Shown here piece after piece: positions 1 to 64,000 of a stretch of DNA of 64,000 bases. The stretch spans positions 1,152,001 to 1,216,000 of the forward strand of contig OZ241892.1 of assembly GCA_965203485.1 (NCBI GenBank), in the 5' to 3' direction. Source of the stretch: Longimicrobiales bacterium (GTDB taxonomy: Bacteria > Gemmatimonadota > Gemmatimonadetes > Longimicrobiales > Gaopeijiaceae). The number at the start of each line of letters is the position of its first letter. Position 1 is the stretch's first letter. The notes beneath the pieces were generated by a model. It had not been told where the DNA came from. It searched no databases and saw only the letters and a program-made list of their open reading frames with translations. A program made the translations under genes and the position numbers.

Positions 1-407
1 GTCGTAGCCGAACGAAGAGAGGCCGAACGAGATGCTGCCGTTGCGCACCTGCCCGGCTTCGAACGGCTTGATCATCCCGTGCTCGAGGGCCATCCGGCGA
101 ATCCAGCGGTCGCTCTTGACGGGCATGTGGGCTGGCGGGAAAGGCGCGGGGGACGGAAGGAGGAACATGATGCCGGCCGACTCGATTCTGCACGTCGGCA
201 GGGGGTGAACTGCGGGCCAACATAGCCGCTCGGCGAAGTTGCCGCCAAGCGGAACCGGTGCGCCTCGCTGGGCGGCCCCATCGATCCGCTTGCCGGCGCC
301 GCGAGGGCTTGGGAAGCGGCTGGACGAACGACGCCTCCCAAGGCGAATCGAGACCGGTCCGTCCGAAGACGGGAGCGGCCCGGCCCGGTCTTCTCTCGCG
401 CCGTCAG

Positions 408-870
408 CTAGCGCGGCAACCCGCGCAGGGTCACGACGGCGGTCCGTCCGCCGAAAGCGGCGGGAAAGGCCCCCGACCAGTCGCGGACTATGCTCCGCAC
501 GCGGCCCGTCGCTTCGTCGACCGGCATCGCCGCGCGTCCTCCGGTTGCCCGGTCCAGCGTCGCGGCTCCCTCCGGCCCGGCCATCCCGATGCGGTCCAGC
601 ATGGTGGTCCACGTGTCCTCGACGGCACGGCGAAGAGAAAGCCGGCGCCCCCGTGGTCCACGGGATCGGGCGAGAGAGTCAGCCGATGGCGACGGAGAAC
701 GCCGCCGTGTCGCCGATCGACGCCAGCGTGACCGACGGCGTGACGACCAGCGACTCGGCCCGCGGCACGGCGGAACCGTCGTCGCAGGAGCCCACCGCGA
801 ACGCAACGAGCGTCCCGAGCGCGCCGGTTCCCGGTATGCCGGTGGCCGGCGCCCGTGCCTTGCCCGCGCG
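408..870 (-). pseudogene. Decayed, internally deleted Ig-like (Big_2-type) lipoprotein remnant
   Basis: Minus frame 679..1023 reads [13 protein letters not shown] (lipobox-like) then [24 protein letters not shown] and stops at 679-681. Another minus frame ends [16 protein letters not shown]...[14 protein letters not shown]...VVTLRGLPR, resembling from memory the C-terminal tail of Gemmatimonadota Ig-like surface proteins. Boundaries approximate. Confidence 0.45.
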
Positions 871-1205
871 GACCCGGTCCAGGGCGCGCTCACGTCGGCC
901 CGTCCTCGAGCGGCCTTCACGACTCGATGCCGGTCTCCCGTGCAGGATTGGTGGACTGCCGCTCGCGCACGCCAAGGTTGCGGCGCCGTCGTCGGCCCGC
1001 GGCCGGCGATGCCGCCCAGCCACGCACAGCGCGACGTGCCAATCGCGCGCGCTCGACGCGAAACGTTACCCAAGGGTGTGACAAGGGCGCGACCGGCGAG
1101 TCCCGGCGATGCCGGCGGAGCGTCCCGCGGCACCTCGCGGCCTGCGGCACCGCGGCCCGTGGGTTGCCGCGCCGTCGTCCGCCGCCTCGCGCCGCCGCCC
1201 CGCGC

Positions 1206-1234
1206 TTGAGCATCGCGGCCGACGGCCGTATCTT
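1206..1234 (+). promoter_or_regulatory. sigma70-like promoter of the nuo operon
   Basis: TTGAGC (1206-1211), 17-bp spacer, TATCTT (1229-1234), about 85 bp upstream of nuoA. Confidence 0.6.
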
Positions 1235-1248
1235 CCGTGGCCAGCAGC

Positions 1249-1266
1249 TCGTGAAACATTTCACAA
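1249..1266. promoter_or_regulatory. Rex operator (NADH/NAD+ sensing repressor site)
   Basis: TCGTGAA-ACAT-TTCACAA versus consensus TTGTGAA-N4-TTCACAA: one mismatch; lies just downstream of the predicted -10. Confidence 0.75.
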
Positions 1267-1317
1267 GCGAGCGCGCCGCGGCCCGGGGCGACCGGGGCCG
1301 ACGACCGGGAGCCCCGC

Positions 1318-1674
1318 ATGGCATCGTCCTACATTCCGCTCCTCATCATTCTGGGCGTGTCGGTCGTCAACGCGGTGGGGATGGCGGTTGCGTCGCACGT
1401 GCTCAATCCACGTCGCCCGACGCCCGAGAAGGCCATGCCGTACGAGTCTGGAATGATCCCGCTCGGAGACACGCGGGCGCGCTTCTCGATCAAGTTCTAC
1501 ATGGTGGCGATCAGCTTCATCGTCTTCGACCTGGAGGCGATCTTTCTTGTGCCGTGGGCGGTGCGGATGCGCGAGCTGGGCTGGGGTCCGTTCGTGGCCG
1601 TCTTCCTCTTCACGGCGGTGCTCGCGGTGGGGCTGGCCTACGAATGGAGGAAAGGAGGCCTGGAATGGGACTAG
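1318..1674 (+). CDS. nuoA: NADH-quinone oxidoreductase subunit A
   Basis: [26 protein letters not shown] motifs. Confidence 0.97.
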
Positions 1675-2318
1675 ACCGGCCGGGCGTGCTCGGCGCCGGA
1701 ACGCCGGCCTTCCTGACGACCAAGCTGGACTTCGTCGTCAATTGGGCCAGACGCAACTCGCTCTGGCCGATGCCGTTCGGGACGGCCTGCTGCGCGATCG
1801 AGATGATGGCGTCGGCGGCCAGCAACTACGACTTGGCCCGCTTCGGCATGGAGCGGATGTCGTTCAGCCCGCGGCAGGCCGACGTGCTCATCTGCGCGGG
1901 CCGCGTGCCCTACAAGCTGGCGCCGGTCCTGCGCCGCATCTGGGACCAGATGATGCAGCCCAAGTGGTGCATCTCCATGGGAGCCTGCGCGTCCTCGGGG
2001 GGCGTCTTCGACGCGTACTCGATGGTGCAGGGGATCGACACGATCGTGCCCGTGGACGTCTACATTCCGGGGTGCCCCCCGCGCCCGGAGGCCCTCATCT
2101 ACGGCCTCATGATGGTCCAGGAGAAGATTCGCGGCGAGAGCTTGGCCCGGCATGCGGAGTTGCGGGCCGAAGATCCGGCGGACGCCGGCCGTCCGAAGGC
2201 GAGCGAGCGCGAGGTCCTCGACTTGACCGGCCCGTTCGGCAACTCCACCCAGCAGAACCGGGTCAGCGGCGAGGTCGAGACCAGCGCCGTCGGCCGGCCT
2301 GCCGACCGCCTGCCCTGA
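1665..2318 (+). CDS. nuoB: NADH-quinone oxidoreductase subunit B
   Basis: [27 protein letters not shown] 1665 after AAGGAGG. Confidence 0.97.
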
Positions 2319-2335
2319 AGGGGAGGAAGCGCGCC

Positions 2336-3088
2336 TTGAGCCCGAGCGGCGACCCCGCCGGCCCGCCGCCGTTCGACTTCAGCGCCGTCGCTCGCGGTCC
2401 GGCCGCCGCCGCCGAGGTTGCTCCGGCCGGTCGCCGGCCCGGCAGCGGGGAGCCGATCAATCCGTCCGTGCGCGCGCTCGGGGCCCGCTTCGGCTCAGCC
2501 GTCCTGCGCAGCGAGGTCAACGCGGGCGACCAGGACGTCGTGTACGTCGAGCCCGCGCGGATCCTGGAGGTTCTCCGCTGGCTTCGCGACGAGCCGGAAG
2601 AGCACTACGACCACCTCGCGGACGTCACCGCGGTGGACTACGGCGGCGGACGCCCCATCGAGGTCGTCTACCAGCTTTGGTCGATTCCGCGGCGCAAGGC
2701 GCTCCGCGTCAAGTGCGAGCTGCCGCTCTCGGCTCTGGAGATCGACAGCGCCACGGCGCTGTGGGCGGGCGCCGACTGGCTGGAGCGAGAGGTGTACGAC
2801 CTCTTCGGAGTCAGGTTCCGGGGGCACCCCAACTTGCGCCGCATCCTGATGCCCGACAACTACGCCGAGGGACATCCGCTGCGGAAGGACTTTCCGCTGA
2901 GGGGCCGCTTCTCGCGGGCCGAGCAGACGCGCCGCGCGCTGTCCCAGGAGCCGGAGGACTACTACGCGCCCGGCGAGATCGGCGACCGCGTTCCCCAGAC
3001 CATGGTGAGCCCCCGGGGCGCCGGCGACGCCGAGGAAAGCGCCGCTCCGCCGTCGCCGGCCGGCGACGAAGCGCGGACCCGCCGATGA
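2336..3088 (+). CDS. nuoC: NADH-quinone oxidoreductase subunit C
   Basis: WLEREVYDLFG, GHPLRKDFPL; TTG start inferred from upstream GGAGG. Confidence 0.93.
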   Translation: MSPSGDPAGPPPFDFSAVARGPAAAAEVAPAGRRPGSGEPINPSVRALGARFGSAVLRSEVNAGDQDVVYVEPARILEVLRWLRDEPEEHYDHLADVTAVDYGGGRPIEVVYQLWSIPRRKALRVKCELPLSALEIDSATALWAGADWLEREVYDLFGVRFRGHPNLRRILMPDNYAEGHPLRKDFPLRGRFSRAEQTRRALSQEPEDYYAPGEIGDRVPQTMVSPRGAGDAEESAAPPSPAGDEARTRR

Positions 3089-4362
3089 CGACCCGCACGG
3101 TCGAGTTCGACGCCTCCCGCACCCCCGAGATGGGACCGGGCGGCGTCCTCGTCGCCAGTCCGTCGGTCCCGTTCGACGCGCCCGAGCCGGAGTGGGACTC
3201 CGAGACGATGCTGGTCAACGTCGGTCCGCAGCACCCGGCCACGCACGGAGTGCTCCGGCTGATCGTGGAGCTCGACGGCGAGACCGTCGTCAGCGTCGTG
3301 CCTCGCATCGGCTATCTGCACTCGTCGTTCGAGAAGCTGGGCGAGTACCGCACGTGGAACCAGATCGTGCCGCTCACGGACCGCATGGACTACCTGGCGC
3401 CGCTCATCTACAACTGCGCCTACGTCATGGCCGTCGAGAAGCTGATGGGCATCGAAGTCACCGACCGTTGCCGGGTTGCGCGCGTGATCTGCATGGAGAT
3501 GGACCGCATCTTCTCGCACTTGCTGTGGCTGGGCACGTGGTCCATCGACGTCGGCGCCTTCACCCCCTTCCTCTACGCCTTCCAGCAACGCGAGAAGGTC
3601 TACAAGCTGCACGAAGCGCTCACCGGCGCCCGCATCACGACCTCGGCCACGCGCATCGGCGGCATGATGGCCGACCTTCCGGAGGGCTGGACCGCCGGCG
3701 TGCGCGAGTTCGCGGACAACCTGCCGGCCACGCTGGACGAGATCGACGCGCTGCTGACGTGCAACGCCATCCACGTCGGACGGACGCAGGGAATCGGAGC
3801 GATCTCGGCGGAAGACGCGGTGGCGCATGGGCTCACGGGCGCGAACCTGCGCGCGAGCGGCGTCCCCTACGACGTGCGCAAGGACCGGCCGTACTACGAC
3901 TACGAGAGCTACGACTTCGAGGTTCCCATCGGTTGCCACGGCGACTGCTACGACCGCTACTTGGTGCGGATGGAGGAAATGCGCCAGAGCCTGCGCATTC
4001 TCCACCAGGCGCTGGACCGCCTGCCGTCCGGCCCCATGGACGTCGCAGACCCGCGCGTCAGCCTCCCGTCCAAGACCGACTGCATGTCCGACATGGAGTC
4101 GATGATCCACCACTTCAAGCTGATCACCGAAGGGCTCCCGGCGCCTGCGGAGGACTGCTGGTTCTCGGTGGAGGGATCGAAGGGCGAGCTCGGGATGTAC
4201 GTGGTGGGAGACGGCGGGCCGAAACCGGTCCGGTGGCGGATCCGCCCGCCGTCGTTCGTCAACTTGGCGGCGATTCCGGCGCTTGCCGAGGGCCACTTGA
4301 TGGCCGACCTCATCGTCATCAACGCAAGCTTGGACATCGTCCTGGGCGAGATCGACAGGTGA
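3085..4362 (+). CDS. nuoD: NADH-quinone oxidoreductase subunit D
   Basis: NVGPQHPATHGVLRL, ends DIVLGEIDR; ATGA overlap with nuoC. Confidence 0.97.
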   Translation: MTTRTVEFDASRTPEMGPGGVLVASPSVPFDAPEPEWDSETMLVNVGPQHPATHGVLRLIVELDGETVVSVVPRIGYLHSSFEKLGEYRTWNQIVPLTDRMDYLAPLIYNCAYVMAVEKLMGIEVTDRCRVARVICMEMDRIFSHLLWLGTWSIDVGAFTPFLYAFQQREKVYKLHEALTGARITTSATRIGGMMADLPEGWTAGVREFADNLPATLDEIDALLTCNAIHVGRTQGIGAISAEDAVAHGLTGANLRASGVPYDVRKDRPYYDYESYDFEVPIGCHGDCYDRYLVRMEEMRQSLRILHQALDRLPSGPMDVADPRVSLPSKTDCMSDMESMIHHFKLITEGLPAPAEDCWFSVEGSKGELGMYVVGDGGPKPVRWRIRPPSFVNLAAIPALAEGHLMADLIVINASLDIVLGEIDR

Positions 4363-5027
4363 GCGCCGCGCCCGTCAACAATCCCGGCTGGGCCGGCAAC
4401 ACGGGAGAGTTCGGCTTGTCCGAAGCGGACGTGCGGGGCGGGGCCGTTTCGGACGGTCCTCCGCTGGACGGCGGTCACGCGAGCGTAGCCCCCAGCCTGC
4501 CGTACATGCTGGCCGCCGGCGATCCGGACGCCGTCCTGTTCGAAGGCCCGTACGCGGAGCGCTTCAAGAAGATCAGGAGCCGCTATCCCACCGCGCGCGC
4601 GGCTCTGCTTCCGGCGCTGAACTTGGCCCAGGAGCTGCGTGGCTTCGTGTCGCCCGAGACCATGGACGAAGTGGCGGCGCTTCTCGGCCTGAGCAAGGCG
4701 TACGTGCGCGGCGTGGCGACCTTCTACACGATGTACAACAAGCGTCCCGTGGGACGCTTCCTCATCCAGGTGTGCACGAACATCTCTTGCAACCTGTGCG
4801 GCGCCGAGGACGTGCTGGCCGCGTTCCTGGACCAGACGGGCGCCGAGCTCGGCGAGACCTCCAAGGACGGAACGTTCACGGTCGTGGAGGCCGAGTGCCT
4901 GGCCGCGTGCGGCTTTCCGACGTGCGTGCAGATCAACTCGCGCTACTTCGAGGACGTCGGTCCGGGCGACGTGCCGAGCATCCTGGACCGCTTGAAGGGC
5001 GAGCTCCAGAGCGGCGCACGGGTCTGA
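4359..5027 (+). CDS. nuoE: NADH-quinone oxidoreductase subunit E
   Basis: VATFYTMY, CTNISCNLC, ECLAAC; GTGA overlap start, N-terminal extension makes the start uncertain. Confidence 0.92.
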   Translation: MSAAPVNNPGWAGNTGEFGLSEADVRGGAVSDGPPLDGGHASVAPSLPYMLAAGDPDAVLFEGPYAERFKKIRSRYPTARAALLPALNLAQELRGFVSPETMDEVAALLGLSKAYVRGVATFYTMYNKRPVGRFLIQVCTNISCNLCGAEDVLAAFLDQTGAELGETSKDGTFTVVEAECLAACGFPTCVQINSRYFEDVGPGDVPSILDRLKGELQSGARV

Positions 5028-5038
5028 GGAGCTGCGAC

Positions 5039-6331
5039 GTGGCCTACCCGTACCGGCACCGCCGCGAGACCCGAGTCCTCAGCGAGGCGTTCGGGGACCC
5101 GGCCGCCCGCACCGTCGCCGGGTGGAAGGCGCTGGGCGGCTACCAGGGACTGGCTCGCGCCTTGGAGATCGGGCGGGCCGCGACCGTCGACGAGGTGAAG
5201 GCGTCGGGCCTGCGGGGCAGAGGCGGGGCGGGCTTTCCGACGGGCGTGAAGTGGTCGTTCATGCCGCAGGACTCCGGGCGGACGCACTACTTGCTGTGCA
5301 ACGCCGACGAGTCGGAGCCGGGTACGTTCAAGGACCGAGAGATCATTCGCTGGACGCCGCACCAGCTGATCGAGGGATGCCTGGTCGGCGCGTACGCGAT
5401 CGGCGCAACGCATTGCTACGTCTATCTGCGCGGCGAGTTCTTCGAGGCCACGCGCGTTCTGGCCCGGGCGCTCGAGGAAGCGTACGCGGAGGGGTTGGCC
5501 GGCCCGGACGTCATGGGTTCGGGCGTGGACATCGACGTCACGCTGCACGTGGGCGCAGGCGCGTACATCTGCGGCGAGGAGACCGGCCTCATGAGTTCCC
5601 TGGAGGGCCGCCGCGGCGAGCCCCGAATCAAGCCGCCGTTTCCAGCCGCGTCGGGCGCGTTCGGAATGCCCACGACGATCAACAACGTCGAGACGCTGGC
5701 CGCCGTTCCCCACATCCTGCGGCACGGCGGCGAATGGTACCGCCAATGGGGAACCGACAAGAGCCCCGGCACGAAGCTGTTCTGCGTGTCGGGCCACGTG
5801 AACCGCCCCGGCAACTACGAGTTGCCCCTGGGGTTCCCGATGATGGACCTGATCGACGACGTGTGCGGGGGCATGCGCGAGGGCAAGGCGCTCAAGGCGG
5901 TGATCCCGGGCGGAAGCTCGGTGCCGATCTTGAGCGCCGACGACTGCGAGTCGTGCGACTTGTGCTACGAAGGAGTGGAAGCCGCCGGGTCGATGCTGGG
6001 GTGCGCGTCCGTGATCGTCATGGACGAGACGGCCGACGTCGTCAAGCAGGTCCGCCGCATGGCGGACTTCTACGCGCACGAGTCGTGCGGCCAGTGCACG
6101 CCCTGCCGCGAAGGCACCGCTTGGGCCGGCCGCATCCTGCGCCGCATCGAGGAGGGCCGGGGCAGGGAGGACGACCTCGGCACGCTCCTGCAGATATCCG
6201 AGCAGATGACGGGCACCACGATCTGCGTTCTGTCGGACTCGCTGGCGGCGCCCGTGATCTCTTCCATAGAGAAGTTCCGCGACGACTACCTGGCCCTGAT
6301 CCGCCGCGGCGAGCGAGTCGGGGCAACGTGA
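5039..6331 (+). CDS. nuoF: NADH-quinone oxidoreductase subunit F
   Basis: GRGGAGFPTG, NADESEPG, GAGAYICGEET, ESCGQCTPCREG. Confidence 0.97.
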   Translation: MAYPYRHRRETRVLSEAFGDPAARTVAGWKALGGYQGLARALEIGRAATVDEVKASGLRGRGGAGFPTGVKWSFMPQDSGRTHYLLCNADESEPGTFKDREIIRWTPHQLIEGCLVGAYAIGATHCYVYLRGEFFEATRVLARALEEAYAEGLAGPDVMGSGVDIDVTLHVGAGAYICGEETGLMSSLEGRRGEPRIKPPFPAASGAFGMPTTINNVETLAAVPHILRHGGEWYRQWGTDKSPGTKLFCVSGHVNRPGNYELPLGFPMMDLIDDVCGGMREGKALKAVIPGGSSVPILSADDCESCDLCYEGVEAAGSMLGCASVIVMDETADVVKQVRRMADFYAHESCGQCTPCREGTAWAGRILRRIEEGRGREDDLGTLLQISEQMTGTTICVLSDSLAAPVISSIEKFRDDYLALIRRGERVGAT

Positions 6332-6349
6332 CGCAAGCGAGGAAACGCA

Positions 6350-7972
6350 ATGGCCGATAACGGACGTCCGCCCGCCGCCGCGGTGGCCCTCACGATCGAC
6401 GGCCGCGACGTCACGGTGCCGAAGGGCACGTCGTTGCTGGAGGCCGCCGCGCTCGCGGGAACGGAGTTGCCCCACTACTGCTACCATCCGGGCCTGTCGG
6501 CGCCCGCCCAATGCCGAATCTGCCTCGTGGAGGTGGAGGGCGCCCCGAAGCTGCAGCCGTCGTGCGTCACGATGGCCCAGGACGGGCAAGTGGTGCGCAC
6601 GGACAGCCCGGAAGCGCTCAAGATGCGCAAGGGCGTGCTCGAGTTCTACCTGGTCAACCACCCGCTCGACTGCCCGGTCTGCGACATGTCGGGCGAGTGC
6701 AAGCTCCAGGACTACGTGTTCGCGGAAGGGCGCGAGAAGGGACGCGGCACGGAACCCAAGCGCGTCTTCGGGCGCGACGACTTCGGCGGCGACGTGCTGT
6801 ACTACGGCGACCGTTGCGTCATGTGCACCCGTTGCGTGCGCTTCATGGACGAGGTGGCGCGCGACTCGCGCCTGACCGTGGTGGAGCGGGGGAGCCGGGC
6901 CGTCATCGACACGTTCTTCGACGAAGGGCTGGAGGGGGCGTCGTTCGCCGGCAACGTCGTGGACATATGTCCCGTGGGCGCCTTGGTGTCCAAGGACTTC
7001 CTGCACAAGGCGAGAGCGTGGGACTTGGACCACGCTCCGTCGGTGTGCCCCGGATGCAGCCAGGGCTGCAACATCGAGCTGCACGTCCGCGACAACGCGG
7101 TTCAGCGCCTGAAGCCTCGGGAGAACGCGGACGTCAACGGGCACTGGATGTGCGACTTCGGCCGCGCCGGCTACGAGTGGATCAACCGGGGCGGACGGCT
7201 CGAAGCGCCTGCCGTGGGGCGCGGGGCCGGCCGCCGGGCTGCGGCGTGGGACGAGGCGCTGGGGTCGTTGCTGGCGCGGTTGCGGGCCGCCGCCGGCTCG
7301 GACGTGAAGGTGGTCGGTTCGGCAGGGTCGTCGTGCGAGGCGCTCGCGGCGCTCGCCGGGGTGGCCGAGGAGACGGGAGCCGTCTCGGCCCGGTTGTTCC
7401 GCTCGCGGCGGGCCGCCGACGAGGATCCCTTGCCCGGGTTCCCCACCTTGGTGCGAAGGCGCGACTTGGCCCCGAACGTGGACGGCGCGAGGGCCCTCGG
7501 CTTCTCGCGCGTGGGCGGCGACGACGCGGCGGGCGGACTCGAGGACGTGGCGGCGCACGACGGCGTGGTGCTCGTGCTGGACGACGAGCTCGCCGACCAG
7601 GACGAGTCGTTCGGCGCGCGGGCCGGCCTCTTCGTCTACTTGGGCGCCTGGGCGCCTGCGGCGGCCGCGAACGCGGACTTCGTGCTGCCGCTCGCCACGT
7701 TCGCCGAGCAGGACGGCGCGTTCGTCAACGTGCAGGGGCGCGTGCAGCGGTTCCGGCCGGGGATGCGCGCGCCGGGAGAGGCGCGGCCGGCTTGGCTGGC
7801 GCTGGGCGCCCTGATGGCGGCCTTGCAGGGCGCGGACGCTCCGCCGGCGAGCGCGGCGGCGGCGTTCGCGGCAGCGGCGCGGCGGCACCGCGCGTTGTCC
7901 GGCCTGTCGTACGAAGCGCTTGGATCGCTGGGGGCGCCGTCGGTTGCCGATCCAGGGGCGGACGCGGCGTGA
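6350..7972 (+). CDS. nuoG: NADH-quinone oxidoreductase subunit G (short form)
   Basis: CYHPGL..CRIC, HPLDCPVCD..GEC, CVMCTRC, CPGCSQGC. Confidence 0.95.
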   Translation: MADNGRPPAAAVALTIDGRDVTVPKGTSLLEAAALAGTELPHYCYHPGLSAPAQCRICLVEVEGAPKLQPSCVTMAQDGQVVRTDSPEALKMRKGVLEFYLVNHPLDCPVCDMSGECKLQDYVFAEGREKGRGTEPKRVFGRDDFGGDVLYYGDRCVMCTRCVRFMDEVARDSRLTVVERGSRAVIDTFFDEGLEGASFAGNVVDICPVGALVSKDFLHKARAWDLDHAPSVCPGCSQGCNIELHVRDNAVQRLKPRENADVNGHWMCDFGRAGYEWINRGGRLEAPAVGRGAGRRAAAWDEALGSLLARLRAAAGSDVKVVGSAGSSCEALAALAGVAEETGAVSARLFRSRRAADEDPLPGFPTLVRRRDLAPNVDGARALGFSRVGGDDAAGGLEDVAAHDGVVLVLDDELADQDESFGARAGLFVYLGAWAPAAAANADFVLPLATFAEQDGAFVNVQGRVQRFRPGMRAPGEARPAWLALGALMAALQGADAPPASAAAAFAAAARRHRALSGLSYEALGSLGAPSVADPGADAA

Positions 7973-9246
7973 GCAGGCTCGACTCGGGGCTCTGGTTCGT
8001 CGTGGCGGGCGCGGCCAAGGTGCTCGTCGTCTTCACCGTGATCATGGTGGTGGTCGCCTACATGACGCTTGCGGAGCGCCGCGTGTCCGCCTTCATCCAG
8101 GACCGGCTGGGGCCCAACCGCGTCGGCCGCTTCGGATGGCTGCAGCCGATCGCCGACGGCATCAAGAACATCCTCAAGGAGGAGACGATGCCTGGAACGG
8201 CGTCGCGCTTCTACTTCCTCCTGGGCCCGGCGCTGGCGATCATCCCGGCGCTCGCCACGTTCGCCGTGATTCCGTTCGCCGCTCCGCTGCCCACGCCGGC
8301 GGGAGCGGTGGACATGATCGTGGCGGACGTGCCCGTGGGCGTCCTCTACGTCCTCGCTCTCTCCTCGCTGGCCGTGTACGGCGTCGTGCTGGCGGGCTGG
8401 GCCTCCAACAACAAGTACGCGTTTCTGGGCGGCCTGCGGGCGTCGGCCCAGATGATCTCCTACGAGGTGGCGCTCGGGCTGAGCTTGATCGCGGTGCTGC
8501 TGCTCGCGGGCAACGTCACGCTTACGGAGGTCGTTCGCCAGCAGCAGCAGATGGGACTGTGGTTCGTCCTGCCGCTCTCGCTGGCCTTCGTGTTCTTCGT
8601 GATCTCGGCCTTCGCGGAAACCAACCGGCTCCCGTTCGACATGCCCGAGGCCGAGTCGGAGCTCGTCACGGGCTATCACACGGAGTACTCCGCCATGAAG
8701 TTCTCGATGTTCTTCATCGCCGAGTACGCGCACGTGCTGACGGCCTCCGCGCTGATGGCCACGCTCTTCTTCGGCGGATGGGACGTGCCTTTCTGGAAGG
8801 GCGACGACATGTTCTGGCACGACGGCGCCTGGATCCGCGGCTTCGACGCGAGCGGAGCCGCGATTCCCGCGCAGCCCAGCGTCTGGATCACGCTGGCGAC
8901 GCTGGCGTCCTTCGTCGCCAAGACGGCGTTCTTCCTGCTGCTGTTCATCTGGGTGCGCTGGACGCTGCCGCGCTTCCGCTACGACCAGGTCATGCACTTG
9001 GGCTGGAAGGTGATGTTGCCCGCGGCCCTGGGCTACGTCGTCCTCATGGCCGGGACGATGCTTGTGCTGGCGCAGCTCGGCGTGGAGTTCGGCATGCGGT
9101 ACGGACTCGCGCTCACCGGCGTGAGCGGGCTCGCCACGGTGGCTTTCCTGTTCTTCGTGGACCGCGACCGCATCATCGGCGGCGCGCACGCCAAGCGAAG
9201 GCCGATTCGGCGCCGGTTCGCAGCAACCGGGGCCTCCGCCGAATAG
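7969..9246 (+). CDS. nuoH: NADH-quinone oxidoreductase subunit H
   Basis: QDRLGPNRVG, AETNRLPFDMPEAESEL, PRFRYDQ. Confidence 0.96.
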   Translation: MSRLDSGLWFVVAGAAKVLVVFTVIMVVVAYMTLAERRVSAFIQDRLGPNRVGRFGWLQPIADGIKNILKEETMPGTASRFYFLLGPALAIIPALATFAVIPFAAPLPTPAGAVDMIVADVPVGVLYVLALSSLAVYGVVLAGWASNNKYAFLGGLRASAQMISYEVALGLSLIAVLLLAGNVTLTEVVRQQQQMGLWFVLPLSLAFVFFVISAFAETNRLPFDMPEAESELVTGYHTEYSAMKFSMFFIAEYAHVLTASALMATLFFGGWDVPFWKGDDMFWHDGAWIRGFDASGAAIPAQPSVWITLATLASFVAKTAFFLLLFIWVRWTLPRFRYDQVMHLGWKVMLPAALGYVVLMAGTMLVLAQLGVEFGMRYGLALTGVSGLATVAFLFFVDRDRIIGGAHAKRRPIRRRFAATGASAE

Positions 9247-9264
9247 GCCCGAAAGGAGAAGCTG

Positions 9265-9765
9265 ATGGCAATATCGGTCAAGGTCGTTCGCCGTCCCGAG
9301 GCGGGGCGCACGTCCTACATGCGCGCCACTCTCAAGGGCATGAGCCTGACGTTCCGCCACTTGGTGAGCCCGCAGAAGGTGACGCTCGAGTATCCGGAGG
9401 AACAGCCCGACCTGCACCCGCGCTGGCGCGGGACGCACCGAATGGAAGTGCACGCCGACGGACGGCCGAAGTGCGTTGCCTGCGGCCTTTGCCCCACGGT
9501 CTGCCCGGCCAACTGCATCCGCTTGGTCGGAGGCGAGGACGACCAAGGCGCCCGCTATCCGATCGTCTACGAGATCGACGAGTTCCGTTGCATCTTCTGC
9601 GGCATGTGCCAGGAAGTGTGTCCCGTCGAGGCGATCCACGTGGGGCGCCACTTCGAGAACGCCGAGTACGAGCGCGACCGCTTCGTGTACGACCTCGACC
9701 GGCTGATGGACCAGGAGCACTCGACGACGCTGCTGTGGGATCCGTCGGACCCGCGTTCCGAATGA
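9265..9765 (+). CDS. nuoI: NADH-quinone oxidoreductase subunit I
   Basis: Two 4Fe-4S motifs: [12 protein letters not shown] and [12 protein letters not shown]. Confidence 0.97.
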
Positions 9766-10301
9766 CGGACGTCCTCTTCTTCGTCTTCGCGGTGGTCGCC
9801 GTCGTCGGCGCATGCGGCGTCGTTGCGGGACGCAGCCCCGTCGCCAGCCTGCTCTTCATGGTGGGCGCCCTGGCCAGCGTTGCCGGCATCTTCGTGCTGC
9901 TGGAAGCGCACTTCCTGGCCGCCGTGCAGGTGATCGTCTACGCGGGCGCGATCATGGTGCTGTTCCTCTTCGTGATCATGCTCCTCAACTTGGGCCACGA
10001 CTACCGGGCCGACCTCAAGTTCGGCCTGTGGACGCTCCTCGCGGCGGCGGCCTCGGGCTTCACCGGTTGGCTGCTGTGGACCGGCTTCGCCGAGGAGGGA
10101 GCGTCCGGCGCCTTGGGGGGCGACGCGGCCGCGGCGGTGGACGCGGCGGTCGCCGAGAAGGGGGCGGTGGGCGCGATCGCCGATCCCCTCTTCACCGACT
10201 ACGTGGTGGCGTTCGAGATCATCGGCCTGCTTCTGCTCGTGGCGATCGTGGCCGCGGTCGTCCTCGCGAAGCCGCGCGGGAAAGACGCCCGCCAATGCTG
10301 A
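9762..10301 (+). CDS. nuoJ: NADH-quinone oxidoreductase subunit J
   Basis: [20 protein letters not shown]. Confidence 0.95.
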
Positions 10302-10588
10302 CGCACGCGCTGGCGCTGAGCGCGGTCCTCTTCGTGATCGGCACGCTGGGCGTGATCGTCCGCCGCAACGCGATCGTGATGTTCCTGTGCATCGAGCTGC
10401 AGCTGAACGCGGTCAATCTCGCCTTCGTGACGCTGTCGCGGCAGGTGGGAATCGAAGGCCAGCTGTTCGTGTTCTTCGTGATGACGGTCGCCGCCGCCGA
10501 GGCCGCCGTGGGCTTGGCGATCATCATCGCCGTCTTCCGCCATCAGAAGACGGTGCAGGTGGACAAGTTCAATCTGCTCCGCTGGTGA
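10295..10588 (+). CDS. nuoK: NADH-quinone oxidoreductase subunit K
   Basis: [21 protein letters not shown]. Confidence 0.96.
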
Positions 10589-10592
10589 TTCG

Positions 10593-12800
10593 ATGACGGG
10601 AGGCGCGACGACCGGGACGGCGGCTGAACCGGGGACCGTCGCGGGAGCGGGGCCGTGGGCGGCGCTGGCCGGACCGGGCGCCCCGCTCGAGAGCGCGGCT
10701 GAGTGGAGTCCCTTCCTTCCCGGCTTGGTTGTGCTGTTGCCGCTGCTCGGCTTCGCCGTCAACGGCGTGCTGGCCCTCGTTGCTTCGGCGCGGTCGTCCG
10801 CCGAGTTGCGCGCCGGCGCCGAGAGCGGGTCGTCGTCCGGACCCGCCGGGCTCTCGCGCACCCATCGCTGGCCCACCGTCGTCGGGCCCGGCGTCATGAT
10901 TGCCGCGTTCCTGCTGGCCGCCGTCAACTTCTGGCGGATGCTGGGGGCGGACCCGCACGATCCGGTCGTGCAGACGTACTGGACCTGGATGGCCACCTCG
11001 TCGTTGCGGATCGACGTGGCTCTCCAGCTCGACCAGCTGTCGATGATCATGATGCTGGTCGTCACCGGCGTCGGCTCGCTCATCCACGTGTTCAGCGTCG
11101 GATACATGCGCGACGATCCCGGCTATCCGCGCTACTTCGCCTACCTCAACCTGTTCGTGTTCTTCATGCTGGTCCTGGTGCTGGGCGCCGGGTACCCGCT
11201 GATGTTCGTGGGCTGGGAAGGGGTCGGGCTCTGCAGCTACCTGCTCATCGGCTACTGGTTCGCCGACCGCGAGAAGTCCGACGCCGGAAAGAAGGCGTTC
11301 GTCGTCAACCGAATCGGCGACTTCGGCTTTCTCCTGGCCATGTTCCTGCTCTTCGCCACGTTCGGCGCGCTGGACTTCGCGACGGTCGTGGAGGGCGCGC
11401 CGACCGCCTTCGAACACGGCGGCTTGCTGGTGACGGCGATTACGTTGCTGTTCATGTTGGGAGCGGCGGGCAAGAGCGCGCAGGTTCCTCTTCACGTCTG
11501 GTTGCCCGACGCCATGGCCGGGCCCACCCCCGTCTCGGCGCTGATCCACGCCGCGACGATGGTCACCGCCGGCGTCTACATGATCGCCCGCTCGGCGGTG
11601 TTGTTCGCGCTCGCTCCGACCAGCCAGGCGATCGTGGCGGGCATCGGCGCGCTAACCGCCCTGCTGGCGGCGACGATCGCGTTGCAGCAGTACGACATCA
11701 AGAAGGTCCTGGCGTACTCGACGGTCTCGCAGCTCGGCTTCATGGTGCTCGCCGCGGGCGTGGGCGCCTTCACCGCCTCGGTCTTCCACCTCGTCACGCA
11801 CGCCTTCTTCAAGGCGTTGCTGTTCCTGGGCGCCGGCGCCGTGATCCACTCGCTGCACCACGCCTTCCACGAGACCAGCAACAAGGCCGACGCCCAGGAC
11901 ATGCGCAACATGGGCGGACTCTCCAAGCGCATGCCCGCCACGCGCGCGACGATGTGGATCGCCACCCTCGCCATCGCCGGCGTCTACCCGCTGGCCGGCT
12001 TCTTCTCGAAGGACGAGATCATCTGGTACGCGGGCGCTTGGGCCGGCGCGCCGAACAACGTCCACGCCGGGTGGTACGCCGCGTTCTGGGCCGTCGCGCT
12101 CGTCACGGCTCTGCTCACGGCCTTCTACATGACGCGGCTGATGGTGATGACGTTCCACGGCCGGACGCGCCTGAGCGAGGCCGACCGAGGGCATGTACGC
12201 GACGCGCCCTGGGTCATGCGGGCGCCGCTGCTGGTCCTCGCCGTCCTCTCGGTGGCGGGCGGCCTGCTCAACGTGCCGGAGAAGCTGGGCGTGCTGCTCG
12301 GCGGCCTTGCGCCCGCGGAATGGCTGCACCACTGGCTTCACCCGGTCACGCAGGCCGCCGCCGACATCCAGGTCGCCGCGATGGGCGCCGCCAGCGACTA
12401 CGCGCCCGTCGGCGGCGGCGAACTGGTTTGGGCAGGCGCTTCGGGGCTGGCCGCGCTTGCGGTGGTGGCGTTCGCGGCCCTGGCCCTGGCTAAGCGCGCG
12501 TACCGGCCGGCGGCGGAGGATGCGGGGCCGGCCGGCGGACTTCGGCTCGCTCTCTACCGCAAGTGGTACTTCGACGAGGTCTTCGACCGCGCGGTGGTGC
12601 GGCCCGTCCTTGCGGCGTCCCGGTGGTGCTGGAAAGTGGTCGACGCGGTCGTGATCGACGGCTTCGTCAACCTCGCGGCGGCGTCCACGCGCTTGGCCGG
12701 CTGGATCGCGAGCCTCTTTCAGACGGGCCAGGTCAACACGTACGCCTTCGTGCTGGCCCTCGGCGTGCTCGCCGTCCTCGGCGCGGCGTACCTGCAGTGA
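10593..12800 (+). CDS. nuoL: NADH-quinone oxidoreductase subunit L
   Basis: GWEGVGLCSY, KSAQVPLHVWLPDAMAGPTPVSALIHAATM; start may be slightly downstream. Confidence 0.96.
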   Translation: MTGGATTGTAAEPGTVAGAGPWAALAGPGAPLESAAEWSPFLPGLVVLLPLLGFAVNGVLALVASARSSAELRAGAESGSSSGPAGLSRTHRWPTVVGPGVMIAAFLLAAVNFWRMLGADPHDPVVQTYWTWMATSSLRIDVALQLDQLSMIMMLVVTGVGSLIHVFSVGYMRDDPGYPRYFAYLNLFVFFMLVLVLGAGYPLMFVGWEGVGLCSYLLIGYWFADREKSDAGKKAFVVNRIGDFGFLLAMFLLFATFGALDFATVVEGAPTAFEHGGLLVTAITLLFMLGAAGKSAQVPLHVWLPDAMAGPTPVSALIHAATMVTAGVYMIARSAVLFALAPTSQAIVAGIGALTALLAATIALQQYDIKKVLAYSTVSQLGFMVLAAGVGAFTASVFHLVTHAFFKALLFLGAGAVIHSLHHAFHETSNKADAQDMRNMGGLSKRMPATRATMWIATLAIAGVYPLAGFFSKDEIIWYAGAWAGAPNNVHAGWYAAFWAVALVTALLTAFYMTRLMVMTFHGRTRLSEADRGHVRDAPWVMRAPLLVLAVLSVAGGLLNVPEKLGVLLGGLAPAEWLHHWLHPVTQAAADIQVAAMGAASDYAPVGGGELVWAGASGLAALAVVAFAALALAKRAYRPAAEDAGPAGGLRLALYRKWYFDEVFDRAVVRPVLAASRWCWKVVDAVVIDGFVNLAAASTRLAGWIASLFQTGQVNTYAFVLALGVLAVLGAAYLQ

Positions 12801-14545
12801 GTTCGCTGCTCGCTTCGGTCGCCTACGACTCGTGGGCGCTCCACTTCCTGGTGCTGGGCCCGCTTGCGGGGATGCTGCACGTGCTGGCCGCCCCCGCCGC
12901 CCGGGCCAAGCACGTCGCCCTGGCATGGTCGGTGGCCGTGTTCGCCGTCAGCGCAGGACTGTGGTGGGCCTACGATCCCGGCCCCGGCTTCGCGCTCCGC
13001 TCGTCCGCGCCTTGGATTCCGGGCTGGGGCGCGGAGTACGCGCTGGGCGTCGACGGCATCTCCTTGTTCATGGTCATGCTGTCCGCCCTCACCACGCCGG
13101 TCGCTGTCCTCGCCTCCTTCAAGTACATAGAGACGCGCCAGAAGGCGTTCTACGCCCTGATGCTGCTCCTGGCGGCGGGCGTCTCGGGCGTCTTCCTGGC
13201 GACGGACGTTTTTCTCTTCTACGTGTTCTTCGAGCTCACGCTGGTGCCGATGTACTTCATCGTCGGCATCTGGGGCGGCGAGCGGCGCATCTACGCCGCC
13301 GTCAAGTTCTTCCTCTACACGGCGCTCGGATCGCTGCTCATGCTGGCGGCGATTCTCTACGTCTACTTCAAGACTCCGACGGCCTCGTTCAGCTACGCGG
13401 CGTTCCTGGCCGCCGACCTGACGCTGAGCGAGCAGCTCTGGCTCTTTGGCGCCTTCGCGGCGGCGTTCGCCATCAAGGTGCCGGTCTTCCCCCTGCACAC
13501 GTGGTTGCCGGACGCCCACGTCGAGGCCCCCACGCCGGGCTCGGTCGTCTTGGCCGCGGTGCTCCTGAAGGTGGGCGCGTACGGATTTCTGCGCTTCCTG
13601 CTGCCCCTCTTTCCGGATGCGGCGCAGCACCCCGGGGTCGTGGCGACGATGCTGGCGCTGGGCGTCGCGGGCATCGTCTACGCGGCTTGGGTGGCCGCCG
13701 TCCAGCCGGACGCCAAGAAGCTCGTGGCGTACACCTCGGTGGCGCACATGGGCTTCGTGGTCGTCGGCGTCTTTGCGCTCACGGCCAACGGCCTCGTAGG
13801 CGGCTTGATGGTCATGATCAGCCACGGCGTCTCCACGGGCGCGCTGTTCCTGTTGCTCGGGATGATGTACGAGCGCCGCCGCACGCGCCGGATCGAGGAC
13901 TTCGGCGGCCTGGCCAGAGTCGCGCCGCTGTTCTCCACCGCCTTCGTGATCACGGCGCTCGCGTCGATCGGGTTGCCCGGCACGAGCGGCTTCGTCGGCG
14001 AGTTCCTTGCGCTTCTGGGCCTGTTCGAGCGCCACCCGGTTGCGGCGGCGGTGGCCGCGACAGGCGTGATCTTCGCCGCGTACTACATGCTCCCGATGGT
14101 CCAGAAGATCCTTTTCAACAAGCTGGACAAGCCGGAGAACCGGTCGTTCCGCGACCTCTCCCGGCGGGAGTCGGTGATCTTGGCGCCCCTGGTGGCGCTG
14201 ATGATCTGGATCGGCGTGCACCCGGCGCCGGTGCTCGACCGCATGGGTCCCAGCGTGGACGCCGTGCTGGAGCGGGTGCGGGACGCCGGCGGCAGTTCCG
14301 CCGGTGCGGCGTTGTCGGCTGATGGCGTTGCCGTCGCAGTGGGCGCGGCTCGGTCGGCCAGCCAACCGGCGGCGGGCCGGTCGGCGTCCGCGAGCGTCGG
14401 TGGCGCGCTGGCCGGGCCGCCCCAGCCGACGCCGAATCGGCCGGATGCCGTGGGCCGCGGCGGCGAACCGAGGGCGAGTCAGCCGGCGGCCTTGAATCGG
14501 GGCGGCGGCGCGCCGGACCGGTCGGAGAGGGAGCGTACGCCGTGA
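12797..14545 (+). CDS. nuoM: NADH-quinone oxidoreductase subunit M, with low-complexity C-terminal extension
   Basis: FPLHTWLPDAHVEAPT, GLPGTSGFVGEF; GTGA overlap with nuoL. Confidence 0.95.
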   Translation: MSSLLASVAYDSWALHFLVLGPLAGMLHVLAAPAARAKHVALAWSVAVFAVSAGLWWAYDPGPGFALRSSAPWIPGWGAEYALGVDGISLFMVMLSALTTPVAVLASFKYIETRQKAFYALMLLLAAGVSGVFLATDVFLFYVFFELTLVPMYFIVGIWGGERRIYAAVKFFLYTALGSLLMLAAILYVYFKTPTASFSYAAFLAADLTLSEQLWLFGAFAAAFAIKVPVFPLHTWLPDAHVEAPTPGSVVLAAVLLKVGAYGFLRFLLPLFPDAAQHPGVVATMLALGVAGIVYAAWVAAVQPDAKKLVAYTSVAHMGFVVVGVFALTANGLVGGLMVMISHGVSTGALFLLLGMMYERRRTRRIEDFGGLARVAPLFSTAFVITALASIGLPGTSGFVGEFLALLGLFERHPVAAAVAATGVIFAAYYMLPMVQKILFNKLDKPENRSFRDLSRRESVILAPLVALMIWIGVHPAPVLDRMGPSVDAVLERVRDAGGSSAGAALSADGVAVAVGAARSASQPAAGRSASASVGGALAGPPQPTPNRPDAVGRGGEPRASQPAALNRGGGAPDRSERERTP

Positions 14546-16038
14546 CGCTCGACTACGCCTCCAGCTTCCACTACTTGGTGGCGTTGCTGCCGGAGCTGCT
14601 CGTGTTCGTGGGAGGGATGGCCGTGCTGCTCGCGGGCGTCTCCAAGCGCGACGGCGAACGGCGGCCGGAGCTGGGCTGGGCGACCCTGGGGGTTTTGGCG
14701 GCGGCCGCCGTCGCGAACGGCTGGCTCTACTCGGTGAGCGAGAACGGCGCCACGGCCATGATCGCCGTGGACGACTTCCGCCTCTTCGCCAACTGGATCT
14801 TCATCGTGGGCGCGGCTCTCGCGATCGCGATATCGCTGGCCTACGTGTCGCGCCAGCGCCTCCAGGCGGCCGAGTACTACGCGCTGATCGCGTTCGCGAC
14901 GGTCGGCATGATGGTGATGGCGGCGGCCCGCGACCTGATGATCGTCTTCCTGGGCATGGAGACGATGTCCATCGCGGTGTACGCGCTGGCCGCCTTCAAC
15001 CGCCGCGACCCGCGCTCCGCCGAGGCCGGCCTCAAGTACTTCCTGCTCGGCGCGTTCGCGAGCGGCTTCCTGCTGTTCGGCATCGCGCTGGTCTACGGCG
15101 CGGCGGGAAGCACCAACTTGCACGCGATTGCGGTCGCCGTGCAGGACGGCGCCGCGGCGAGCAGCCTGATGATCCCGGGCGTCGCCCTGCTCGTGACCGG
15201 CTTCGCGTTCAAGGTGTCGGCCGTGCCCTTCCACATGTGGACTCCGGATGCCTACGAAGGGGCGCCGACTCCGGTGACCGCGTTCATGGCGTCGACGGTC
15301 AAGGCGGCCGCTTTCATCGCGCTGGCGCGGATACTCTTCGTCGGCCTCGACGGCGTCTACCAAGAATGGTGGCGCATCCTCTGGTGGCTCGCGGCGGTAA
15401 CGATGGTCGCGGGCAACTTGGTGGCGGTCGTGCAGTCCAGCATCAAGCGGATGCTGGCCTACTCGTCCATCGCGCACGGGGGATATCTTCTCGTCGCGCT
15501 GGTGGCCGCCAACGACTTGGCCGCCGCGGGGCTCCTCTTCTACCTCTTCGTGTACACGGTAATGAACATCGGCGCCTTCGCCGTGGTCGTCACCGTCGGG
15601 CGGCAGTCAGAACGCAACGCCGCCGTCGAGAGCTACGCCGGATATGGATGGCGAAGACCGGTCCTGGGCACCCTGATGACGCTGTTCCTCCTGTCGCTGG
15701 CGGGCTTCCCGGGCACCGGCGGCTTCATGGCCAAGTTCTACTTGCTGCAGGGCGCGGCCGACGCGGGCCTGTGGTCGCTCATAGTCGTCTTGGTCGTCAC
15801 CACGTTGGTCTCGTACTGGTACTACCTGCGCGTGGCTTGGTTCATGTGGATGAAGGAGGCCCCGGCGGAAGCGGCCCGAGCGGCCCGAGCCACGCCGTTC
15901 GCCATCTACGTGGTGCTGATCATCTGCGCCGGCCTGGTCTTGGTGACGGGCGTCTTCCCAGGCGCGGCGATCGACTTCGCGCAGGCATCCGTGGACGGAC
16001 TGCGACACTTGGTGGCGGGTGCCGCGCCGGATGGTTGA
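14542..16038 (+). CDS. nuoN: NADH-quinone oxidoreductase subunit N
   Basis: EAGLKYFLLG, PFHMWTPDAYEGAPTP, KRMLAYSSIAH. Confidence 0.96.
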   Translation: MTLDYASSFHYLVALLPELLVFVGGMAVLLAGVSKRDGERRPELGWATLGVLAAAAVANGWLYSVSENGATAMIAVDDFRLFANWIFIVGAALAIAISLAYVSRQRLQAAEYYALIAFATVGMMVMAAARDLMIVFLGMETMSIAVYALAAFNRRDPRSAEAGLKYFLLGAFASGFLLFGIALVYGAAGSTNLHAIAVAVQDGAAASSLMIPGVALLVTGFAFKVSAVPFHMWTPDAYEGAPTPVTAFMASTVKAAAFIALARILFVGLDGVYQEWWRILWWLAAVTMVAGNLVAVVQSSIKRMLAYSSIAHGGYLLVALVAANDLAAAGLLFYLFVYTVMNIGAFAVVVTVGRQSERNAAVESYAGYGWRRPVLGTLMTLFLLSLAGFPGTGGFMAKFYLLQGAADAGLWSLIVVLVVTTLVSYWYYLRVAWFMWMKEAPAEAARAARATPFAIYVVLIICAGLVLVTGVFPGAAIDFAQASVDGLRHLVAGAAPDG

Positions 16039-16432
16039 TCAACCCGTGGATATGCAACCGCCGAGCGGCAAGAAGTCGTTCCTTGACGCGGCGGAACAAG
16101 TGTTGCAAGCCTTGAACCCCGGTGAGCAACTGCACTATGGCGAAATCGCACGGCGGGCCCTGGAAGAAGAACTCATCGTGGAAAAGCGCCAGACTCCGGA
16201 CGCGACGTTGAGGGCGAAGATCAGAACGGACATACGTCGGCGGGAGGTACGGGGCGACCCACAACGCTTCGTGCGCGGCGGGCGCGGCATGTATGGTTTG
16301 GCCGACGATCGCGTGTCGGGACCCATACCCAAGGAGATTTCCCGGCACAACAGGGAGGCGCGGGACCAGCTCCTTGAGCAAGCGAGAAAGGGGTCTTCTG
16401 ACGAGTTCGAGGGTCTCGTTGAGAGACTACTA

Positions 16433-17289
16433 GAGCCTATCTCAAAAAGCATGATGGGTTGCGATGGGCCGGGGAGTTGTTCATCTTCGAGGCATGACGA
16501 CGGTGAAGCTGAGCGACGAGCAGTGGGAGCGGATTCGCCACCACTTCCCCGAGGAAGCGCAAAAGGGGAAGCGGCTGGGGCGGCCGCCGGTGCCCGCTCG
16601 GCGCGTGTTCGAGGCAGCGCTGTGGATTCTGCACACGGGCGCCCAGTGGAGCTTTCTGCCGCAACACTATCCGAACTACAAGACCGTGCACCAGAGGTTC
16701 CAGACTTGGATCCGGACGGGCGTGCTCGAACGGGTGCTGAGGGACTTGGCGGGGGAAGCGAGGCAACGGGGTCTCTTCGACGGCACGGAGGCATACGTGG
16801 ACGCGTCGTTCGCGCGGGCGAAGGGAGGCGGGGCGGGCGTGGGAAACACCAAGGCGGGCAAGGGCGTGAAGATCATGGCGGTCGTGGACCGTTGCGGTCT
16901 TCCGCTGTCGTTGAGCACGCATCCTGCGAATCCTCACGAGGCGACGCTCGTCCAGTTGTCGCTGGACTTGGCGTTCACGGACGACACGCCGGCAAACTTG
17001 ATCGGCGACAAGGCGTACGACAGCGACCCGCTGGACGCGGCCTTGCGTGCGCGAGGCATCGAGATGATCGCGCCGCACCGGCGCAATCGAACGCGGCCGC
17101 GGACGCAGGACGGTCGTCGGCTTCGGCGGGCGAAGCGACGATGGATTGTCGAGCGGTTCTTCGGGTGGATGCAGTGGAAGCGCCGGCTGTTGGTCCGTTG
17201 GGAATATCATCCCGAGAACTTCCTGGCGTTCGTCCAACTGTCCGCCATCTGCATCTTCTTCAACCATCTCGGCTTTTTGAGATAGGTTC
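16433..17289 (+). mobile_element. IS5-family insertion sequence (~857 bp)
   Basis: Terminal inverted repeats GAGCCTATCTCAAAAAGC / GCTTTTTGAGATAGGTTC (17/18 match), flanked by TA within CTAG on both sides; ends shift by 1 bp if the duplication is CTAG. Confidence 0.93.
16494..17285 (+). CDS. IS5-family DDE transposase
   Basis: LSDEQWERI, TGAQW, YVDAS, IGDKAYDS, RWIVERFFGW; single ORF whose stop lies in the right inverted repeat. Confidence 0.93.
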   Translation: MTTVKLSDEQWERIRHHFPEEAQKGKRLGRPPVPARRVFEAALWILHTGAQWSFLPQHYPNYKTVHQRFQTWIRTGVLERVLRDLAGEARQRGLFDGTEAYVDASFARAKGGGAGVGNTKAGKGVKIMAVVDRCGLPLSLSTHPANPHEATLVQLSLDLAFTDDTPANLIGDKAYDSDPLDAALRARGIEMIAPHRRNRTRPRTQDGRRLRRAKRRWIVERFFGWMQWKRRLLVRWEYHPENFLAFVQLSAICIFFNHLGFLR

Positions 17290-17669
17290 TAGTCGAGATG
17301 GGCTTCGCGGACGTTGAGAAGACGCCTATGAGTCGCGACGGTGGGATCGACGTGCGCGGGACCTTGATCGTAGGCGATGTTGTGCGCATTCGCATGGCCG
17401 TACAGGCAAAGAGATGGAAGCAAGATGTAGGTCCGGCGATTGTGCGGGAGCTTCGAGGAGCGATGGGTCCGGACGAACACGGACTTGTCATCACGACCAG
17501 TGAGTTCACCAAGGGAGCACAAGACGAGGCGACACGCGCTAATGCTCGCTCTGTTGCACTCATGGACGGCAAGCAACTGGCCGACCTCCTTGCCTGGTAC
17601 CAGATTGGGGTGAAACGCAAGGAGCATGCGCTCTTCGTGCTTGATTCTCCCGAATCCGAGCACCGTTGA

Positions 17670-17701
17670 AACCGACTCTACCGCGCGGGGTCAAGTCGGT
17701 T
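17670..17701. terminator. Hairpin after mrr, possible terminator
   Basis: AACCGACT (17670-17677) / AGTCGGTT (17694-17701) directly after the stop; no long U tract. Confidence 0.35.
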
Positions 17702-18324
17702 GAAAGAACGCGGCGATCCGGCGTGAAGAGATGGCGACGAGCTGCCCAGACGAGGATATCCTGGGACTGGATGAGGCCACCTACGGCAAGGGTTGCCGAC
17801 TCGGCCTCCGCCGTCACGGACTAGGATCCATCCAGACGACGGCTCCGGTCCATGTTGCGACTTCATCGCCGAAGTCGGCACCGTGCCCAGTGGCCGACTG
17901 GCTTCTCGGCGAAGGTCGGCGCAGGCCATGGTCTCCGTAGCACGCTCCGCCGCAATTCGGCGGACAACAGTCTTCTTCCTCGCTCTTCCGTCGAGGCATG
18001 TCGGTGTGCCAGTCAACTGCATCGACGGCGCTGCATTCAGCAATGGTTCAACGGATGGCTCCTGTGCACGCATCGTCGCTTCCACGTACTCTCGGCGGCG
18101 GTAGCCGTCAAATAGTGCGGCGAGCGCCATGGCCTGAGCACTGTCGGATTCGCTATTGCCGGCAAATGTCGCCCAACCGTTCGGCGCATCGGCGTCTCCC
18201 TGCGAACGGCGGGCGCTTGTCGGCGACCGGCCCGTGCCGGGCCGCCACCAGCACTCCTTCTTCGTTGTCGTTCGACAGAAATATGCGAGGCATCTACGGA
18301 CGTGAAGTCGCCTCAATCGCCACG

Positions 18325-21300
18325 TCAAACTCCTCCCTTTGCCCGCTTGGTCCGGAATCTGATCTGTCTGACGAGATCTCGGCGAAGCGACTCCTGCCGA
18401 TCTTCCAGCCCGAAGAACCTCAATACCATTTCGTCGATGGCCAAGTGCTCGTCCGTGCGGACCTCCTGGTCGACCGGAAGGGGCTCTCGTTTCCTCAGGA
18501 CGTCGAAGACGGCCCTTGCGCTGTCCGCGAAGTCGAAGGATAAATCCACCGGCAAAGCTTTCATGTCCGTCGCTTCGGCCTTGAGCAGTCCACCTCCGAG
18601 GTTCTTTCGGCCCGTGACTTCTCTGTACAACCAGACAAGAGACGAGTTCATGTATGCCCACAAGGAGTAGTGCAGATCCGATTCCCAGAGCTCAGCAGGC
18701 AAGTACAGCTCTACGGCGCTGTAGGAAAACGCTCTGCATGAATTGAAGACGCAATAGTGCTTGTTGCCTACGCCGCGCGGCATCACCAGCGCAGGTATTT
18801 TGTCTTCGGTCCGGGCCAACGACGATGGAATACGATCCGGGGCGTCGTCGGCGGCAAATGCTGCTCGTCCCGTGAGGGTCAGAATCGGCGTGTCCCGGCG
18901 GTTGCTCTGGAGCGCGTGCTTCGGAAAGTTGAGCCCTTGACCGAAGCGTGCGATGGCCTTCTTCTTCTCTGGGCGGTCATCACAGCGAGACATCCGATGT
19001 AGCGCATCTGCAAGATAATCTGGCATCGCGATTAAGTGACCCCACTTCATGTTGCTGACGGAATCGATCTCTTTCTTGACGCCGAAAGCCATTCTGGAAT
19101 CGGCAACGAGGTACTCGATGGGCTTGCCCGGCGTTCGCGAAAACAATGTGATTACGGCATTGATGTTCTGACTCCGGGTATCGGAGAAGAACTTGCCGGA
19201 CGTGTCGACGATCTTTTCGAAAGATGCTTTGTTCAAAGAGAAAATCTGAAACTTCTTGCCGTAGTCGGTGCTCAGCCATGCGTTGTGCGTGATGAAGCAA
19301 CCATGCCCGTCGGTCGCCAAGACTCGAAGCCCGCGAGCATAAAAGTAGATGAGAAGATCGCTGCCTCGCGGCAAGCTCTCGCTCCAATCCCGTCGTACCT
19401 GCTCTCCATAGGAGTCCTTCATCTCCGGCGACAGGAGGCTGTTGCGAGATTCCACGTACGGCGGATTTCCGATCACGATGTCGAAGCCGTCGCCTATGCC
19501 GAACATCCATTCCGGGTCGAACCAGCAGGCATGTTTGTTTTGATCGTAGGGGTTCCACCGTGCGATCAGTTTTGCGGCGTCCTTGCCCCAGTCGTCTTCG
19601 ATCAACGCCTCGTGGAGCAGTCGGCGGATCCGCTTGTCCTGCTTCTTCAGCTCCCACTTCTGGTCCCGCGTACGGGCGTCGAACCAGTCGGATCTGACCT
19701 GCTCCAGCTCTTCTTCCAGGTTCTTGACTCTTGTGTTGGGGAGGGTCCGTTGCGGGGGTCCGTTCAGACCGATCAACGCATCTGCCGCGACGAAGCGGGT
19801 CTCCAGGTTCGGCAAGGCCTGGATGCCGTAGTTGTCGTCGGGATCGTCGTTGGACTGCTGCTCGATCACCAACGAGATGAAGAAGCGCAGCTTGGCGATT
19901 TGGCAGGCGATGGGCTGGATGTCCACGCCGTGGATTACGTTCTGGATCAGGTACAGCTTGCGACCGTAGTCGCCGTAGTTTCGCTCCGGCGAGAAGCTTT
20001 TCTCCACGGCCGCCACGGCGTCCCGCCGGGCCACGGGGTCGGGAATATCCCGGGCGCGGGCCAATTGGCGTTTCTTCCACCGCTGGTTGTCGGGGTCGAC
20101 CTTCGCCAGAACCGACACGAGCTTCTGAAGGATGCCCATGGGGAACGCCCCCGAGCCGCAGGCGGGATCCAGGACCTTCATGGAGTCGATCGCGTCGATC
20201 AGAGGCTCGACCTCGTCGTCGCGCATCTGGCGGCCGGCTGGCGAGCCTGGATCGGCGCTCCGCGTCGCGACGAGCTTGCGGAGGCGTGCCTCGAGCCCGG
20301 AGCTGGAGCCGTCGCGGGGACGCATGTGGGCACGGAAGTGGGCGACCAGCGCCTCGTCCACCATGTAGTCCACGACGCGACGGGGCGTGTAGTAGGAGCC
20401 CGTGGCCTTGCGGGCCGTGTCGCGCGTCTCGGGGTTGTAGGAGGCCAGCAGGTTCTCGAAGGCGCGGCCCAGAAGCTCGGGGTCGAGCGCCACTTCCTCG
20501 TCCAGCGGCGTGTTCTCTTCGATGGTGAACTTGTAGCGGCGAAACAACGGGAAGAGACCGCCCTCATCGAAGAACAGCCGGGCCGGGACCGACAGCTCGC
20601 CGCCGTGGTTCGGGAGGTCGATGTTGTCGGTGAACGCGTCGATGCGACGACCGCCGCCGCGCACATGCTCGAAGTCGTCCAGGCAGTCGAACAGGCCGCC
20701 GTCCACGAACGGAACGGAGCGGAGCCGCTCCGCAAAGCGGTCGGGGTGGCGGAGCAAGTCACGATAGCGGTATCTGGTGAAGTCTCGATGCGTGCTCTTG
20801 TCCTTCTTGCTGAAGGATCGGCGGCGTATCTCCGTGTTCAACGTGGCAAAGAACAGGTTCTGCAGCACGGCGCGGTAGTAGTCGGTAGCGTCGTCCGCGT
20901 GATGCTTCAGCTGGCTCCGGGCGAAGTGATCCTCGAAGAGGGCGTCGGGCACTAGACGCTTCTCCTTGAGGAACCAGACGAACAACAAGCGGGTGATCAA
21001 GCGGATGACGTGCCGCTCCGTGTTGCCCTCGCCCACGCCGTCGTCGGGAAAGTTGCATTCCTTCGTCGCTCGCTGGAACCAAGCGAAGAGGTCCGCGTAG
21101 AAGCGGCGATTCAGCTCGCCCGTGTCGAGGACGGCTTCCCACGCTTCAAGGAGCTCGTCGAAGTTGGAGACCTTGCGTTGTTGGATCAGCTGGTCGAACG
21201 CAAGCTCCGAGAGCAGCTGAAGATGCGCGCGATGAGGATTCTCCAGGCTCACGTCCTTGATGAGCGACACGCGCTCGAGGACGTCCCTGTCGGCGTCCAA

Positions 21301-21813
21301 CTTGTGCAGCCGACGGTGAATCACGGCCATGGTGAGGTGCGGAGAGCCGTTGTCGTCTCGGTGCCGGAAGCAGACGACCGTGGGCATCGGGAAGATGTGG
21401 TTCACGGCTCGGGTGGAGGCGGTGAAGTAGGAGCGCGAGCGGCGCCCGGACTTCAAGTCGACGGCGAGGAACAGGAACGACTTCGCGATGCCGTCGTCGA
21501 AGTGGCTGGCCTGCGTCGAAGAAGTCGGCGGGCTGGGCCGGCCGTCGGTGATGTCGCTCGTCCGCGCAACCTCGTCGTTCGTGAACTGGAAGACGATGTC
21601 CATGTCTTCCCATTGCTCGAACGTGGCCAGCTGACCGGCGGCGAGCCTGTCCGCAGCCCGCACGTCCTCCAGAAAGACGTCGACAGAAGGGAAGTCGATC
21701 GTCCGGTCGCTGCGGTAGCCGAGCGTCCCGAGCAGGGCTTCGGTGCAATCCGCAAGCGATCCGTCGGCCAGATCTCGGAGCGCGTCTCGGATCGTCCTCT
21801 CCGCTTCGCTCAT
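18325..21813 (-). CDS. Eco57I-like N6-adenine DNA methyltransferase, copy A (1162 aa)
   Basis: TGSYYTP, VLDPACGSGAF (motif I), GFDIVIGNPPYV (motif IV); ATG 21813 aligns with the start of copy B. Confidence 0.9.
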   Translation of the reverse strand: MSEAERTIRDALRDLADGSLADCTEALLGTLGYRSDRTIDFPSVDVFLEDVRAADRLAAGQLATFEQWEDMDIVFQFTNDEVARTSDITDGRPSPPTSSTQASHFDDGIAKSFLFLAVDLKSGRRSRSYFTASTRAVNHIFPMPTVVCFRHRDDNGSPHLTMAVIHRRLHKLDADRDVLERVSLIKDVSLENPHRAHLQLLSELAFDQLIQQRKVSNFDELLEAWEAVLDTGELNRRFYADLFAWFQRATKECNFPDDGVGEGNTERHVIRLITRLLFVWFLKEKRLVPDALFEDHFARSQLKHHADDATDYYRAVLQNLFFATLNTEIRRRSFSKKDKSTHRDFTRYRYRDLLRHPDRFAERLRSVPFVDGGLFDCLDDFEHVRGGGRRIDAFTDNIDLPNHGGELSVPARLFFDEGGLFPLFRRYKFTIEENTPLDEEVALDPELLGRAFENLLASYNPETRDTARKATGSYYTPRRVVDYMVDEALVAHFRAHMRPRDGSSSGLEARLRKLVATRSADPGSPAGRQMRDDEVEPLIDAIDSMKVLDPACGSGAFPMGILQKLVSVLAKVDPDNQRWKKRQLARARDIPDPVARRDAVAAVEKSFSPERNYGDYGRKLYLIQNVIHGVDIQPIACQIAKLRFFISLVIEQQSNDDPDDNYGIQALPNLETRFVAADALIGLNGPPQRTLPNTRVKNLEEELEQVRSDWFDARTRDQKWELKKQDKRIRRLLHEALIEDDWGKDAAKLIARWNPYDQNKHACWFDPEWMFGIGDGFDIVIGNPPYVESRNSLLSPEMKDSYGEQVRRDWSESLPRGSDLLIYFYARGLRVLATDGHGCFITHNAWLSTDYGKKFQIFSLNKASFEKIVDTSGKFFSDTRSQNINAVITLFSRTPGKPIEYLVADSRMAFGVKKEIDSVSNMKWGHLIAMPDYLADALHRMSRCDDRPEKKKAIARFGQGLNFPKHALQSNRRDTPILTLTGRAAFAADDAPDRIPSSLARTEDKIPALVMPRGVGNKHYCVFNSCRAFSYSAVELYLPAELWESDLHYSLWAYMNSSLVWLYREVTGRKNLGGGLLKAEATDMKALPVDLSFDFADSARAVFDVLRKREPLPVDQEVRTDEHLAIDEMVLRFFGLEDRQESLRRDLVRQIRFRTKRAKGGV
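19453..21813. repeat. ~2.36 kb direct repeat, copy A
   Basis: Matches 23111-25471 at a constant 3658-bp offset; near-identity ends right after the NPPYV codons. Confidence 0.95.
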
Positions 21814-21841
21814 TCCGGACCTGTCCCGGTTGAGGAGACGG

Positions 21842-24800
21842 TCATGCTGACGTGACGTGCCGCCCCGGACTCGGGGAGCTACGGTCCACACCGATACGTC
21901 GCTCCACTGCCGCAACTTCCTGCGCAGTGAGCTTGTAGAGACGGTACACCAGACGATCCACTCTCTCTTCGATCTCACCGATCGCCGAGTCGTCCCCGTC
22001 TTCCTTTGCTATGTCGATCAGGAGATGGGCCAACTCGACGATGGATCGTTCGTCCTCTCTACTGAGCTTCGGCACCGGGATCGCCTCTACGATGTATTTA
22101 TTCCACTGAGGACGCCCTTTACCGGTCGTCGGTGCGATGCGGTCCACGAGCCACGACACCAGGGTGCTGTTGAGAACAGCGCACAGATAGGGGAGCGACT
22201 CTCCCGACATCACGAACACCTTGTTGTTGCAGTACATCTCGTCGTCGGAATACGCAAATCGTCCGCAGTCGGCTATTTCCATCCAAAAAAGCTTTTCGTG
22301 TCCAAAGCGGGCGTGAGTTTCGTCGCTTGGGCTAGCCTGGAGCTCATACCATGCGTTTGCGCCCGACTTCCTGGACAGGGCCCCCTTATGGCGTTGAAGC
22401 CAGGCGAACACTCCGGGATACCTCTCGATTTCGGTTCCGCGGCGCACCAGTATCAGCCACCGGTCGTTGAATCGAGCGTGCCACCGCCGAATGTCTCGCC
22501 CCTGAAGTAGCGGCTTGACGATCTCGGCTACCCCCGGGTCCTCGGCCAGCAACTGCTCCCGAGTCGCGCCGTTGATTACAAAGGCCTGATTGTAGCCGGT
22601 CTTGATGCCATTGTTCATGATGACTTTCCATTCCTTCAACGGAATGCCTACTGCCTTCTTCATCTTGTCCATGACGCCTTGCTCGATCTTCGACAGCACC
22701 ACCCACGGCTCGGCGTTGCGCGGCCGGAATCGACCCCAGTGCCGATCTTCAGGCGGGAAGTCGCCAACGTTCAAGCGATCCATGTCCACCGTCATGCATG
22801 GGCCTTCGTGTTTGCCCTCGCGCAGGATCAGAATGCTCGAGTCCACGATCGCGTTCTCAAAGACGTCCTTGCCCAGCTCGACCAGCCTAAGCGGTGCATG
22901 GTTCTCGGCAAGAAGCCGTCGCGTCGCCTTGCCGTACGCAGCCCGCAGCCAGCTGTTTGACGTGATGTAGGTCAGTACGCCTTTGCGTGCGGCGAGCAAC
23001 CGGCAACCCTTCTCGTAGAAGAGCTGGTACACGTCGCCTCTTTTCGTGAACGTGCGGTAGCCGCGAGAACCGTACAGCCTCGCAAGAACGCTCCCCTGCT
23101 TCTGTAGCTGCACGTACGGCGGATTTCCGATCACGATGTCGAAGCCGTCGCGGACGCCGAACATCCACTCCGCGTCGAACCAGCAGGCGTGCTTGTTCTG
23201 ATCGTAGGGGTTCCAGCCCGCGATCAGATTGGCGGCCTTCTTGTTCCATTCGTCTTCAGTCAGCGCCTCGTGGAGCCGGCGGCGGATCCGCTTGTCCTGC
23301 TTCTTCAGCTCCCACTTCTGGTCCCGCGTACGGGCGTCGAACCAATCGGATCTGACCTGCTCCAGCTCTTCTTCCAGGTTCTTGACTCTTGTGTTGGGGA
23401 GGGTCCGTTGCGGGGGTCCGTTCAGACCGATCAACGCATCTGCCGCGACGAAGCGGGTCTCCAGGTTCGGCAAGGCCTGGATGCCGTAGTTGTCGTCGGG
23501 ATCGTCGTTGGACTGCTGCTCGATCACCAACGAGATGAAGAAGCGCAGCTTGGCGATTTGGCAGGCGATGGGCTGGATGTCCACGCCGTGGATTACGTTC
23601 TGGATCAGGTACAGCTTGCGACCGTAGTCGCCGTAGTTTCGCTCCGGCGAGAAGCTTTTCTCCACCGCTGTCACGGCGTCCCGCCGGGCCACGGGGTCGG
23701 GAATATCCCGGGCGCGGGCCAATTGGCGTTTCTTCCACCGCTGGTTGTCGGGGTCGACCTTCGCCAGAACCGACACGAGCTTCTGAAGGATGCCCATGGG
23801 GAACGCCCCCGAGCCGCAGGCGGGATCCAGGACCTTCATGGAGTCGATCGCGTCGATCAGAGGCTCGACCTCGTCGTCGCGCATCTGGCGACCGGCTGGC
23901 GAGCCTGGATCGGCGCTCCGCGTCGCGACGAGCTTGCGGAGGCGTGCCTCGAGCCCGGAGCTGGAGCCGTCGCGGGGACGCATGTGGGCACGGAAGTGGG
24001 CGACCAGCGCCTCGTCCACCATGTAGTCCACGACGCGACGGGGCGTGTAGTAGGAGCCCGTGGCCTTGCGGGCCGTGTCGCGCGTCTCGGGGTTGTAGGA
24101 GGCCAGCAGGTTCTCGAAGGCGCGGCCCAGAAGCTCGGGGTCGAGCGCCACTTCCTCGTCCAGCGGCGTGTTCTCTTCGATGGTGAACTTGTAGCGGCGA
24201 AACAACGGGAAGAGACCGCCCTCATCGAAGAACAGCCGGGCCGGGACCGACAGCTCGCCGCCGTGGTTCGGGAGGTCGATGTTGTCGGTGAACGCGTCGA
24301 TGCGACGACCGCCGCCGCGCACATGCTCGAAGTCGTCCAGGCAGTCGAACAGGCCGCCGTCCACGAACGGAACGGAGCGGAGCCGCTCCGCAAAGCGGTC
24401 GGGGTGGCGGAGCAAGTCATGATAGCGGTATCTGGTGAAGTCTCGATGCGTGCTCTTGTCCTTCTTGCTGAAGGATCGGCGGCGTATCTCCGTGTTCAAC
24501 GTGGCAAAGAACAGGTTCTGCAGCACGGCGCGGTAGTAGTCGGTAGCGTCGTCCGCGTGATGCTTCAGCTGGCTCCGGGCGAAGTGATCCTCGAAGAGGG
24601 CGTCGGGCACTAGACGCTTCTCCTTGAGGAACCAGACGAACAACAAGCGGGTGATCAAGCGGATGACGTGCCGCTCCGTGTTGCCCTCGCCCACGCCGTC
24701 GTCGGGAAAGTTGCATTCCTTCGTCGCTCGCTGGAACCAAGCGAAGAGGTCCGCGTAGAAGCGGCGATTCAGCTCGCCCGTGTCGAGGACGGCTTCCCAC

Positions 24801-25471
24801 GCTTCAAGGAGCTCGTCGAAGTTGGAGACCTTGCGTTGTTGGATCAGCCGGTCGAACGCAAGCTCCGAGAGCAGCTGAAGATGCGCGCGATGAGGATTCT
24901 CCAGGCTCACGTCCTTGATGAGCGACACGCGCTCGAGGACGTCCCTGTCGGCGTCCAACCTGTGCAGCCGACGGTGAATCACGGCCACGGTGAGGTGCGG
25001 AGAGCCGTCGTCGTCTCGGTGCCGGAAGCAGACGACCGTGGGCATCGGGAAGATGCGGTTCACGGCTCGGGTGGAGGCCGTGAAGTAGGAGCGCGAGCGG
25101 CGTCTGGACTTCAAGTCGACGGCGAGGAACAGGAACGACTTCGCGATGCCGTCGTCGAAGTGGCTGGCCTGCGTCGAAGAAGTCGGCGGGCTGGGCCGGC
25201 CGTCGGTGATGTCGCTCGTCCGCGCAACCTCGTCGTTCGTGAACTGGAAGACGATGTCCATGTCTTCCCATTGCTCGAACGTGGCCAGCTGACCGGCGGC
25301 GAGCCTGTCCGCAGCCCGCACGTCCTCCAGAAAGACGTCGACAGAAGGGAAGTCGATCGTCCGGTCGCTGCGGTAGCCGAGCGTCCCGAGCAGGGCTTCG
25401 GTGCAATCCGCAAGCGATCCGTCGGCCAGATCTCGGAGCGCGTCTCGGATCGCCGTCTCCGCTTCGCTCAC
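21842..25471 (-). CDS. Eco57I-like N6-adenine DNA methyltransferase, copy B (1209 aa)
   Basis: Same motifs I and IV; TaqI-C-like TRD (IKTGYNQAF, GRDIRRW, YLCAVLNS). Confidence 0.92.
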   Translation of the reverse strand: MSEAETAIRDALRDLADGSLADCTEALLGTLGYRSDRTIDFPSVDVFLEDVRAADRLAAGQLATFEQWEDMDIVFQFTNDEVARTSDITDGRPSPPTSSTQASHFDDGIAKSFLFLAVDLKSRRRSRSYFTASTRAVNRIFPMPTVVCFRHRDDDGSPHLTVAVIHRRLHRLDADRDVLERVSLIKDVSLENPHRAHLQLLSELAFDRLIQQRKVSNFDELLEAWEAVLDTGELNRRFYADLFAWFQRATKECNFPDDGVGEGNTERHVIRLITRLLFVWFLKEKRLVPDALFEDHFARSQLKHHADDATDYYRAVLQNLFFATLNTEIRRRSFSKKDKSTHRDFTRYRYHDLLRHPDRFAERLRSVPFVDGGLFDCLDDFEHVRGGGRRIDAFTDNIDLPNHGGELSVPARLFFDEGGLFPLFRRYKFTIEENTPLDEEVALDPELLGRAFENLLASYNPETRDTARKATGSYYTPRRVVDYMVDEALVAHFRAHMRPRDGSSSGLEARLRKLVATRSADPGSPAGRQMRDDEVEPLIDAIDSMKVLDPACGSGAFPMGILQKLVSVLAKVDPDNQRWKKRQLARARDIPDPVARRDAVTAVEKSFSPERNYGDYGRKLYLIQNVIHGVDIQPIACQIAKLRFFISLVIEQQSNDDPDDNYGIQALPNLETRFVAADALIGLNGPPQRTLPNTRVKNLEEELEQVRSDWFDARTRDQKWELKKQDKRIRRRLHEALTEDEWNKKAANLIAGWNPYDQNKHACWFDAEWMFGVRDGFDIVIGNPPYVQLQKQGSVLARLYGSRGYRTFTKRGDVYQLFYEKGCRLLAARKGVLTYITSNSWLRAAYGKATRRLLAENHAPLRLVELGKDVFENAIVDSSILILREGKHEGPCMTVDMDRLNVGDFPPEDRHWGRFRPRNAEPWVVLSKIEQGVMDKMKKAVGIPLKEWKVIMNNGIKTGYNQAFVINGATREQLLAEDPGVAEIVKPLLQGRDIRRWHARFNDRWLILVRRGTEIERYPGVFAWLQRHKGALSRKSGANAWYELQASPSDETHARFGHEKLFWMEIADCGRFAYSDDEMYCNNKVFVMSGESLPYLCAVLNSTLVSWLVDRIAPTTGKGRPQWNKYIVEAIPVPKLSREDERSIVELAHLLIDIAKEDGDDSAIGEIEERVDRLVYRLYKLTAQEVAAVERRIGVDRSSPSPGRHVTSA
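23111..25471. repeat. ~2.36 kb direct repeat, copy B
   Basis: Near-identical to 19453-21813, with substitutions concentrated toward both ends. Confidence 0.95.
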
Positions 25472-25481
25472 TTCCTTTCGC

Positions 25482-28400
25482 TCATTGGTTGGGATTCTCC
25501 ATGATCACGAGCCACGTCACGAGTTCGAAGTCGGCGCCGGCGGCAGGACGGCGCGACCGAGCGGCAAGAGATGTCTCCCGGCGTCCGACGAACGAGCCGA
25601 TCTCCGCTTGGCGGTATGTGCTCTCGACGCTCCGGATGCAAGCGCGGATCATTCGGTCGTACTTGGCCACGTCCCGGCCGTGACGGGTTTCTCGGTCGAA
25701 TGCGCTCGCCAGCTCCGTCAGGGCCTCCGCCCGTCCCCGAGCCAGCGCGCTGAAGAGAGTCAGCGTCTGCTTGGCCTGCTTGAAGGCGTAGCGGACGCTC
25801 CCGTCGTCGCGGACGTAGGCGAGGAAGTAGGGCTGGAGGCGGTTCGGCGTTCTCCGTTCCCCGTCTTTCTGCTTGAGACAGAAGATAGCGCCGGGACGAA
25901 CGCGCGCGGGAGCCGCTTCGCCGGATTCGCCCGCGCCTCCGCCGGGAACGGGCGGAACCACGGCTTGAATGCCGAAGGGCGCGGACTCCAACGCCTCCCG
26001 GTTCTCCTGCAGGTAGTTGAGCAGGTCCACCAGGAAGTCGTCCAGGGTGAAGTCGCTCATGGAGATGCCGTCCTCGACCTCTTCCAGGTCCAGGCTCTCC
26101 TCTCGCAGGCGGCGGAGTTGCCGGTCGCGGAAGCTCAGTTCGTGCCGAACCGCCTCCTCGGCGCCGTTGGTCTTCGGCGCCAGCGGGTCGTCGGTTCCCG
26201 TCGCCGCCGCGTCCACCAGGGCCATCCGGGCCTCGACCCGGTTCTTGAGGTCCAGATAGCGGTCCAGGTCCCCGGTCGGCCAGAAGTTGGCCATGGCGAC
26301 CTGATGGTTGCGGCTGCCGATCCGGTCGATGCGTCCGAAGCGCTGCATGAGGCGGACCGGATTCCAGTGGACGTCGTAGTTCACCACCAAGTCGCAGTCC
26401 TGCAGGTTCTGGCCCTCGGAAAGGCAGTCGGTGGCGATGAGGATGTCGATCTCCTCCGCGGGCCGGGGGATCAGCTGGGCCACGGGCGCAAAGCGCGCGA
26501 GAATGCCGGCGAAGCTCGGCGAGCCGATGGTGGCGCGGTTGTCGCCGCTTCCCGTCACCAAGCCCACGTGCACGCCGAGCTCCGCGCGCGCCCACTCCGC
26601 AACGTTGCGGTACAGATAGTGGGCCGTGTCGGAGAAGGTCGTGAAGACCAGGGCTTTGCGGTTCGCTCGCCCGTCCTTGTCGGCAGGCGCCTCCGCCACC
26701 TTGTCCGCCAGCGTCCGCTTCAGCTCGGCCAGCTTGGCGTCGCGCGCCACGTCGACACGGACGACCTGCCGCAGAATCGTCCCGAAGGAGCGTCGGTCCG
26801 CCTTCAAGTCCTCCTTCCAAGCCTGCAGGTCCAGGTCGGCAAGCCTGTACCTGCGCCCTCGGCCCAGGGTGAACTCCTCGTCCTCTTCGTCGCCTCGGTC
26901 GTCTTCGTCGTCGCTGGCCAGGAGGTTGATCTGTTGGTTGCCGGGCTTTTCTATCCAGGCGTCGATGCGCTCGTCTAGCGCGTCCATTTTCGCGACGATG
27001 CGTTCCATCGTCCGCGTGAACGAGTGCACCGAACTCTCCAGCCGCTTGAGCAAGTTGACCCGCATCATTCCGATCAGCCAGCGCTCCCGGTCCCGCTGGT
27101 CGAAGTGCAACCGCTCCTTTTCGGCGTCGAGCGCCGACGTGTCCCGCACGTACTGGGAAGGCATGTACACCGCCAGGCGAAAGTCGCTGATCCGCCCGTG
27201 CAAGGCATCGTAGGACAGCTCGCCGGCGCTGTCGGTCGGCGGATGCAGGTTCACCGGCTTGGCCCGCTCCGGGAAGCCGCCGATCCGAGTCTCGACCTCC
27301 GGGTAGAAACGCCGCACGTGGTCGCGGGAGCGCGCGATGCTGACGGCGTCCAGCAACGCCAAGAAATCGGCGCCTAGCTGTTCGAGCAGCTGGGTCTTGT
27401 CCCGATGGCCCGTGGCCTTGCAGTCGTTCTCCCACTTCTGGAACGCCTTCTGCGCCACGCCGAACAAGCTTTGGACGCTCCCTATCCCGAGGCTCTCGCG
27501 GAACGCGTCCTGGCGCTTCTCGGTCATCAGGTAGATCTGATTGCGCAGGTCGCGAAGTCCCGTGTTGACGGGCGTTGCCGAGAGCATGAGCACTTTGGTG
27601 TGGACGCCGCCCCTGAGCACTTCCTCCAACAGGCGGTTGTAGCGGCTGCGACGCACCACGCGCCCGGCCTCGTCCTTCCGGTCGCGGCCTTCGTTGCGAA
27701 AATTGTGCGACTCGTCGATCACGATCAGGTCGAAGGCGCTCCAGTTGAACTTGGCCAAGTCAATGGCGTCCGACTTGCCGTGGTACCGGCTCAAGTCGGT
27801 GTGGGCAAGCACCGTGTAGCCGAACCGGTCCTCGACCAGCGGGTTGTTGTCGTAGCCCGCCCACGAGGTGTAGCGGACCCAGTTCTCCTTCAGCTTCTTG
27901 GGACAGAGCACCAGCACGCGCTCGTTGCGCATCTCGAAGAACTTGGCGACTGCCAGGGCGGTCCACGTCTTCCCCAGCCCGACGCTGTCCGCGAGGATGC
28001 ATCCGTTGTGATCGAGCAGCCGGTTGATCGCGCTCACGGCGCCGTCCCTCTGAAACCGGTAGAGCGCCTGCCAAACGGCGGTGTCGTGCAGCTGAACGTC
28101 CTGCACGAGGCCGTCCCGTTGTCCGCGTTCGTCGATCCGGTCCTTCAGGACGTGAAAGAGCGTCTTGTAGTAGAGGAACTCGGGCGAATAGTCCTTGCCC
28201 AAGCGCTCCAGCGCCGCCAGCACCTGCTCCTTCGCGTCGCGGGTAAGCTGCTCGTCGCACCAGAGAGCGTCGAACCATTCGAGCAGCCGGGCCCGGTCGG
28301 CGCCGTCGCGGACTTCGATGTTGAGCTCGATGTTGGGGTTGGCGCCGAAGCCCAGGCCGCCCCGAGTGAAGTTGGAGCTGCCCGCAAGGGCGGCGGTGTC

Positions 28401-28823
28401 GCCGTCGGCGTTCTCCACGCAGTACAACTTGCCGTACAGGAAGTTGGCCTTGCGCACGGTGCGCACCTCCACCTTCTCCTTGATCCACTGCGCGCACGCG
28501 CGAGCGAGGGGCTTCTGCGTCAGCGCGCGACGCAACTCCAGGGCGCCGTCGCGAGTGAGCCGGTAGGCTTTGTCTTCGCCCTCCGCCGGGTCCACCGAGG
28601 CCGCGCCCTCCGGCTGGCCGTAGAGGAAGCGAAGCCGTCGGAGCCCCTCCAGCTCGGTCCGAAGATCTCCGTAGGCGTAGATCGTGAAGTAGGCCGACAC
28701 GACGGAGAGCGTAGCGTCGGCTCGGAGGCGAGCCCCAAGGAACTTGCCCACGGTGCGGGCGCGGTTGTCCACGATGGCGTTCCTGTCGCGAACGGCCGCG
28801 GGCGGCCGCGGCTCCGTGCTCAT
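25482..28823 (-). CDS. PLD-domain SNF2-family helicase (restriction partner of the methyltransferases)
   Basis: PLD region SAYFT...LYGKLY...GSSNFT...NIELN; ADSVGLGKT, IDESH, LSATP, SEGQNLQ, QRFGRIDRIG. Start ATG 28823 inferred. Confidence 0.9.
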   Translation of the reverse strand: MSTEPRPPAAVRDRNAIVDNRARTVGKFLGARLRADATLSVVSAYFTIYAYGDLRTELEGLRRLRFLYGQPEGAASVDPAEGEDKAYRLTRDGALELRRALTQKPLARACAQWIKEKVEVRTVRKANFLYGKLYCVENADGDTAALAGSSNFTRGGLGFGANPNIELNIEVRDGADRARLLEWFDALWCDEQLTRDAKEQVLAALERLGKDYSPEFLYYKTLFHVLKDRIDERGQRDGLVQDVQLHDTAVWQALYRFQRDGAVSAINRLLDHNGCILADSVGLGKTWTALAVAKFFEMRNERVLVLCPKKLKENWVRYTSWAGYDNNPLVEDRFGYTVLAHTDLSRYHGKSDAIDLAKFNWSAFDLIVIDESHNFRNEGRDRKDEAGRVVRRSRYNRLLEEVLRGGVHTKVLMLSATPVNTGLRDLRNQIYLMTEKRQDAFRESLGIGSVQSLFGVAQKAFQKWENDCKATGHRDKTQLLEQLGADFLALLDAVSIARSRDHVRRFYPEVETRIGGFPERAKPVNLHPPTDSAGELSYDALHGRISDFRLAVYMPSQYVRDTSALDAEKERLHFDQRDRERWLIGMMRVNLLKRLESSVHSFTRTMERIVAKMDALDERIDAWIEKPGNQQINLLASDDEDDRGDEEDEEFTLGRGRRYRLADLDLQAWKEDLKADRRSFGTILRQVVRVDVARDAKLAELKRTLADKVAEAPADKDGRANRKALVFTTFSDTAHYLYRNVAEWARAELGVHVGLVTGSGDNRATIGSPSFAGILARFAPVAQLIPRPAEEIDILIATDCLSEGQNLQDCDLVVNYDVHWNPVRLMQRFGRIDRIGSRNHQVAMANFWPTGDLDRYLDLKNRVEARMALVDAAATGTDDPLAPKTNGAEEAVRHELSFRDRQLRRLREESLDLEEVEDGISMSDFTLDDFLVDLLNYLQENREALESAPFGIQAVVPPVPGGGAGESGEAAPARVRPGAIFCLKQKDGERRTPNRLQPYFLAYVRDDGSVRYAFKQAKQTLTLFSALARGRAEALTELASAFDRETRHGRDVAKYDRMIRACIRSVESTYRQAEIGSFVGRRETSLAARSRRPAAGADFELVTWLVIMENPNQ

Positions 28824-28972
28824 CGGACCGACACTAACCGGTCGGGCCAGTGGAGAGTCGGCGCCGACAACTTGCCTGACCGCCAAGGCGGCCAACGTGA
28901 AGAAGCGATCGCGATGCCGCGATGGCGTCGCCGAAGTCGGTCCCCGCCTTCACCGGTTTCCTCTGCTGTTGC

Positions 28973-31564
28973 CTATCCCTTGGGCCTCTCCACCTGCAAC
29001 TCTGCGATGTCGGCGCTCCAGCGCTCGTCGCCGAGCAGGTGCTTGACGAAGTACTCGGCGCGTAGCCAGTACCAGTAGTCGCTCATGTCGCCGAAGCCGT
29101 GGCGCTGGCCGGGAAACACGAAGAAGTCGAAGCGCTTGTTGGCGCGAATGAGCGCCTCCGCCATGCGGAAGGTGCCCGCGTGATGGACGTTGTTGTCGAC
29201 GTCTCCCGTGGTCAGCAGAAGGCGGCCCTTCAAGTTGGCGGCCAAGTCCGAGTTGCGGTCGATGTCGTACTCGAAGCCGGTCACGACCCCCGCCGAATCC
29301 CTCACCTCCTTCACGCCGTCGTGCTTCTCGGACCAGTTGAGGTTGTACACGTCGTTGTCGTGGTTGCCGGCCGACGACACGGCTACCTTGAAGAAGTCGG
29401 GATAGACGAGCATCGCGGCGGTGGACATGAAGCCGCCGCCCGAATGACCGTAGATGCCGACCCGGCCCGCGTCGATGAAGTCGTGGCGGGCGGCGAGTTG
29501 CTCGATCGCTGCCTTCTTGTCCGCCAGTCCGTAGTCCCGAAGGTTGCCGTAGCCGTAGTTGTGGTACCACTTGGAGCGGTCGGGGTGCCCGCCCCGGTTG
29601 CCGACGGTGATGACGACGAAGCCGAACTGCGCCAGGCCCTGCTCGTACGGATTGAGCGAAAACGACTTGGCCACCGATTCCGTCTGCGGCCCGGGATAGA
29701 CGTAGGCGACGATAGGATAGGTCTTTTCGGCGTCGAAGTCGTAGGGGCGGTACATGACGCCGTGCAAGTCGGTCACGCCGTCGGCGGACTTGACGGCGTA
29801 GCGTTCGGGGAACTCGTAGCCCGCCGCCCGCAGCCGCGACAGATCCGCTTCCTCCAGATCCATGATCTTGCGTCCGCGCGCATCGTGGAGCGCCGAGGCG
29901 GGTCCCGCGTCCACGCGGGAGTAGTTGTCCACGAAGTAGCGCGCCGACTCGGCCGCCGAACTCTGGTGGTCGTAGTTGCCGGGGTTGAGCAGGGCGAGCC
30001 CCGACCCGTCCAGCCCCACTCGGTAGGCGTGCATGTAGTACGGGTCCTCGCCGGCTTCTCGGCCGTTGGCGCGGAAGAGCAGATAGCCGCCTTCCTCGTT
30101 CACGCCGACGACCGCATCCACGTGCCACGGTCCTTCGGTCAGCCGCGTTCGCACGGTCCCGTCCGGCGCGTAGCGGTACAAGTGGGCCCATCCGTCGCGC
30201 TCCGACCACCAGACCAGGTCGCCGTTCGCGAGCCTGCGCGGGGTCTGATGCTCCACATAGGTGTTAAGCCGCTCTTCGATCACCACCGTGGTCTCGCCCG
30301 TGGCGGGGTTCGCCCTGATCACGTCCACCCGGTGCTGGTTCCTGCTGCGCCGCCAAAAGTAGAGTTCGTCGGGACGGTCCGAGAGCCATTTGGCGACGGG
30401 GACTTCGTCCGGATCACGGCGGAAGCCCGAAGGCTCCACGAACACGCCCATCCTCTGGTCCTTCCACGGTTCGTCGTCGATCCGGCTCGCCTCTCTGGAC
30501 TCCATGTCGAAGACCCAAAGGCTGCTCTGCGTAACCGTCTCCTCGCCGGGCATGTCGTACTTGTAGGTCTCGAGCTGCGGACGCTTGTTGCCCACGGCGT
30601 GGACGACCCACAGCTCGCCGACTTCGCGCCGGTCCTGTCGCGTCAGCGCGAAATAGCGCGAGTCGTGCGACCACGCGACGCCTGGTCTCTGGCGCTTGCC
30701 GAACTCTTCCTCGGTCTCTTCGTCGTGGCGCCCGCGACCCTGAAAGCCGTAGCTGAAGTCCTTCTCGCCGTCGGTCGTCAGCTGGACCTCCTCGACCTCG
30801 GCGTCCTCTTCGGCGTCCTCCGCGTCGTCCCCCGACTTGCCTCTGCGCGCCTCGAGGATCTTCTCGTACTCCTCGTAGCTCATCATCCACAGATTGAACT
30901 CCCTGCTGAACACGACCCATGCCGTGTCCGGCGAGACGCTGGCCCATCCCGGATGGTTGTCGGGGGCCTCGTAGTCCTCCAACTCGCGAAGCGCGCGAGT
31001 CGCGACGTCGTACTCGAAGTGGTGAACCTTCTTGCGGGTGCGCGGCCGCTCTTGCTCTTCTTCCTGCTGGTCCTCCTCGTCCTCGATTTGCTCGTCGTCG
31101 CCCTCCTCCTCGTCGATCTCCTCGTCCTGCGACGACGTCACGTCGAACTGAATCGTGTTGTCGTCCGTGAAGCGGATGGACTGGATGGGCAAGTGCTTGC
31201 CGTCCCAGGGATCGAGCGTGATGCGGGTCAGCTCGGCCGCGATGCGGTCGTTGTCGAAGATCTCGGTCTTGGTTCCGCGCGCCGGATCCACGAGGAAGAA
31301 GCGCTTTCCCTCGGACGTCTCCCATTCGTACCAGAAGTGGTCCGAGCGCTTGATCCAACGCGGCGCGACGCGCAAGGAGTGGACCATTTCGCGGATCTTG
31401 TACGGCGCGAAGCGGGCGGCCATCTCGTAGTTCGCTGATCCCTCCGCTTCCTGGGCGAGCGCGGCGCGACCCGTCGGCAACCCGAACACGGCGGCGAAGA
31501 GAGCGGCTGACAGAACGCGGCAGGGGCGGACGCCTCTGCGCGCTGGACGGGTGGTGAACGTCAT
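28973..31564 (-). CDS. Secreted S9 family (DPP IV-like) peptidase
   Basis: Signal peptide, VYPGP, GHSGGG nucleophile, DNNVH, QRHG; AGGAG before ATG 31564. Confidence 0.93.
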   Translation of the reverse strand: MTFTTRPARRGVRPCRVLSAALFAAVFGLPTGRAALAQEAEGSANYEMAARFAPYKIREMVHSLRVAPRWIKRSDHFWYEWETSEGKRFFLVDPARGTKTEIFDNDRIAAELTRITLDPWDGKHLPIQSIRFTDDNTIQFDVTSSQDEEIDEEEGDDEQIEDEEDQQEEEQERPRTRKKVHHFEYDVATRALRELEDYEAPDNHPGWASVSPDTAWVVFSREFNLWMMSYEEYEKILEARRGKSGDDAEDAEEDAEVEEVQLTTDGEKDFSYGFQGRGRHDEETEEEFGKRQRPGVAWSHDSRYFALTRQDRREVGELWVVHAVGNKRPQLETYKYDMPGEETVTQSSLWVFDMESREASRIDDEPWKDQRMGVFVEPSGFRRDPDEVPVAKWLSDRPDELYFWRRSRNQHRVDVIRANPATGETTVVIEERLNTYVEHQTPRRLANGDLVWWSERDGWAHLYRYAPDGTVRTRLTEGPWHVDAVVGVNEEGGYLLFRANGREAGEDPYYMHAYRVGLDGSGLALLNPGNYDHQSSAAESARYFVDNYSRVDAGPASALHDARGRKIMDLEEADLSRLRAAGYEFPERYAVKSADGVTDLHGVMYRPYDFDAEKTYPIVAYVYPGPQTESVAKSFSLNPYEQGLAQFGFVVITVGNRGGHPDRSKWYHNYGYGNLRDYGLADKKAAIEQLAARHDFIDAGRVGIYGHSGGGFMSTAAMLVYPDFFKVAVSSAGNHDNDVYNLNWSEKHDGVKEVRDSAGVVTGFEYDIDRNSDLAANLKGRLLLTTGDVDNNVHHAGTFRMAEALIRANKRFDFFVFPGQRHGFGDMSDYWYWLRAEYFVKHLLGDERWSADIAELQVERPKG

Positions 31565-31907
31565 CCGGCGGCTCCTGCGGGCAAGAGATAAGGGGATGGT
31601 TGGCATTGGGAGCCCCTGTTCCTGGGCGCCGCCAGCGATTGTAGCCCATGCACCGAGGTGCCGCCACCGACCCTGTGCTCCGGAGCCGGCGCACGGGCCG
31701 TTCCGCCGAGTGGGCGCCCGCCCCGGCCGGGCTTGCGTCCGGCGGGGTCCGACCGGGGCACGGAGCGCCGCGTCGCCCGCGGGGATCGTCGCCGCCTTTC
31801 GCGGTCGCGGCAGGCGCCGCAGGGACGACGTCCGGCGCCGGGCGTATTCTGGGCGCGCCCATCCGGCCATGTAGCCGCCCCCCGATCCGCGCGTACTTCC
31901 CCACGCG

Positions 31908-33509
31908 ATGCTTCATCCCCGCTCTTCGCCCGCCGCCACGGACCGCGCAGCGCCGCCGCTTCCTCCGGGCGCGGCCCCGGTTCGGCCCTCCATCGCCGCC
32001 GCCCGGGCCGTCCTCGAGGAGCGGTTCGGCTTCGGCGGCTTTCGTCCCGGCCAAGAACGCCTGATCGCCGGAGCGCTGTCGGGGCGGGACGTGCTCGGTG
32101 TCCTGCCGACAGGCGGCGGCAAGACGCTCTGCTACCAGTTGCCGGCGTTCTTGCTGGACGGCCTCGTCGTCGTCGCAAGCCCGCTCCTGTCGCTGATGCA
32201 GGACCAAGTGGACCGGGCACGGCGCCTGGGCCTTCGGGCTGGGTCGCTCACGTCGTTGCATTCCCCGGAATCGCAGCGGCGCACCGAGCGGATGATATGC
32301 GGGAACCAGCTGGACCTGCTGTTCTGCTCGCCGGAGCGGCTCGAGGCCGGCCGGCTGGGAAGCGCGCTGGCGTCGGCCCGAGTGTCGTTGCTCGTCGTGG
32401 ACGAGGCGCACTGCATATCGGAGTGGGGGCACGACTTTCGCCCCGCGTTCCGCCGCATCGGCCGGATGCGGGCGGTCGTGCCGGCCTCGGCGCTCGCGGT
32501 CACGGCCACCGCCACGCCGGCGGTGCGCGACGACATCGCCCGCGTTTGCCGGATGAACGATCCATTGCGCGTCGTGACGTCGTTCGACCGGCCCAACATT
32601 CGCTGGCTCGTTGCCCGGGCGGGCGCCGGAGCCGGCCGCGTGCGCGCCATCGCGCGTTGCGTTCGCGGCGCCGCCGGCGCGGGCAAGGCGGAAGCCGTGA
32701 TCGTCTATGCGCCGACGCGGCGCGCGGTCGCTGCCATCCGGCGCGTCCTGGCTGGGTACGGCATCGCGGCAGACGCCTATCACGCCGCGTTGCCGCCCGA
32801 GGAGCGCCAAGCCGTCCAGGATCGGTTCATGGCTCGCGAGTGCAACGTCGTCGTCGCCACGTGCGCCTTCGGGATGGGCATCGACCGCAGCGACGTGCGG
32901 GCCGTCTTCCACTACGCCTTTCCCGGCTCGCTCGAGAGCTACTACCAGGAGGCGGGACGCGCAGGGCGCGACGGGGCGCCGTCGCTGGCGCTGGGGTTCG
33001 TTCACCGCAAGGACTGGGCGATTCCCGAAGCGTTCTTGGAGAAGTCGTTTCCGCGCCCGCAGGCCGTGTTGCGCTTCCTTGCCCGGCTGGCGTCCCAGGG
33101 ACGCACCGCCAAGCTGCATCCCCAGCAGCTCCTGGGACGCGGCGGAACCAACGCGGCCGTGTTGCGGTGGGCCGAGCGGTCCGGTGCGCTCCAACTGGAC
33201 CCCGTCTTCGCCGGCCGTCTGGCCGCGGCCCCGGCCGGAACGCCGGCCGCGGAGGCGAGTTGCGAGCGCCCGCCTTCCGGCGACCCCGGCGTTCGCGTGG
33301 CCTCGTGCCCGGCTCGGCTCACGGGCAAGCCGCCGGACCTCGAGCCGTTGCGGACCGCCCGCGACCAAGCCAGGCGGCGCCTCGCCGGCATGCGGCGCTA
33401 CTGCCATGGGCGGCGATGCCGCCGGGCGGAGCTCCTGCGTTATCTTGGAGAACGCGTCTCCCAGCGGTCGTGCGGCTCCTGCGACCGGTGCGAGTCTCCC
33501 CGGGCATGA
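31908..33509 (+). CDS. recQ: RecQ-family ATP-dependent DNA helicase
   Basis: PTGGGKTLCYQ, VDEAHCISEWGHDFRP, QEAGRAGRDG, C-terminal CRR...CGSCDRC. Confidence 0.92.
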   Translation: MLHPRSSPAATDRAAPPLPPGAAPVRPSIAAARAVLEERFGFGGFRPGQERLIAGALSGRDVLGVLPTGGGKTLCYQLPAFLLDGLVVVASPLLSLMQDQVDRARRLGLRAGSLTSLHSPESQRRTERMICGNQLDLLFCSPERLEAGRLGSALASARVSLLVVDEAHCISEWGHDFRPAFRRIGRMRAVVPASALAVTATATPAVRDDIARVCRMNDPLRVVTSFDRPNIRWLVARAGAGAGRVRAIARCVRGAAGAGKAEAVIVYAPTRRAVAAIRRVLAGYGIAADAYHAALPPEERQAVQDRFMARECNVVVATCAFGMGIDRSDVRAVFHYAFPGSLESYYQEAGRAGRDGAPSLALGFVHRKDWAIPEAFLEKSFPRPQAVLRFLARLASQGRTAKLHPQQLLGRGGTNAAVLRWAERSGALQLDPVFAGRLAAAPAGTPAAEASCERPPSGDPGVRVASCPARLTGKPPDLEPLRTARDQARRRLAGMRRYCHGRRCRRAELLRYLGERVSQRSCGSCDRCESPRA

Positions 33510-33549
33510 CGGCGCGCGCCGTTGCTCCTTCCGCTCCCGCCGGACCAGC

Positions 33550-34773
33550 ATGCATCCGTTTCTGGCCGCCTCGCACCTCGCCCTGCAGGCCGAGGTTCGC
33601 GACTTCGGGCGCGAGGCCGTAGCGCCGGCAGCCCGCGAACTCGACGAAGCGGCCCTGTTTCCGTGGGACAACGTCCGCGCGATGGGCGAGCGCGGCTGGC
33701 TCGGCGTGCCCGTTCCCAAGGCGCTGGGCGGCATGGGACGCGACTATCTGTCCTACGTGCTCGTCGTCGAAGAGCTCGCCAAGCACGACGCGAGCCACGC
33801 GATCACGGTCGCCGCCCACACCACGTTGGGCACTTCGCCGCTCGTGTCGTTCGGCAACGACGAGCAGAGGCGGCGGTTCGTCCCCTTGCTGGCCGGCGGG
33901 CAGGTGCTCGGCGGCTTTGGCCTGACGGAGCCCGAGGCCGGGTCGGACTCGTCGGGCATCCGCACGCGCGCCGTCGCCGAGGACGGCGGCTACCGCATCA
34001 ACGGCAACAAGATATTCATCACGCACGCGGGAGTCGGCGAGATATTCGTCGTGGCCGCTTCGACCGACCCTTCCAAGGGTGCGCGCGGCATCACCAACTT
34101 CGTGGTCTGCAAGCCCACGGACGCTCCGGACGAAGCGGAGCGCACCGGGATGGGCCACCGTCCCGAACTCCCGTACACGCCGGGCGTGTCGGCGGGCAAG
34201 AAGGAGGACAAGCTGGGCTGGCGCGCCTCGGACACGCGCGAACTCCGATTCGAGAACGCCTGGGTCGCCGAGGATCAGCGCATCGGCGGGGAAGGGCAGG
34301 GATTCGCCAACTTCATGCGCACCTTGGATGCCGGCCGGATCGGCATCGCCGCGCTCTCGCTGGGCATCGCTCAGGGCGCGCTGGAGGCGGCGGTCGCCCA
34401 CTCCTCGCGGCGGCCGCGGCTCGGACGGCCGGCATGGCGCCGCCAGGAAGTGCGGCTCGGCTTGGCCGGCTTGGCAGCCGAGATCGAAGCCGCGCGCCAG
34501 CTGACCTACCTCGCCGCGTGGCTCAAGGAGCACGCCCGTCCGTTCGCCAAGGAGGCCGCCATGGCCAAGCTGGTCGCGTCCGAGCTGGCCACCAAGTCCG
34601 CCGGCACGGCCGTGCGGTGCATGGGCGGGGCCGGCTACACGGCCGACTACCCCGCGGAGCGGATGCTGCGCGACGCCAAGGCGTGCGAGATCGGCGAGGG
34701 GACCAGCGAGATTCAGAAGATCGTGATCGCGCGACGGATCGCCGAAGAGTTCGGGGCCGCGCGGCCGCCTTGA
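33550..34773 (+). CDS. Acyl-CoA dehydrogenase
   Basis: FGLTEPEAGSD, NGNKIFIT, EIGEGTSEIQ. Confidence 0.93.
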   Translation: MHPFLAASHLALQAEVRDFGREAVAPAARELDEAALFPWDNVRAMGERGWLGVPVPKALGGMGRDYLSYVLVVEELAKHDASHAITVAAHTTLGTSPLVSFGNDEQRRRFVPLLAGGQVLGGFGLTEPEAGSDSSGIRTRAVAEDGGYRINGNKIFITHAGVGEIFVVAASTDPSKGARGITNFVVCKPTDAPDEAERTGMGHRPELPYTPGVSAGKKEDKLGWRASDTRELRFENAWVAEDQRIGGEGQGFANFMRTLDAGRIGIAALSLGIAQGALEAAVAHSSRRPRLGRPAWRRQEVRLGLAGLAAEIEAARQLTYLAAWLKEHARPFAKEAAMAKLVASELATKSAGTAVRCMGGAGYTADYPAERMLRDAKACEIGEGTSEIQKIVIARRIAEEFGAARPP

Positions 34774-34802
34774 CCGGCCCGGCCCGAGCGGGAAATGCCC
34801 CA

Positions 34803-36428
34803 GTGAAGCGCGAGCTCCTCGTCAGCCTCTCCGGCGGCGAAGCGTGGGTGGCGCTCAAGGAAGACGGCATCGTTGCCGAGACGATGTTCGAGCGTCCCGG
34901 CCGCGGACGGATCGTGGGCGACGTGTTCTTGGGCCGCGTGGACGCCGTGGTGCCGGGAATCCAGGCGGCGTTCGTGGACGTCGGCATCGAGAAGTCGGCG
35001 TTCCTCCATGCCTCGGACATCCTTGGCGTTGCCGGCGGCGAGACGGCCGAGCGTCGCGGCGGCGGACGGAGCAGCGCCCGTAGTGGGCCCGAAGGCGGCG
35101 GCGGACGGGACGGACGGGGCGGCGAAGGCGGGCGCAAGGACGAAGGCCGCCAGGGCCGCGTCCGCCCAGGGCGCCGCGGCCGCGAAGCTGTTCTCGTCCA
35201 GGACGTCGTGGAGCGGGGGCAGTCCGTTCTGGTGCAGGCGACCAAGGAGCCGATGTCCACGAAGGGCGCGCGCGTGACCACGGACATATCGCTGGCCGGG
35301 CGGTTTCTGGTGTATCTGCCCATGTCCAGCCACGTCGGCGTCAGCCGCAAGATCGGCGACAGGGCCGAGCGGTTGCGCTTGCGCCGGATGGCCGCGGCGG
35401 TGGCCGGAGAAGGGGACGGCGGCGTCATCGTGCGCACCGCGGGCGAAGAGCTGACGGAGCCGAAGCTTGCCGGGGAGTACCGGCGTCTGCAGGAGCGTTG
35501 GGAGGCGATTCGCCGCAGGGCGGCCTCCGAGTCCCCCCCTGCGCTCCTCCACGAAGAGGCGAAGCTCGTCTCCGGAGTGATCCGAGACGTCTTCACCGAC
35601 AAGTTCGATTCGGTGACGATCGACGACCGCGCCACGCACGAGGAAGTCGTCGAATACGTACGCGCGTTCGCGCCCGAACTGCTCGGCCGCGTGCACCTCT
35701 ACGAGGGCGACGTCCCACTCTTCGACCAAGCGGGCGTCAACCAGGAACTCCGCCGCGCCTTCCGCCGCAAGGTGGACCTGCCGGGCGGCGGCCACGTTGT
35801 GATCGAGCAGACCGAAGCTCTCGTGGCGGTGGACGTGAACACCGGTAGCTTCGCCGACAAGAAGAAGAGCCCCGAGGACACGATTCTGGAGACGAACCTG
35901 GAGGCGGCGCGCGAGATCGCCACGCAGTTGCGCCTGCGCGACGCGGGCGGCATCGTCGTGATCGATTTCATCGATATGGACGTGCCGGAGCACCGCGCCG
36001 CCGTGGTCCGCGAGTTGCGCAACAGGGTGGGCCGGGACCGCGCCCGCACGCGCGTCTGGGAAATGTCGGCGCTGGGTTTGGTCGAGATGACGCGCCAGCG
36101 CGTCCGGCCGTCGTTGCTCCACGCGCTGACCGAGCCGTGCGGCGAGTGCGCGGGCCTGGGCCGGGTCGCCGTTGCGGCGACGGTGCTCCGCGACGTCGAG
36201 CGCGCCGTGCGCAAGGCCGCGGCGGCGGGCGAGGCGCTACTCCTGGCGAGGGTGCATCCGCGCGTGGTCCTGCACGCGATGGAGTCGCAACCGGACTACG
36301 CTCGGTTGCTGGGCAAAGCGGCTCGCGTCCGCGTGGACCTTCGGGATGATCCGTTGCTCCGCGCCGACCAGTTTCGCCTGCTCGCCAGCCGCGCCGAGAC
36401 CGACGTCACCGAGAAGTACCGGGAGTAG
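34803..36428 (+). CDS. rng: Ribonuclease E/G family (RNase G-like)
   Basis: QAAFVDVG, TEALVAVDVNTG, GGIVVIDFIDM, GLVEMTRQR. Confidence 0.92.
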   Translation: MKRELLVSLSGGEAWVALKEDGIVAETMFERPGRGRIVGDVFLGRVDAVVPGIQAAFVDVGIEKSAFLHASDILGVAGGETAERRGGGRSSARSGPEGGGGRDGRGGEGGRKDEGRQGRVRPGRRGREAVLVQDVVERGQSVLVQATKEPMSTKGARVTTDISLAGRFLVYLPMSSHVGVSRKIGDRAERLRLRRMAAAVAGEGDGGVIVRTAGEELTEPKLAGEYRRLQERWEAIRRRAASESPPALLHEEAKLVSGVIRDVFTDKFDSVTIDDRATHEEVVEYVRAFAPELLGRVHLYEGDVPLFDQAGVNQELRRAFRRKVDLPGGGHVVIEQTEALVAVDVNTGSFADKKKSPEDTILETNLEAAREIATQLRLRDAGGIVVIDFIDMDVPEHRAAVVRELRNRVGRDRARTRVWEMSALGLVEMTRQRVRPSLLHALTEPCGECAGLGRVAVAATVLRDVERAVRKAAAAGEALLLARVHPRVVLHAMESQPDYARLLGKAARVRVDLRDDPLLRADQFRLLASRAETDVTEKYRE

Positions 36429-36593
36429 ACATCGGATGGCGCGCGCGCGCCGACCGACTTCGCGCGCGTTGGCAGTCCTTCGCTGGGGTCGTTTCTTGAC
36501 TTGGACTGGTGGCTGACCGACCTTCCATCCATATCCCCACGTTCCACCGACCTTGCCAAGCCACCGGTGCAACCTGCCATGAGACGACAGAAG

Positions 36594-36611
36594 CCCCCCC
36601 CCCCCCCCCCC
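36594..36611. repeat. C18 homopolymer upstream of the adhesin
   Basis: 18 consecutive C. Confidence 0.95.
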
Positions 36612-36667
36612 AAGCGATTTGGTTTAGTCAACAGCCTGGATCGGGCGCTCGGTCTCGGTCTGCGCTG

Positions 36668-39600
36668 ATGCCGGTAGCGAGAACCGCGCTCGCGGCCCTC
36701 GGCCTGCTGGCGGCGTTCGGGACCACGGCGCCGGTGCCGCTGAGCGCCCAAAGCGTGGACAGTCTTAAGATCGTCAGCTCGGCGGGTTCGGACAACACGT
36801 ACGCGGCGGGCGACACCATCAAGATCAGGGCGTACTTCAGTGCCGGTGTGGACTTTGCCCAAAGCGACGGTGCGGCCGTGCATATGACGATCGGGACGAC
36901 GACCAGGCACGCACAGGCGAGGACTGGAACCGGAACGTTCGCCGAAGGTACCCCACTTCCAGGATACAGCAATGGGTTCAGCTGGATAGAGTATTGGTAC
37001 CTTGTGCAGACGTCGGACATGGACGCGGACGGGATCAGCGTCACCCAGATGGGTCCTAACGATCTGGACGGTGGCGTCAGTGGTCTACGAATCAACGAGA
37101 GCTTGACGGGCAAGACGATCACGAACGCTGCGGCCCACAAGGTGGACGGCGCCCAGGGGTTGCCCCAGGTGACGGGGGTGACGATATCCAGCAGCACGGG
37201 CGCCGACAGCACGTACTATGCTGGCGACACGATTGCGGTGACGGTGGCGTTCGACTCGACCGTGGCGGTGACGGGCACGCCGCAGCTGGCGCTGTGGGTC
37301 GGCGACTCGACGCGGCAGGCGAACTACGCGAGCGGGACGGGTTCGGCGTCGCTGGTGTTCCGGTACGTGGTGGCGTCGTCGGACATGGACGCGGACGGGA
37401 TTAGCATCGGCGCGAGCGCGTTGTCGCTGAACAGCGGGACGATCCGGTTGGGGACGAAGAACGCGGTCCTGAGCCTGAGCGGCTACACGATCACGAACCC
37501 TGCGGCTCACAAGGTGCAAGGGGGGACGGCGAGGCGGACGGTGACCGGTGTTGCGTTGGCGAGCACGCCGGTAGCTGCGGACAGCACGTACGGTCGGGCG
37601 GAGCGGATTCGTGTGGCAGTGGTGTTCAGCGGGAACGTGGACGTGACGGGGACGCCGCAGCTGGCGCTGACGATCGGCACGCAGACGCGGCAGGCGTCCT
37701 ACGCGAGCGGGACGGGCACGGACACGCTGGTGTTCGAGTACGCTGTGGTGGCGGCGGACACGGACGCGAACGGGCTGAGCATCGGCGCGAGCGCGCTGGC
37801 GGCCCCGTCCGGCGCGACGATCAGGAACGCGGGCACGACGGTGGGCGCGACGCTGTCGCTCGGCAGTCACGCGGTCACGAACGCTGGTGCGCACAAGGTG
37901 AACGGCGCGCTGATCGTGCCGAGGATATCGGCGGTGACGTTCTTGAGCGGCGCGGGCACGGACTCGACGTACGCTGCGGGGGACAACATCAACGTGCGGG
38001 TTCAGTTCGACCGGCCGGTGGTGACGCCGAACTTCCTGGGCAACATGACGCTGAACCTGGAGATTGGGGACAACGTTCGGGCGGCGGGCTGGTACTCGAA
38101 GGACGCGGACGACGTGTTCTTCCGGTACACGGTGACGCGTGCGGACGCGGACGCGGACGGGATCAGCATCCCGGCGAACGCTTTCAGGAACTTCGCGACG
38201 CCGATCACGCGCGTCGGGGGCACGGAGCGTGCGGACTTGTCGCTGGGCGTGCATGCGGTGGCGAACGCTGCGGCGCACAAGGTGGACGGTTTGCAGGGCG
38301 TGCCTGTGGTGGCGGGCGCGGGTCTGGCGAGCGTGACGGGCTCGGACGGGACGTACGGGGTGGGCCAGCGGATCGAGGTGTGGGTGAAGTTCAGCGAGGC
38401 GGTGGACGTGACGGGCACGCCGCAGGTGGCGTTGGGGATCGGGGCGGCGACGCGTCAGGCGGGCTACGCGGGCGGGACGGGGACGGATTCGCTGACGTTC
38501 CGTTACGTGGTTCAGGCGACGGACGCGGACGCGGACGGGTTGAGCATCGGCGCGAGCGCGTTGGGATTGAACAGCGGGACGATCAACAAGGCGGGCGCGT
38601 CGGTGGCGGCGGAGCTGGGACTGGGTTCTCATGCGATCGCGAACGCTGGGGCGCACAAGGTTGCGGGCGACCGTCCAGTGGTGACGGGCGTGTCGCTCAA
38701 CGAAGCTCCGGCGGACAGCACGTTCGAGTTGAGCGACGTGGTGGTCGTGACGGTGGAGTTCAACGCGGCGGTGACGGTGGCGCCCACGACGGGCGCAAGC
38801 AGGCCGCGTGTGCGTGTCGGGGTCGGGTCGGGCTTGAAGAACGCGTTTTACGCGAGGGGTTCGGGTACGACGGCGTTGGAGTTCGAGTACACGGTGTTCC
38901 AGGCGGACGCGGACGCGGACGGGATCAGCATCGGGGCGAGCGCACTGGAGACCCCGTCCGGGAGCACGATTCGGCGGATGGGGACGACGACGGACGCGGT
39001 GTTGGGCCTGGGCGCGCATGCGATAACGAACAGCGCGGCGCACAAGGTGGCGGGCAACACGCGGACGGCGCCTGTGGTGAAGGGGTTGAGGGTCACGAGC
39101 AGTCCTGTGGTTGGGGACACGTACTTGGCGGGCGAGGCGATCGAGGTGGAGGTGGCGTTCGTGCGGGGGGTGTACGTGGCGGGGACGCCGCGTCTGGCTT
39201 TGGAGGTCGGCGACTCGACGCGGCAGGCGGAGTACAACCGCAGGGACGCGACGTTCACGCGGGTGACGTTCCGGTACGTGGTGCAGGCGACGGACGCGGA
39301 CGCGGACGGGATCAGCGTGGGTGCGGGCGCTTTGGCGGCGAGCGCGTCGGACACGATCGCGGACGGTCGGTTGTGGTCGGACGCGGCGGACTTGGCGTTG
39401 GGGTCGCACGTGTTCACGAATGCTGGGGCGCACAAGGTTTCGGGCGCCGTTCCGTACGTGACGAGCGTGTTCTTCATGTCGGCGTCGAACACGGGGATTT
39501 CGTACGCGAGCACGGACAGCGTGTTCGGACTTGGGGACGAGATACGTGTGGGGGTGGGGTTCAACGCGGGGGTGACGGTGGCGGGGACGCCGCGCCTGGC

Positions 39601-42600
39601 TTTGGGGATCGGTGCGCAGACGCGGAGCGCTGCGCAGTGCGACGCGGTAACGAGCGGCAACATCGTGGTGTTCTGCTATACGGTGGTTGCGGCGGACGCG
39701 GACACGACGGGAATCAGCATCGGAGCGAACGCTTTGACGTTGCCGGGCGGCGCGACGATTCGAGCGGCGGGGGCGGCGACGGACGCTCGGCTGTCGTTGG
39801 CGCAGTGGAGCTTCGCGGACGCGGTGGAGTACCAGGTGGACGGGACGAAGGAGGTGGCGCCTGGCGTGGCGGGGGTGGCGATCACGAGCGCGCCGGCGAG
39901 CGACAGCACGTACGGACGCACGGAGGCGATCGAGGTGGAGGTGGAGTTCGAGCGTGCGGTGGCGGTGACGGGCACGCCGCAGCTGGCCTTGGGGATCGAC
40001 ACGCTGACGCGTCAGGCGGGCTACGCGAGCGGGAGCGGTACGCGGACGCTGGTGTTCCGTTACGTGGTGGCGGCGGCTGACGCGGACACGAGCGGGATCA
40101 GCGTGGGCGCGAGCGCGTTGGCTCTGAACGGCGGGACGATTGTGCTTTCGGGCGGCACGGCGGCGGCGGCGTTGGGTTTGGGCAGCCATGCGGTCGCGAA
40201 CGCTCGTTCGCACAAGGTGGACGGGAGCCTGGGATCGCCGGGCGTGACGGGGTTGTCGATCGGTTCGCCTGCGGTGGGCGACGTGTTCGAGCGCGGCGAG
40301 ACGATCGAGGTGTCGGTGGTGTTCCACCGCGCGGTGGACGTGGGGGGCACGCCGCAACTGGCGCTGGGCATCGGGAGCGCGACCAGGCAGGCGGAGTACG
40401 CGAGCGGGACGGGGACGGACACGCTGGTGTTCGGGTACGTGGTGGCGGTCGGCGACGCTGACGCGGACGGGTTGAGCATTGCGGCGGGCGCGTTGACGTT
40501 GAACGGCGGGACGATCCGGCTGGCCGGCGGGACGCTGGACGCGACGCTGGACTTGGGGTCGCACGCGGTTGCGAACAGCGCGGGGCACAAGGTGACGGGC
40601 GCGTTCGTGGCGTCGGCGGTGAGCGGCGTGACGGTGTCGAGCGCGCCAGCGAGCGCGAGCACGTACGAGCTGGGCGAGTCTATCGAGGTGAAGGTGGCGT
40701 TCACGCGCGACGTGGCGGTGACGGGGACGCCGCGACTGGCCTTGGGGATCGGTACGGTCACGCGCCAAGCGGACTACGATTCGGGTTCGAGCAGTGCGGA
40801 CACGCTGGTGTTCGGGTACGCGGTCCGGCCTGCGGACGCGGACGCGGACGGATTGAGCATTGCGGCGGGCGCGCTGGGGTTGAACGGCGGTACGATCGAC
40901 GACGCTCGTCCGGGCATCGGCGCTGCGAGCCTGGATTTGGGGTCGAACGCGATAGCGAACGCTGCGGCGCACAAGGTGAACGGCGGGTTGGGCCCGCCTG
41001 GGGTGACGGGGTTGGCGGTGGCGCCGCCGCCGGCGGGCGCGGTGTTCGAGCGCGGCGACACGATTGTTGCGACGGTGCGGTTCAACAAGGCGGTGGACGT
41101 GACGGGCACGCCGCAGCTGGCGCTGGGGATCGGGGCGCAGACGCGGCAGGCGGCGTATGCGAGCGGGACGGGCACGGCGGCGCTGGTGTTCCGGTACGTG
41201 GTGGCGACGGCGGACGTGGACTTGGACGGGTTGAGCGTTGGCGCGAGCGCACTGGCGCTGAACAGCGGCACGATCGACGTGTCGGGCGGGACGACGGACG
41301 CGTTGCTGAGCTTGGAGCGCCATGCGTTCGAGAACTTCCTGGTGGTGAACGGCGGGCTGTTCACGGCGTCGTCGGTGAGCGGCGTGTCGATATCGAGCAG
41401 TCCAGCGAGCGACAGCACGTACGGTCGCACGGAGCGGATCGAGGTCGAGGTGACGTTCGCCCGCGCGGTGGCGGTGACGGGCACGCCGCAGCTGGCGTTG
41501 ACGATCGGCGACTCGACGCGCCAGGCGAGCTACGCGAGCGGGAGCGGCACGAAGACGCTGGCGTTCGGCTACGTGGTGGTGGCTGCGGACGCGGACGCGA
41601 ACGGTTTGAGCATCGGGCCGGCCGCGCTGGCGTTGAACGGCGGTGCGATCGACGACGCGCGCGACGCGAGCGAGGCTGCGGGCCTGGGTCTGGGGAGCCA
41701 TGCGATATCGAACGCTTTGGCGCACAAGGTGAACGGGAGCCTGGGCCCGCCCGGCGTGACGGGCGTGACGCTCGGCTCGCCGCCGGTGGGCACGACGTTC
41801 GAGCGGGGCGACACGATCGTGGCGACGCTGGCGTTCAACCGGGCGGTGGCGGTGACGGGCGCGCCGCAGCTGGCGCTGGGGATCGGGAGCGCGACGAAGC
41901 AGGCGGTCTACGCGAGCGGGAGCGGCACGTCGTCGCTCGAGTTCCGGTACGTGGTGGTGACGGCGGACGTGGACGCCGACGGGTTGAGCGTCGCGACGAC
42001 GGCGCTGGGATTGAACGGCGGTACGGTTCGGCTGGCGGGCGGGACGCTGGACGCGACTTTGGGGTTGGGCACGCACGCGATATCGAACAGCGCGGGCCAC
42101 AAGGTTGCGGGCGGGACGTTCACGGCGTCTGGCGTGACGGGGGTGGCGGTCGCGAGCAGTCCTGCGAGCGGCGCGACGTACGGGTTGGGCGAGCGGATCG
42201 AGGTTCGGGTGACGTTTGCGCGCGCTGTGGCGGTGACGGGCACGCCGCAGCTGGCGCTGTCGTTCGGCGCTGCGACGCGGCAGGCGGACTACGCGGGCGG
42301 CACGGGCACGCCGCAGCTGGCGTTCGGCTACGTGGTCGTCGCGGGCGACGCCGACTCCGACGGGCTCAGCATCGGCGCGAGCGCTTTGGCGCTGAACGGC
42401 GGCGGGATCGCGGACGGTCGCGACGGTTCGACGGCGGCGGCGCTGGGCCTGGGTTCGAGCGCGGTCACGGACGCTGGGGGCCACCGCGTGGACGCGACGC
42501 GCGGCCCGCCGGGGGTGATGGGCGTGACGATCGGGTCGCCGCAGGTGGGCGACACGTTCGAGCGCGGCGACACGGTCGAGGTCGAGGTCGAGTTCAACAA

Positions 42601-45600
42601 GCCGGTGGCGGTGACGGGCGCGCCGCAGCTGGCGCTGGGCATCGGCGCTGCGACGAAGCAGGCGGGCTACGCGGGCGGGAGCGGGACGGCTGCGCTGGCG
42701 TTCCGGTACGTGGTCGTGTCCGCCGACGCGGACGCCGACGGGCTCAGCGTCGCGGCGGGCGCTTTGGCGCTGAACGGCGGGACGATCAAGGTGTCGGGCG
42801 GCACGGCGGACGCTTTGCTGGGCCTGGGCGCGCACGCGGTGGCGAACAGCGGGGGCCACAAGGTTGCGGGCGGGACGTTCACGGCGTCGTCGCCGAGCGC
42901 GGCGTCGGTGACGAGCGCGCCGGCGAGCGGCGACACGTACGGGTTGGGCGAGCGCATCGAGGTACGGGTGACGTTCGCTCGCCCGGTCGTCGTGACGGGC
43001 GCGCCGCAGCTGGCGCTGGGCATCGGCGCGGCGACGAAGCAGGCGGGCTACGCGGGCGGCAGCGGGACGCGCGCGCTGGTGTTCGGCTACGTGGTCGCGT
43101 CTGCGGACGCGGACGCCGACGGGATCAGCGTGGGCGCGAGCGCGCTGTCGTTGAACGGCGGCGCGATAGCCGACGCGCGCGACGGGTCGACGGCTGCCGG
43201 GCTGGGCCTGGGCTCGAGCGCGATTGCGAACGCTGGCGCGCACAAGGTGGACGGCAGCGTCGAGGGCGCGCCGGCGGTTGCGGGCGCTCGGCTGGCGAGC
43301 GCGCCGTCGGGCGGCGGGTCGTACGGACTGGGCGAGGAGATACGGGTGGCGGTGCGCTTCGACCGCGCGGTGGCGGTGACGGGCACGCCCGAGCTGGCGC
43401 TGGGCATCGGCGCCGCGACGCGGCAGGCGGGCTACGCGAGCGGGAGCGGCACGTCCGAGCTCGAGTTCGCGTACGTGGTTCAGGCGGCGGACGCCGACAG
43501 GGACGGGATCAGCGTTGGCGCGGGCGCGTTGTCGCTGAGCGGCGGGACGCTGGTGGTCGCGGGCGGCACGGCGGCGGCGGTTCTGTCGCTGGGGAGCCAC
43601 GCGATAGTGAACGCGAGCGGCCACGCCGTCGCCGGCACGCTCGAGGCGGCGCCGGTCGTGACGGGCGCGCGGCTGGTATCGTCGCCTGCGAACGGGAGCG
43701 CTTACGGGTTGAGCGAGCGGATCGCCGTCGCGCTGGCGTTCAGCCGTCCGGTCGACGTTGCGGGCGCGCCGCAGCTGGCGCTGGGCATCGGGAGCGCGAC
43801 GCGGCAGGCGGGCTACGCGAGCGGGAGCGGCACGGCCGAGCTGGTGTTCGGCTACGTCGTCGCGGGCGGCGACGCCGACGCCGACGGCGTGAGCGTCGCG
43901 GCGGGCGCGCTGGCCTTGAACGGCGGGACGATCGTGATCGCGGGCGGGCGCGTGGCGGCGGTGCTGTCGCTGGGCACGCACGCGCTGTCGAACGTCGCGG
44001 GCCACCTGGTGGACGGGAGCGTCGAGACGGCGCCTGCCGTGGCGGGCGTGACGCTGGCGAGCGCGCCGATCGGCGGCGGCCGCTACGAGCTGGGCGAGGA
44101 GATCCGCGTGCACGTGCGCTTCGACCGCGCCGTCGCCGTGACGGGCTCGCCGCAGCTGGCGCTGACGATCGGCGCGCAGACGCGCACGGCGCGCTTCGTG
44201 CGCGTCGTCGGCTACGGCGCCGCCGCGCGCGCGGGCTGGGCCGGCGTCGCGGCGGGCTATGCAGGCGCGCGCTGGGCCGGCGGGTCGGCGGGCGGCGCAG
44301 GCGGTTCCGCCGGCGCGTTGGGCGCGACGCAGGGCGCGGCGCTCGAGTTCGCGTACGCCGTTCAGGCGTCGGACGCCGACGCGGACGGGATCAGCGTGGG
44401 CGCGGGCGCGCTGTCGCTGAACGGCGGCGCGATCACGCTGCTGGGCGGCACGGCGGCGGCTGGACTGTCGCTGGGCGGCCACGCGCTGACGAACGTCGGC
44501 GGCCACTTGGTGGACGGCAGCGTCGTGTCGCCGCCTGCGGTCGCGGGCGTCGAGGCGAGCCGTCCGCCGTCGGGCGGCCGGTGGCGCGCCGGCCAGACGA
44601 TCGAGATCGCCGTCGTGTTCGACCGGCCGGTGAGCGTGACGGGCGGCCCGCGCTTGGCGCTGGCGATGGGCACGCGCACGGTGCACGCCGCGCTGGCGTC
44701 GGCGAGCGGGCGGCGCGTCGAGTTCGCGTACGAGGTGCGTCCTCACGACCGCGCGCCGAACGGGATCGCGCTGGCCGCCGGCGCGCTGGACGCGAGCGGC
44801 GCGGCGATCGTGTCGGCCGCCGACGGTTCGACGCCGGCCGCGCTGTCGCTGGGCAGCCATGCGTTCGCAAGCGATCCGACGCGCAGGGTCGAGGGCGGCG
44901 GCGGCGAGCCGGAGCCTGGGCGGCCGCCGAAGTTCTCGGCCGAGTCGTACGCGTTCGAGCTGGCCGAGAACGTCGCGGGCGCCGTCGTCGTGGGCGCCGT
45001 GAGCGCCGTGGACCCGGACGAGGGCGACGAGGTGCGCTACCGGCTGCGCGAGGGCGGCGGCGGGCTGTTCGAGGTGGACGAGACGAGCGGCGAGGTCAGC
45101 TACGTCGGCGCGGGCGAGGACTACGAGGCCGGCCCGCGCGAGCACGCGCTCGTCGTGTCGGCCGCCGACGTCGGCGGCCTGGCGTCGACCGTCCGCGTGA
45201 CGGTGAAGGTGACGAACGCGAACGAGGCGCCGGCGTTCGAGCGGGCGAGCTGGACGTTCGAGCTGGCCGAGAACGCGGCCGGGCCCATAGTGCTGGGCAC
45301 GGTCAGCGCGACCGACCCGGACGAGGGCGAGGCGCTGTCGTACAGCCTGGTCTCGGGCGGCGGCGGGCTGTTCGAGCTGGACGCTGCGAGCGGCGCCGTG
45401 CGCTACGTCGGCGCCGGCGAAGACTACGAGACGGGCCCGCGCGAGCACGCGCTGGCCGTCGCCGTCGCCGACGCGGGCGGGCTGCGCGCGGCGGCCGGCG
45501 TCGTGATAGCCGTCGCCGACGCCGACGAGGCGCCCGTGTTCGAGCGGGCGAGCTGGACGTTCGAGCTGGCCGAGAACGCGGCCGGGCCCGTCGTGCTGGG

Positions 45601-48220
45601 CACGGTGTCGGCGACCGACCCGGACGAGGGCGAGGCGCTGTCGTACGGCCTGGTCTCGGGCGGCGGCGGCCTGTTCGAGCTGGACGCTGCGACCGGCGAG
45701 GTCAGCTACGTGGGCGCCGGCGAGGACTACGAGACGGGCCCGCGCGAGCACGCGCTCGTCGTCGCCGCGACGGGCGCCGACGGCCTCGCCGCGCAGGCGG
45801 CCGTCGTCGTGACGGTCGCCGACGTGAACGAGGCGCCCGTGTTCGAGCAGGCGAGCTGGACGTTCGAGCTGGCCGAGAACGCGGCCGGCCCGCTCGCCGT
45901 CGGCGCCGTCGCCGCCGCCGACGAGGACGAGGGCGACGTGCTGTCGTACAGCCTCGTCTCGGGCGGCGGCGGCCTGTTCGAGCTCGACGCGTCGACCGGC
46001 GAGGTCAGCTACGTGGGCGCCGGCGAGGACTACGAGACGGGCCCGCGCGAGCACGCGCTCGTCGTCGCCGCGACGGACAGGGGCGGCTTGGCGGCGACGG
46101 CGAACGCGACCGTCGTCGTGACCGACGTCAACGAGGCGCCCGAAGCGACGGCGCAGATCGCCGTCCCGGCGCTCGACGCGCACGGCGCGTCCGTGCAGGA
46201 GACGCTGGACGCGTACTTCCGGGACCCGGACGGCGACGCGCTCGCGTACGCCGCCGAGTCGTCCGACACGGCGGTGGCGGCGGCGAGCGTGGCGGGCGGC
46301 GTGCTGACCATCCGGCCGTTCGCTATCGGCACGGCGAGCGTGACCGTGACGGCGACCGATCCCGGCGGGCTGGCCGCCGAGCAGACCGTCGCCGTCGTCG
46401 TCGAGGCGTCGCGCTCCGAGCGAGCGCGCGTGCTCGAGGGCGCGCTGGCCGCGTTCGGACGCTCGCTCGGCGCCGAGGCCGTCGACGTGATCGGCGGCCG
46501 GTTCGGGATCGAATCGGCGGGCGGACTCGGACGCTCGCACCTCCAGCTCGGAGGACGCGCCGTCGGTTGCGGCGGCGGCTTCGCGCAACGGGCGGAGGAC
46601 CCGGTTGGGGCCGCCGGGGCGGCGCAGGCGGGGGCGGGTGCCGAAACGGGCGCTCGAGCGTGCGGCTGGCAGGCGCTGGCGCGCGCCGCGTCCGGCCTGC
46701 TCGGCGTCCAAGTCGCGTTGCCGAGCGTCGGCGGCCTGGGCGGCGCGCAGGCCGCCGCCGCGCTCGACCCGGCCGCGTTGCTGTTCGGCGGCACTGGAGC
46801 AGGCGGATTCGGCGGCCCGGCAGGCGCCGCCGCCCCCGGACTCGGCGTTGCCGGCGACTACCGGGGCCAGCAGGAGCCGGCGGCGCCCGCGCCGGGCGGC
46901 GTGACGCTCAACCCGCTGTCGGGCGGCGACCTGCTCGAGCGCAGCTCGTTCCAGCTCTCGCTCGGCGGCGGCGCGGCCAGCGATCCGGCGGGCGCGTTCG
47001 GCGCGCAGGACGCCGCCGGCCTGCGTCCCGGCTGGACCGTCTGGGGCCGCGCCGGCATGGGCGGCTACGAGGGCCGCCCGGCCGACGGCCTGCGCTTCGG
47101 CGGCGGGCGCGCGCGCTCGGCGCACCTCGGCGCCGACTACCGCTTCGCGTCCGGCCTGCTCGTCGGCGTCGCCGGCGCGCGCAGCAGCTTCGAGACCGAG
47201 TTCGAGAGCGCCGTCAACGGCGCCGGCTCCGTCGCCGCGAGCCTGACCAGCGTGCATCCCTACGTGCACTGGTCGCCCACCGGCGGGCTCGGCCTCTGGG
47301 CCCTCGCAGGCGCCGGAACCGGCGACGCGACGCTCGACGAAACCGCCGGCGGCCGGTTCGGCGCCGACATCGCGATGCTGATGGGCGCGCTCGGCGCGCG
47401 CCGCGAGCTGGCCGGCGGCATCGCGCTCAAGGCCGACGCGTTCTCCGTGCGCGTCCGCTCCGACGACGCGGCCGACCTGGCAGGCGTGACCGCGCGCGCG
47501 CACCGCGTCCGGCTCGCGCCCGAAGTCGCGAAGACCTGGGCGCTCGGCGGCGAAGCGTCGCTGCGCACGCGGCTCGAGCTCGGCGCGCGCCTCGACGCCG
47601 GCGACGCCGAGACCGGCCTCGGCGCCGAGGCCGGCGGCGAAGCGTCGTTCGACCACGCGCCCACCGGCCTGTCCGTCGCGATGCGCGGGCGCGCGCTGCT
47701 CGCGCACCAGGCCGAGGGGCTGCGCGAATGGGGCGCCGGCGTCTCGCTCCGGCTCCAGCCCGGCGGCGACGCCGAGAACGGCCTGTCGCTCTCCGTCGAG
47801 CCGGCATGGGGCGCCGCCACCGGCGCCACCGGCGAACTCTGGCGCCAAGGCCCCGCCGCCATCGGCCCCGCCGCCCAGGCGGCGCACCCGGTTGCGCACC
47901 AGGCCGCGCCGTCCGGCTGGGCGCCCGGACGCATGGCCATGGAGCTCGGCTGGGGCGTCGCGCTCGACAACGGCGCCACGATCACGCCCTTCGGACGCTG
48001 GAGCCAGGACGCCGGCGCCGGCCAGCGCTTCAACGCCGGCGCGCGCTTCTCGCTGCTCGGCCCGTCCGTCCAGTCCGGCACGCGCGCCGCCACGGACGCC
48101 TCCTCGCCCGCCGCCGAGAGCCTGCGCTTCCTCCTCCACCTCTACGGCGAGCACGCCTCCTCGCCGCTCGAACCCCCGCAACGCCGCCTCGGCCTAGCAG
48201 GCGTCGTCCAGCTCAGGTAG
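36668..48220 (+). CDS. Giant autotransporter-type adhesin (~3850 aa)
   Basis: Signal peptide MPVARTALAALGLLAAF...LSA/Q; 21 ~125-aa beta-rich repeats with DxDxDG; 4 cadherin repeats (FELAEN...DPDEG...DYE); one further Ig-like domain; C-terminal barrel (WTVWGR, LGADYR, HPYVHW). Frame is open from 36509. Confidence 0.88.
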   Translation: MPVARTALAALGLLAAFGTTAPVPLSAQSVDSLKIVSSAGSDNTYAAGDTIKIRAYFSAGVDFAQSDGAAVHMTIGTTTRHAQARTGTGTFAEGTPLPGYSNGFSWIEYWYLVQTSDMDADGISVTQMGPNDLDGGVSGLRINESLTGKTITNAAAHKVDGAQGLPQVTGVTISSSTGADSTYYAGDTIAVTVAFDSTVAVTGTPQLALWVGDSTRQANYASGTGSASLVFRYVVASSDMDADGISIGASALSLNSGTIRLGTKNAVLSLSGYTITNPAAHKVQGGTARRTVTGVALASTPVAADSTYGRAERIRVAVVFSGNVDVTGTPQLALTIGTQTRQASYASGTGTDTLVFEYAVVAADTDANGLSIGASALAAPSGATIRNAGTTVGATLSLGSHAVTNAGAHKVNGALIVPRISAVTFLSGAGTDSTYAAGDNINVRVQFDRPVVTPNFLGNMTLNLEIGDNVRAAGWYSKDADDVFFRYTVTRADADADGISIPANAFRNFATPITRVGGTERADLSLGVHAVANAAAHKVDGLQGVPVVAGAGLASVTGSDGTYGVGQRIEVWVKFSEAVDVTGTPQVALGIGAATRQAGYAGGTGTDSLTFRYVVQATDADADGLSIGASALGLNSGTINKAGASVAAELGLGSHAIANAGAHKVAGDRPVVTGVSLNEAPADSTFELSDVVVVTVEFNAAVTVAPTTGASRPRVRVGVGSGLKNAFYARGSGTTALEFEYTVFQADADADGISIGASALETPSGSTIRRMGTTTDAVLGLGAHAITNSAAHKVAGNTRTAPVVKGLRVTSSPVVGDTYLAGEAIEVEVAFVRGVYVAGTPRLALEVGDSTRQAEYNRRDATFTRVTFRYVVQATDADADGISVGAGALAASASDTIADGRLWSDAADLALGSHVFTNAGAHKVSGAVPYVTSVFFMSASNTGISYASTDSVFGLGDEIRVGVGFNAGVTVAGTPRLALGIGAQTRSAAQCDAVTSGNIVVFCYTVVAADADTTGISIGANALTLPGGATIRAAGAATDARLSLAQWSFADAVEYQVDGTKEVAPGVAGVAITSAPASDSTYGRTEAIEVEVEFERAVAVTGTPQLALGIDTLTRQAGYASGSGTRTLVFRYVVAAADADTSGISVGASALALNGGTIVLSGGTAAAALGLGSHAVANARSHKVDGSLGSPGVTGLSIGSPAVGDVFERGETIEVSVVFHRAVDVGGTPQLALGIGSATRQAEYASGTGTDTLVFGYVVAVGDADADGLSIAAGALTLNGGTIRLAGGTLDATLDLGSHAVANSAGHKVTGAFVASAVSGVTVSSAPASASTYELGESIEVKVAFTRDVAVTGTPRLALGIGTVTRQADYDSGSSSADTLVFGYAVRPADADADGLSIAAGALGLNGGTIDDARPGIGAASLDLGSNAIANAAAHKVNGGLGPPGVTGLAVAPPPAGAVFERGDTIVATVRFNKAVDVTGTPQLALGIGAQTRQAAYASGTGTAALVFRYVVATADVDLDGLSVGASALALNSGTIDVSGGTTDALLSLERHAFENFLVVNGGLFTASSVSGVSISSSPASDSTYGRTERIEVEVTFARAVAVTGTPQLALTIGDSTRQASYASGSGTKTLAFGYVVVAADADANGLSIGPAALALNGGAIDDARDASEAAGLGLGSHAISNALAHKVNGSLGPPGVTGVTLGSPPVGTTFERGDTIVATLAFNRAVAVTGAPQLALGIGSATKQAVYASGSGTSSLEFRYVVVTADVDADGLSVATTALGLNGGTVRLAGGTLDATLGLGTHAISNSAGHKVAGGTFTASGVTGVAVASSPASGATYGLGERIEVRVTFARAVAVTGTPQLALSFGAATRQADYAGGTGTPQLAFGYVVVAGDADSDGLSIGASALALNGGGIADGRDGSTAAALGLGSSAVTDAGGHRVDATRGPPGVMGVTIGSPQVGDTFERGDTVEVEVEFNKPVAVTGAPQLALGIGAATKQAGYAGGSGTAALAFRYVVVSADADADGLSVAAGALALNGGTIKVSGGTADALLGLGAHAVANSGGHKVAGGTFTASSPSAASVTSAPASGDTYGLGERIEVRVTFARPVVVTGAPQLALGIGAATKQAGYAGGSGTRALVFGYVVASADADADGISVGASALSLNGGAIADARDGSTAAGLGLGSSAIANAGAHKVDGSVEGAPAVAGARLASAPSGGGSYGLGEEIRVAVRFDRAVAVTGTPELALGIGAATRQAGYASGSGTSELEFAYVVQAADADRDGISVGAGALSLSGGTLVVAGGTAAAVLSLGSHAIVNASGHAVAGTLEAAPVVTGARLVSSPANGSAYGLSERIAVALAFSRPVDVAGAPQLALGIGSATRQAGYASGSGTAELVFGYVVAGGDADADGVSVAAGALALNGGTIVIAGGRVAAVLSLGTHALSNVAGHLVDGSVETAPAVAGVTLASAPIGGGRYELGEEIRVHVRFDRAVAVTGSPQLALTIGAQTRTARFVRVVGYGAAARAGWAGVAAGYAGARWAGGSAGGAGGSAGALGATQGAALEFAYAVQASDADADGISVGAGALSLNGGAITLLGGTAAAGLSLGGHALTNVGGHLVDGSVVSPPAVAGVEASRPPSGGRWRAGQTIEIAVVFDRPVSVTGGPRLALAMGTRTVHAALASASGRRVEFAYEVRPHDRAPNGIALAAGALDASGAAIVSAADGSTPAALSLGSHAFASDPTRRVEGGGGEPEPGRPPKFSAESYAFELAENVAGAVVVGAVSAVDPDEGDEVRYRLREGGGGLFEVDETSGEVSYVGAGEDYEAGPREHALVVSAADVGGLASTVRVTVKVTNANEAPAFERASWTFELAENAAGPIVLGTVSATDPDEGEALSYSLVSGGGGLFELDAASGAVRYVGAGEDYETGPREHALAVAVADAGGLRAAAGVVIAVADADEAPVFERASWTFELAENAAGPVVLGTVSATDPDEGEALSYGLVSGGGGLFELDAATGEVSYVGAGEDYETGPREHALVVAATGADGLAAQAAVVVTVADVNEAPVFEQASWTFELAENAAGPLAVGAVAAADEDEGDVLSYSLVSGGGGLFELDASTGEVSYVGAGEDYETGPREHALVVAATDRGGLAATANATVVVTDVNEAPEATAQIAVPALDAHGASVQETLDAYFRDPDGDALAYAAESSDTAVAAASVAGGVLTIRPFAIGTASVTVTATDPGGLAAEQTVAVVVEASRSERARVLEGALAAFGRSLGAEAVDVIGGRFGIESAGGLGRSHLQLGGRAVGCGGGFAQRAEDPVGAAGAAQAGAGAETGARACGWQALARAASGLLGVQVALPSVGGLGGAQAAAALDPAALLFGGTGAGGFGGPAGAAAPGLGVAGDYRGQQEPAAPAPGGVTLNPLSGGDLLERSSFQLSLGGGAASDPAGAFGAQDAAGLRPGWTVWGRAGMGGYEGRPADGLRFGGGRARSAHLGADYRFASGLLVGVAGARSSFETEFESAVNGAGSVAASLTSVHPYVHWSPTGGLGLWALAGAGTGDATLDETAGGRFGADIAMLMGALGARRELAGGIALKADAFSVRVRSDDAADLAGVTARAHRVRLAPEVAKTWALGGEASLRTRLELGARLDAGDAETGLGAEAGGEASFDHAPTGLSVAMRGRALLAHQAEGLREWGAGVSLRLQPGGDAENGLSLSVEPAWGAATGATGELWRQGPAAIGPAAQAAHPVAHQAAPSGWAPGRMAMELGWGVALDNGATITPFGRWSQDAGAGQRFNAGARFSLLGPSVQSGTRAATDASSPAAESLRFLLHLYGEHASSPLEPPQRRLGLAGVVQLR
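36755..44895 (+). repeat. 21 tandem Ig-like repeats
   Basis: Recurring TY..G..I.V.V.F...V.V.G.PQL.L.IG...R.A.Y..GSG...L.F.Y.V...DADADG...HKV.G; counted by eye. Confidence 0.85.
44925..46140 (+). repeat. 4 tandem cadherin repeats (~303 bp)
   Basis: Near-identical DNA units, e.g. gcgagctggacgttcgagctggccgagaac near 45246, 45549 and 45852. Confidence 0.88.
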
Positions 48221-48238
48221 CCCCCCCCCCCCCCCCCC
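48221..48238. repeat. C18 homopolymer directly after the adhesin stop codon
   Basis: TAG (48218-48220) followed by 18 C. Confidence 0.95.
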
Positions 48239-48245
48239 GGTACGA

Positions 48246-48797
48246 TCAGCCCGATTCGACGACGCTGTCGCTCGCTCGCCCGCTTCCTCCGCGCACTCGC
48301 TCGCCCGCGTCCCGTGGGGCCTCCTGATCGCCCCGCGCCGAGGCCATCACCTTCCAAACCACGTCGCGCACCAGCCTTTCGTCGATATCGGCGGCGCGAG
48401 CCATTTCGGCGGCGCGGCGGGCGACGGCCGCCTCCCGGGCCGGGTCGGTCACCGGGAGGCCTAAGCGGCGCTTGATGCGCCCAATCTTGCGGACCAACGC
48501 CCGTCGCCTGCTGATCGCGTCCACGATGTCTCGGTCGCATGCAAGAACCTCGTCGCGCAAGCGCTCGAGTTCGGCCTGCCCTTCGGAGGGTTCGTCCTCG
48601 CGCGCTCGCCCCGCGGACCGTGGCGTGGCCCGCTTTCCGCCCGTCTCGCCCCCGTCGTGGCGCGACGCAGAGCCTCGCGGTGCAGCACGTTCCCCGCTCG
48701 CCCCACGCTCGTTGGTGCGCGACTGGCCTCCCTCGCGACCCGTCGGCGCGACCGGCGCCCCGTCTCCTTCCGAGACCATGCCGTTCTCGTCAGGCAT
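48246..48797 (-). CDS. Chorismate mutase type II domain protein with low-complexity N-terminus
   Basis: LERLRDEV..CDRDIV..ISRR...IGRIK..LGLPVTDPARE. Confidence 0.8.
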   Translation of the reverse strand: MPDENGMVSEGDGAPVAPTGREGGQSRTNERGASGERAAPRGSASRHDGGETGGKRATPRSAGRAREDEPSEGQAELERLRDEVLACDRDIVDAISRRRALVRKIGRIKRRLGLPVTDPAREAAVARRAAEMARAADIDERLVRDVVWKVMASARGDQEAPRDAGERVRGGSGRASDSVVESG

Positions 48798-50250
48798 CGA
48801 CGTACTCCGCCACATGCCCCGCGTCCTGTGCCTTGCCGGCGAGGCTGACCAGCACGAGCACGGGAAGGTGCACGGCCAGTCCCAGAATCCCTTCGTGGAT
48901 GTCGAGCGGCTTGAGATCCGGCTGCAGGAAGAAGAACACGGCGACCGCCGACCCGGCCACCAAGCCCGACGCGACGCCGGCCGTGGTCGCCCGTCTCCAG
49001 TACATGGCCGAGAGGACGGCGGGCATGAACTGGCAGACGATCCCGTACGACGCCAGAAGAAGGCTCACCAGCGAGTCGTTCTCCTGCAACGCCAGAACGT
49101 ACGCGAGCGCACCGGTGCCGACCACCAGCACGCGCATCAGCGCGCGCCGCGCCTTGTCCGACAGGTTCCGGAACGGCTGCACTCCGTCTTCGACCACGAC
49201 GGACGCTCCCGCGTGCAGCAGCGCGTCGCCGGTTGACATCGAGGCCGACAGCGCACCGGCGCAGAACAGTCCCACGACCAAAGCCGGGAGTTCCGTGCGC
49301 AGGACGAGGAAGGGAAGCACCATGTCCGGTTGCGGGGGCGACTCCGGGAAGAGCACGCCTGCGAATCCGATCAAGAACACGGGGATCAAGAAGAGCTGGA
49401 AGGTGGGGAACAGGACGACGGTGCGGCGGATCGTCCGATCGTCCCTCGCCGTGAACGCCTTCATGAACAGGTGCGGCAACATGGTGAAGCCGATTGCGCT
49501 CACCAGGATGGCGCTCGAGTATGCGCCCCACGTCCACGGACTTCCGTCGCCGTCGAGCCCCGGGAGCGACAGGAGTTCGGGGCGCGTCGCGAGGATCTGG
49601 TCGAACATCGCGCCCACGCCGCCGTAGAGCTTCGCGGGCAGGAAGAGGCCCAGCGTCCAAGCGATTGCCAGCATGAAGACGCCCTGGAAGGCGTTCGTCC
49701 AGCCGACCGCCGACACGCCGCTAGCCAGCACGTACGCCATCACAACCCCGTACGCGACCGCGCCCCCCGCCCAGAACGGGATGCGTCCGTCGGTCACGGT
49801 CTCGATCACGATGCCCGCGCCCCCGATCTGGATCGTCACGTACGGCACGAACGCCGCCAGCGTCAGCGCCGCCATGAGAGCCGAGAGACCGCGCGACGGG
49901 AAGCGCCCGGTCAGCAGCTGCGCCTGGGTGACGAAACCGAAACGCCGTCCCAGCGCCGCGGCCTTGGGCCCCACCGCGTACCACGGGGCCATCCCAAGCA
50001 CTCCGTAGGCGAGGATGTAGAACGCCGCCGCGCCCCGCGAGTACGCCCATCCCGGCCCGCCCAGGAATGCGAATGCCGAGAACACCGACGCGCCCGTGAC
50101 GAAGTACATCACCAGCAACCCGAAGTCCCGGTCGCCCGCCACGTATCCCTGCACGCTCTTCGACGCTCGGCGGCCGGCCGCCAGCCCCACGGCCAGCGTC
50201 GTGGCCAAGTAGCCGAAGACGACTAGAGTGATCAGGCCGAAGCTATCCAT
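48790..50250 (-). CDS. Sodium:solute symporter family protein
   Basis: YVAGDR, FSAFAFLGGPG, multiple TM helices, ALSASMST. Confidence 0.92.
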   Translation of the reverse strand: MDSFGLITLVVFGYLATTLAVGLAAGRRASKSVQGYVAGDRDFGLLVMYFVTGASVFSAFAFLGGPGWAYSRGAAAFYILAYGVLGMAPWYAVGPKAAALGRRFGFVTQAQLLTGRFPSRGLSALMAALTLAAFVPYVTIQIGGAGIVIETVTDGRIPFWAGGAVAYGVVMAYVLASGVSAVGWTNAFQGVFMLAIAWTLGLFLPAKLYGGVGAMFDQILATRPELLSLPGLDGDGSPWTWGAYSSAILVSAIGFTMLPHLFMKAFTARDDRTIRRTVVLFPTFQLFLIPVFLIGFAGVLFPESPPQPDMVLPFLVLRTELPALVVGLFCAGALSASMSTGDALLHAGASVVVEDGVQPFRNLSDKARRALMRVLVVGTGALAYVLALQENDSLVSLLLASYGIVCQFMPAVLSAMYWRRATTAGVASGLVAGSAVAVFFFLQPDLKPLDIHEGILGLAVHLPVLVLVSLAGKAQDAGHVAEYVDA

Positions 50251-50500
50251 TGGAAGAGCCGTGCCTGCCGCGCCCCCCCGCGCTCTCGGTTGCGCGATCC
50301 CGCCGGTTGCGGGCCGAGTCCATGCGCCACAACACGAACAGGCTGCCGACGAGCCACGCCGCAGTCCACGCCATTTGCCTCGGCAACCCCAGCACGAACG
50401 GCGCGGGAGCGTTCACAAGCATCTGCCCCGGCCATGTGACCGCGACGGCGAACAACAGATGGTAGGCCCACGCGACGCGGGTCCAGGTGCGATAGGGCAT
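50243..50500 (-). CDS. Small two-TM protein accompanying the symporter (DUF3311-like)
   Basis: Two hydrophobic segments, PFVLGLP..W; overlaps the symporter start. Confidence 0.65.
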   Translation of the reverse strand: MPYRTWTRVAWAYHLLFAVAVTWPGQMLVNAPAPFVLGLPRQMAWTAAWLVGSLFVLWRMDSARNRRDRATESAGGRGRHGSSNG

Positions 50501-50685
50501 CGGGGCGGCGGACCTGCGGGTCGTGGGAGGGCGGCGGCGCGGAAGGTCGACATGGGCCGGCCTGAGGGCGGCGGCGACCACTCAAGCTAATCCCGGCGCG
50601 ACGGGCGCCGTAAATCTCGGCGCCGGGCTCGCCAGTCGGGCGTCGAGCGCGACGCGGCGCGACGGCGCCACGAAGCTGCTGGGCG

Positions 50686-51450
50686 TCAGCCTCGCTGTTG
50701 CTTTTCCACGAACGTCTTGACGCCTTCGCGGCCCGCATCGGAGGCGAAGGCCTCGAGGAACAGCTCCTTCTCCAGGGCGAGACCAGCGGACAAGGGGCGC
50801 TCGAAGGCTTCGCGCACGGCATGCTTGACGAGCCGGAGGGCGACAGGGCTCCACCGGGCGATGCGCCCCGCGACCTCGCGCGCCTTGTCGAGGTGCTTGC
50901 CTTCGCCCACCAGGAACTCGACCAGGCCGATGCGGTGGGCCTCGGCGGCGTCCACCAAGTCGCCGGAGAGACCGAGCCGGAGGGCTTGGCCCGGGCCGAC
51001 CAGGCGGGCGAGGCGCTGCGTGCCGCCCGCGCCCGGGACGAGGCCGAGGCGTATCTCGAACTGCCCGAACCGGGCTGTGGCGTCGGCGATCCGCAGGTCG
51101 CATGCCAGCGCGAGTTCGTTTCCGCCTCCGATGCAGAAGCCGTGGACGGCGCAAATCACCGGCTTCGGGAACTCGGCAAGAGCGTCGTAGACTCGGCGAA
51201 GCTTGTACAGCTCGCGCTGTTGTCCCGGCGTTCGGGACGCGAACTCGCTCACGTCCGCTCCAGCGGCGAAGGCGTCGCCGGCGCCGTGGAGGATCGCGAC
51301 CTTCGCTTCGTCGCGGGCGGCCAGCTCGTCGAAGGCGGCCGCCAGCGCCTGCCGCACGGGCTCGTTGAGCGCGTTGAGCTTGCCGGGGCGGCTGATCTGC
51401 ACCTCTGCGATCCCGTCTCCGACGGACACGCGAACCGCGTCGGCGCTCAA
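50686..51450 (-). CDS. Enoyl-CoA hydratase/isomerase
   Basis: RPGKLNAL, AGADV, GGGNELALACD, PGAGGTQRL; TTG start overlapping upstream stop. Confidence 0.9.
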   Translation of the reverse strand: MSADAVRVSVGDGIAEVQISRPGKLNALNEPVRQALAAAFDELAARDEAKVAILHGAGDAFAAGADVSEFASRTPGQQRELYKLRRVYDALAEFPKPVICAVHGFCIGGGNELALACDLRIADATARFGQFEIRLGLVPGAGGTQRLARLVGPGQALRLGLSGDLVDAAEAHRIGLVEFLVGEGKHLDKAREVAGRIARWSPVALRLVKHAVREAFERPLSAGLALEKELFLEAFASDAGREGVKTFVEKQQRG

Positions 51451-52358
51451 GAGCCGGTCCAGTCGTAGAAGCCCTGGCCGGACTTCCTTCCCAGCTTGCC
51501 CTCTGCGACCATCTGCTCGAGAAGGGCAGGGGGACGGAACGCGTCCGAGCCCAGGGCCGCGTGCAACGTGCGGGCGATTTCCAGCCGCACGTCGAGCCCC
51601 ACCAGGTCCGTCACCCTGAGGGGGCCCATGGGGTGCCTGTAGCCGAGCACCATCGCCTTGTCGATGTCTTCGGGCGACGCAACGCGCGCTTCCACCATCC
51701 GGATTGCCTCCAGGCCCAGCGCCACGCCCAGGCGCGACGACGCGAAGCCCGGCGAGTCGTTCACGACGATCGGTTCCTTGCCCAAGTCCTCGACGAAGGC
51801 GAGACACCGCCTCAGCGTGTCCGGGTCCGTCTCGGGGCCCTTGACCACTTCAACGAGCGCCATCAGATGAACGGGGTTGAAGAAGTGCAAGCCGACGAAC
51901 CGGCTTGGCGACGGAAGGTCTTCGGCGATGGCCCCGATCGAGAGCGCCGACGTGTTGGTGGCCAGGACGGTCTCGCGAGACGCCGCCTCGGCCACCGAAC
52001 CGAACAACGCCTTCTTCAAGCTCATCGACTCGGGAACCGCTTCGACCACCAGGTCGGCGCCGTCCAGAGCGTCTTCCCGGCGGGGCGCGGCGCGGATGCG
52101 GGCGAGCGCGCCGTCGCGGACCGAGCCGTCCACCTTGCCCAAGCTCACGCCCTTGTCCAGCGTCGCCGCGATGCGCGCCATGCCTTCCCGCAGGCTCGCT
52201 TCGTCGGCGTCGTGGAGCGCTGTGGAGTATCCCGCGGTCGCCGTCGCCTGTGCGATCCCGTGGCCCATCGTCCCCGCGCCGATCACGGCCACGCGACCGA
52301 AGGGCCGGGCTGCCGCGACGCCGGCCGCCGCGCTTTCGTTGTTCCGGTCGAGCGCCAC
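51447..52358 (-). CDS. 3-hydroxyacyl-CoA dehydrogenase
   Basis: GAGTMGHGIA, VEAVPE, TNTSAL, GLHFFNP, GRKSGQGFY. Confidence 0.93.
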   Translation of the reverse strand: MALDRNNESAAAGVAAARPFGRVAVIGAGTMGHGIAQATATAGYSTALHDADEASLREGMARIAATLDKGVSLGKVDGSVRDGALARIRAAPRREDALDGADLVVEAVPESMSLKKALFGSVAEAASRETVLATNTSALSIGAIAEDLPSPSRFVGLHFFNPVHLMALVEVVKGPETDPDTLRRCLAFVEDLGKEPIVVNDSPGFASSRLGVALGLEAIRMVEARVASPEDIDKAMVLGYRHPMGPLRVTDLVGLDVRLEIARTLHAALGSDAFRPPALLEQMVAEGKLGRKSGQGFYDWTGS

Positions 52359-52360
52359 CT

Positions 52361-53557
52361 TCAGGCTCGCTCTACGACGGTCGCGACGCCCTGTCCCACG
52401 CCGACGCACATCGTCGCCAGCCCCAGCGAGGCGTCGCGCCGCCTCATTTCGTGGGCCAGCGTGACGAGAATGCGGGCGCCGGAGCAGCCGATGGGGTGGC
52501 CGAGGGCGATCGCGCCGCCGTGCACGTTGACCGTTTTCGGGTCCAGGCCGAGTTCGCGGACGCACGGAATCGCCTGCGCCGCGAACGCCTCGTTGACTTC
52601 GGCGAGGTCGAGGTCGCCGGCGTCCGCGCCCGCCCGGTCGAGGCACCGGCGCGACGCGGGCACCGGTCCGATCCCCATGAGGCCCGGCTCCACGCCGGCG
52701 ACGGCCGTGGCGCGGATCTTCGCCAGGGGCGCCAAACCGAGTTCGGTCGCCCGGGACGCCTCGACCACCAGCAACGCGGCGGCTCCGTCGTTGACGCCCG
52801 AGGAGTTGCCAGCGGTCACCGTCCCGTCCTTCGCGAACACGGGCCGAAGCGCGGCCAAGGCGTCCGGCGTCGTGTGCGGACGCGGATGCTCGTCCCGGTC
52901 CACCACCTGGGCTCCGTTCCGGCGGCGGGGCGCGCGCACCGGGACCGTCTCCGCATCGAACCGTCCTGCGGCGACCGCGGCGGCGGCCTTGCGCTGGCTC
53001 TCCAGGGCGAAGGCGTCCTGCTCCTCGCGCCCGACGCCGAACTTTCGCGCCACCGTCTCCGCGGTCGCTCCCAGGCTCGCCGTCCACGCGCCGGGAAAGC
53101 GCGGGTTGGGGAACCGCCACCCGAGCACTGTGTCCGCGACTTCGGGGACGCCGCGCGCATACCCGCGCTCCGGCTTGAGCATCACCAGCGGCGCGCGGCT
53201 CATCGATTCGACGCCGCCAGCGACGAACACGTCGCCCTCGCCGGCCCGGATCGCGTGAAACGCCGCGGCCACGGCCTGCATCCCCGAGCCGCAGAGACGG
53301 TTCACCGTCTGCCCGGGGACCTCCACCGGCAACCCGGCGCGGAGCAGCGCCATGCGGGCCACGTTGCGGTTGTCCTCGCCCGCTTGGTTGGCGCATCCGA
53401 AGACGACGTCGTCGACCGTCTCCGCCGGAAAGCGGTTGCGGGCCAGCAGCGCCTCGATCACCACCGCCGCCAGGTCGTCCGGCCGCACCGGAGCAAGCGC
53501 TCCGCCGTGTCGTCCGATGGGCGTGCGGACGGCGTCCACGATCCACGCCTCGCGCAT
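52361..53557 (-). CDS. Thiolase (PcaF/PaaJ-like)
   Basis: NQAGEDNRNVARM, NRLCGSG, NEAFA, GHPIG, MCVGVGQG. Confidence 0.92.
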   Translation of the reverse strand: MREAWIVDAVRTPIGRHGGALAPVRPDDLAAVVIEALLARNRFPAETVDDVVFGCANQAGEDNRNVARMALLRAGLPVEVPGQTVNRLCGSGMQAVAAAFHAIRAGEGDVFVAGGVESMSRAPLVMLKPERGYARGVPEVADTVLGWRFPNPRFPGAWTASLGATAETVARKFGVGREEQDAFALESQRKAAAAVAAGRFDAETVPVRAPRRRNGAQVVDRDEHPRPHTTPDALAALRPVFAKDGTVTAGNSSGVNDGAAALLVVEASRATELGLAPLAKIRATAVAGVEPGLMGIGPVPASRRCLDRAGADAGDLDLAEVNEAFAAQAIPCVRELGLDPKTVNVHGGAIALGHPIGCSGARILVTLAHEMRRRDASLGLATMCVGVGQGVATVVERA

Positions 53558-53603
53558 GGAGCCGGCGCTCAAGACGGCGCCGTCGGCGAGCCTGCCCAGC
53601 CGG

Positions 53604-55109
53604 CTATCCGTCCAGCGCCACCCATACGCTCTTGACCCGCGTGTACTTCTCCAGCGCCGTCTGGAAGCCCAGGTCGCGTCCGAAGCCGCTGTCCTTGCAG
53701 CCGCCGAACGGCGACGCGGGCGCGTACTGGTTGTACGTGTTGATCCACACCGTGCCGGCGTCGATGGCGGCCGCCATGCGGTGTGCCTTGCCCACGTCGC
53801 GCGTCCAGACGCCGGCCGCCAGTCCGTAGCACGAGTCGTTGGCCTTGGCCACCGCGTCGTCGGCGTCTCGGAACGGGATCACGGCCGCCACCGGGCCGAA
53901 GATCTCCTCGCGGGCAATGGCCATCTCGGGCTCGACCCCGGAGAAGACGGTGGCGTTCACGAAGTTGCCGCGTCCGTTGACGGCGACGCGGTCTCCCCCA
54001 GCCTCCAGGCGCGCCCCGTCCGCCGTGCCCGACTCGATGTAGCCCATCACGCGCTTGAGCTGTTCCTTGCTGACGACGGCCCCCAAGCGCGTCTTCGGGT
54101 CCATCGGGTCGCCGGCCGGCATCCGCTGGGCGCGAGCCGCCAGCCCGGCCACGAAGTCGTCGTGCACCGCGTCCTCAACGAGAATGCGGCTCCCTGCGGC
54201 GCACACTTCGCCCTTCCCGTAGAAGATGCCGGTGGACGCGCCCCTCACCGCCTGGTCCAAGTCGGCGTCGGCGAACACCACGTTGGGCGACTTGCCGCCG
54301 AGCTCCAGCGACACCGGCGTGAGCGTGGCCGCCGCCTCGCGCATCACGATCCGCCCCACTTCGGTCGAGCCCGTGAACGAGATCGCGTCCACGCCCGGAT
54401 GGCGGACCAGCGCGGCCCCGGCCGTCTCGCCGAAGCCGGGCAACACGTTCAGGACGCCCGCGGGAAACCCGGCCTCGGCGGCCAGCTCGCCGAAGCGTAG
54501 CGCGGTCAGGGGCGTCTGCTCGGCCGGCTTGAGCACGACGGCGGCGCCGCAGGCCAGCGCCGGAGCGACCTTCCAGGCCGCCATCGACAGCGGAAAGTTC
54601 CACGGGATGATCGCGCCGACGACGCCCACGGGCTCCCGCATCGCGTAGTTGAGGAACGGTCCGGGCACCGGCGCCACGTCGCCCTGGATCTTGTCGGCCA
54701 GCCCCGCGTAGTATCGCAGCGTCCGCGTCACCGACGGCAAGTCCACGCGGCGGGCCTCGAACCATGGCTTGCCGTTGTCCTGCGTCTCGAGCCGGGCCAG
54801 CTCGTCCGCGTGACGGTCCACCAGGTCGGCCAGGGTCCACAGCAGGCGCGAGCGCTTCCCGGGGTCCATGCGCCTCCAGCCCTCCGACGCGAAGGCGGTC
54901 CGGGCCGCGTCCACCGCGCGGTCCACGTCCGCGGAGCGCGCCTCGGCCACCTCGGCCAGCGTCTCGTCCGTCGCGGGATTGATCGACTCGAACGTGCCGC
55001 CCGCCTCCGCGTCGCACCACTCGTTGCCGATCCAGAGCTGGCCGCGGGGCGCCTGCGTTGCGCGGTGCGCGGGGCCGTCCTTGGTTCCGGCGCCCGCCCG
55101 GCCCGTCAT
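53604..55109 (-). CDS. Aldehyde dehydrogenase
   Basis: PWNFP, FTGSTEVG, LELGGKSP, GEVCAAGSR, EEIFGPV. Confidence 0.94.
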   Translation of the reverse strand: MTGRAGAGTKDGPAHRATQAPRGQLWIGNEWCDAEAGGTFESINPATDETLAEVAEARSADVDRAVDAARTAFASEGWRRMDPGKRSRLLWTLADLVDRHADELARLETQDNGKPWFEARRVDLPSVTRTLRYYAGLADKIQGDVAPVPGPFLNYAMREPVGVVGAIIPWNFPLSMAAWKVAPALACGAAVVLKPAEQTPLTALRFGELAAEAGFPAGVLNVLPGFGETAGAALVRHPGVDAISFTGSTEVGRIVMREAAATLTPVSLELGGKSPNVVFADADLDQAVRGASTGIFYGKGEVCAAGSRILVEDAVHDDFVAGLAARAQRMPAGDPMDPKTRLGAVVSKEQLKRVMGYIESGTADGARLEAGGDRVAVNGRGNFVNATVFSGVEPEMAIAREEIFGPVAAVIPFRDADDAVAKANDSCYGLAAGVWTRDVGKAHRMAAAIDAGTVWINTYNQYAPASPFGGCKDSGFGRDLGFQTALEKYTRVKSVWVALDG

Positions 55110-55153
55110 CGTTCGGCTCGCCGAAGCTTCCTGGACGCTTCCGGCGCGCAGCG

Positions 55154-55960
55154 TCAGGCGCCCTGGAACTGGGGCTTGCGCTTCTCCACGTAGGCGTTCA
55201 GCCCCTCGCGCGCATCCCCGCTGGCGAACAGCTGCTGCTGCAGCTCGCGTTCCAGGCCCAGGGCCGACTCGAACGGCACCTCGGCTCCCGTCTGCACCGA
55301 ACGCTTGATGGCGCCCACCGCCTTCGCCGCCTTGGCCGGTGGGCAGAATCCGCGTGCGTACTCCGTCACGCGGTCCATGAAGGCGGCGTGCGTCTCGGCC
55401 TCCCAGAGCTCGTTGACGAGGCCCAGCTCGGCGGCCCGGTCGAACCCGAACGTGCGGCCCGTGGCCATGAGCTCGATCGCCCTGGACTTGCCCACCAGCC
55501 TGGCCAGCCGCTGCGTGCCTCCCGTTCCCGGCAAGACGCCCAGGTGGACCTCCGGCAACCCCGTCTTGCCCGCTCCCGCCCTCGCCACGCGAACGTCGGC
55601 GGCCATCGCGATCTCCAGTCCGCCGCCGACCGCGTGGCCGTTGAGCGCCGCGATCACCAGCTTCGGCGTGTGCTCCAGACGGTTCAGCGTCTCGTTGGCG
55701 TGCAGGCAGAAGTTGTACTTGAACTCGGCGGTCACGTCGGCGAGCATGCCGATGTCGGCGCCGGCGCAGAAGAACTTCTCGCCCTTGCCGGTGATCACGA
55801 TCACGTGGACGGCGTCGTCGAAGCGCGCCTTGAGGACGGCGTCGTCCAGCTGTCGCATCATCTCGTGCGTGTAGGTGTTCGCGGGCGGATCGTCGAGGGA
55901 GAGGACCGCGACGCCTGCGCTGGAGTCGTAGTGGACGAGAGCCTTGTCGGACATTGCCAT
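55154..55960 (-). CDS. Enoyl-CoA hydratase/isomerase
   Basis: FCAGADI, GGGLEIAMAAD, PEVHLGVLPGTGGTQRL. Confidence 0.92.
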   Translation of the reverse strand: MAMSDKALVHYDSSAGVAVLSLDDPPANTYTHEMMRQLDDAVLKARFDDAVHVIVITGKGEKFFCAGADIGMLADVTAEFKYNFCLHANETLNRLEHTPKLVIAALNGHAVGGGLEIAMAADVRVARAGAGKTGLPEVHLGVLPGTGGTQRLARLVGKSRAIELMATGRTFGFDRAAELGLVNELWEAETHAAFMDRVTEYARGFCPPAKAAKAVGAIKRSVQTGAEVPFESALGLERELQQQLFASGDAREGLNAYVEKRKPQFQGA

Positions 55961-56400
55961 GCCTTGGGGAAGGGGCATTGAGGTGGAAGCGGCGGCCGCG
56001 CGGGCGCGACACGCGAGGACCAGCGGATGTGAAGGCGCCGCGCCGGTCGTTTGCCCGCCACCGGCACGTCGCGAGGATGGCCGGCCGGCAGGCGCCGCGC
56101 GCGCCGACTGCACGACAGTCGGGTGCGGTCTCGCGGGCGGGCGCCCTGCACGGGCCGGAGTCGGCAAAGATAACATGCGCGGGTGCGGAGCAAGGCTAGA
56201 TTTGGAGCCTTGGGCCGTCTCTTGCCGCACGCGCGCCCCCTCGCGGGTACTGCACGGAGGGGTGGACGCGAGCGCGTGGCCGCCGGTTCGCATGGCGGCT
56301 GGGCGCCGGTCGCTCGCCGAAGGGCTTCGGGCCGCGGCGCGTATTGGGAAGAGGACGGAGTGGCGCATGCGCAGGTGGACCGCATGAAGGAGTGGTGGCC

Positions 56401-57762
56401 ATGGACGAGACGAAGCGCTGGAACGCGGGCTTGGAGGCGGTTGCGGTCGCGGGAGCGGCGCTCTTTGGGGCGTGGCTCGGCGTGCTCGCCCCCGCCGCGG
56501 CGCAGCAATCCGTGGTGAGGGTGCCCGTCGCCGGCACCGTCGAGATGGGATTGGCGCCCTTCATCGAGCGGACGCTGGCCGAGGCCGAAGCGGCCGGCGC
56601 GCGCGCGGTCGTGCTGGACATCGAGACGTTCGGGGGGCGCGTGGACGCCGCCGAGCGGATCGTGAGCGCGGTCAGCCGCGCCGAGGTGCCCGTGTATTCC
56701 TACGTCAACATGTACGCGTATTCGGCCGGAGCCATGATCGCGCTGTCGGCCGAGCGGGTGCTCATGCGGCGGGGCGCGGCCATGGGCGCCGTGACCCCGG
56801 TGGACGGGCAGGGGAACAAGGCGTCCGAGAAGATGGTGTCGGTGATGCGGGGGCGGATGCGCGCGCTGGCGGAAGCCCGCGGGCTGGACCCGGCGGTGGC
56901 CGAGGCGATGGTGGACGAGGAGATCGAGGTCGAGGGCATCGTCGAGCGCGGCAAGCTGCTGACGCTGACCGCCGAGGAGGCCCAGGCGCTGGGCTACGCC
57001 GAGGTCGTGGACGACTGGACGGGGCTGGCCGCCGCGCTGGGGCTGGAGACGTCCGCCGTCGTGCGGGCCGAGGTCAACTGGGCCGAGCGGCTCGTTCGCT
57101 TCTTCACGAATCCCGTGATCGCGCCGTTCCTGCTCTCGATCGGCTTTCTCGGCCTGATCGTCGAGGTCAAGACGGCCGGCTTCGGGCTGGCGGGGGCGGC
57201 GGGACTCCTTGCGCTGGGACTGTTCTTCGGCGCGCACCTGCTGATCGGTCTCGCGGGCATCGAGAGCCTCATCCTGCTCGGCGCGGGCGTCGTGCTGCTC
57301 GCCGTCGAAGTCCTGGTCATTCCGGGGATGGGACTGTTCGGCGTCGCCGGAGGGCTGGCGCTCGCGGGGGGCATCTTCATGGCGATGCTGGGCGACCTTC
57401 CCGAGGGCGCCGACTTCGCCCGGGCCGCGAGCGTGCTTTCGGCGGCGGTCCTGCTCGTCCTGGTGAGCGCGTGGGTTCTGCTGCGCACCTTGCCCGGCAA
57501 TTGGCGCTTGCAGCGGAGCGGCGTTCTATTGCCCGAGTCCACGGACCGGCGCGAGGGCTACACCTCCGCCAGCGTGCGGCCCGAGCTCGTCGGCGCCGAG
57601 GGCGTGGCGATCACCGCGCTTCGGCCCGCGGGCATGGGCCTCTTCGGCGACGAGCGGATCGACGTCGTCTCCGAGAGCGAGTGGATCGAGGAGGGCACCC
57701 CGATACGCGTGATGAGCGCCGAGGGCTACCGGCACATCGTGCGCGCCGTGACGCCCGGCTAG
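56401..57762 (+). CDS. nfeD: NfeD family membrane-bound protease (ClpP-like, TM and OB domains)
   Basis: IETFGG, AYSAGA, LLTLTAEEA, TALRPAG. Confidence 0.88.
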   Translation: MDETKRWNAGLEAVAVAGAALFGAWLGVLAPAAAQQSVVRVPVAGTVEMGLAPFIERTLAEAEAAGARAVVLDIETFGGRVDAAERIVSAVSRAEVPVYSYVNMYAYSAGAMIALSAERVLMRRGAAMGAVTPVDGQGNKASEKMVSVMRGRMRALAEARGLDPAVAEAMVDEEIEVEGIVERGKLLTLTAEEAQALGYAEVVDDWTGLAAALGLETSAVVRAEVNWAERLVRFFTNPVIAPFLLSIGFLGLIVEVKTAGFGLAGAAGLLALGLFFGAHLLIGLAGIESLILLGAGVVLLAVEVLVIPGMGLFGVAGGLALAGGIFMAMLGDLPEGADFARAASVLSAAVLLVLVSAWVLLRTLPGNWRLQRSGVLLPESTDRREGYTSASVRPELVGAEGVAITALRPAGMGLFGDERIDVVSESEWIEEGTPIRVMSAEGYRHIVRAVTPG

Positions 57763-57807
57763 CGCGCCGGTCAACACTTCACCCCAAAGGACAAAGGACT
57801 CGCCCGC

Positions 57808-58803
57808 ATGGATGAGCTCACTTTCAACACCACCGTCTTCGTGGTGTTGGCCGTCGTCGTCGTGTCCCTTCTCGTGCTCACGTGGGTCGTCCCGGTTCGC
57901 CTGTGGATCGAGGCCACGTTCTCGGGAGTGCGCCTCGGCTTGGGAAGCTTGGTGGGAATGCGGTTGCGCAAGGTGAGTCCGCCCGCAGTCGTGCGACCGC
58001 TGATCGCTTCGACTAAGGCCGGCCTGCCGCTGGACGTGTCGCACTTGGAGGCGCACTACTTGGCCGGCGGCGACGTGGACCGGGTGGTGAGGGCCTTGAT
58101 CAGCGCGGACAAGGCGACGATCGAGTTGCCGTTCCAGCAGGCGGCGGCCATCGACTTGGCGGGCAGGGACGTGTTCGAGGCGGTTCAGGTGTCCGTGAAT
58201 CCGAAGGTCGTGCAGACGCCCCGCGTGGCGGCGATGGCCCGCGACGGCATTCAGCTGATCGCCGTGGCGCGCGTGACCGTCCGAGCGAACATCAACCGGC
58301 TCGTGGGCGGCGCCGGCGAGGAAACGATCCTGGCTCGGGTCGGCGAAGGCATCGTGTCGACGATCGGTTCCGCCGATTCCCACAAGGCCGTGCTGGAGAA
58401 CCCGGACGCGATCTCCAAGACGGTTCTGCAGAAGGGACTGGACTCGGGCACGGCGTTCGAGATCCTGTCGATCGACATCGCCGACGTGGACGTGGGCAAG
58501 AACATCGGCGCGGAGCTGCAAACGGACCAAGCCGAGGCCGACAAGCGCGTGGCCCAGGCGCGGGCCGAGGAGCGCCGCGCGATGGCGATGGCCAAGGAGC
58601 AGGAGATGAAGGCCAAGGTCGAAGAAATGCGGGCCGAGGTGATCGCCGCCGAGGCCAAGATTCCGCTCGCGATGGCCGACGCCTTCCGCAGCGGGAACCT
58701 CGGCATCATGGATTACGCCAAGTACCGCAACATCGAGTCCGACACGCACATGCGGCGCGCCATCGCCACCGGCGACGAAGAGTCGTCCGAATCGGCCTCG
58801 TAG
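57808..58803 (+). CDS. floA: Flotillin-like protein FloA (YqfA/UPF0365)
   Basis: [37 protein letters not shown]. Confidence 0.92.
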
Positions 58804-58831
58804 GGGGAGCGGACGAAACCCGAGACGCGCC

Positions 58832-59785
58832 ATGGACACGCGCCTCATCGTCGTGCTGGCGGTCATCGCCCTCCTGCAGTCCCTCTTCGCCAAGAAGAAG
58901 GGGAGGGCGGGAGCCGAAGCCCCGGAGGACGCGGCGGAACCGCCGGGCGAGGGATTGCCGCCGGGCATGGGCGAACGGCCGGAGGGAGCCGGGGCGGGCG
59001 GCCGCGGAGCGACGGACGGGCGATGGCCGGATATTGCGCGAGAGGAGCCGGGCGCTCGCTCGCCGTCGGCGCGTCCGGCCGCGGCTGGGACCGCGACCGT
59101 TGCTCGCGGCGGCGAGTCCGTGGCCAGGCCGCGCCGGCCGGGGGTCCGCCCGCGCCCCAGCCCCGTGGCCGGCGGGCACGGCGGCGAGTCCGTTGCGACG
59201 GGGCCGCGCAGCAGAACGACGCAGCCTGGTCCGGTGCGCGCCGAGGCTGCTCCGGCGGGTTCGCGCGGACGCGGACGCGGCATTTTGGCGGAGCTGTTCG
59301 CCGAACTCGAGGCCCAAGCCAAGAAGGAGTTGCCGTTTCCAGGGTCCGGCCGCGACGCGACGCCGGGCCGGGGCGGGCGCGCCGACGGCCCGGAAGCGGA
59401 TTCTTCGGGCATTGCGGAGCCCGGACTTCCCAGCTTCGGCGTCCCGGAGCGCGCCGAAGCGGAACGGCGCGAGGCGGCGGACGCCGGGCGTCGCGAGTTG
59501 CGCGTTCCACCGGTTCCCCCGCGCGGCGACCCGTGGGCGCTCGGGTCGACGGGTTCGGCGCCGCCGGCGCGACCGGCGCGTGCCACGTCCCGGCAATCGC
59601 CCGAGGCCCGCGGCGCCGCGGCGCCGGCCGGGGCTCCGCCCGTTGGGTCCGGGGCGGCGAGCCCCGACCACGACCTCTACGGCCTGCGCAACCGGGACAG
59701 CCTGAAGCGCGCCGTCGTCGCCCGCGAGGTGCTCGGTCCGCCGTTGGCGCTGCGACGGGGAGACGAAGGCGCGTCCTGGCGGTAG
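58832..59785 (+). CDS. Membrane-anchored, mostly disordered protein (YqfB-like)
   Basis: N-terminal TM, C-terminal LKRAVVAREVLGPP; third gene after nfeD-floA. Confidence 0.6.
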   Translation: MDTRLIVVLAVIALLQSLFAKKKGRAGAEAPEDAAEPPGEGLPPGMGERPEGAGAGGRGATDGRWPDIAREEPGARSPSARPAAAGTATVARGGESVARPRRPGVRPRPSPVAGGHGGESVATGPRSRTTQPGPVRAEAAPAGSRGRGRGILAELFAELEAQAKKELPFPGSGRDATPGRGGRADGPEADSSGIAEPGLPSFGVPERAEAERREAADAGRRELRVPPVPPRGDPWALGSTGSAPPARPARATSRQSPEARGAAAPAGAPPVGSGAASPDHDLYGLRNRDSLKRAVVAREVLGPPLALRRGDEGASWR

Positions 59786-59863
59786 CCCGCGCCCCAGCGG
59801 TCGCGGTCGGTCGCCGCTTGCTTCCGCTCGCTTGGCCGCCGCGCGCGCTCCTGCCGCCAGGCT

Positions 59864-62617
<2,754 letters not shown>

Positions 62618-62809
62618 GGGGTTCGCGTCTCCTGGCGGGAGGTGCTTGAAGGCCGGCGCGTCGATTCGAGCGCGCGTAGCTCTCGTTACCATGGCGACGC
62701 CCCGGCGAGAGTTCAAGGCGGCCATCGGAGGGTCGGCCGCACAAGCGGAGGAGGCGACGCCGACACTACATTGAGGCCGGACGATCTCCCGCCGGGGAAG
62801 GGTGCGCCT

Positions 62810-63859
62810 GTGACGTGGATCGAGCCGGCCCACTCGAAGGGCCGCGTGGATTGGGCGGGACGAATTCTCGCGACGGCGGACGAGCGCGGCTCGTCGGACT
62901 CCGGGGACCTGCGCGAGGCACGCCTCGTCGCCAGCGCCTGGCGCTCGGCCCACGCGTTCCCCCTCAATGCGTTGCAGAACGGTCTCCGCCAACATGTCCG
63001 AAGGGTTTGCGACGACGCCGTCGTTTCTCAGCGCCTCAAGAGGATTCCGTCGACCATCGCCAAGCTCAAGCGCTTCGGCAGGATGAAACTGTCCCGGATG
63101 CAGGACGTCGGCGGCTGCCGCGCCGTCGTGAGCACGGTCGAGCAGGTCGAAGAGCTGGCCGACCGCTACCGCCGGTCGAGGACCAAGCACCGGGCCGCGA
63201 ACGGAAGGGACTACATCGCCCACCCGAAGGCGTCCGGATACCGCGGCGTGCACTTGGTCTACCGGTACGAGAGCAGCAGAAACCCGGCCTACAACGGATT
63301 GTTGACGGAAATCCAGCTTCGCACCCGCCTCCAGCACGCCTGGGCCACCGCGGTCGAAACCGCCGGTGCCTTCCTGGGGCAAGCGCTCAAGTCCAGCGAG
63401 GGCGAAGACGACTGGCTCCGCTTCTTCGCCTTGGCCAGCTCCGCCTTCGCATTGGACGAAGGCAGAAGCGCGGTCCCGGACACGCCGACGGACCACGACG
63501 CGTTGCGGGAACGGACGCGAAGGCTCGCCCAACGCTTGGACGTGGCGGCGCGCTTGGACGAGTTCGGCGCCCTGATCGACGGTCGGCCGGTTGAACGGTC
63601 GGCCAAGAAAGCGCACTTCGTCCTCCTGGAGCGGCGTCCCGACATGCGCCGCCTCTACGTGACCGAATACGGCAAGGGCGAGCTGGCCAAGATCACGGAC
63701 GACTACCTGAGCGCCGAGGAGAACCTCCGCCACGTCGACGGCGCCGAAGTCGTGATGGTGTCCGTCGACTCCCTTCAGGCGTTGCGGCGCGCCTATCCCA
63801 ACTACTACCTCGACACGCGCCTGTTCATGAAGGAGCTGGAGCGGGTTGTGGATCCGTAG
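62810..63859 (+). CDS. RelA/SpoT-domain protein, CapRel-like fused toxSAS-antitoxin
   Basis: QRLKR, MQDVGGCR, SGYRGVH, EIQLRT, HAWATAVE and C-terminal AYPNYY (YxxY). Confidence 0.8.
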   Translation: MTWIEPAHSKGRVDWAGRILATADERGSSDSGDLREARLVASAWRSAHAFPLNALQNGLRQHVRRVCDDAVVSQRLKRIPSTIAKLKRFGRMKLSRMQDVGGCRAVVSTVEQVEELADRYRRSRTKHRAANGRDYIAHPKASGYRGVHLVYRYESSRNPAYNGLLTEIQLRTRLQHAWATAVETAGAFLGQALKSSEGEDDWLRFFALASSAFALDEGRSAVPDTPTDHDALRERTRRLAQRLDVAARLDEFGALIDGRPVERSAKKAHFVLLERRPDMRRLYVTEYGKGELAKITDDYLSAEENLRHVDGAEVVMVSVDSLQALRRAYPNYYLDTRLFMKELERVVDP

Positions 63860-64000
63860 GCGGCGGATGCCGAGGCCTGCGGCGCGACGGACCTTCGGCG
63901 TGGCCGGAAACGCCGGTGTCGTTCCGCCTGCTGGAAGTCGCCAACTTCCGTGTCCGGCCGTTGCCGCGCCACTTCCTCTGTCGCCCTTTCGGCGGAGCGC

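Follow-up and report, generated by a model that had tools for sequence, protein, structure and literature searches.

Silent sites in a giant autotransporter-like adhesin gene carry a skew that runs from G over most of the gene to C at its 3' end. We read this ramp as the trace left by biased conversion between paralogues, in which C:C mismatches would escape repair and G:G mismatches would be rejected (probability about 0.55). That gene conversion is the cause of the skew is highly probable; that the bias arises from the escape of C:C mismatches is an even call. The gene lies in a 64,000-nucleotide stretch of DNA, here called the window (G000:C1:1152001-1216000), from a genome, G000, that consists of a single 3.56-Mb contig with 69% GC. 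The closest named records were MAGs of Longimicrobiales (Gemmatimonadota), whose best segment was 88-92% identical.

A G-to-C ramp along the adhesin gene

The gene occupies positions 36668..48220 on the plus strand of the window (3,851 codons). A preliminary description of this DNA had run it from 37160 to 48220; the 3' end stood, and the likely start was moved to an ATG at 36668, after which the N-terminus resembles a signal peptide by eye, as do the starts of paralogues. Twenty tandem units of about 125 amino acids (36760..44500), anchored by D.D.DG motifs from 37016 to 44372, matched no Pfam or NCBIfam family. The adjacent four cadherin repeats (44948..46140) are unshifted at silent sites (about +0.3 to -0.4) and are followed by a bacterial Ig domain, Big_9 (46130..46396), with a score slightly below the Pfam cut-off, and by a predicted autotransporter beta-barrel region (46868..48217), which had an Atlas feature score of 0.96 to PF03797 clusters and no Pfam barrel match. 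With a putative signal peptide, a passenger and a predicted barrel, the product is a candidate type V autotransporter adhesin and is here called autotransporter-like. One C18 tract (36594..36611, plus strand) ends 57 nt 5' of the likely start, and a second (48221..48238, plus strand) immediately follows the stop codon.

The skew was confirmed as real. Four-fold-site skew, (G-C)/(G+C) per 200 codons, was +0.63 to +0.81 over 37109-41300 and had dropped to +0.04 at 44909; values of -0.36 to -0.54 were reached over 46709-48220. Ordinary genes averaged -0.007 on the leading strand (sd 0.14, n=1,018) and -0.03 on the lagging strand (sd 0.13, n=660), and the two upstream flanking genes stood at -0.27 and -0.18, the two downstream at -0.08 and +0.43. 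After correction for amino acids, the plateau lay at about +2 log-odds, and none of 1,671 chunks of 300 codons from unique genes reached +1.7. The last 300 codons came to -0.83 (z -5.5), a value as low as which was found in 0.4% of the same chunks. Repeat units 1-11 had G-shifts of +1.7 to +2.9, the last unit was down to +0.4 and the C-rich tip within the barrel region reached -0.7 to -1.3; the slope of the ramp had z 17.8.

The hand counts of the preliminary description were exact (G31/C15 at 38401, G32/C10 at 39121, G19/C31 at 47821 and G11/C32 at 48121), and its two spellings of DADADG were located at 38522 and 43871. Its claim of a reversal held for the G-rich front and C-rich end, although the change is a smooth ramp rather than a flip. 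Its claim of G- and T-ending codons in the 5' part held for G: all eight codon boxes were shifted in one direction, with G replacing A-ending codons, while the T excess at four-fold sites was mild (about 8-10% T at the front, falling to 1-3% by the end) and two-fold C/T sites were not shifted to T, remaining C at 0.92-0.96 compared to about 0.89 genome-wide. The adhesin sequence is not an assembly artefact, because contigs from two short-read runs matched several stretches of the gene with 0 differences.

Several candidate causes were rejected. The C-rich end survived correction for amino-acid composition, next-base context and GC content (-0.88, z -5.7), and a general 3'-end codon trend was rejected since no metagene trend was found from start or stop. 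Cytosine deamination was rejected on the unshifted two-fold sites of the adhesin; two-fold sites were, however, shifted in the tuf genes of genomes G034 and G053. The preliminary description had named a flip coinciding with the replication terminus as a refutation of its reading. Cumulative skew was maximal at 1,411,997 (terminus about 1.412 Mb) and minimal at 3,219,558, beside dnaA at 3,218,677, positions from which the plus strand was assigned as leading at the adhesin. The gene ends at 1,200,220, 212 kb from the terminus, and the terminus switch was therefore rejected as well. Separately, five long single-copy genes starting at G000:C1:75629, 89347, 2567245, 3458664 and 3501179 had C-shifted ends (-0.7 to -1.7 over the last 150-450 codons), which perhaps reflect inter-strain recombination.

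When the ramp was split by sequence context, sites after C remained G until the last 400 codons, and sites before G dropped from +1.8 to -3.1 along the gene; unique genes had no after-C or before-G effect. This split shows two mirrored processes, and the strand-asymmetric term crossed zero near 45,940, about 760 codons 5' of the stop. A strand-symmetric form of the bias is found in a 4,388-codon gene with poly-C upstream (G000:C1:2777187-2790350), the tandem repeats of which have been stripped of CC as well as GG at silent sites (G after C at 128 of 129 sites, G before G at 3 of 69).

Paralogues, partner identity and copy number

Eight other full-length copies of the adhesin were found in the genome, all on the leading strand and mostly 95-100% identical over the final 7.3 kb. 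All nine carry the ramp despite lengths of 3,744 to 13,359 codons, because this 3' 7.3 kb is common to them. The block common to the gene and its paralogues at 90% identity or more covers 38363..48231 on the plus strand, carries the ramp and is a mosaic of segmental conversion, with 2 partners from about 38.4 kb, 8 from about 39.7 kb and 9 from about 45.7 kb. The nearest copy switches by segment, with identical tracts of 0.9-1.7 kb, and the copies at 1,250,285 and 2,971,339 differ by 10.1% at 40.4-42 kb and by 0.1% at 43.5-45 kb. These patterns show that segments are exchanged among the paralogues by conversion.

Among 230 repeat units away from the 3' end, the shift rose from 0.81 where the best partner was below 75% identity to 1.75 where it was above 95%. 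The same dependence was found inside the 13,359-codon gene (rho 0.78), in which units lacking a close partner ranged from near 0 to +0.9, whereas most of those that had one fell at +1.1 to +2.5. This member (G000:C1:2971339-3011415) contains 88 repeat units and has a G22 rather than a C tract 104 nt upstream in the sense strand. Other members include a gene frameshifted near 1,499,690 into frames of 3,058 and 7,390 codons (G000:C1:1477524-1508857) and a truncated 3' copy (G000:C1:348142-350451). The genome also has an adhesin locus duplicated in its entirety, as two near-identical 14.4-kb copies with C20 and C18 tracts (G000:C1:711672-726036 and 734870-749230).

The preliminary description had bounded the skew by the C18 tracts, and one explanation holds that the two tracts, as G4 or stall sites, trigger resynthesis from each end. 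Sense poly-C does lie at the start or no more than 400 nt upstream in 7 of the 9 full-length copies, and both tracts are present in this copy, but the 3' tract is confined to it and the other eight copies have the ramp all the same. Twelve unique genes with a tract nearby or inside were unskewed (halves at -0.39 to +0.56), and tuf and gene 951553 are skewed and have no tracts. Resynthesis from the tracts is refuted as the main cause and is extremely unlikely. The preliminary interpretation was thus supported in part: a strand-asymmetric process that acts with opposite polarity from either end fits the data, but the ends are the edges of the homology block and not the C18 tracts. The upstream C18 is likely a phase-variation tract, and a promoter scan at this tract found nothing.

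Copy number of the elongation factor gene tuf provided a further comparison. In G000, tufA and tufB (G000:C1:535785-536997 and 555400-556613) have 0 differences, and their identity ends at the gene edges. Their four-fold sites are G164/C22, compared to -0.44 in fusA and values near 0 in the ribosomal-protein genes between and around them. Across Gemmatimonadota, with each tuf shift corrected by the genome's own neighbour genes and with kin that are not independent, 16 single-copy genomes ranged from -0.6 to +0.1 and 20 two-copy genomes from -0.0 to +3.2 (median 1.5). Four of the 16 single-tuf genomes are single contigs, G051 is represented by one copy and G135 has a broken second copy; G019, G047 and G093 were left out of all counts. 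Diverged pairs (130 and 136 differences) gave -0.0 and +0.4, and G107 (4 differences, +0.4) and G021 (14, +0.6) were exceptions. The effect is weaker and noisier outside Gemmatimonadota: in the class of G146, 16 two-copy tuf ranged from +0.1 to +2.1 and 4 single ones from -0.4 to +0.3, and in the phylum of G147, 6 two-copy tuf ranged from -2.1 to +2.0 and 8 single ones from -0.8 to +0.3. A further exception is G235 (0 differences, +0.1). The closed genomes G007 and G033 retain the secE-side tuf copy alone, with ordinary tuf codons. These comparisons showed that skew is present only with a near-identical partner copy. Expression-linked codon choice was rejected, because ribosomal-protein genes and single-copy tuf are ordinary.

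In an inherited mosaic, or a non-equilibrium history, a G-rich passenger would have been joined to a C-rich barrel of different origin and the product copied to all paralogues; the nine copies do count as a single observation. A single-copy orthologue of the adhesin in genome G001 has the C-rich tip too, and the last 400 codons had no net flux against it (16 vs 15), so that the tip is partly inherited; the preliminary description's mosaic of donors therefore holds for the tip, and not for the rest of the gene. Net G gain against this orthologue was -1, -6, +4, +16 and +21 sites moving away from the 3' end, and the ramp has thus grown after the split. An inherited mosaic is also at odds with a smooth ramp across seven repeat units, with the shared polarity of tuf and insertion sequence-like elements and with other families that are only 66-70% alike in the barrel and have the same ramp, and it leaves the G-richness of the passenger unexplained. 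It is largely refuted as a full account and is improbable. In four families that were homogenised separately, from G001, G002 and two named relatives, the shift is about 0 at the stop and climbs to about +2 at a distance of 4-5 kb, so that their 3' tip is near 0 and not negative. Dehalococcoidia-titled records contain homologues that lean to C or are flat; as these values are uncorrected for their own codon usage, they were set aside.

Mutagenic repair remains the chief rival of biased transmission, although we regard it as unlikely. It proposes that damaged single-stranded DNA or an error-prone polymerase in the repair tract makes strand-specific C-to-G changes that are then transmitted without bias, and it accounts equally well for the links to duplication, strand and edge. 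The genome encodes two Y-family (IMS) genes, the CC-to-CG context effect could be a mutational signature, and error-prone replication was proposed by the authors of the GRINS paper (PMC8256042). Variants among adhesin copies are mostly C/G, G/C transversions being the commonest four-fold polymorphism in 6 of 6 bins. The G/C frequency spectrum was flat across 8 copies; it is uninformative on transmission bias and counts as a point against the lead reading. Against mutagenic repair, deamination would deplete the two-fold C that is retained in the adhesin, and the 164 G to 22 C of tuf would need a very large local excess of mutation, yet the two copies are identical.

Replication strand, block edges and a candidate mechanism

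Skew sign tracks the replication strand rather than the coding strand. In the lagging-strand gene G000:340636, a sense-strand value of -2.5 was obtained for the tandem repeat, against values near 0 for the unique parts. Among co-oriented blocks, the leading strand was G-rich in 15 of 17, including 4 of 5 in lagging genes. Blocks 960086 (-0.37) and 2109589 (-0.35) are exceptions. An oppositely oriented pair gave +0.9 and no slope. Both tuf copies of G206 lie on the C-rich replichore strand and are C-rich (-2.1); dnaA of this genome lies at a positive-to-negative skew switch, which indicates either an inverted chromosome skew or a lagging-strand tuf. Within the window, two tandem minus-strand genes (18325-25471; 1,163 and 1,210 codons) have a 2.4-kb common block and are weakly skewed, +0.3 on the leading strand.

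These observations bear on selection at the level of mRNA, according to which a G-rich, C-poor transcript evades Rho termination and the constraint is relaxed near the 3' end. A purine bias against Rho is described for Bacillus in the accessible part of one paper (PMC13323073), and within the plateau avoidance is strongest for CC and TC codons. Selection on the transcript is contradicted by repeats in lagging genes and by the G206 tuf pair, which are C-rich in sense, by unique units of the 40-kb gene that are near 0, and by single-copy tuf and highly expressed neighbours, which have no shift. The absence of a metagene trend and the fact that TTC is not avoided further weigh against it, and it is very unlikely.

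What this analysis adds is the polarity: on a given strand, G is seen toward the 5' edge of the common block, and the 3' edge is where C is found. One block per family with enough sites was chosen out of about 100 repeat regions; among these 29 blocks, ramp slope exceeded z 3 in 7 and fell below -3 in 1, compared to 2.4% and 2.1% of unique genes (n=1,403). Five multi-copy elements in mixed orientation, which we take to be insertion sequences from the starts of their proteins, sloped in the same direction in 5 of 5 cases. The insertion sequence-like elements at G000:C1:269765-272726, 12638-14181 and 2103917-2105690 had end-to-end G-to-C ramps (z 9.2, 5.0 and 7.2), and tandem 341817 had a slope of the reverse sign (z -4.4). 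Over its last ten codons, tuf totalled G16/C87 in two-copy genomes and G47/C70 in single-copy ones. Per 40 codons, G000 tuf ran from 22/0 to 20/0 (G/C) and then 7/15, and G206 tuf was its mirror, 8/11 and then 1/13 to 0/20. In the literature covered, mostly papers outside subscription, nothing was found on skew polarity in converting bacterial repeats.

Biased conversion would produce such a polarity as follows. A new strand copied from the donor would pair with the recipient strand, and MutS would reject G:G and miss C:C, such that C is retained on the new strand. Copying would proceed 5' to 3', so sites near the 3' edge would be covered most often and gain C, and a gain of C at the 3' edge of one strand would read as G toward the 5' edge of the other, yielding a ramp. 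If lagging-strand events outnumbered leading-strand ones, a G offset would be added on the leading strand. The accessible parts of two E. coli studies report that C:C is corrected very poorly and G:G best, and that uptake of lagging-strand ssDNA is up to 30-fold better (PMC3167615, PMC2920528). By analogy with E. coli, the same C:C specificity may apply in this organism, the genome of which contains MutS and MutL genes; searches of it gave no hit for NucS and found no RecT-type annealing protein. A C20 tract lies about 80 nt 5' of mutS (G000:C1:2516940-2516959), and mismatch repair is possibly phase-variable through it.

tuf and the adhesin differ in shape. The profile of tuf stays on a plateau and steps down within its last 15 codons, whereas that of the adhesin is a 7-kb ramp; ramp length differs some thirty-fold, and no one parameter set fits both. 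A scale-free model, log((L-y)/y), was the best of three for the adhesin (slope 0.83); for tuf it was outperformed by a step placed in the last 20 codons, and it was not the best for 3 of 5 other families either.

Comparison with known systems

Giant surface genes with an upstream homopolymer tract are familiar from poly-C phase-variable autotransporters and other contingency loci. The adhesin resembles these by its upstream tract, one of more than 40 poly-C-type homopolymer tracts in this genome, and its skew is a separate matter.

Concerted evolution of tufA and tufB likewise involves homogenisation tracts of about 1 kb that are limited by homology edges and filtered by MutS, as described in the accessible parts of two papers (PMC5485169, PMC6053082). 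Conversion of Salmonella tuf is modelled there as symmetric (Paulsson et al. 2017, PMC5485169), the available text of PMC6053082 does not contain the words 'skew' or 'composition', and the portions available of both papers report no base bias. Oligonucleotide recombination at the E. coli fork would give the predicted direction, through lagging-strand preference and C:C escape (accessible parts of PMC3167615, PMC2920528). It is an experimental system with added ssDNA, and its extension to conversion between natural paralogues is by analogy.

A broader generalisation, that the specificity of mismatch repair imposes a systematic strand and edge bias on bacterial gene conversion, is offered tentatively, as a possibility that is short of likely. 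If true, it would explain GRINS: MutS organisms would have mainly GC skew, as here, in NucS organisms GC skew would go together with a correlated TA skew, and changes of sign within GRINS would be edge ramps. NucS removes G:G, G:T and T:T, according to the accessible parts of PMC11551767 and PMC6159521. The same bias in ordinary recombination repair could add to chromosome-wide GC skew, a contribution suggested because tuf bias agrees in sign with the replichore skew around it in G000 and G206 and, with more noise, in G180. An edge-anchored ramp that is mirrored on a change of replichore strand is a rule open to testing both at the bench, in a laboratory strain, and on genomes already available, and the ramp would serve as a sequence-only readout of which repeats convert and in which direction. 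A caution also follows for duplicated tuf, a standard for optimal codons and phylogeny, which can be recoded non-selectively.

The closest known system is GRINS, a described phenomenon that qualifies the preliminary description's remark that it knew no described mechanism: the phenomenon had been reported, in a paper that calls the mechanism unknown, with both signs on one strand unexplained by strand-bias models (PMC8256042). The available part of a 2023 follow-up added no mechanism, and the accessible supplement text of the original paper lacks 'elongation factor', 'leading strand', 'lagging' and 'mismatch' (PMC8256042). GRINS, too, are long stretches of duplicated coding DNA under conversion and are common in transposases; their intense GC skew peaks at third positions and takes both signs on the same strand (PMC8256042). 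Against a GRINS threshold of more than 500 bp at more than 80% identity, the adhesin has 9.9 kb at 90% or more with up to 9 partners, and conversion between copies is evident in its segment switching and identical tracts. In windows of 150 nt (step 30), mean absolute GC skew over 38363-48231 was 0.181, above the GRINS threshold of 0.15 and the controls (0.08-0.09), and mean absolute TA skew was 0.099, below both the same threshold and the controls (0.14-0.16). The GC/TA correlation typical of GRINS, which lies outside the formal definition, was absent (r = 0.01 overall, 0.35 in the 5' part). The adhesin skew thus works like GRINS and is a non-member by definition, as its TA skew falls short. 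It further differs in that the change is a smooth, edge-anchored ramp here and abrupt in GRINS, and in that the sign here is tied to the replication strand. The GRINS paper proposes that skew comes before conversion and promotes it; the copy number of tuf here points to the reverse order, with the skew produced by conversion. The adhesin skew is a GC-only, edge-polarised variant of GRINS-type skew, for which biased conversion is the mechanism proposed.
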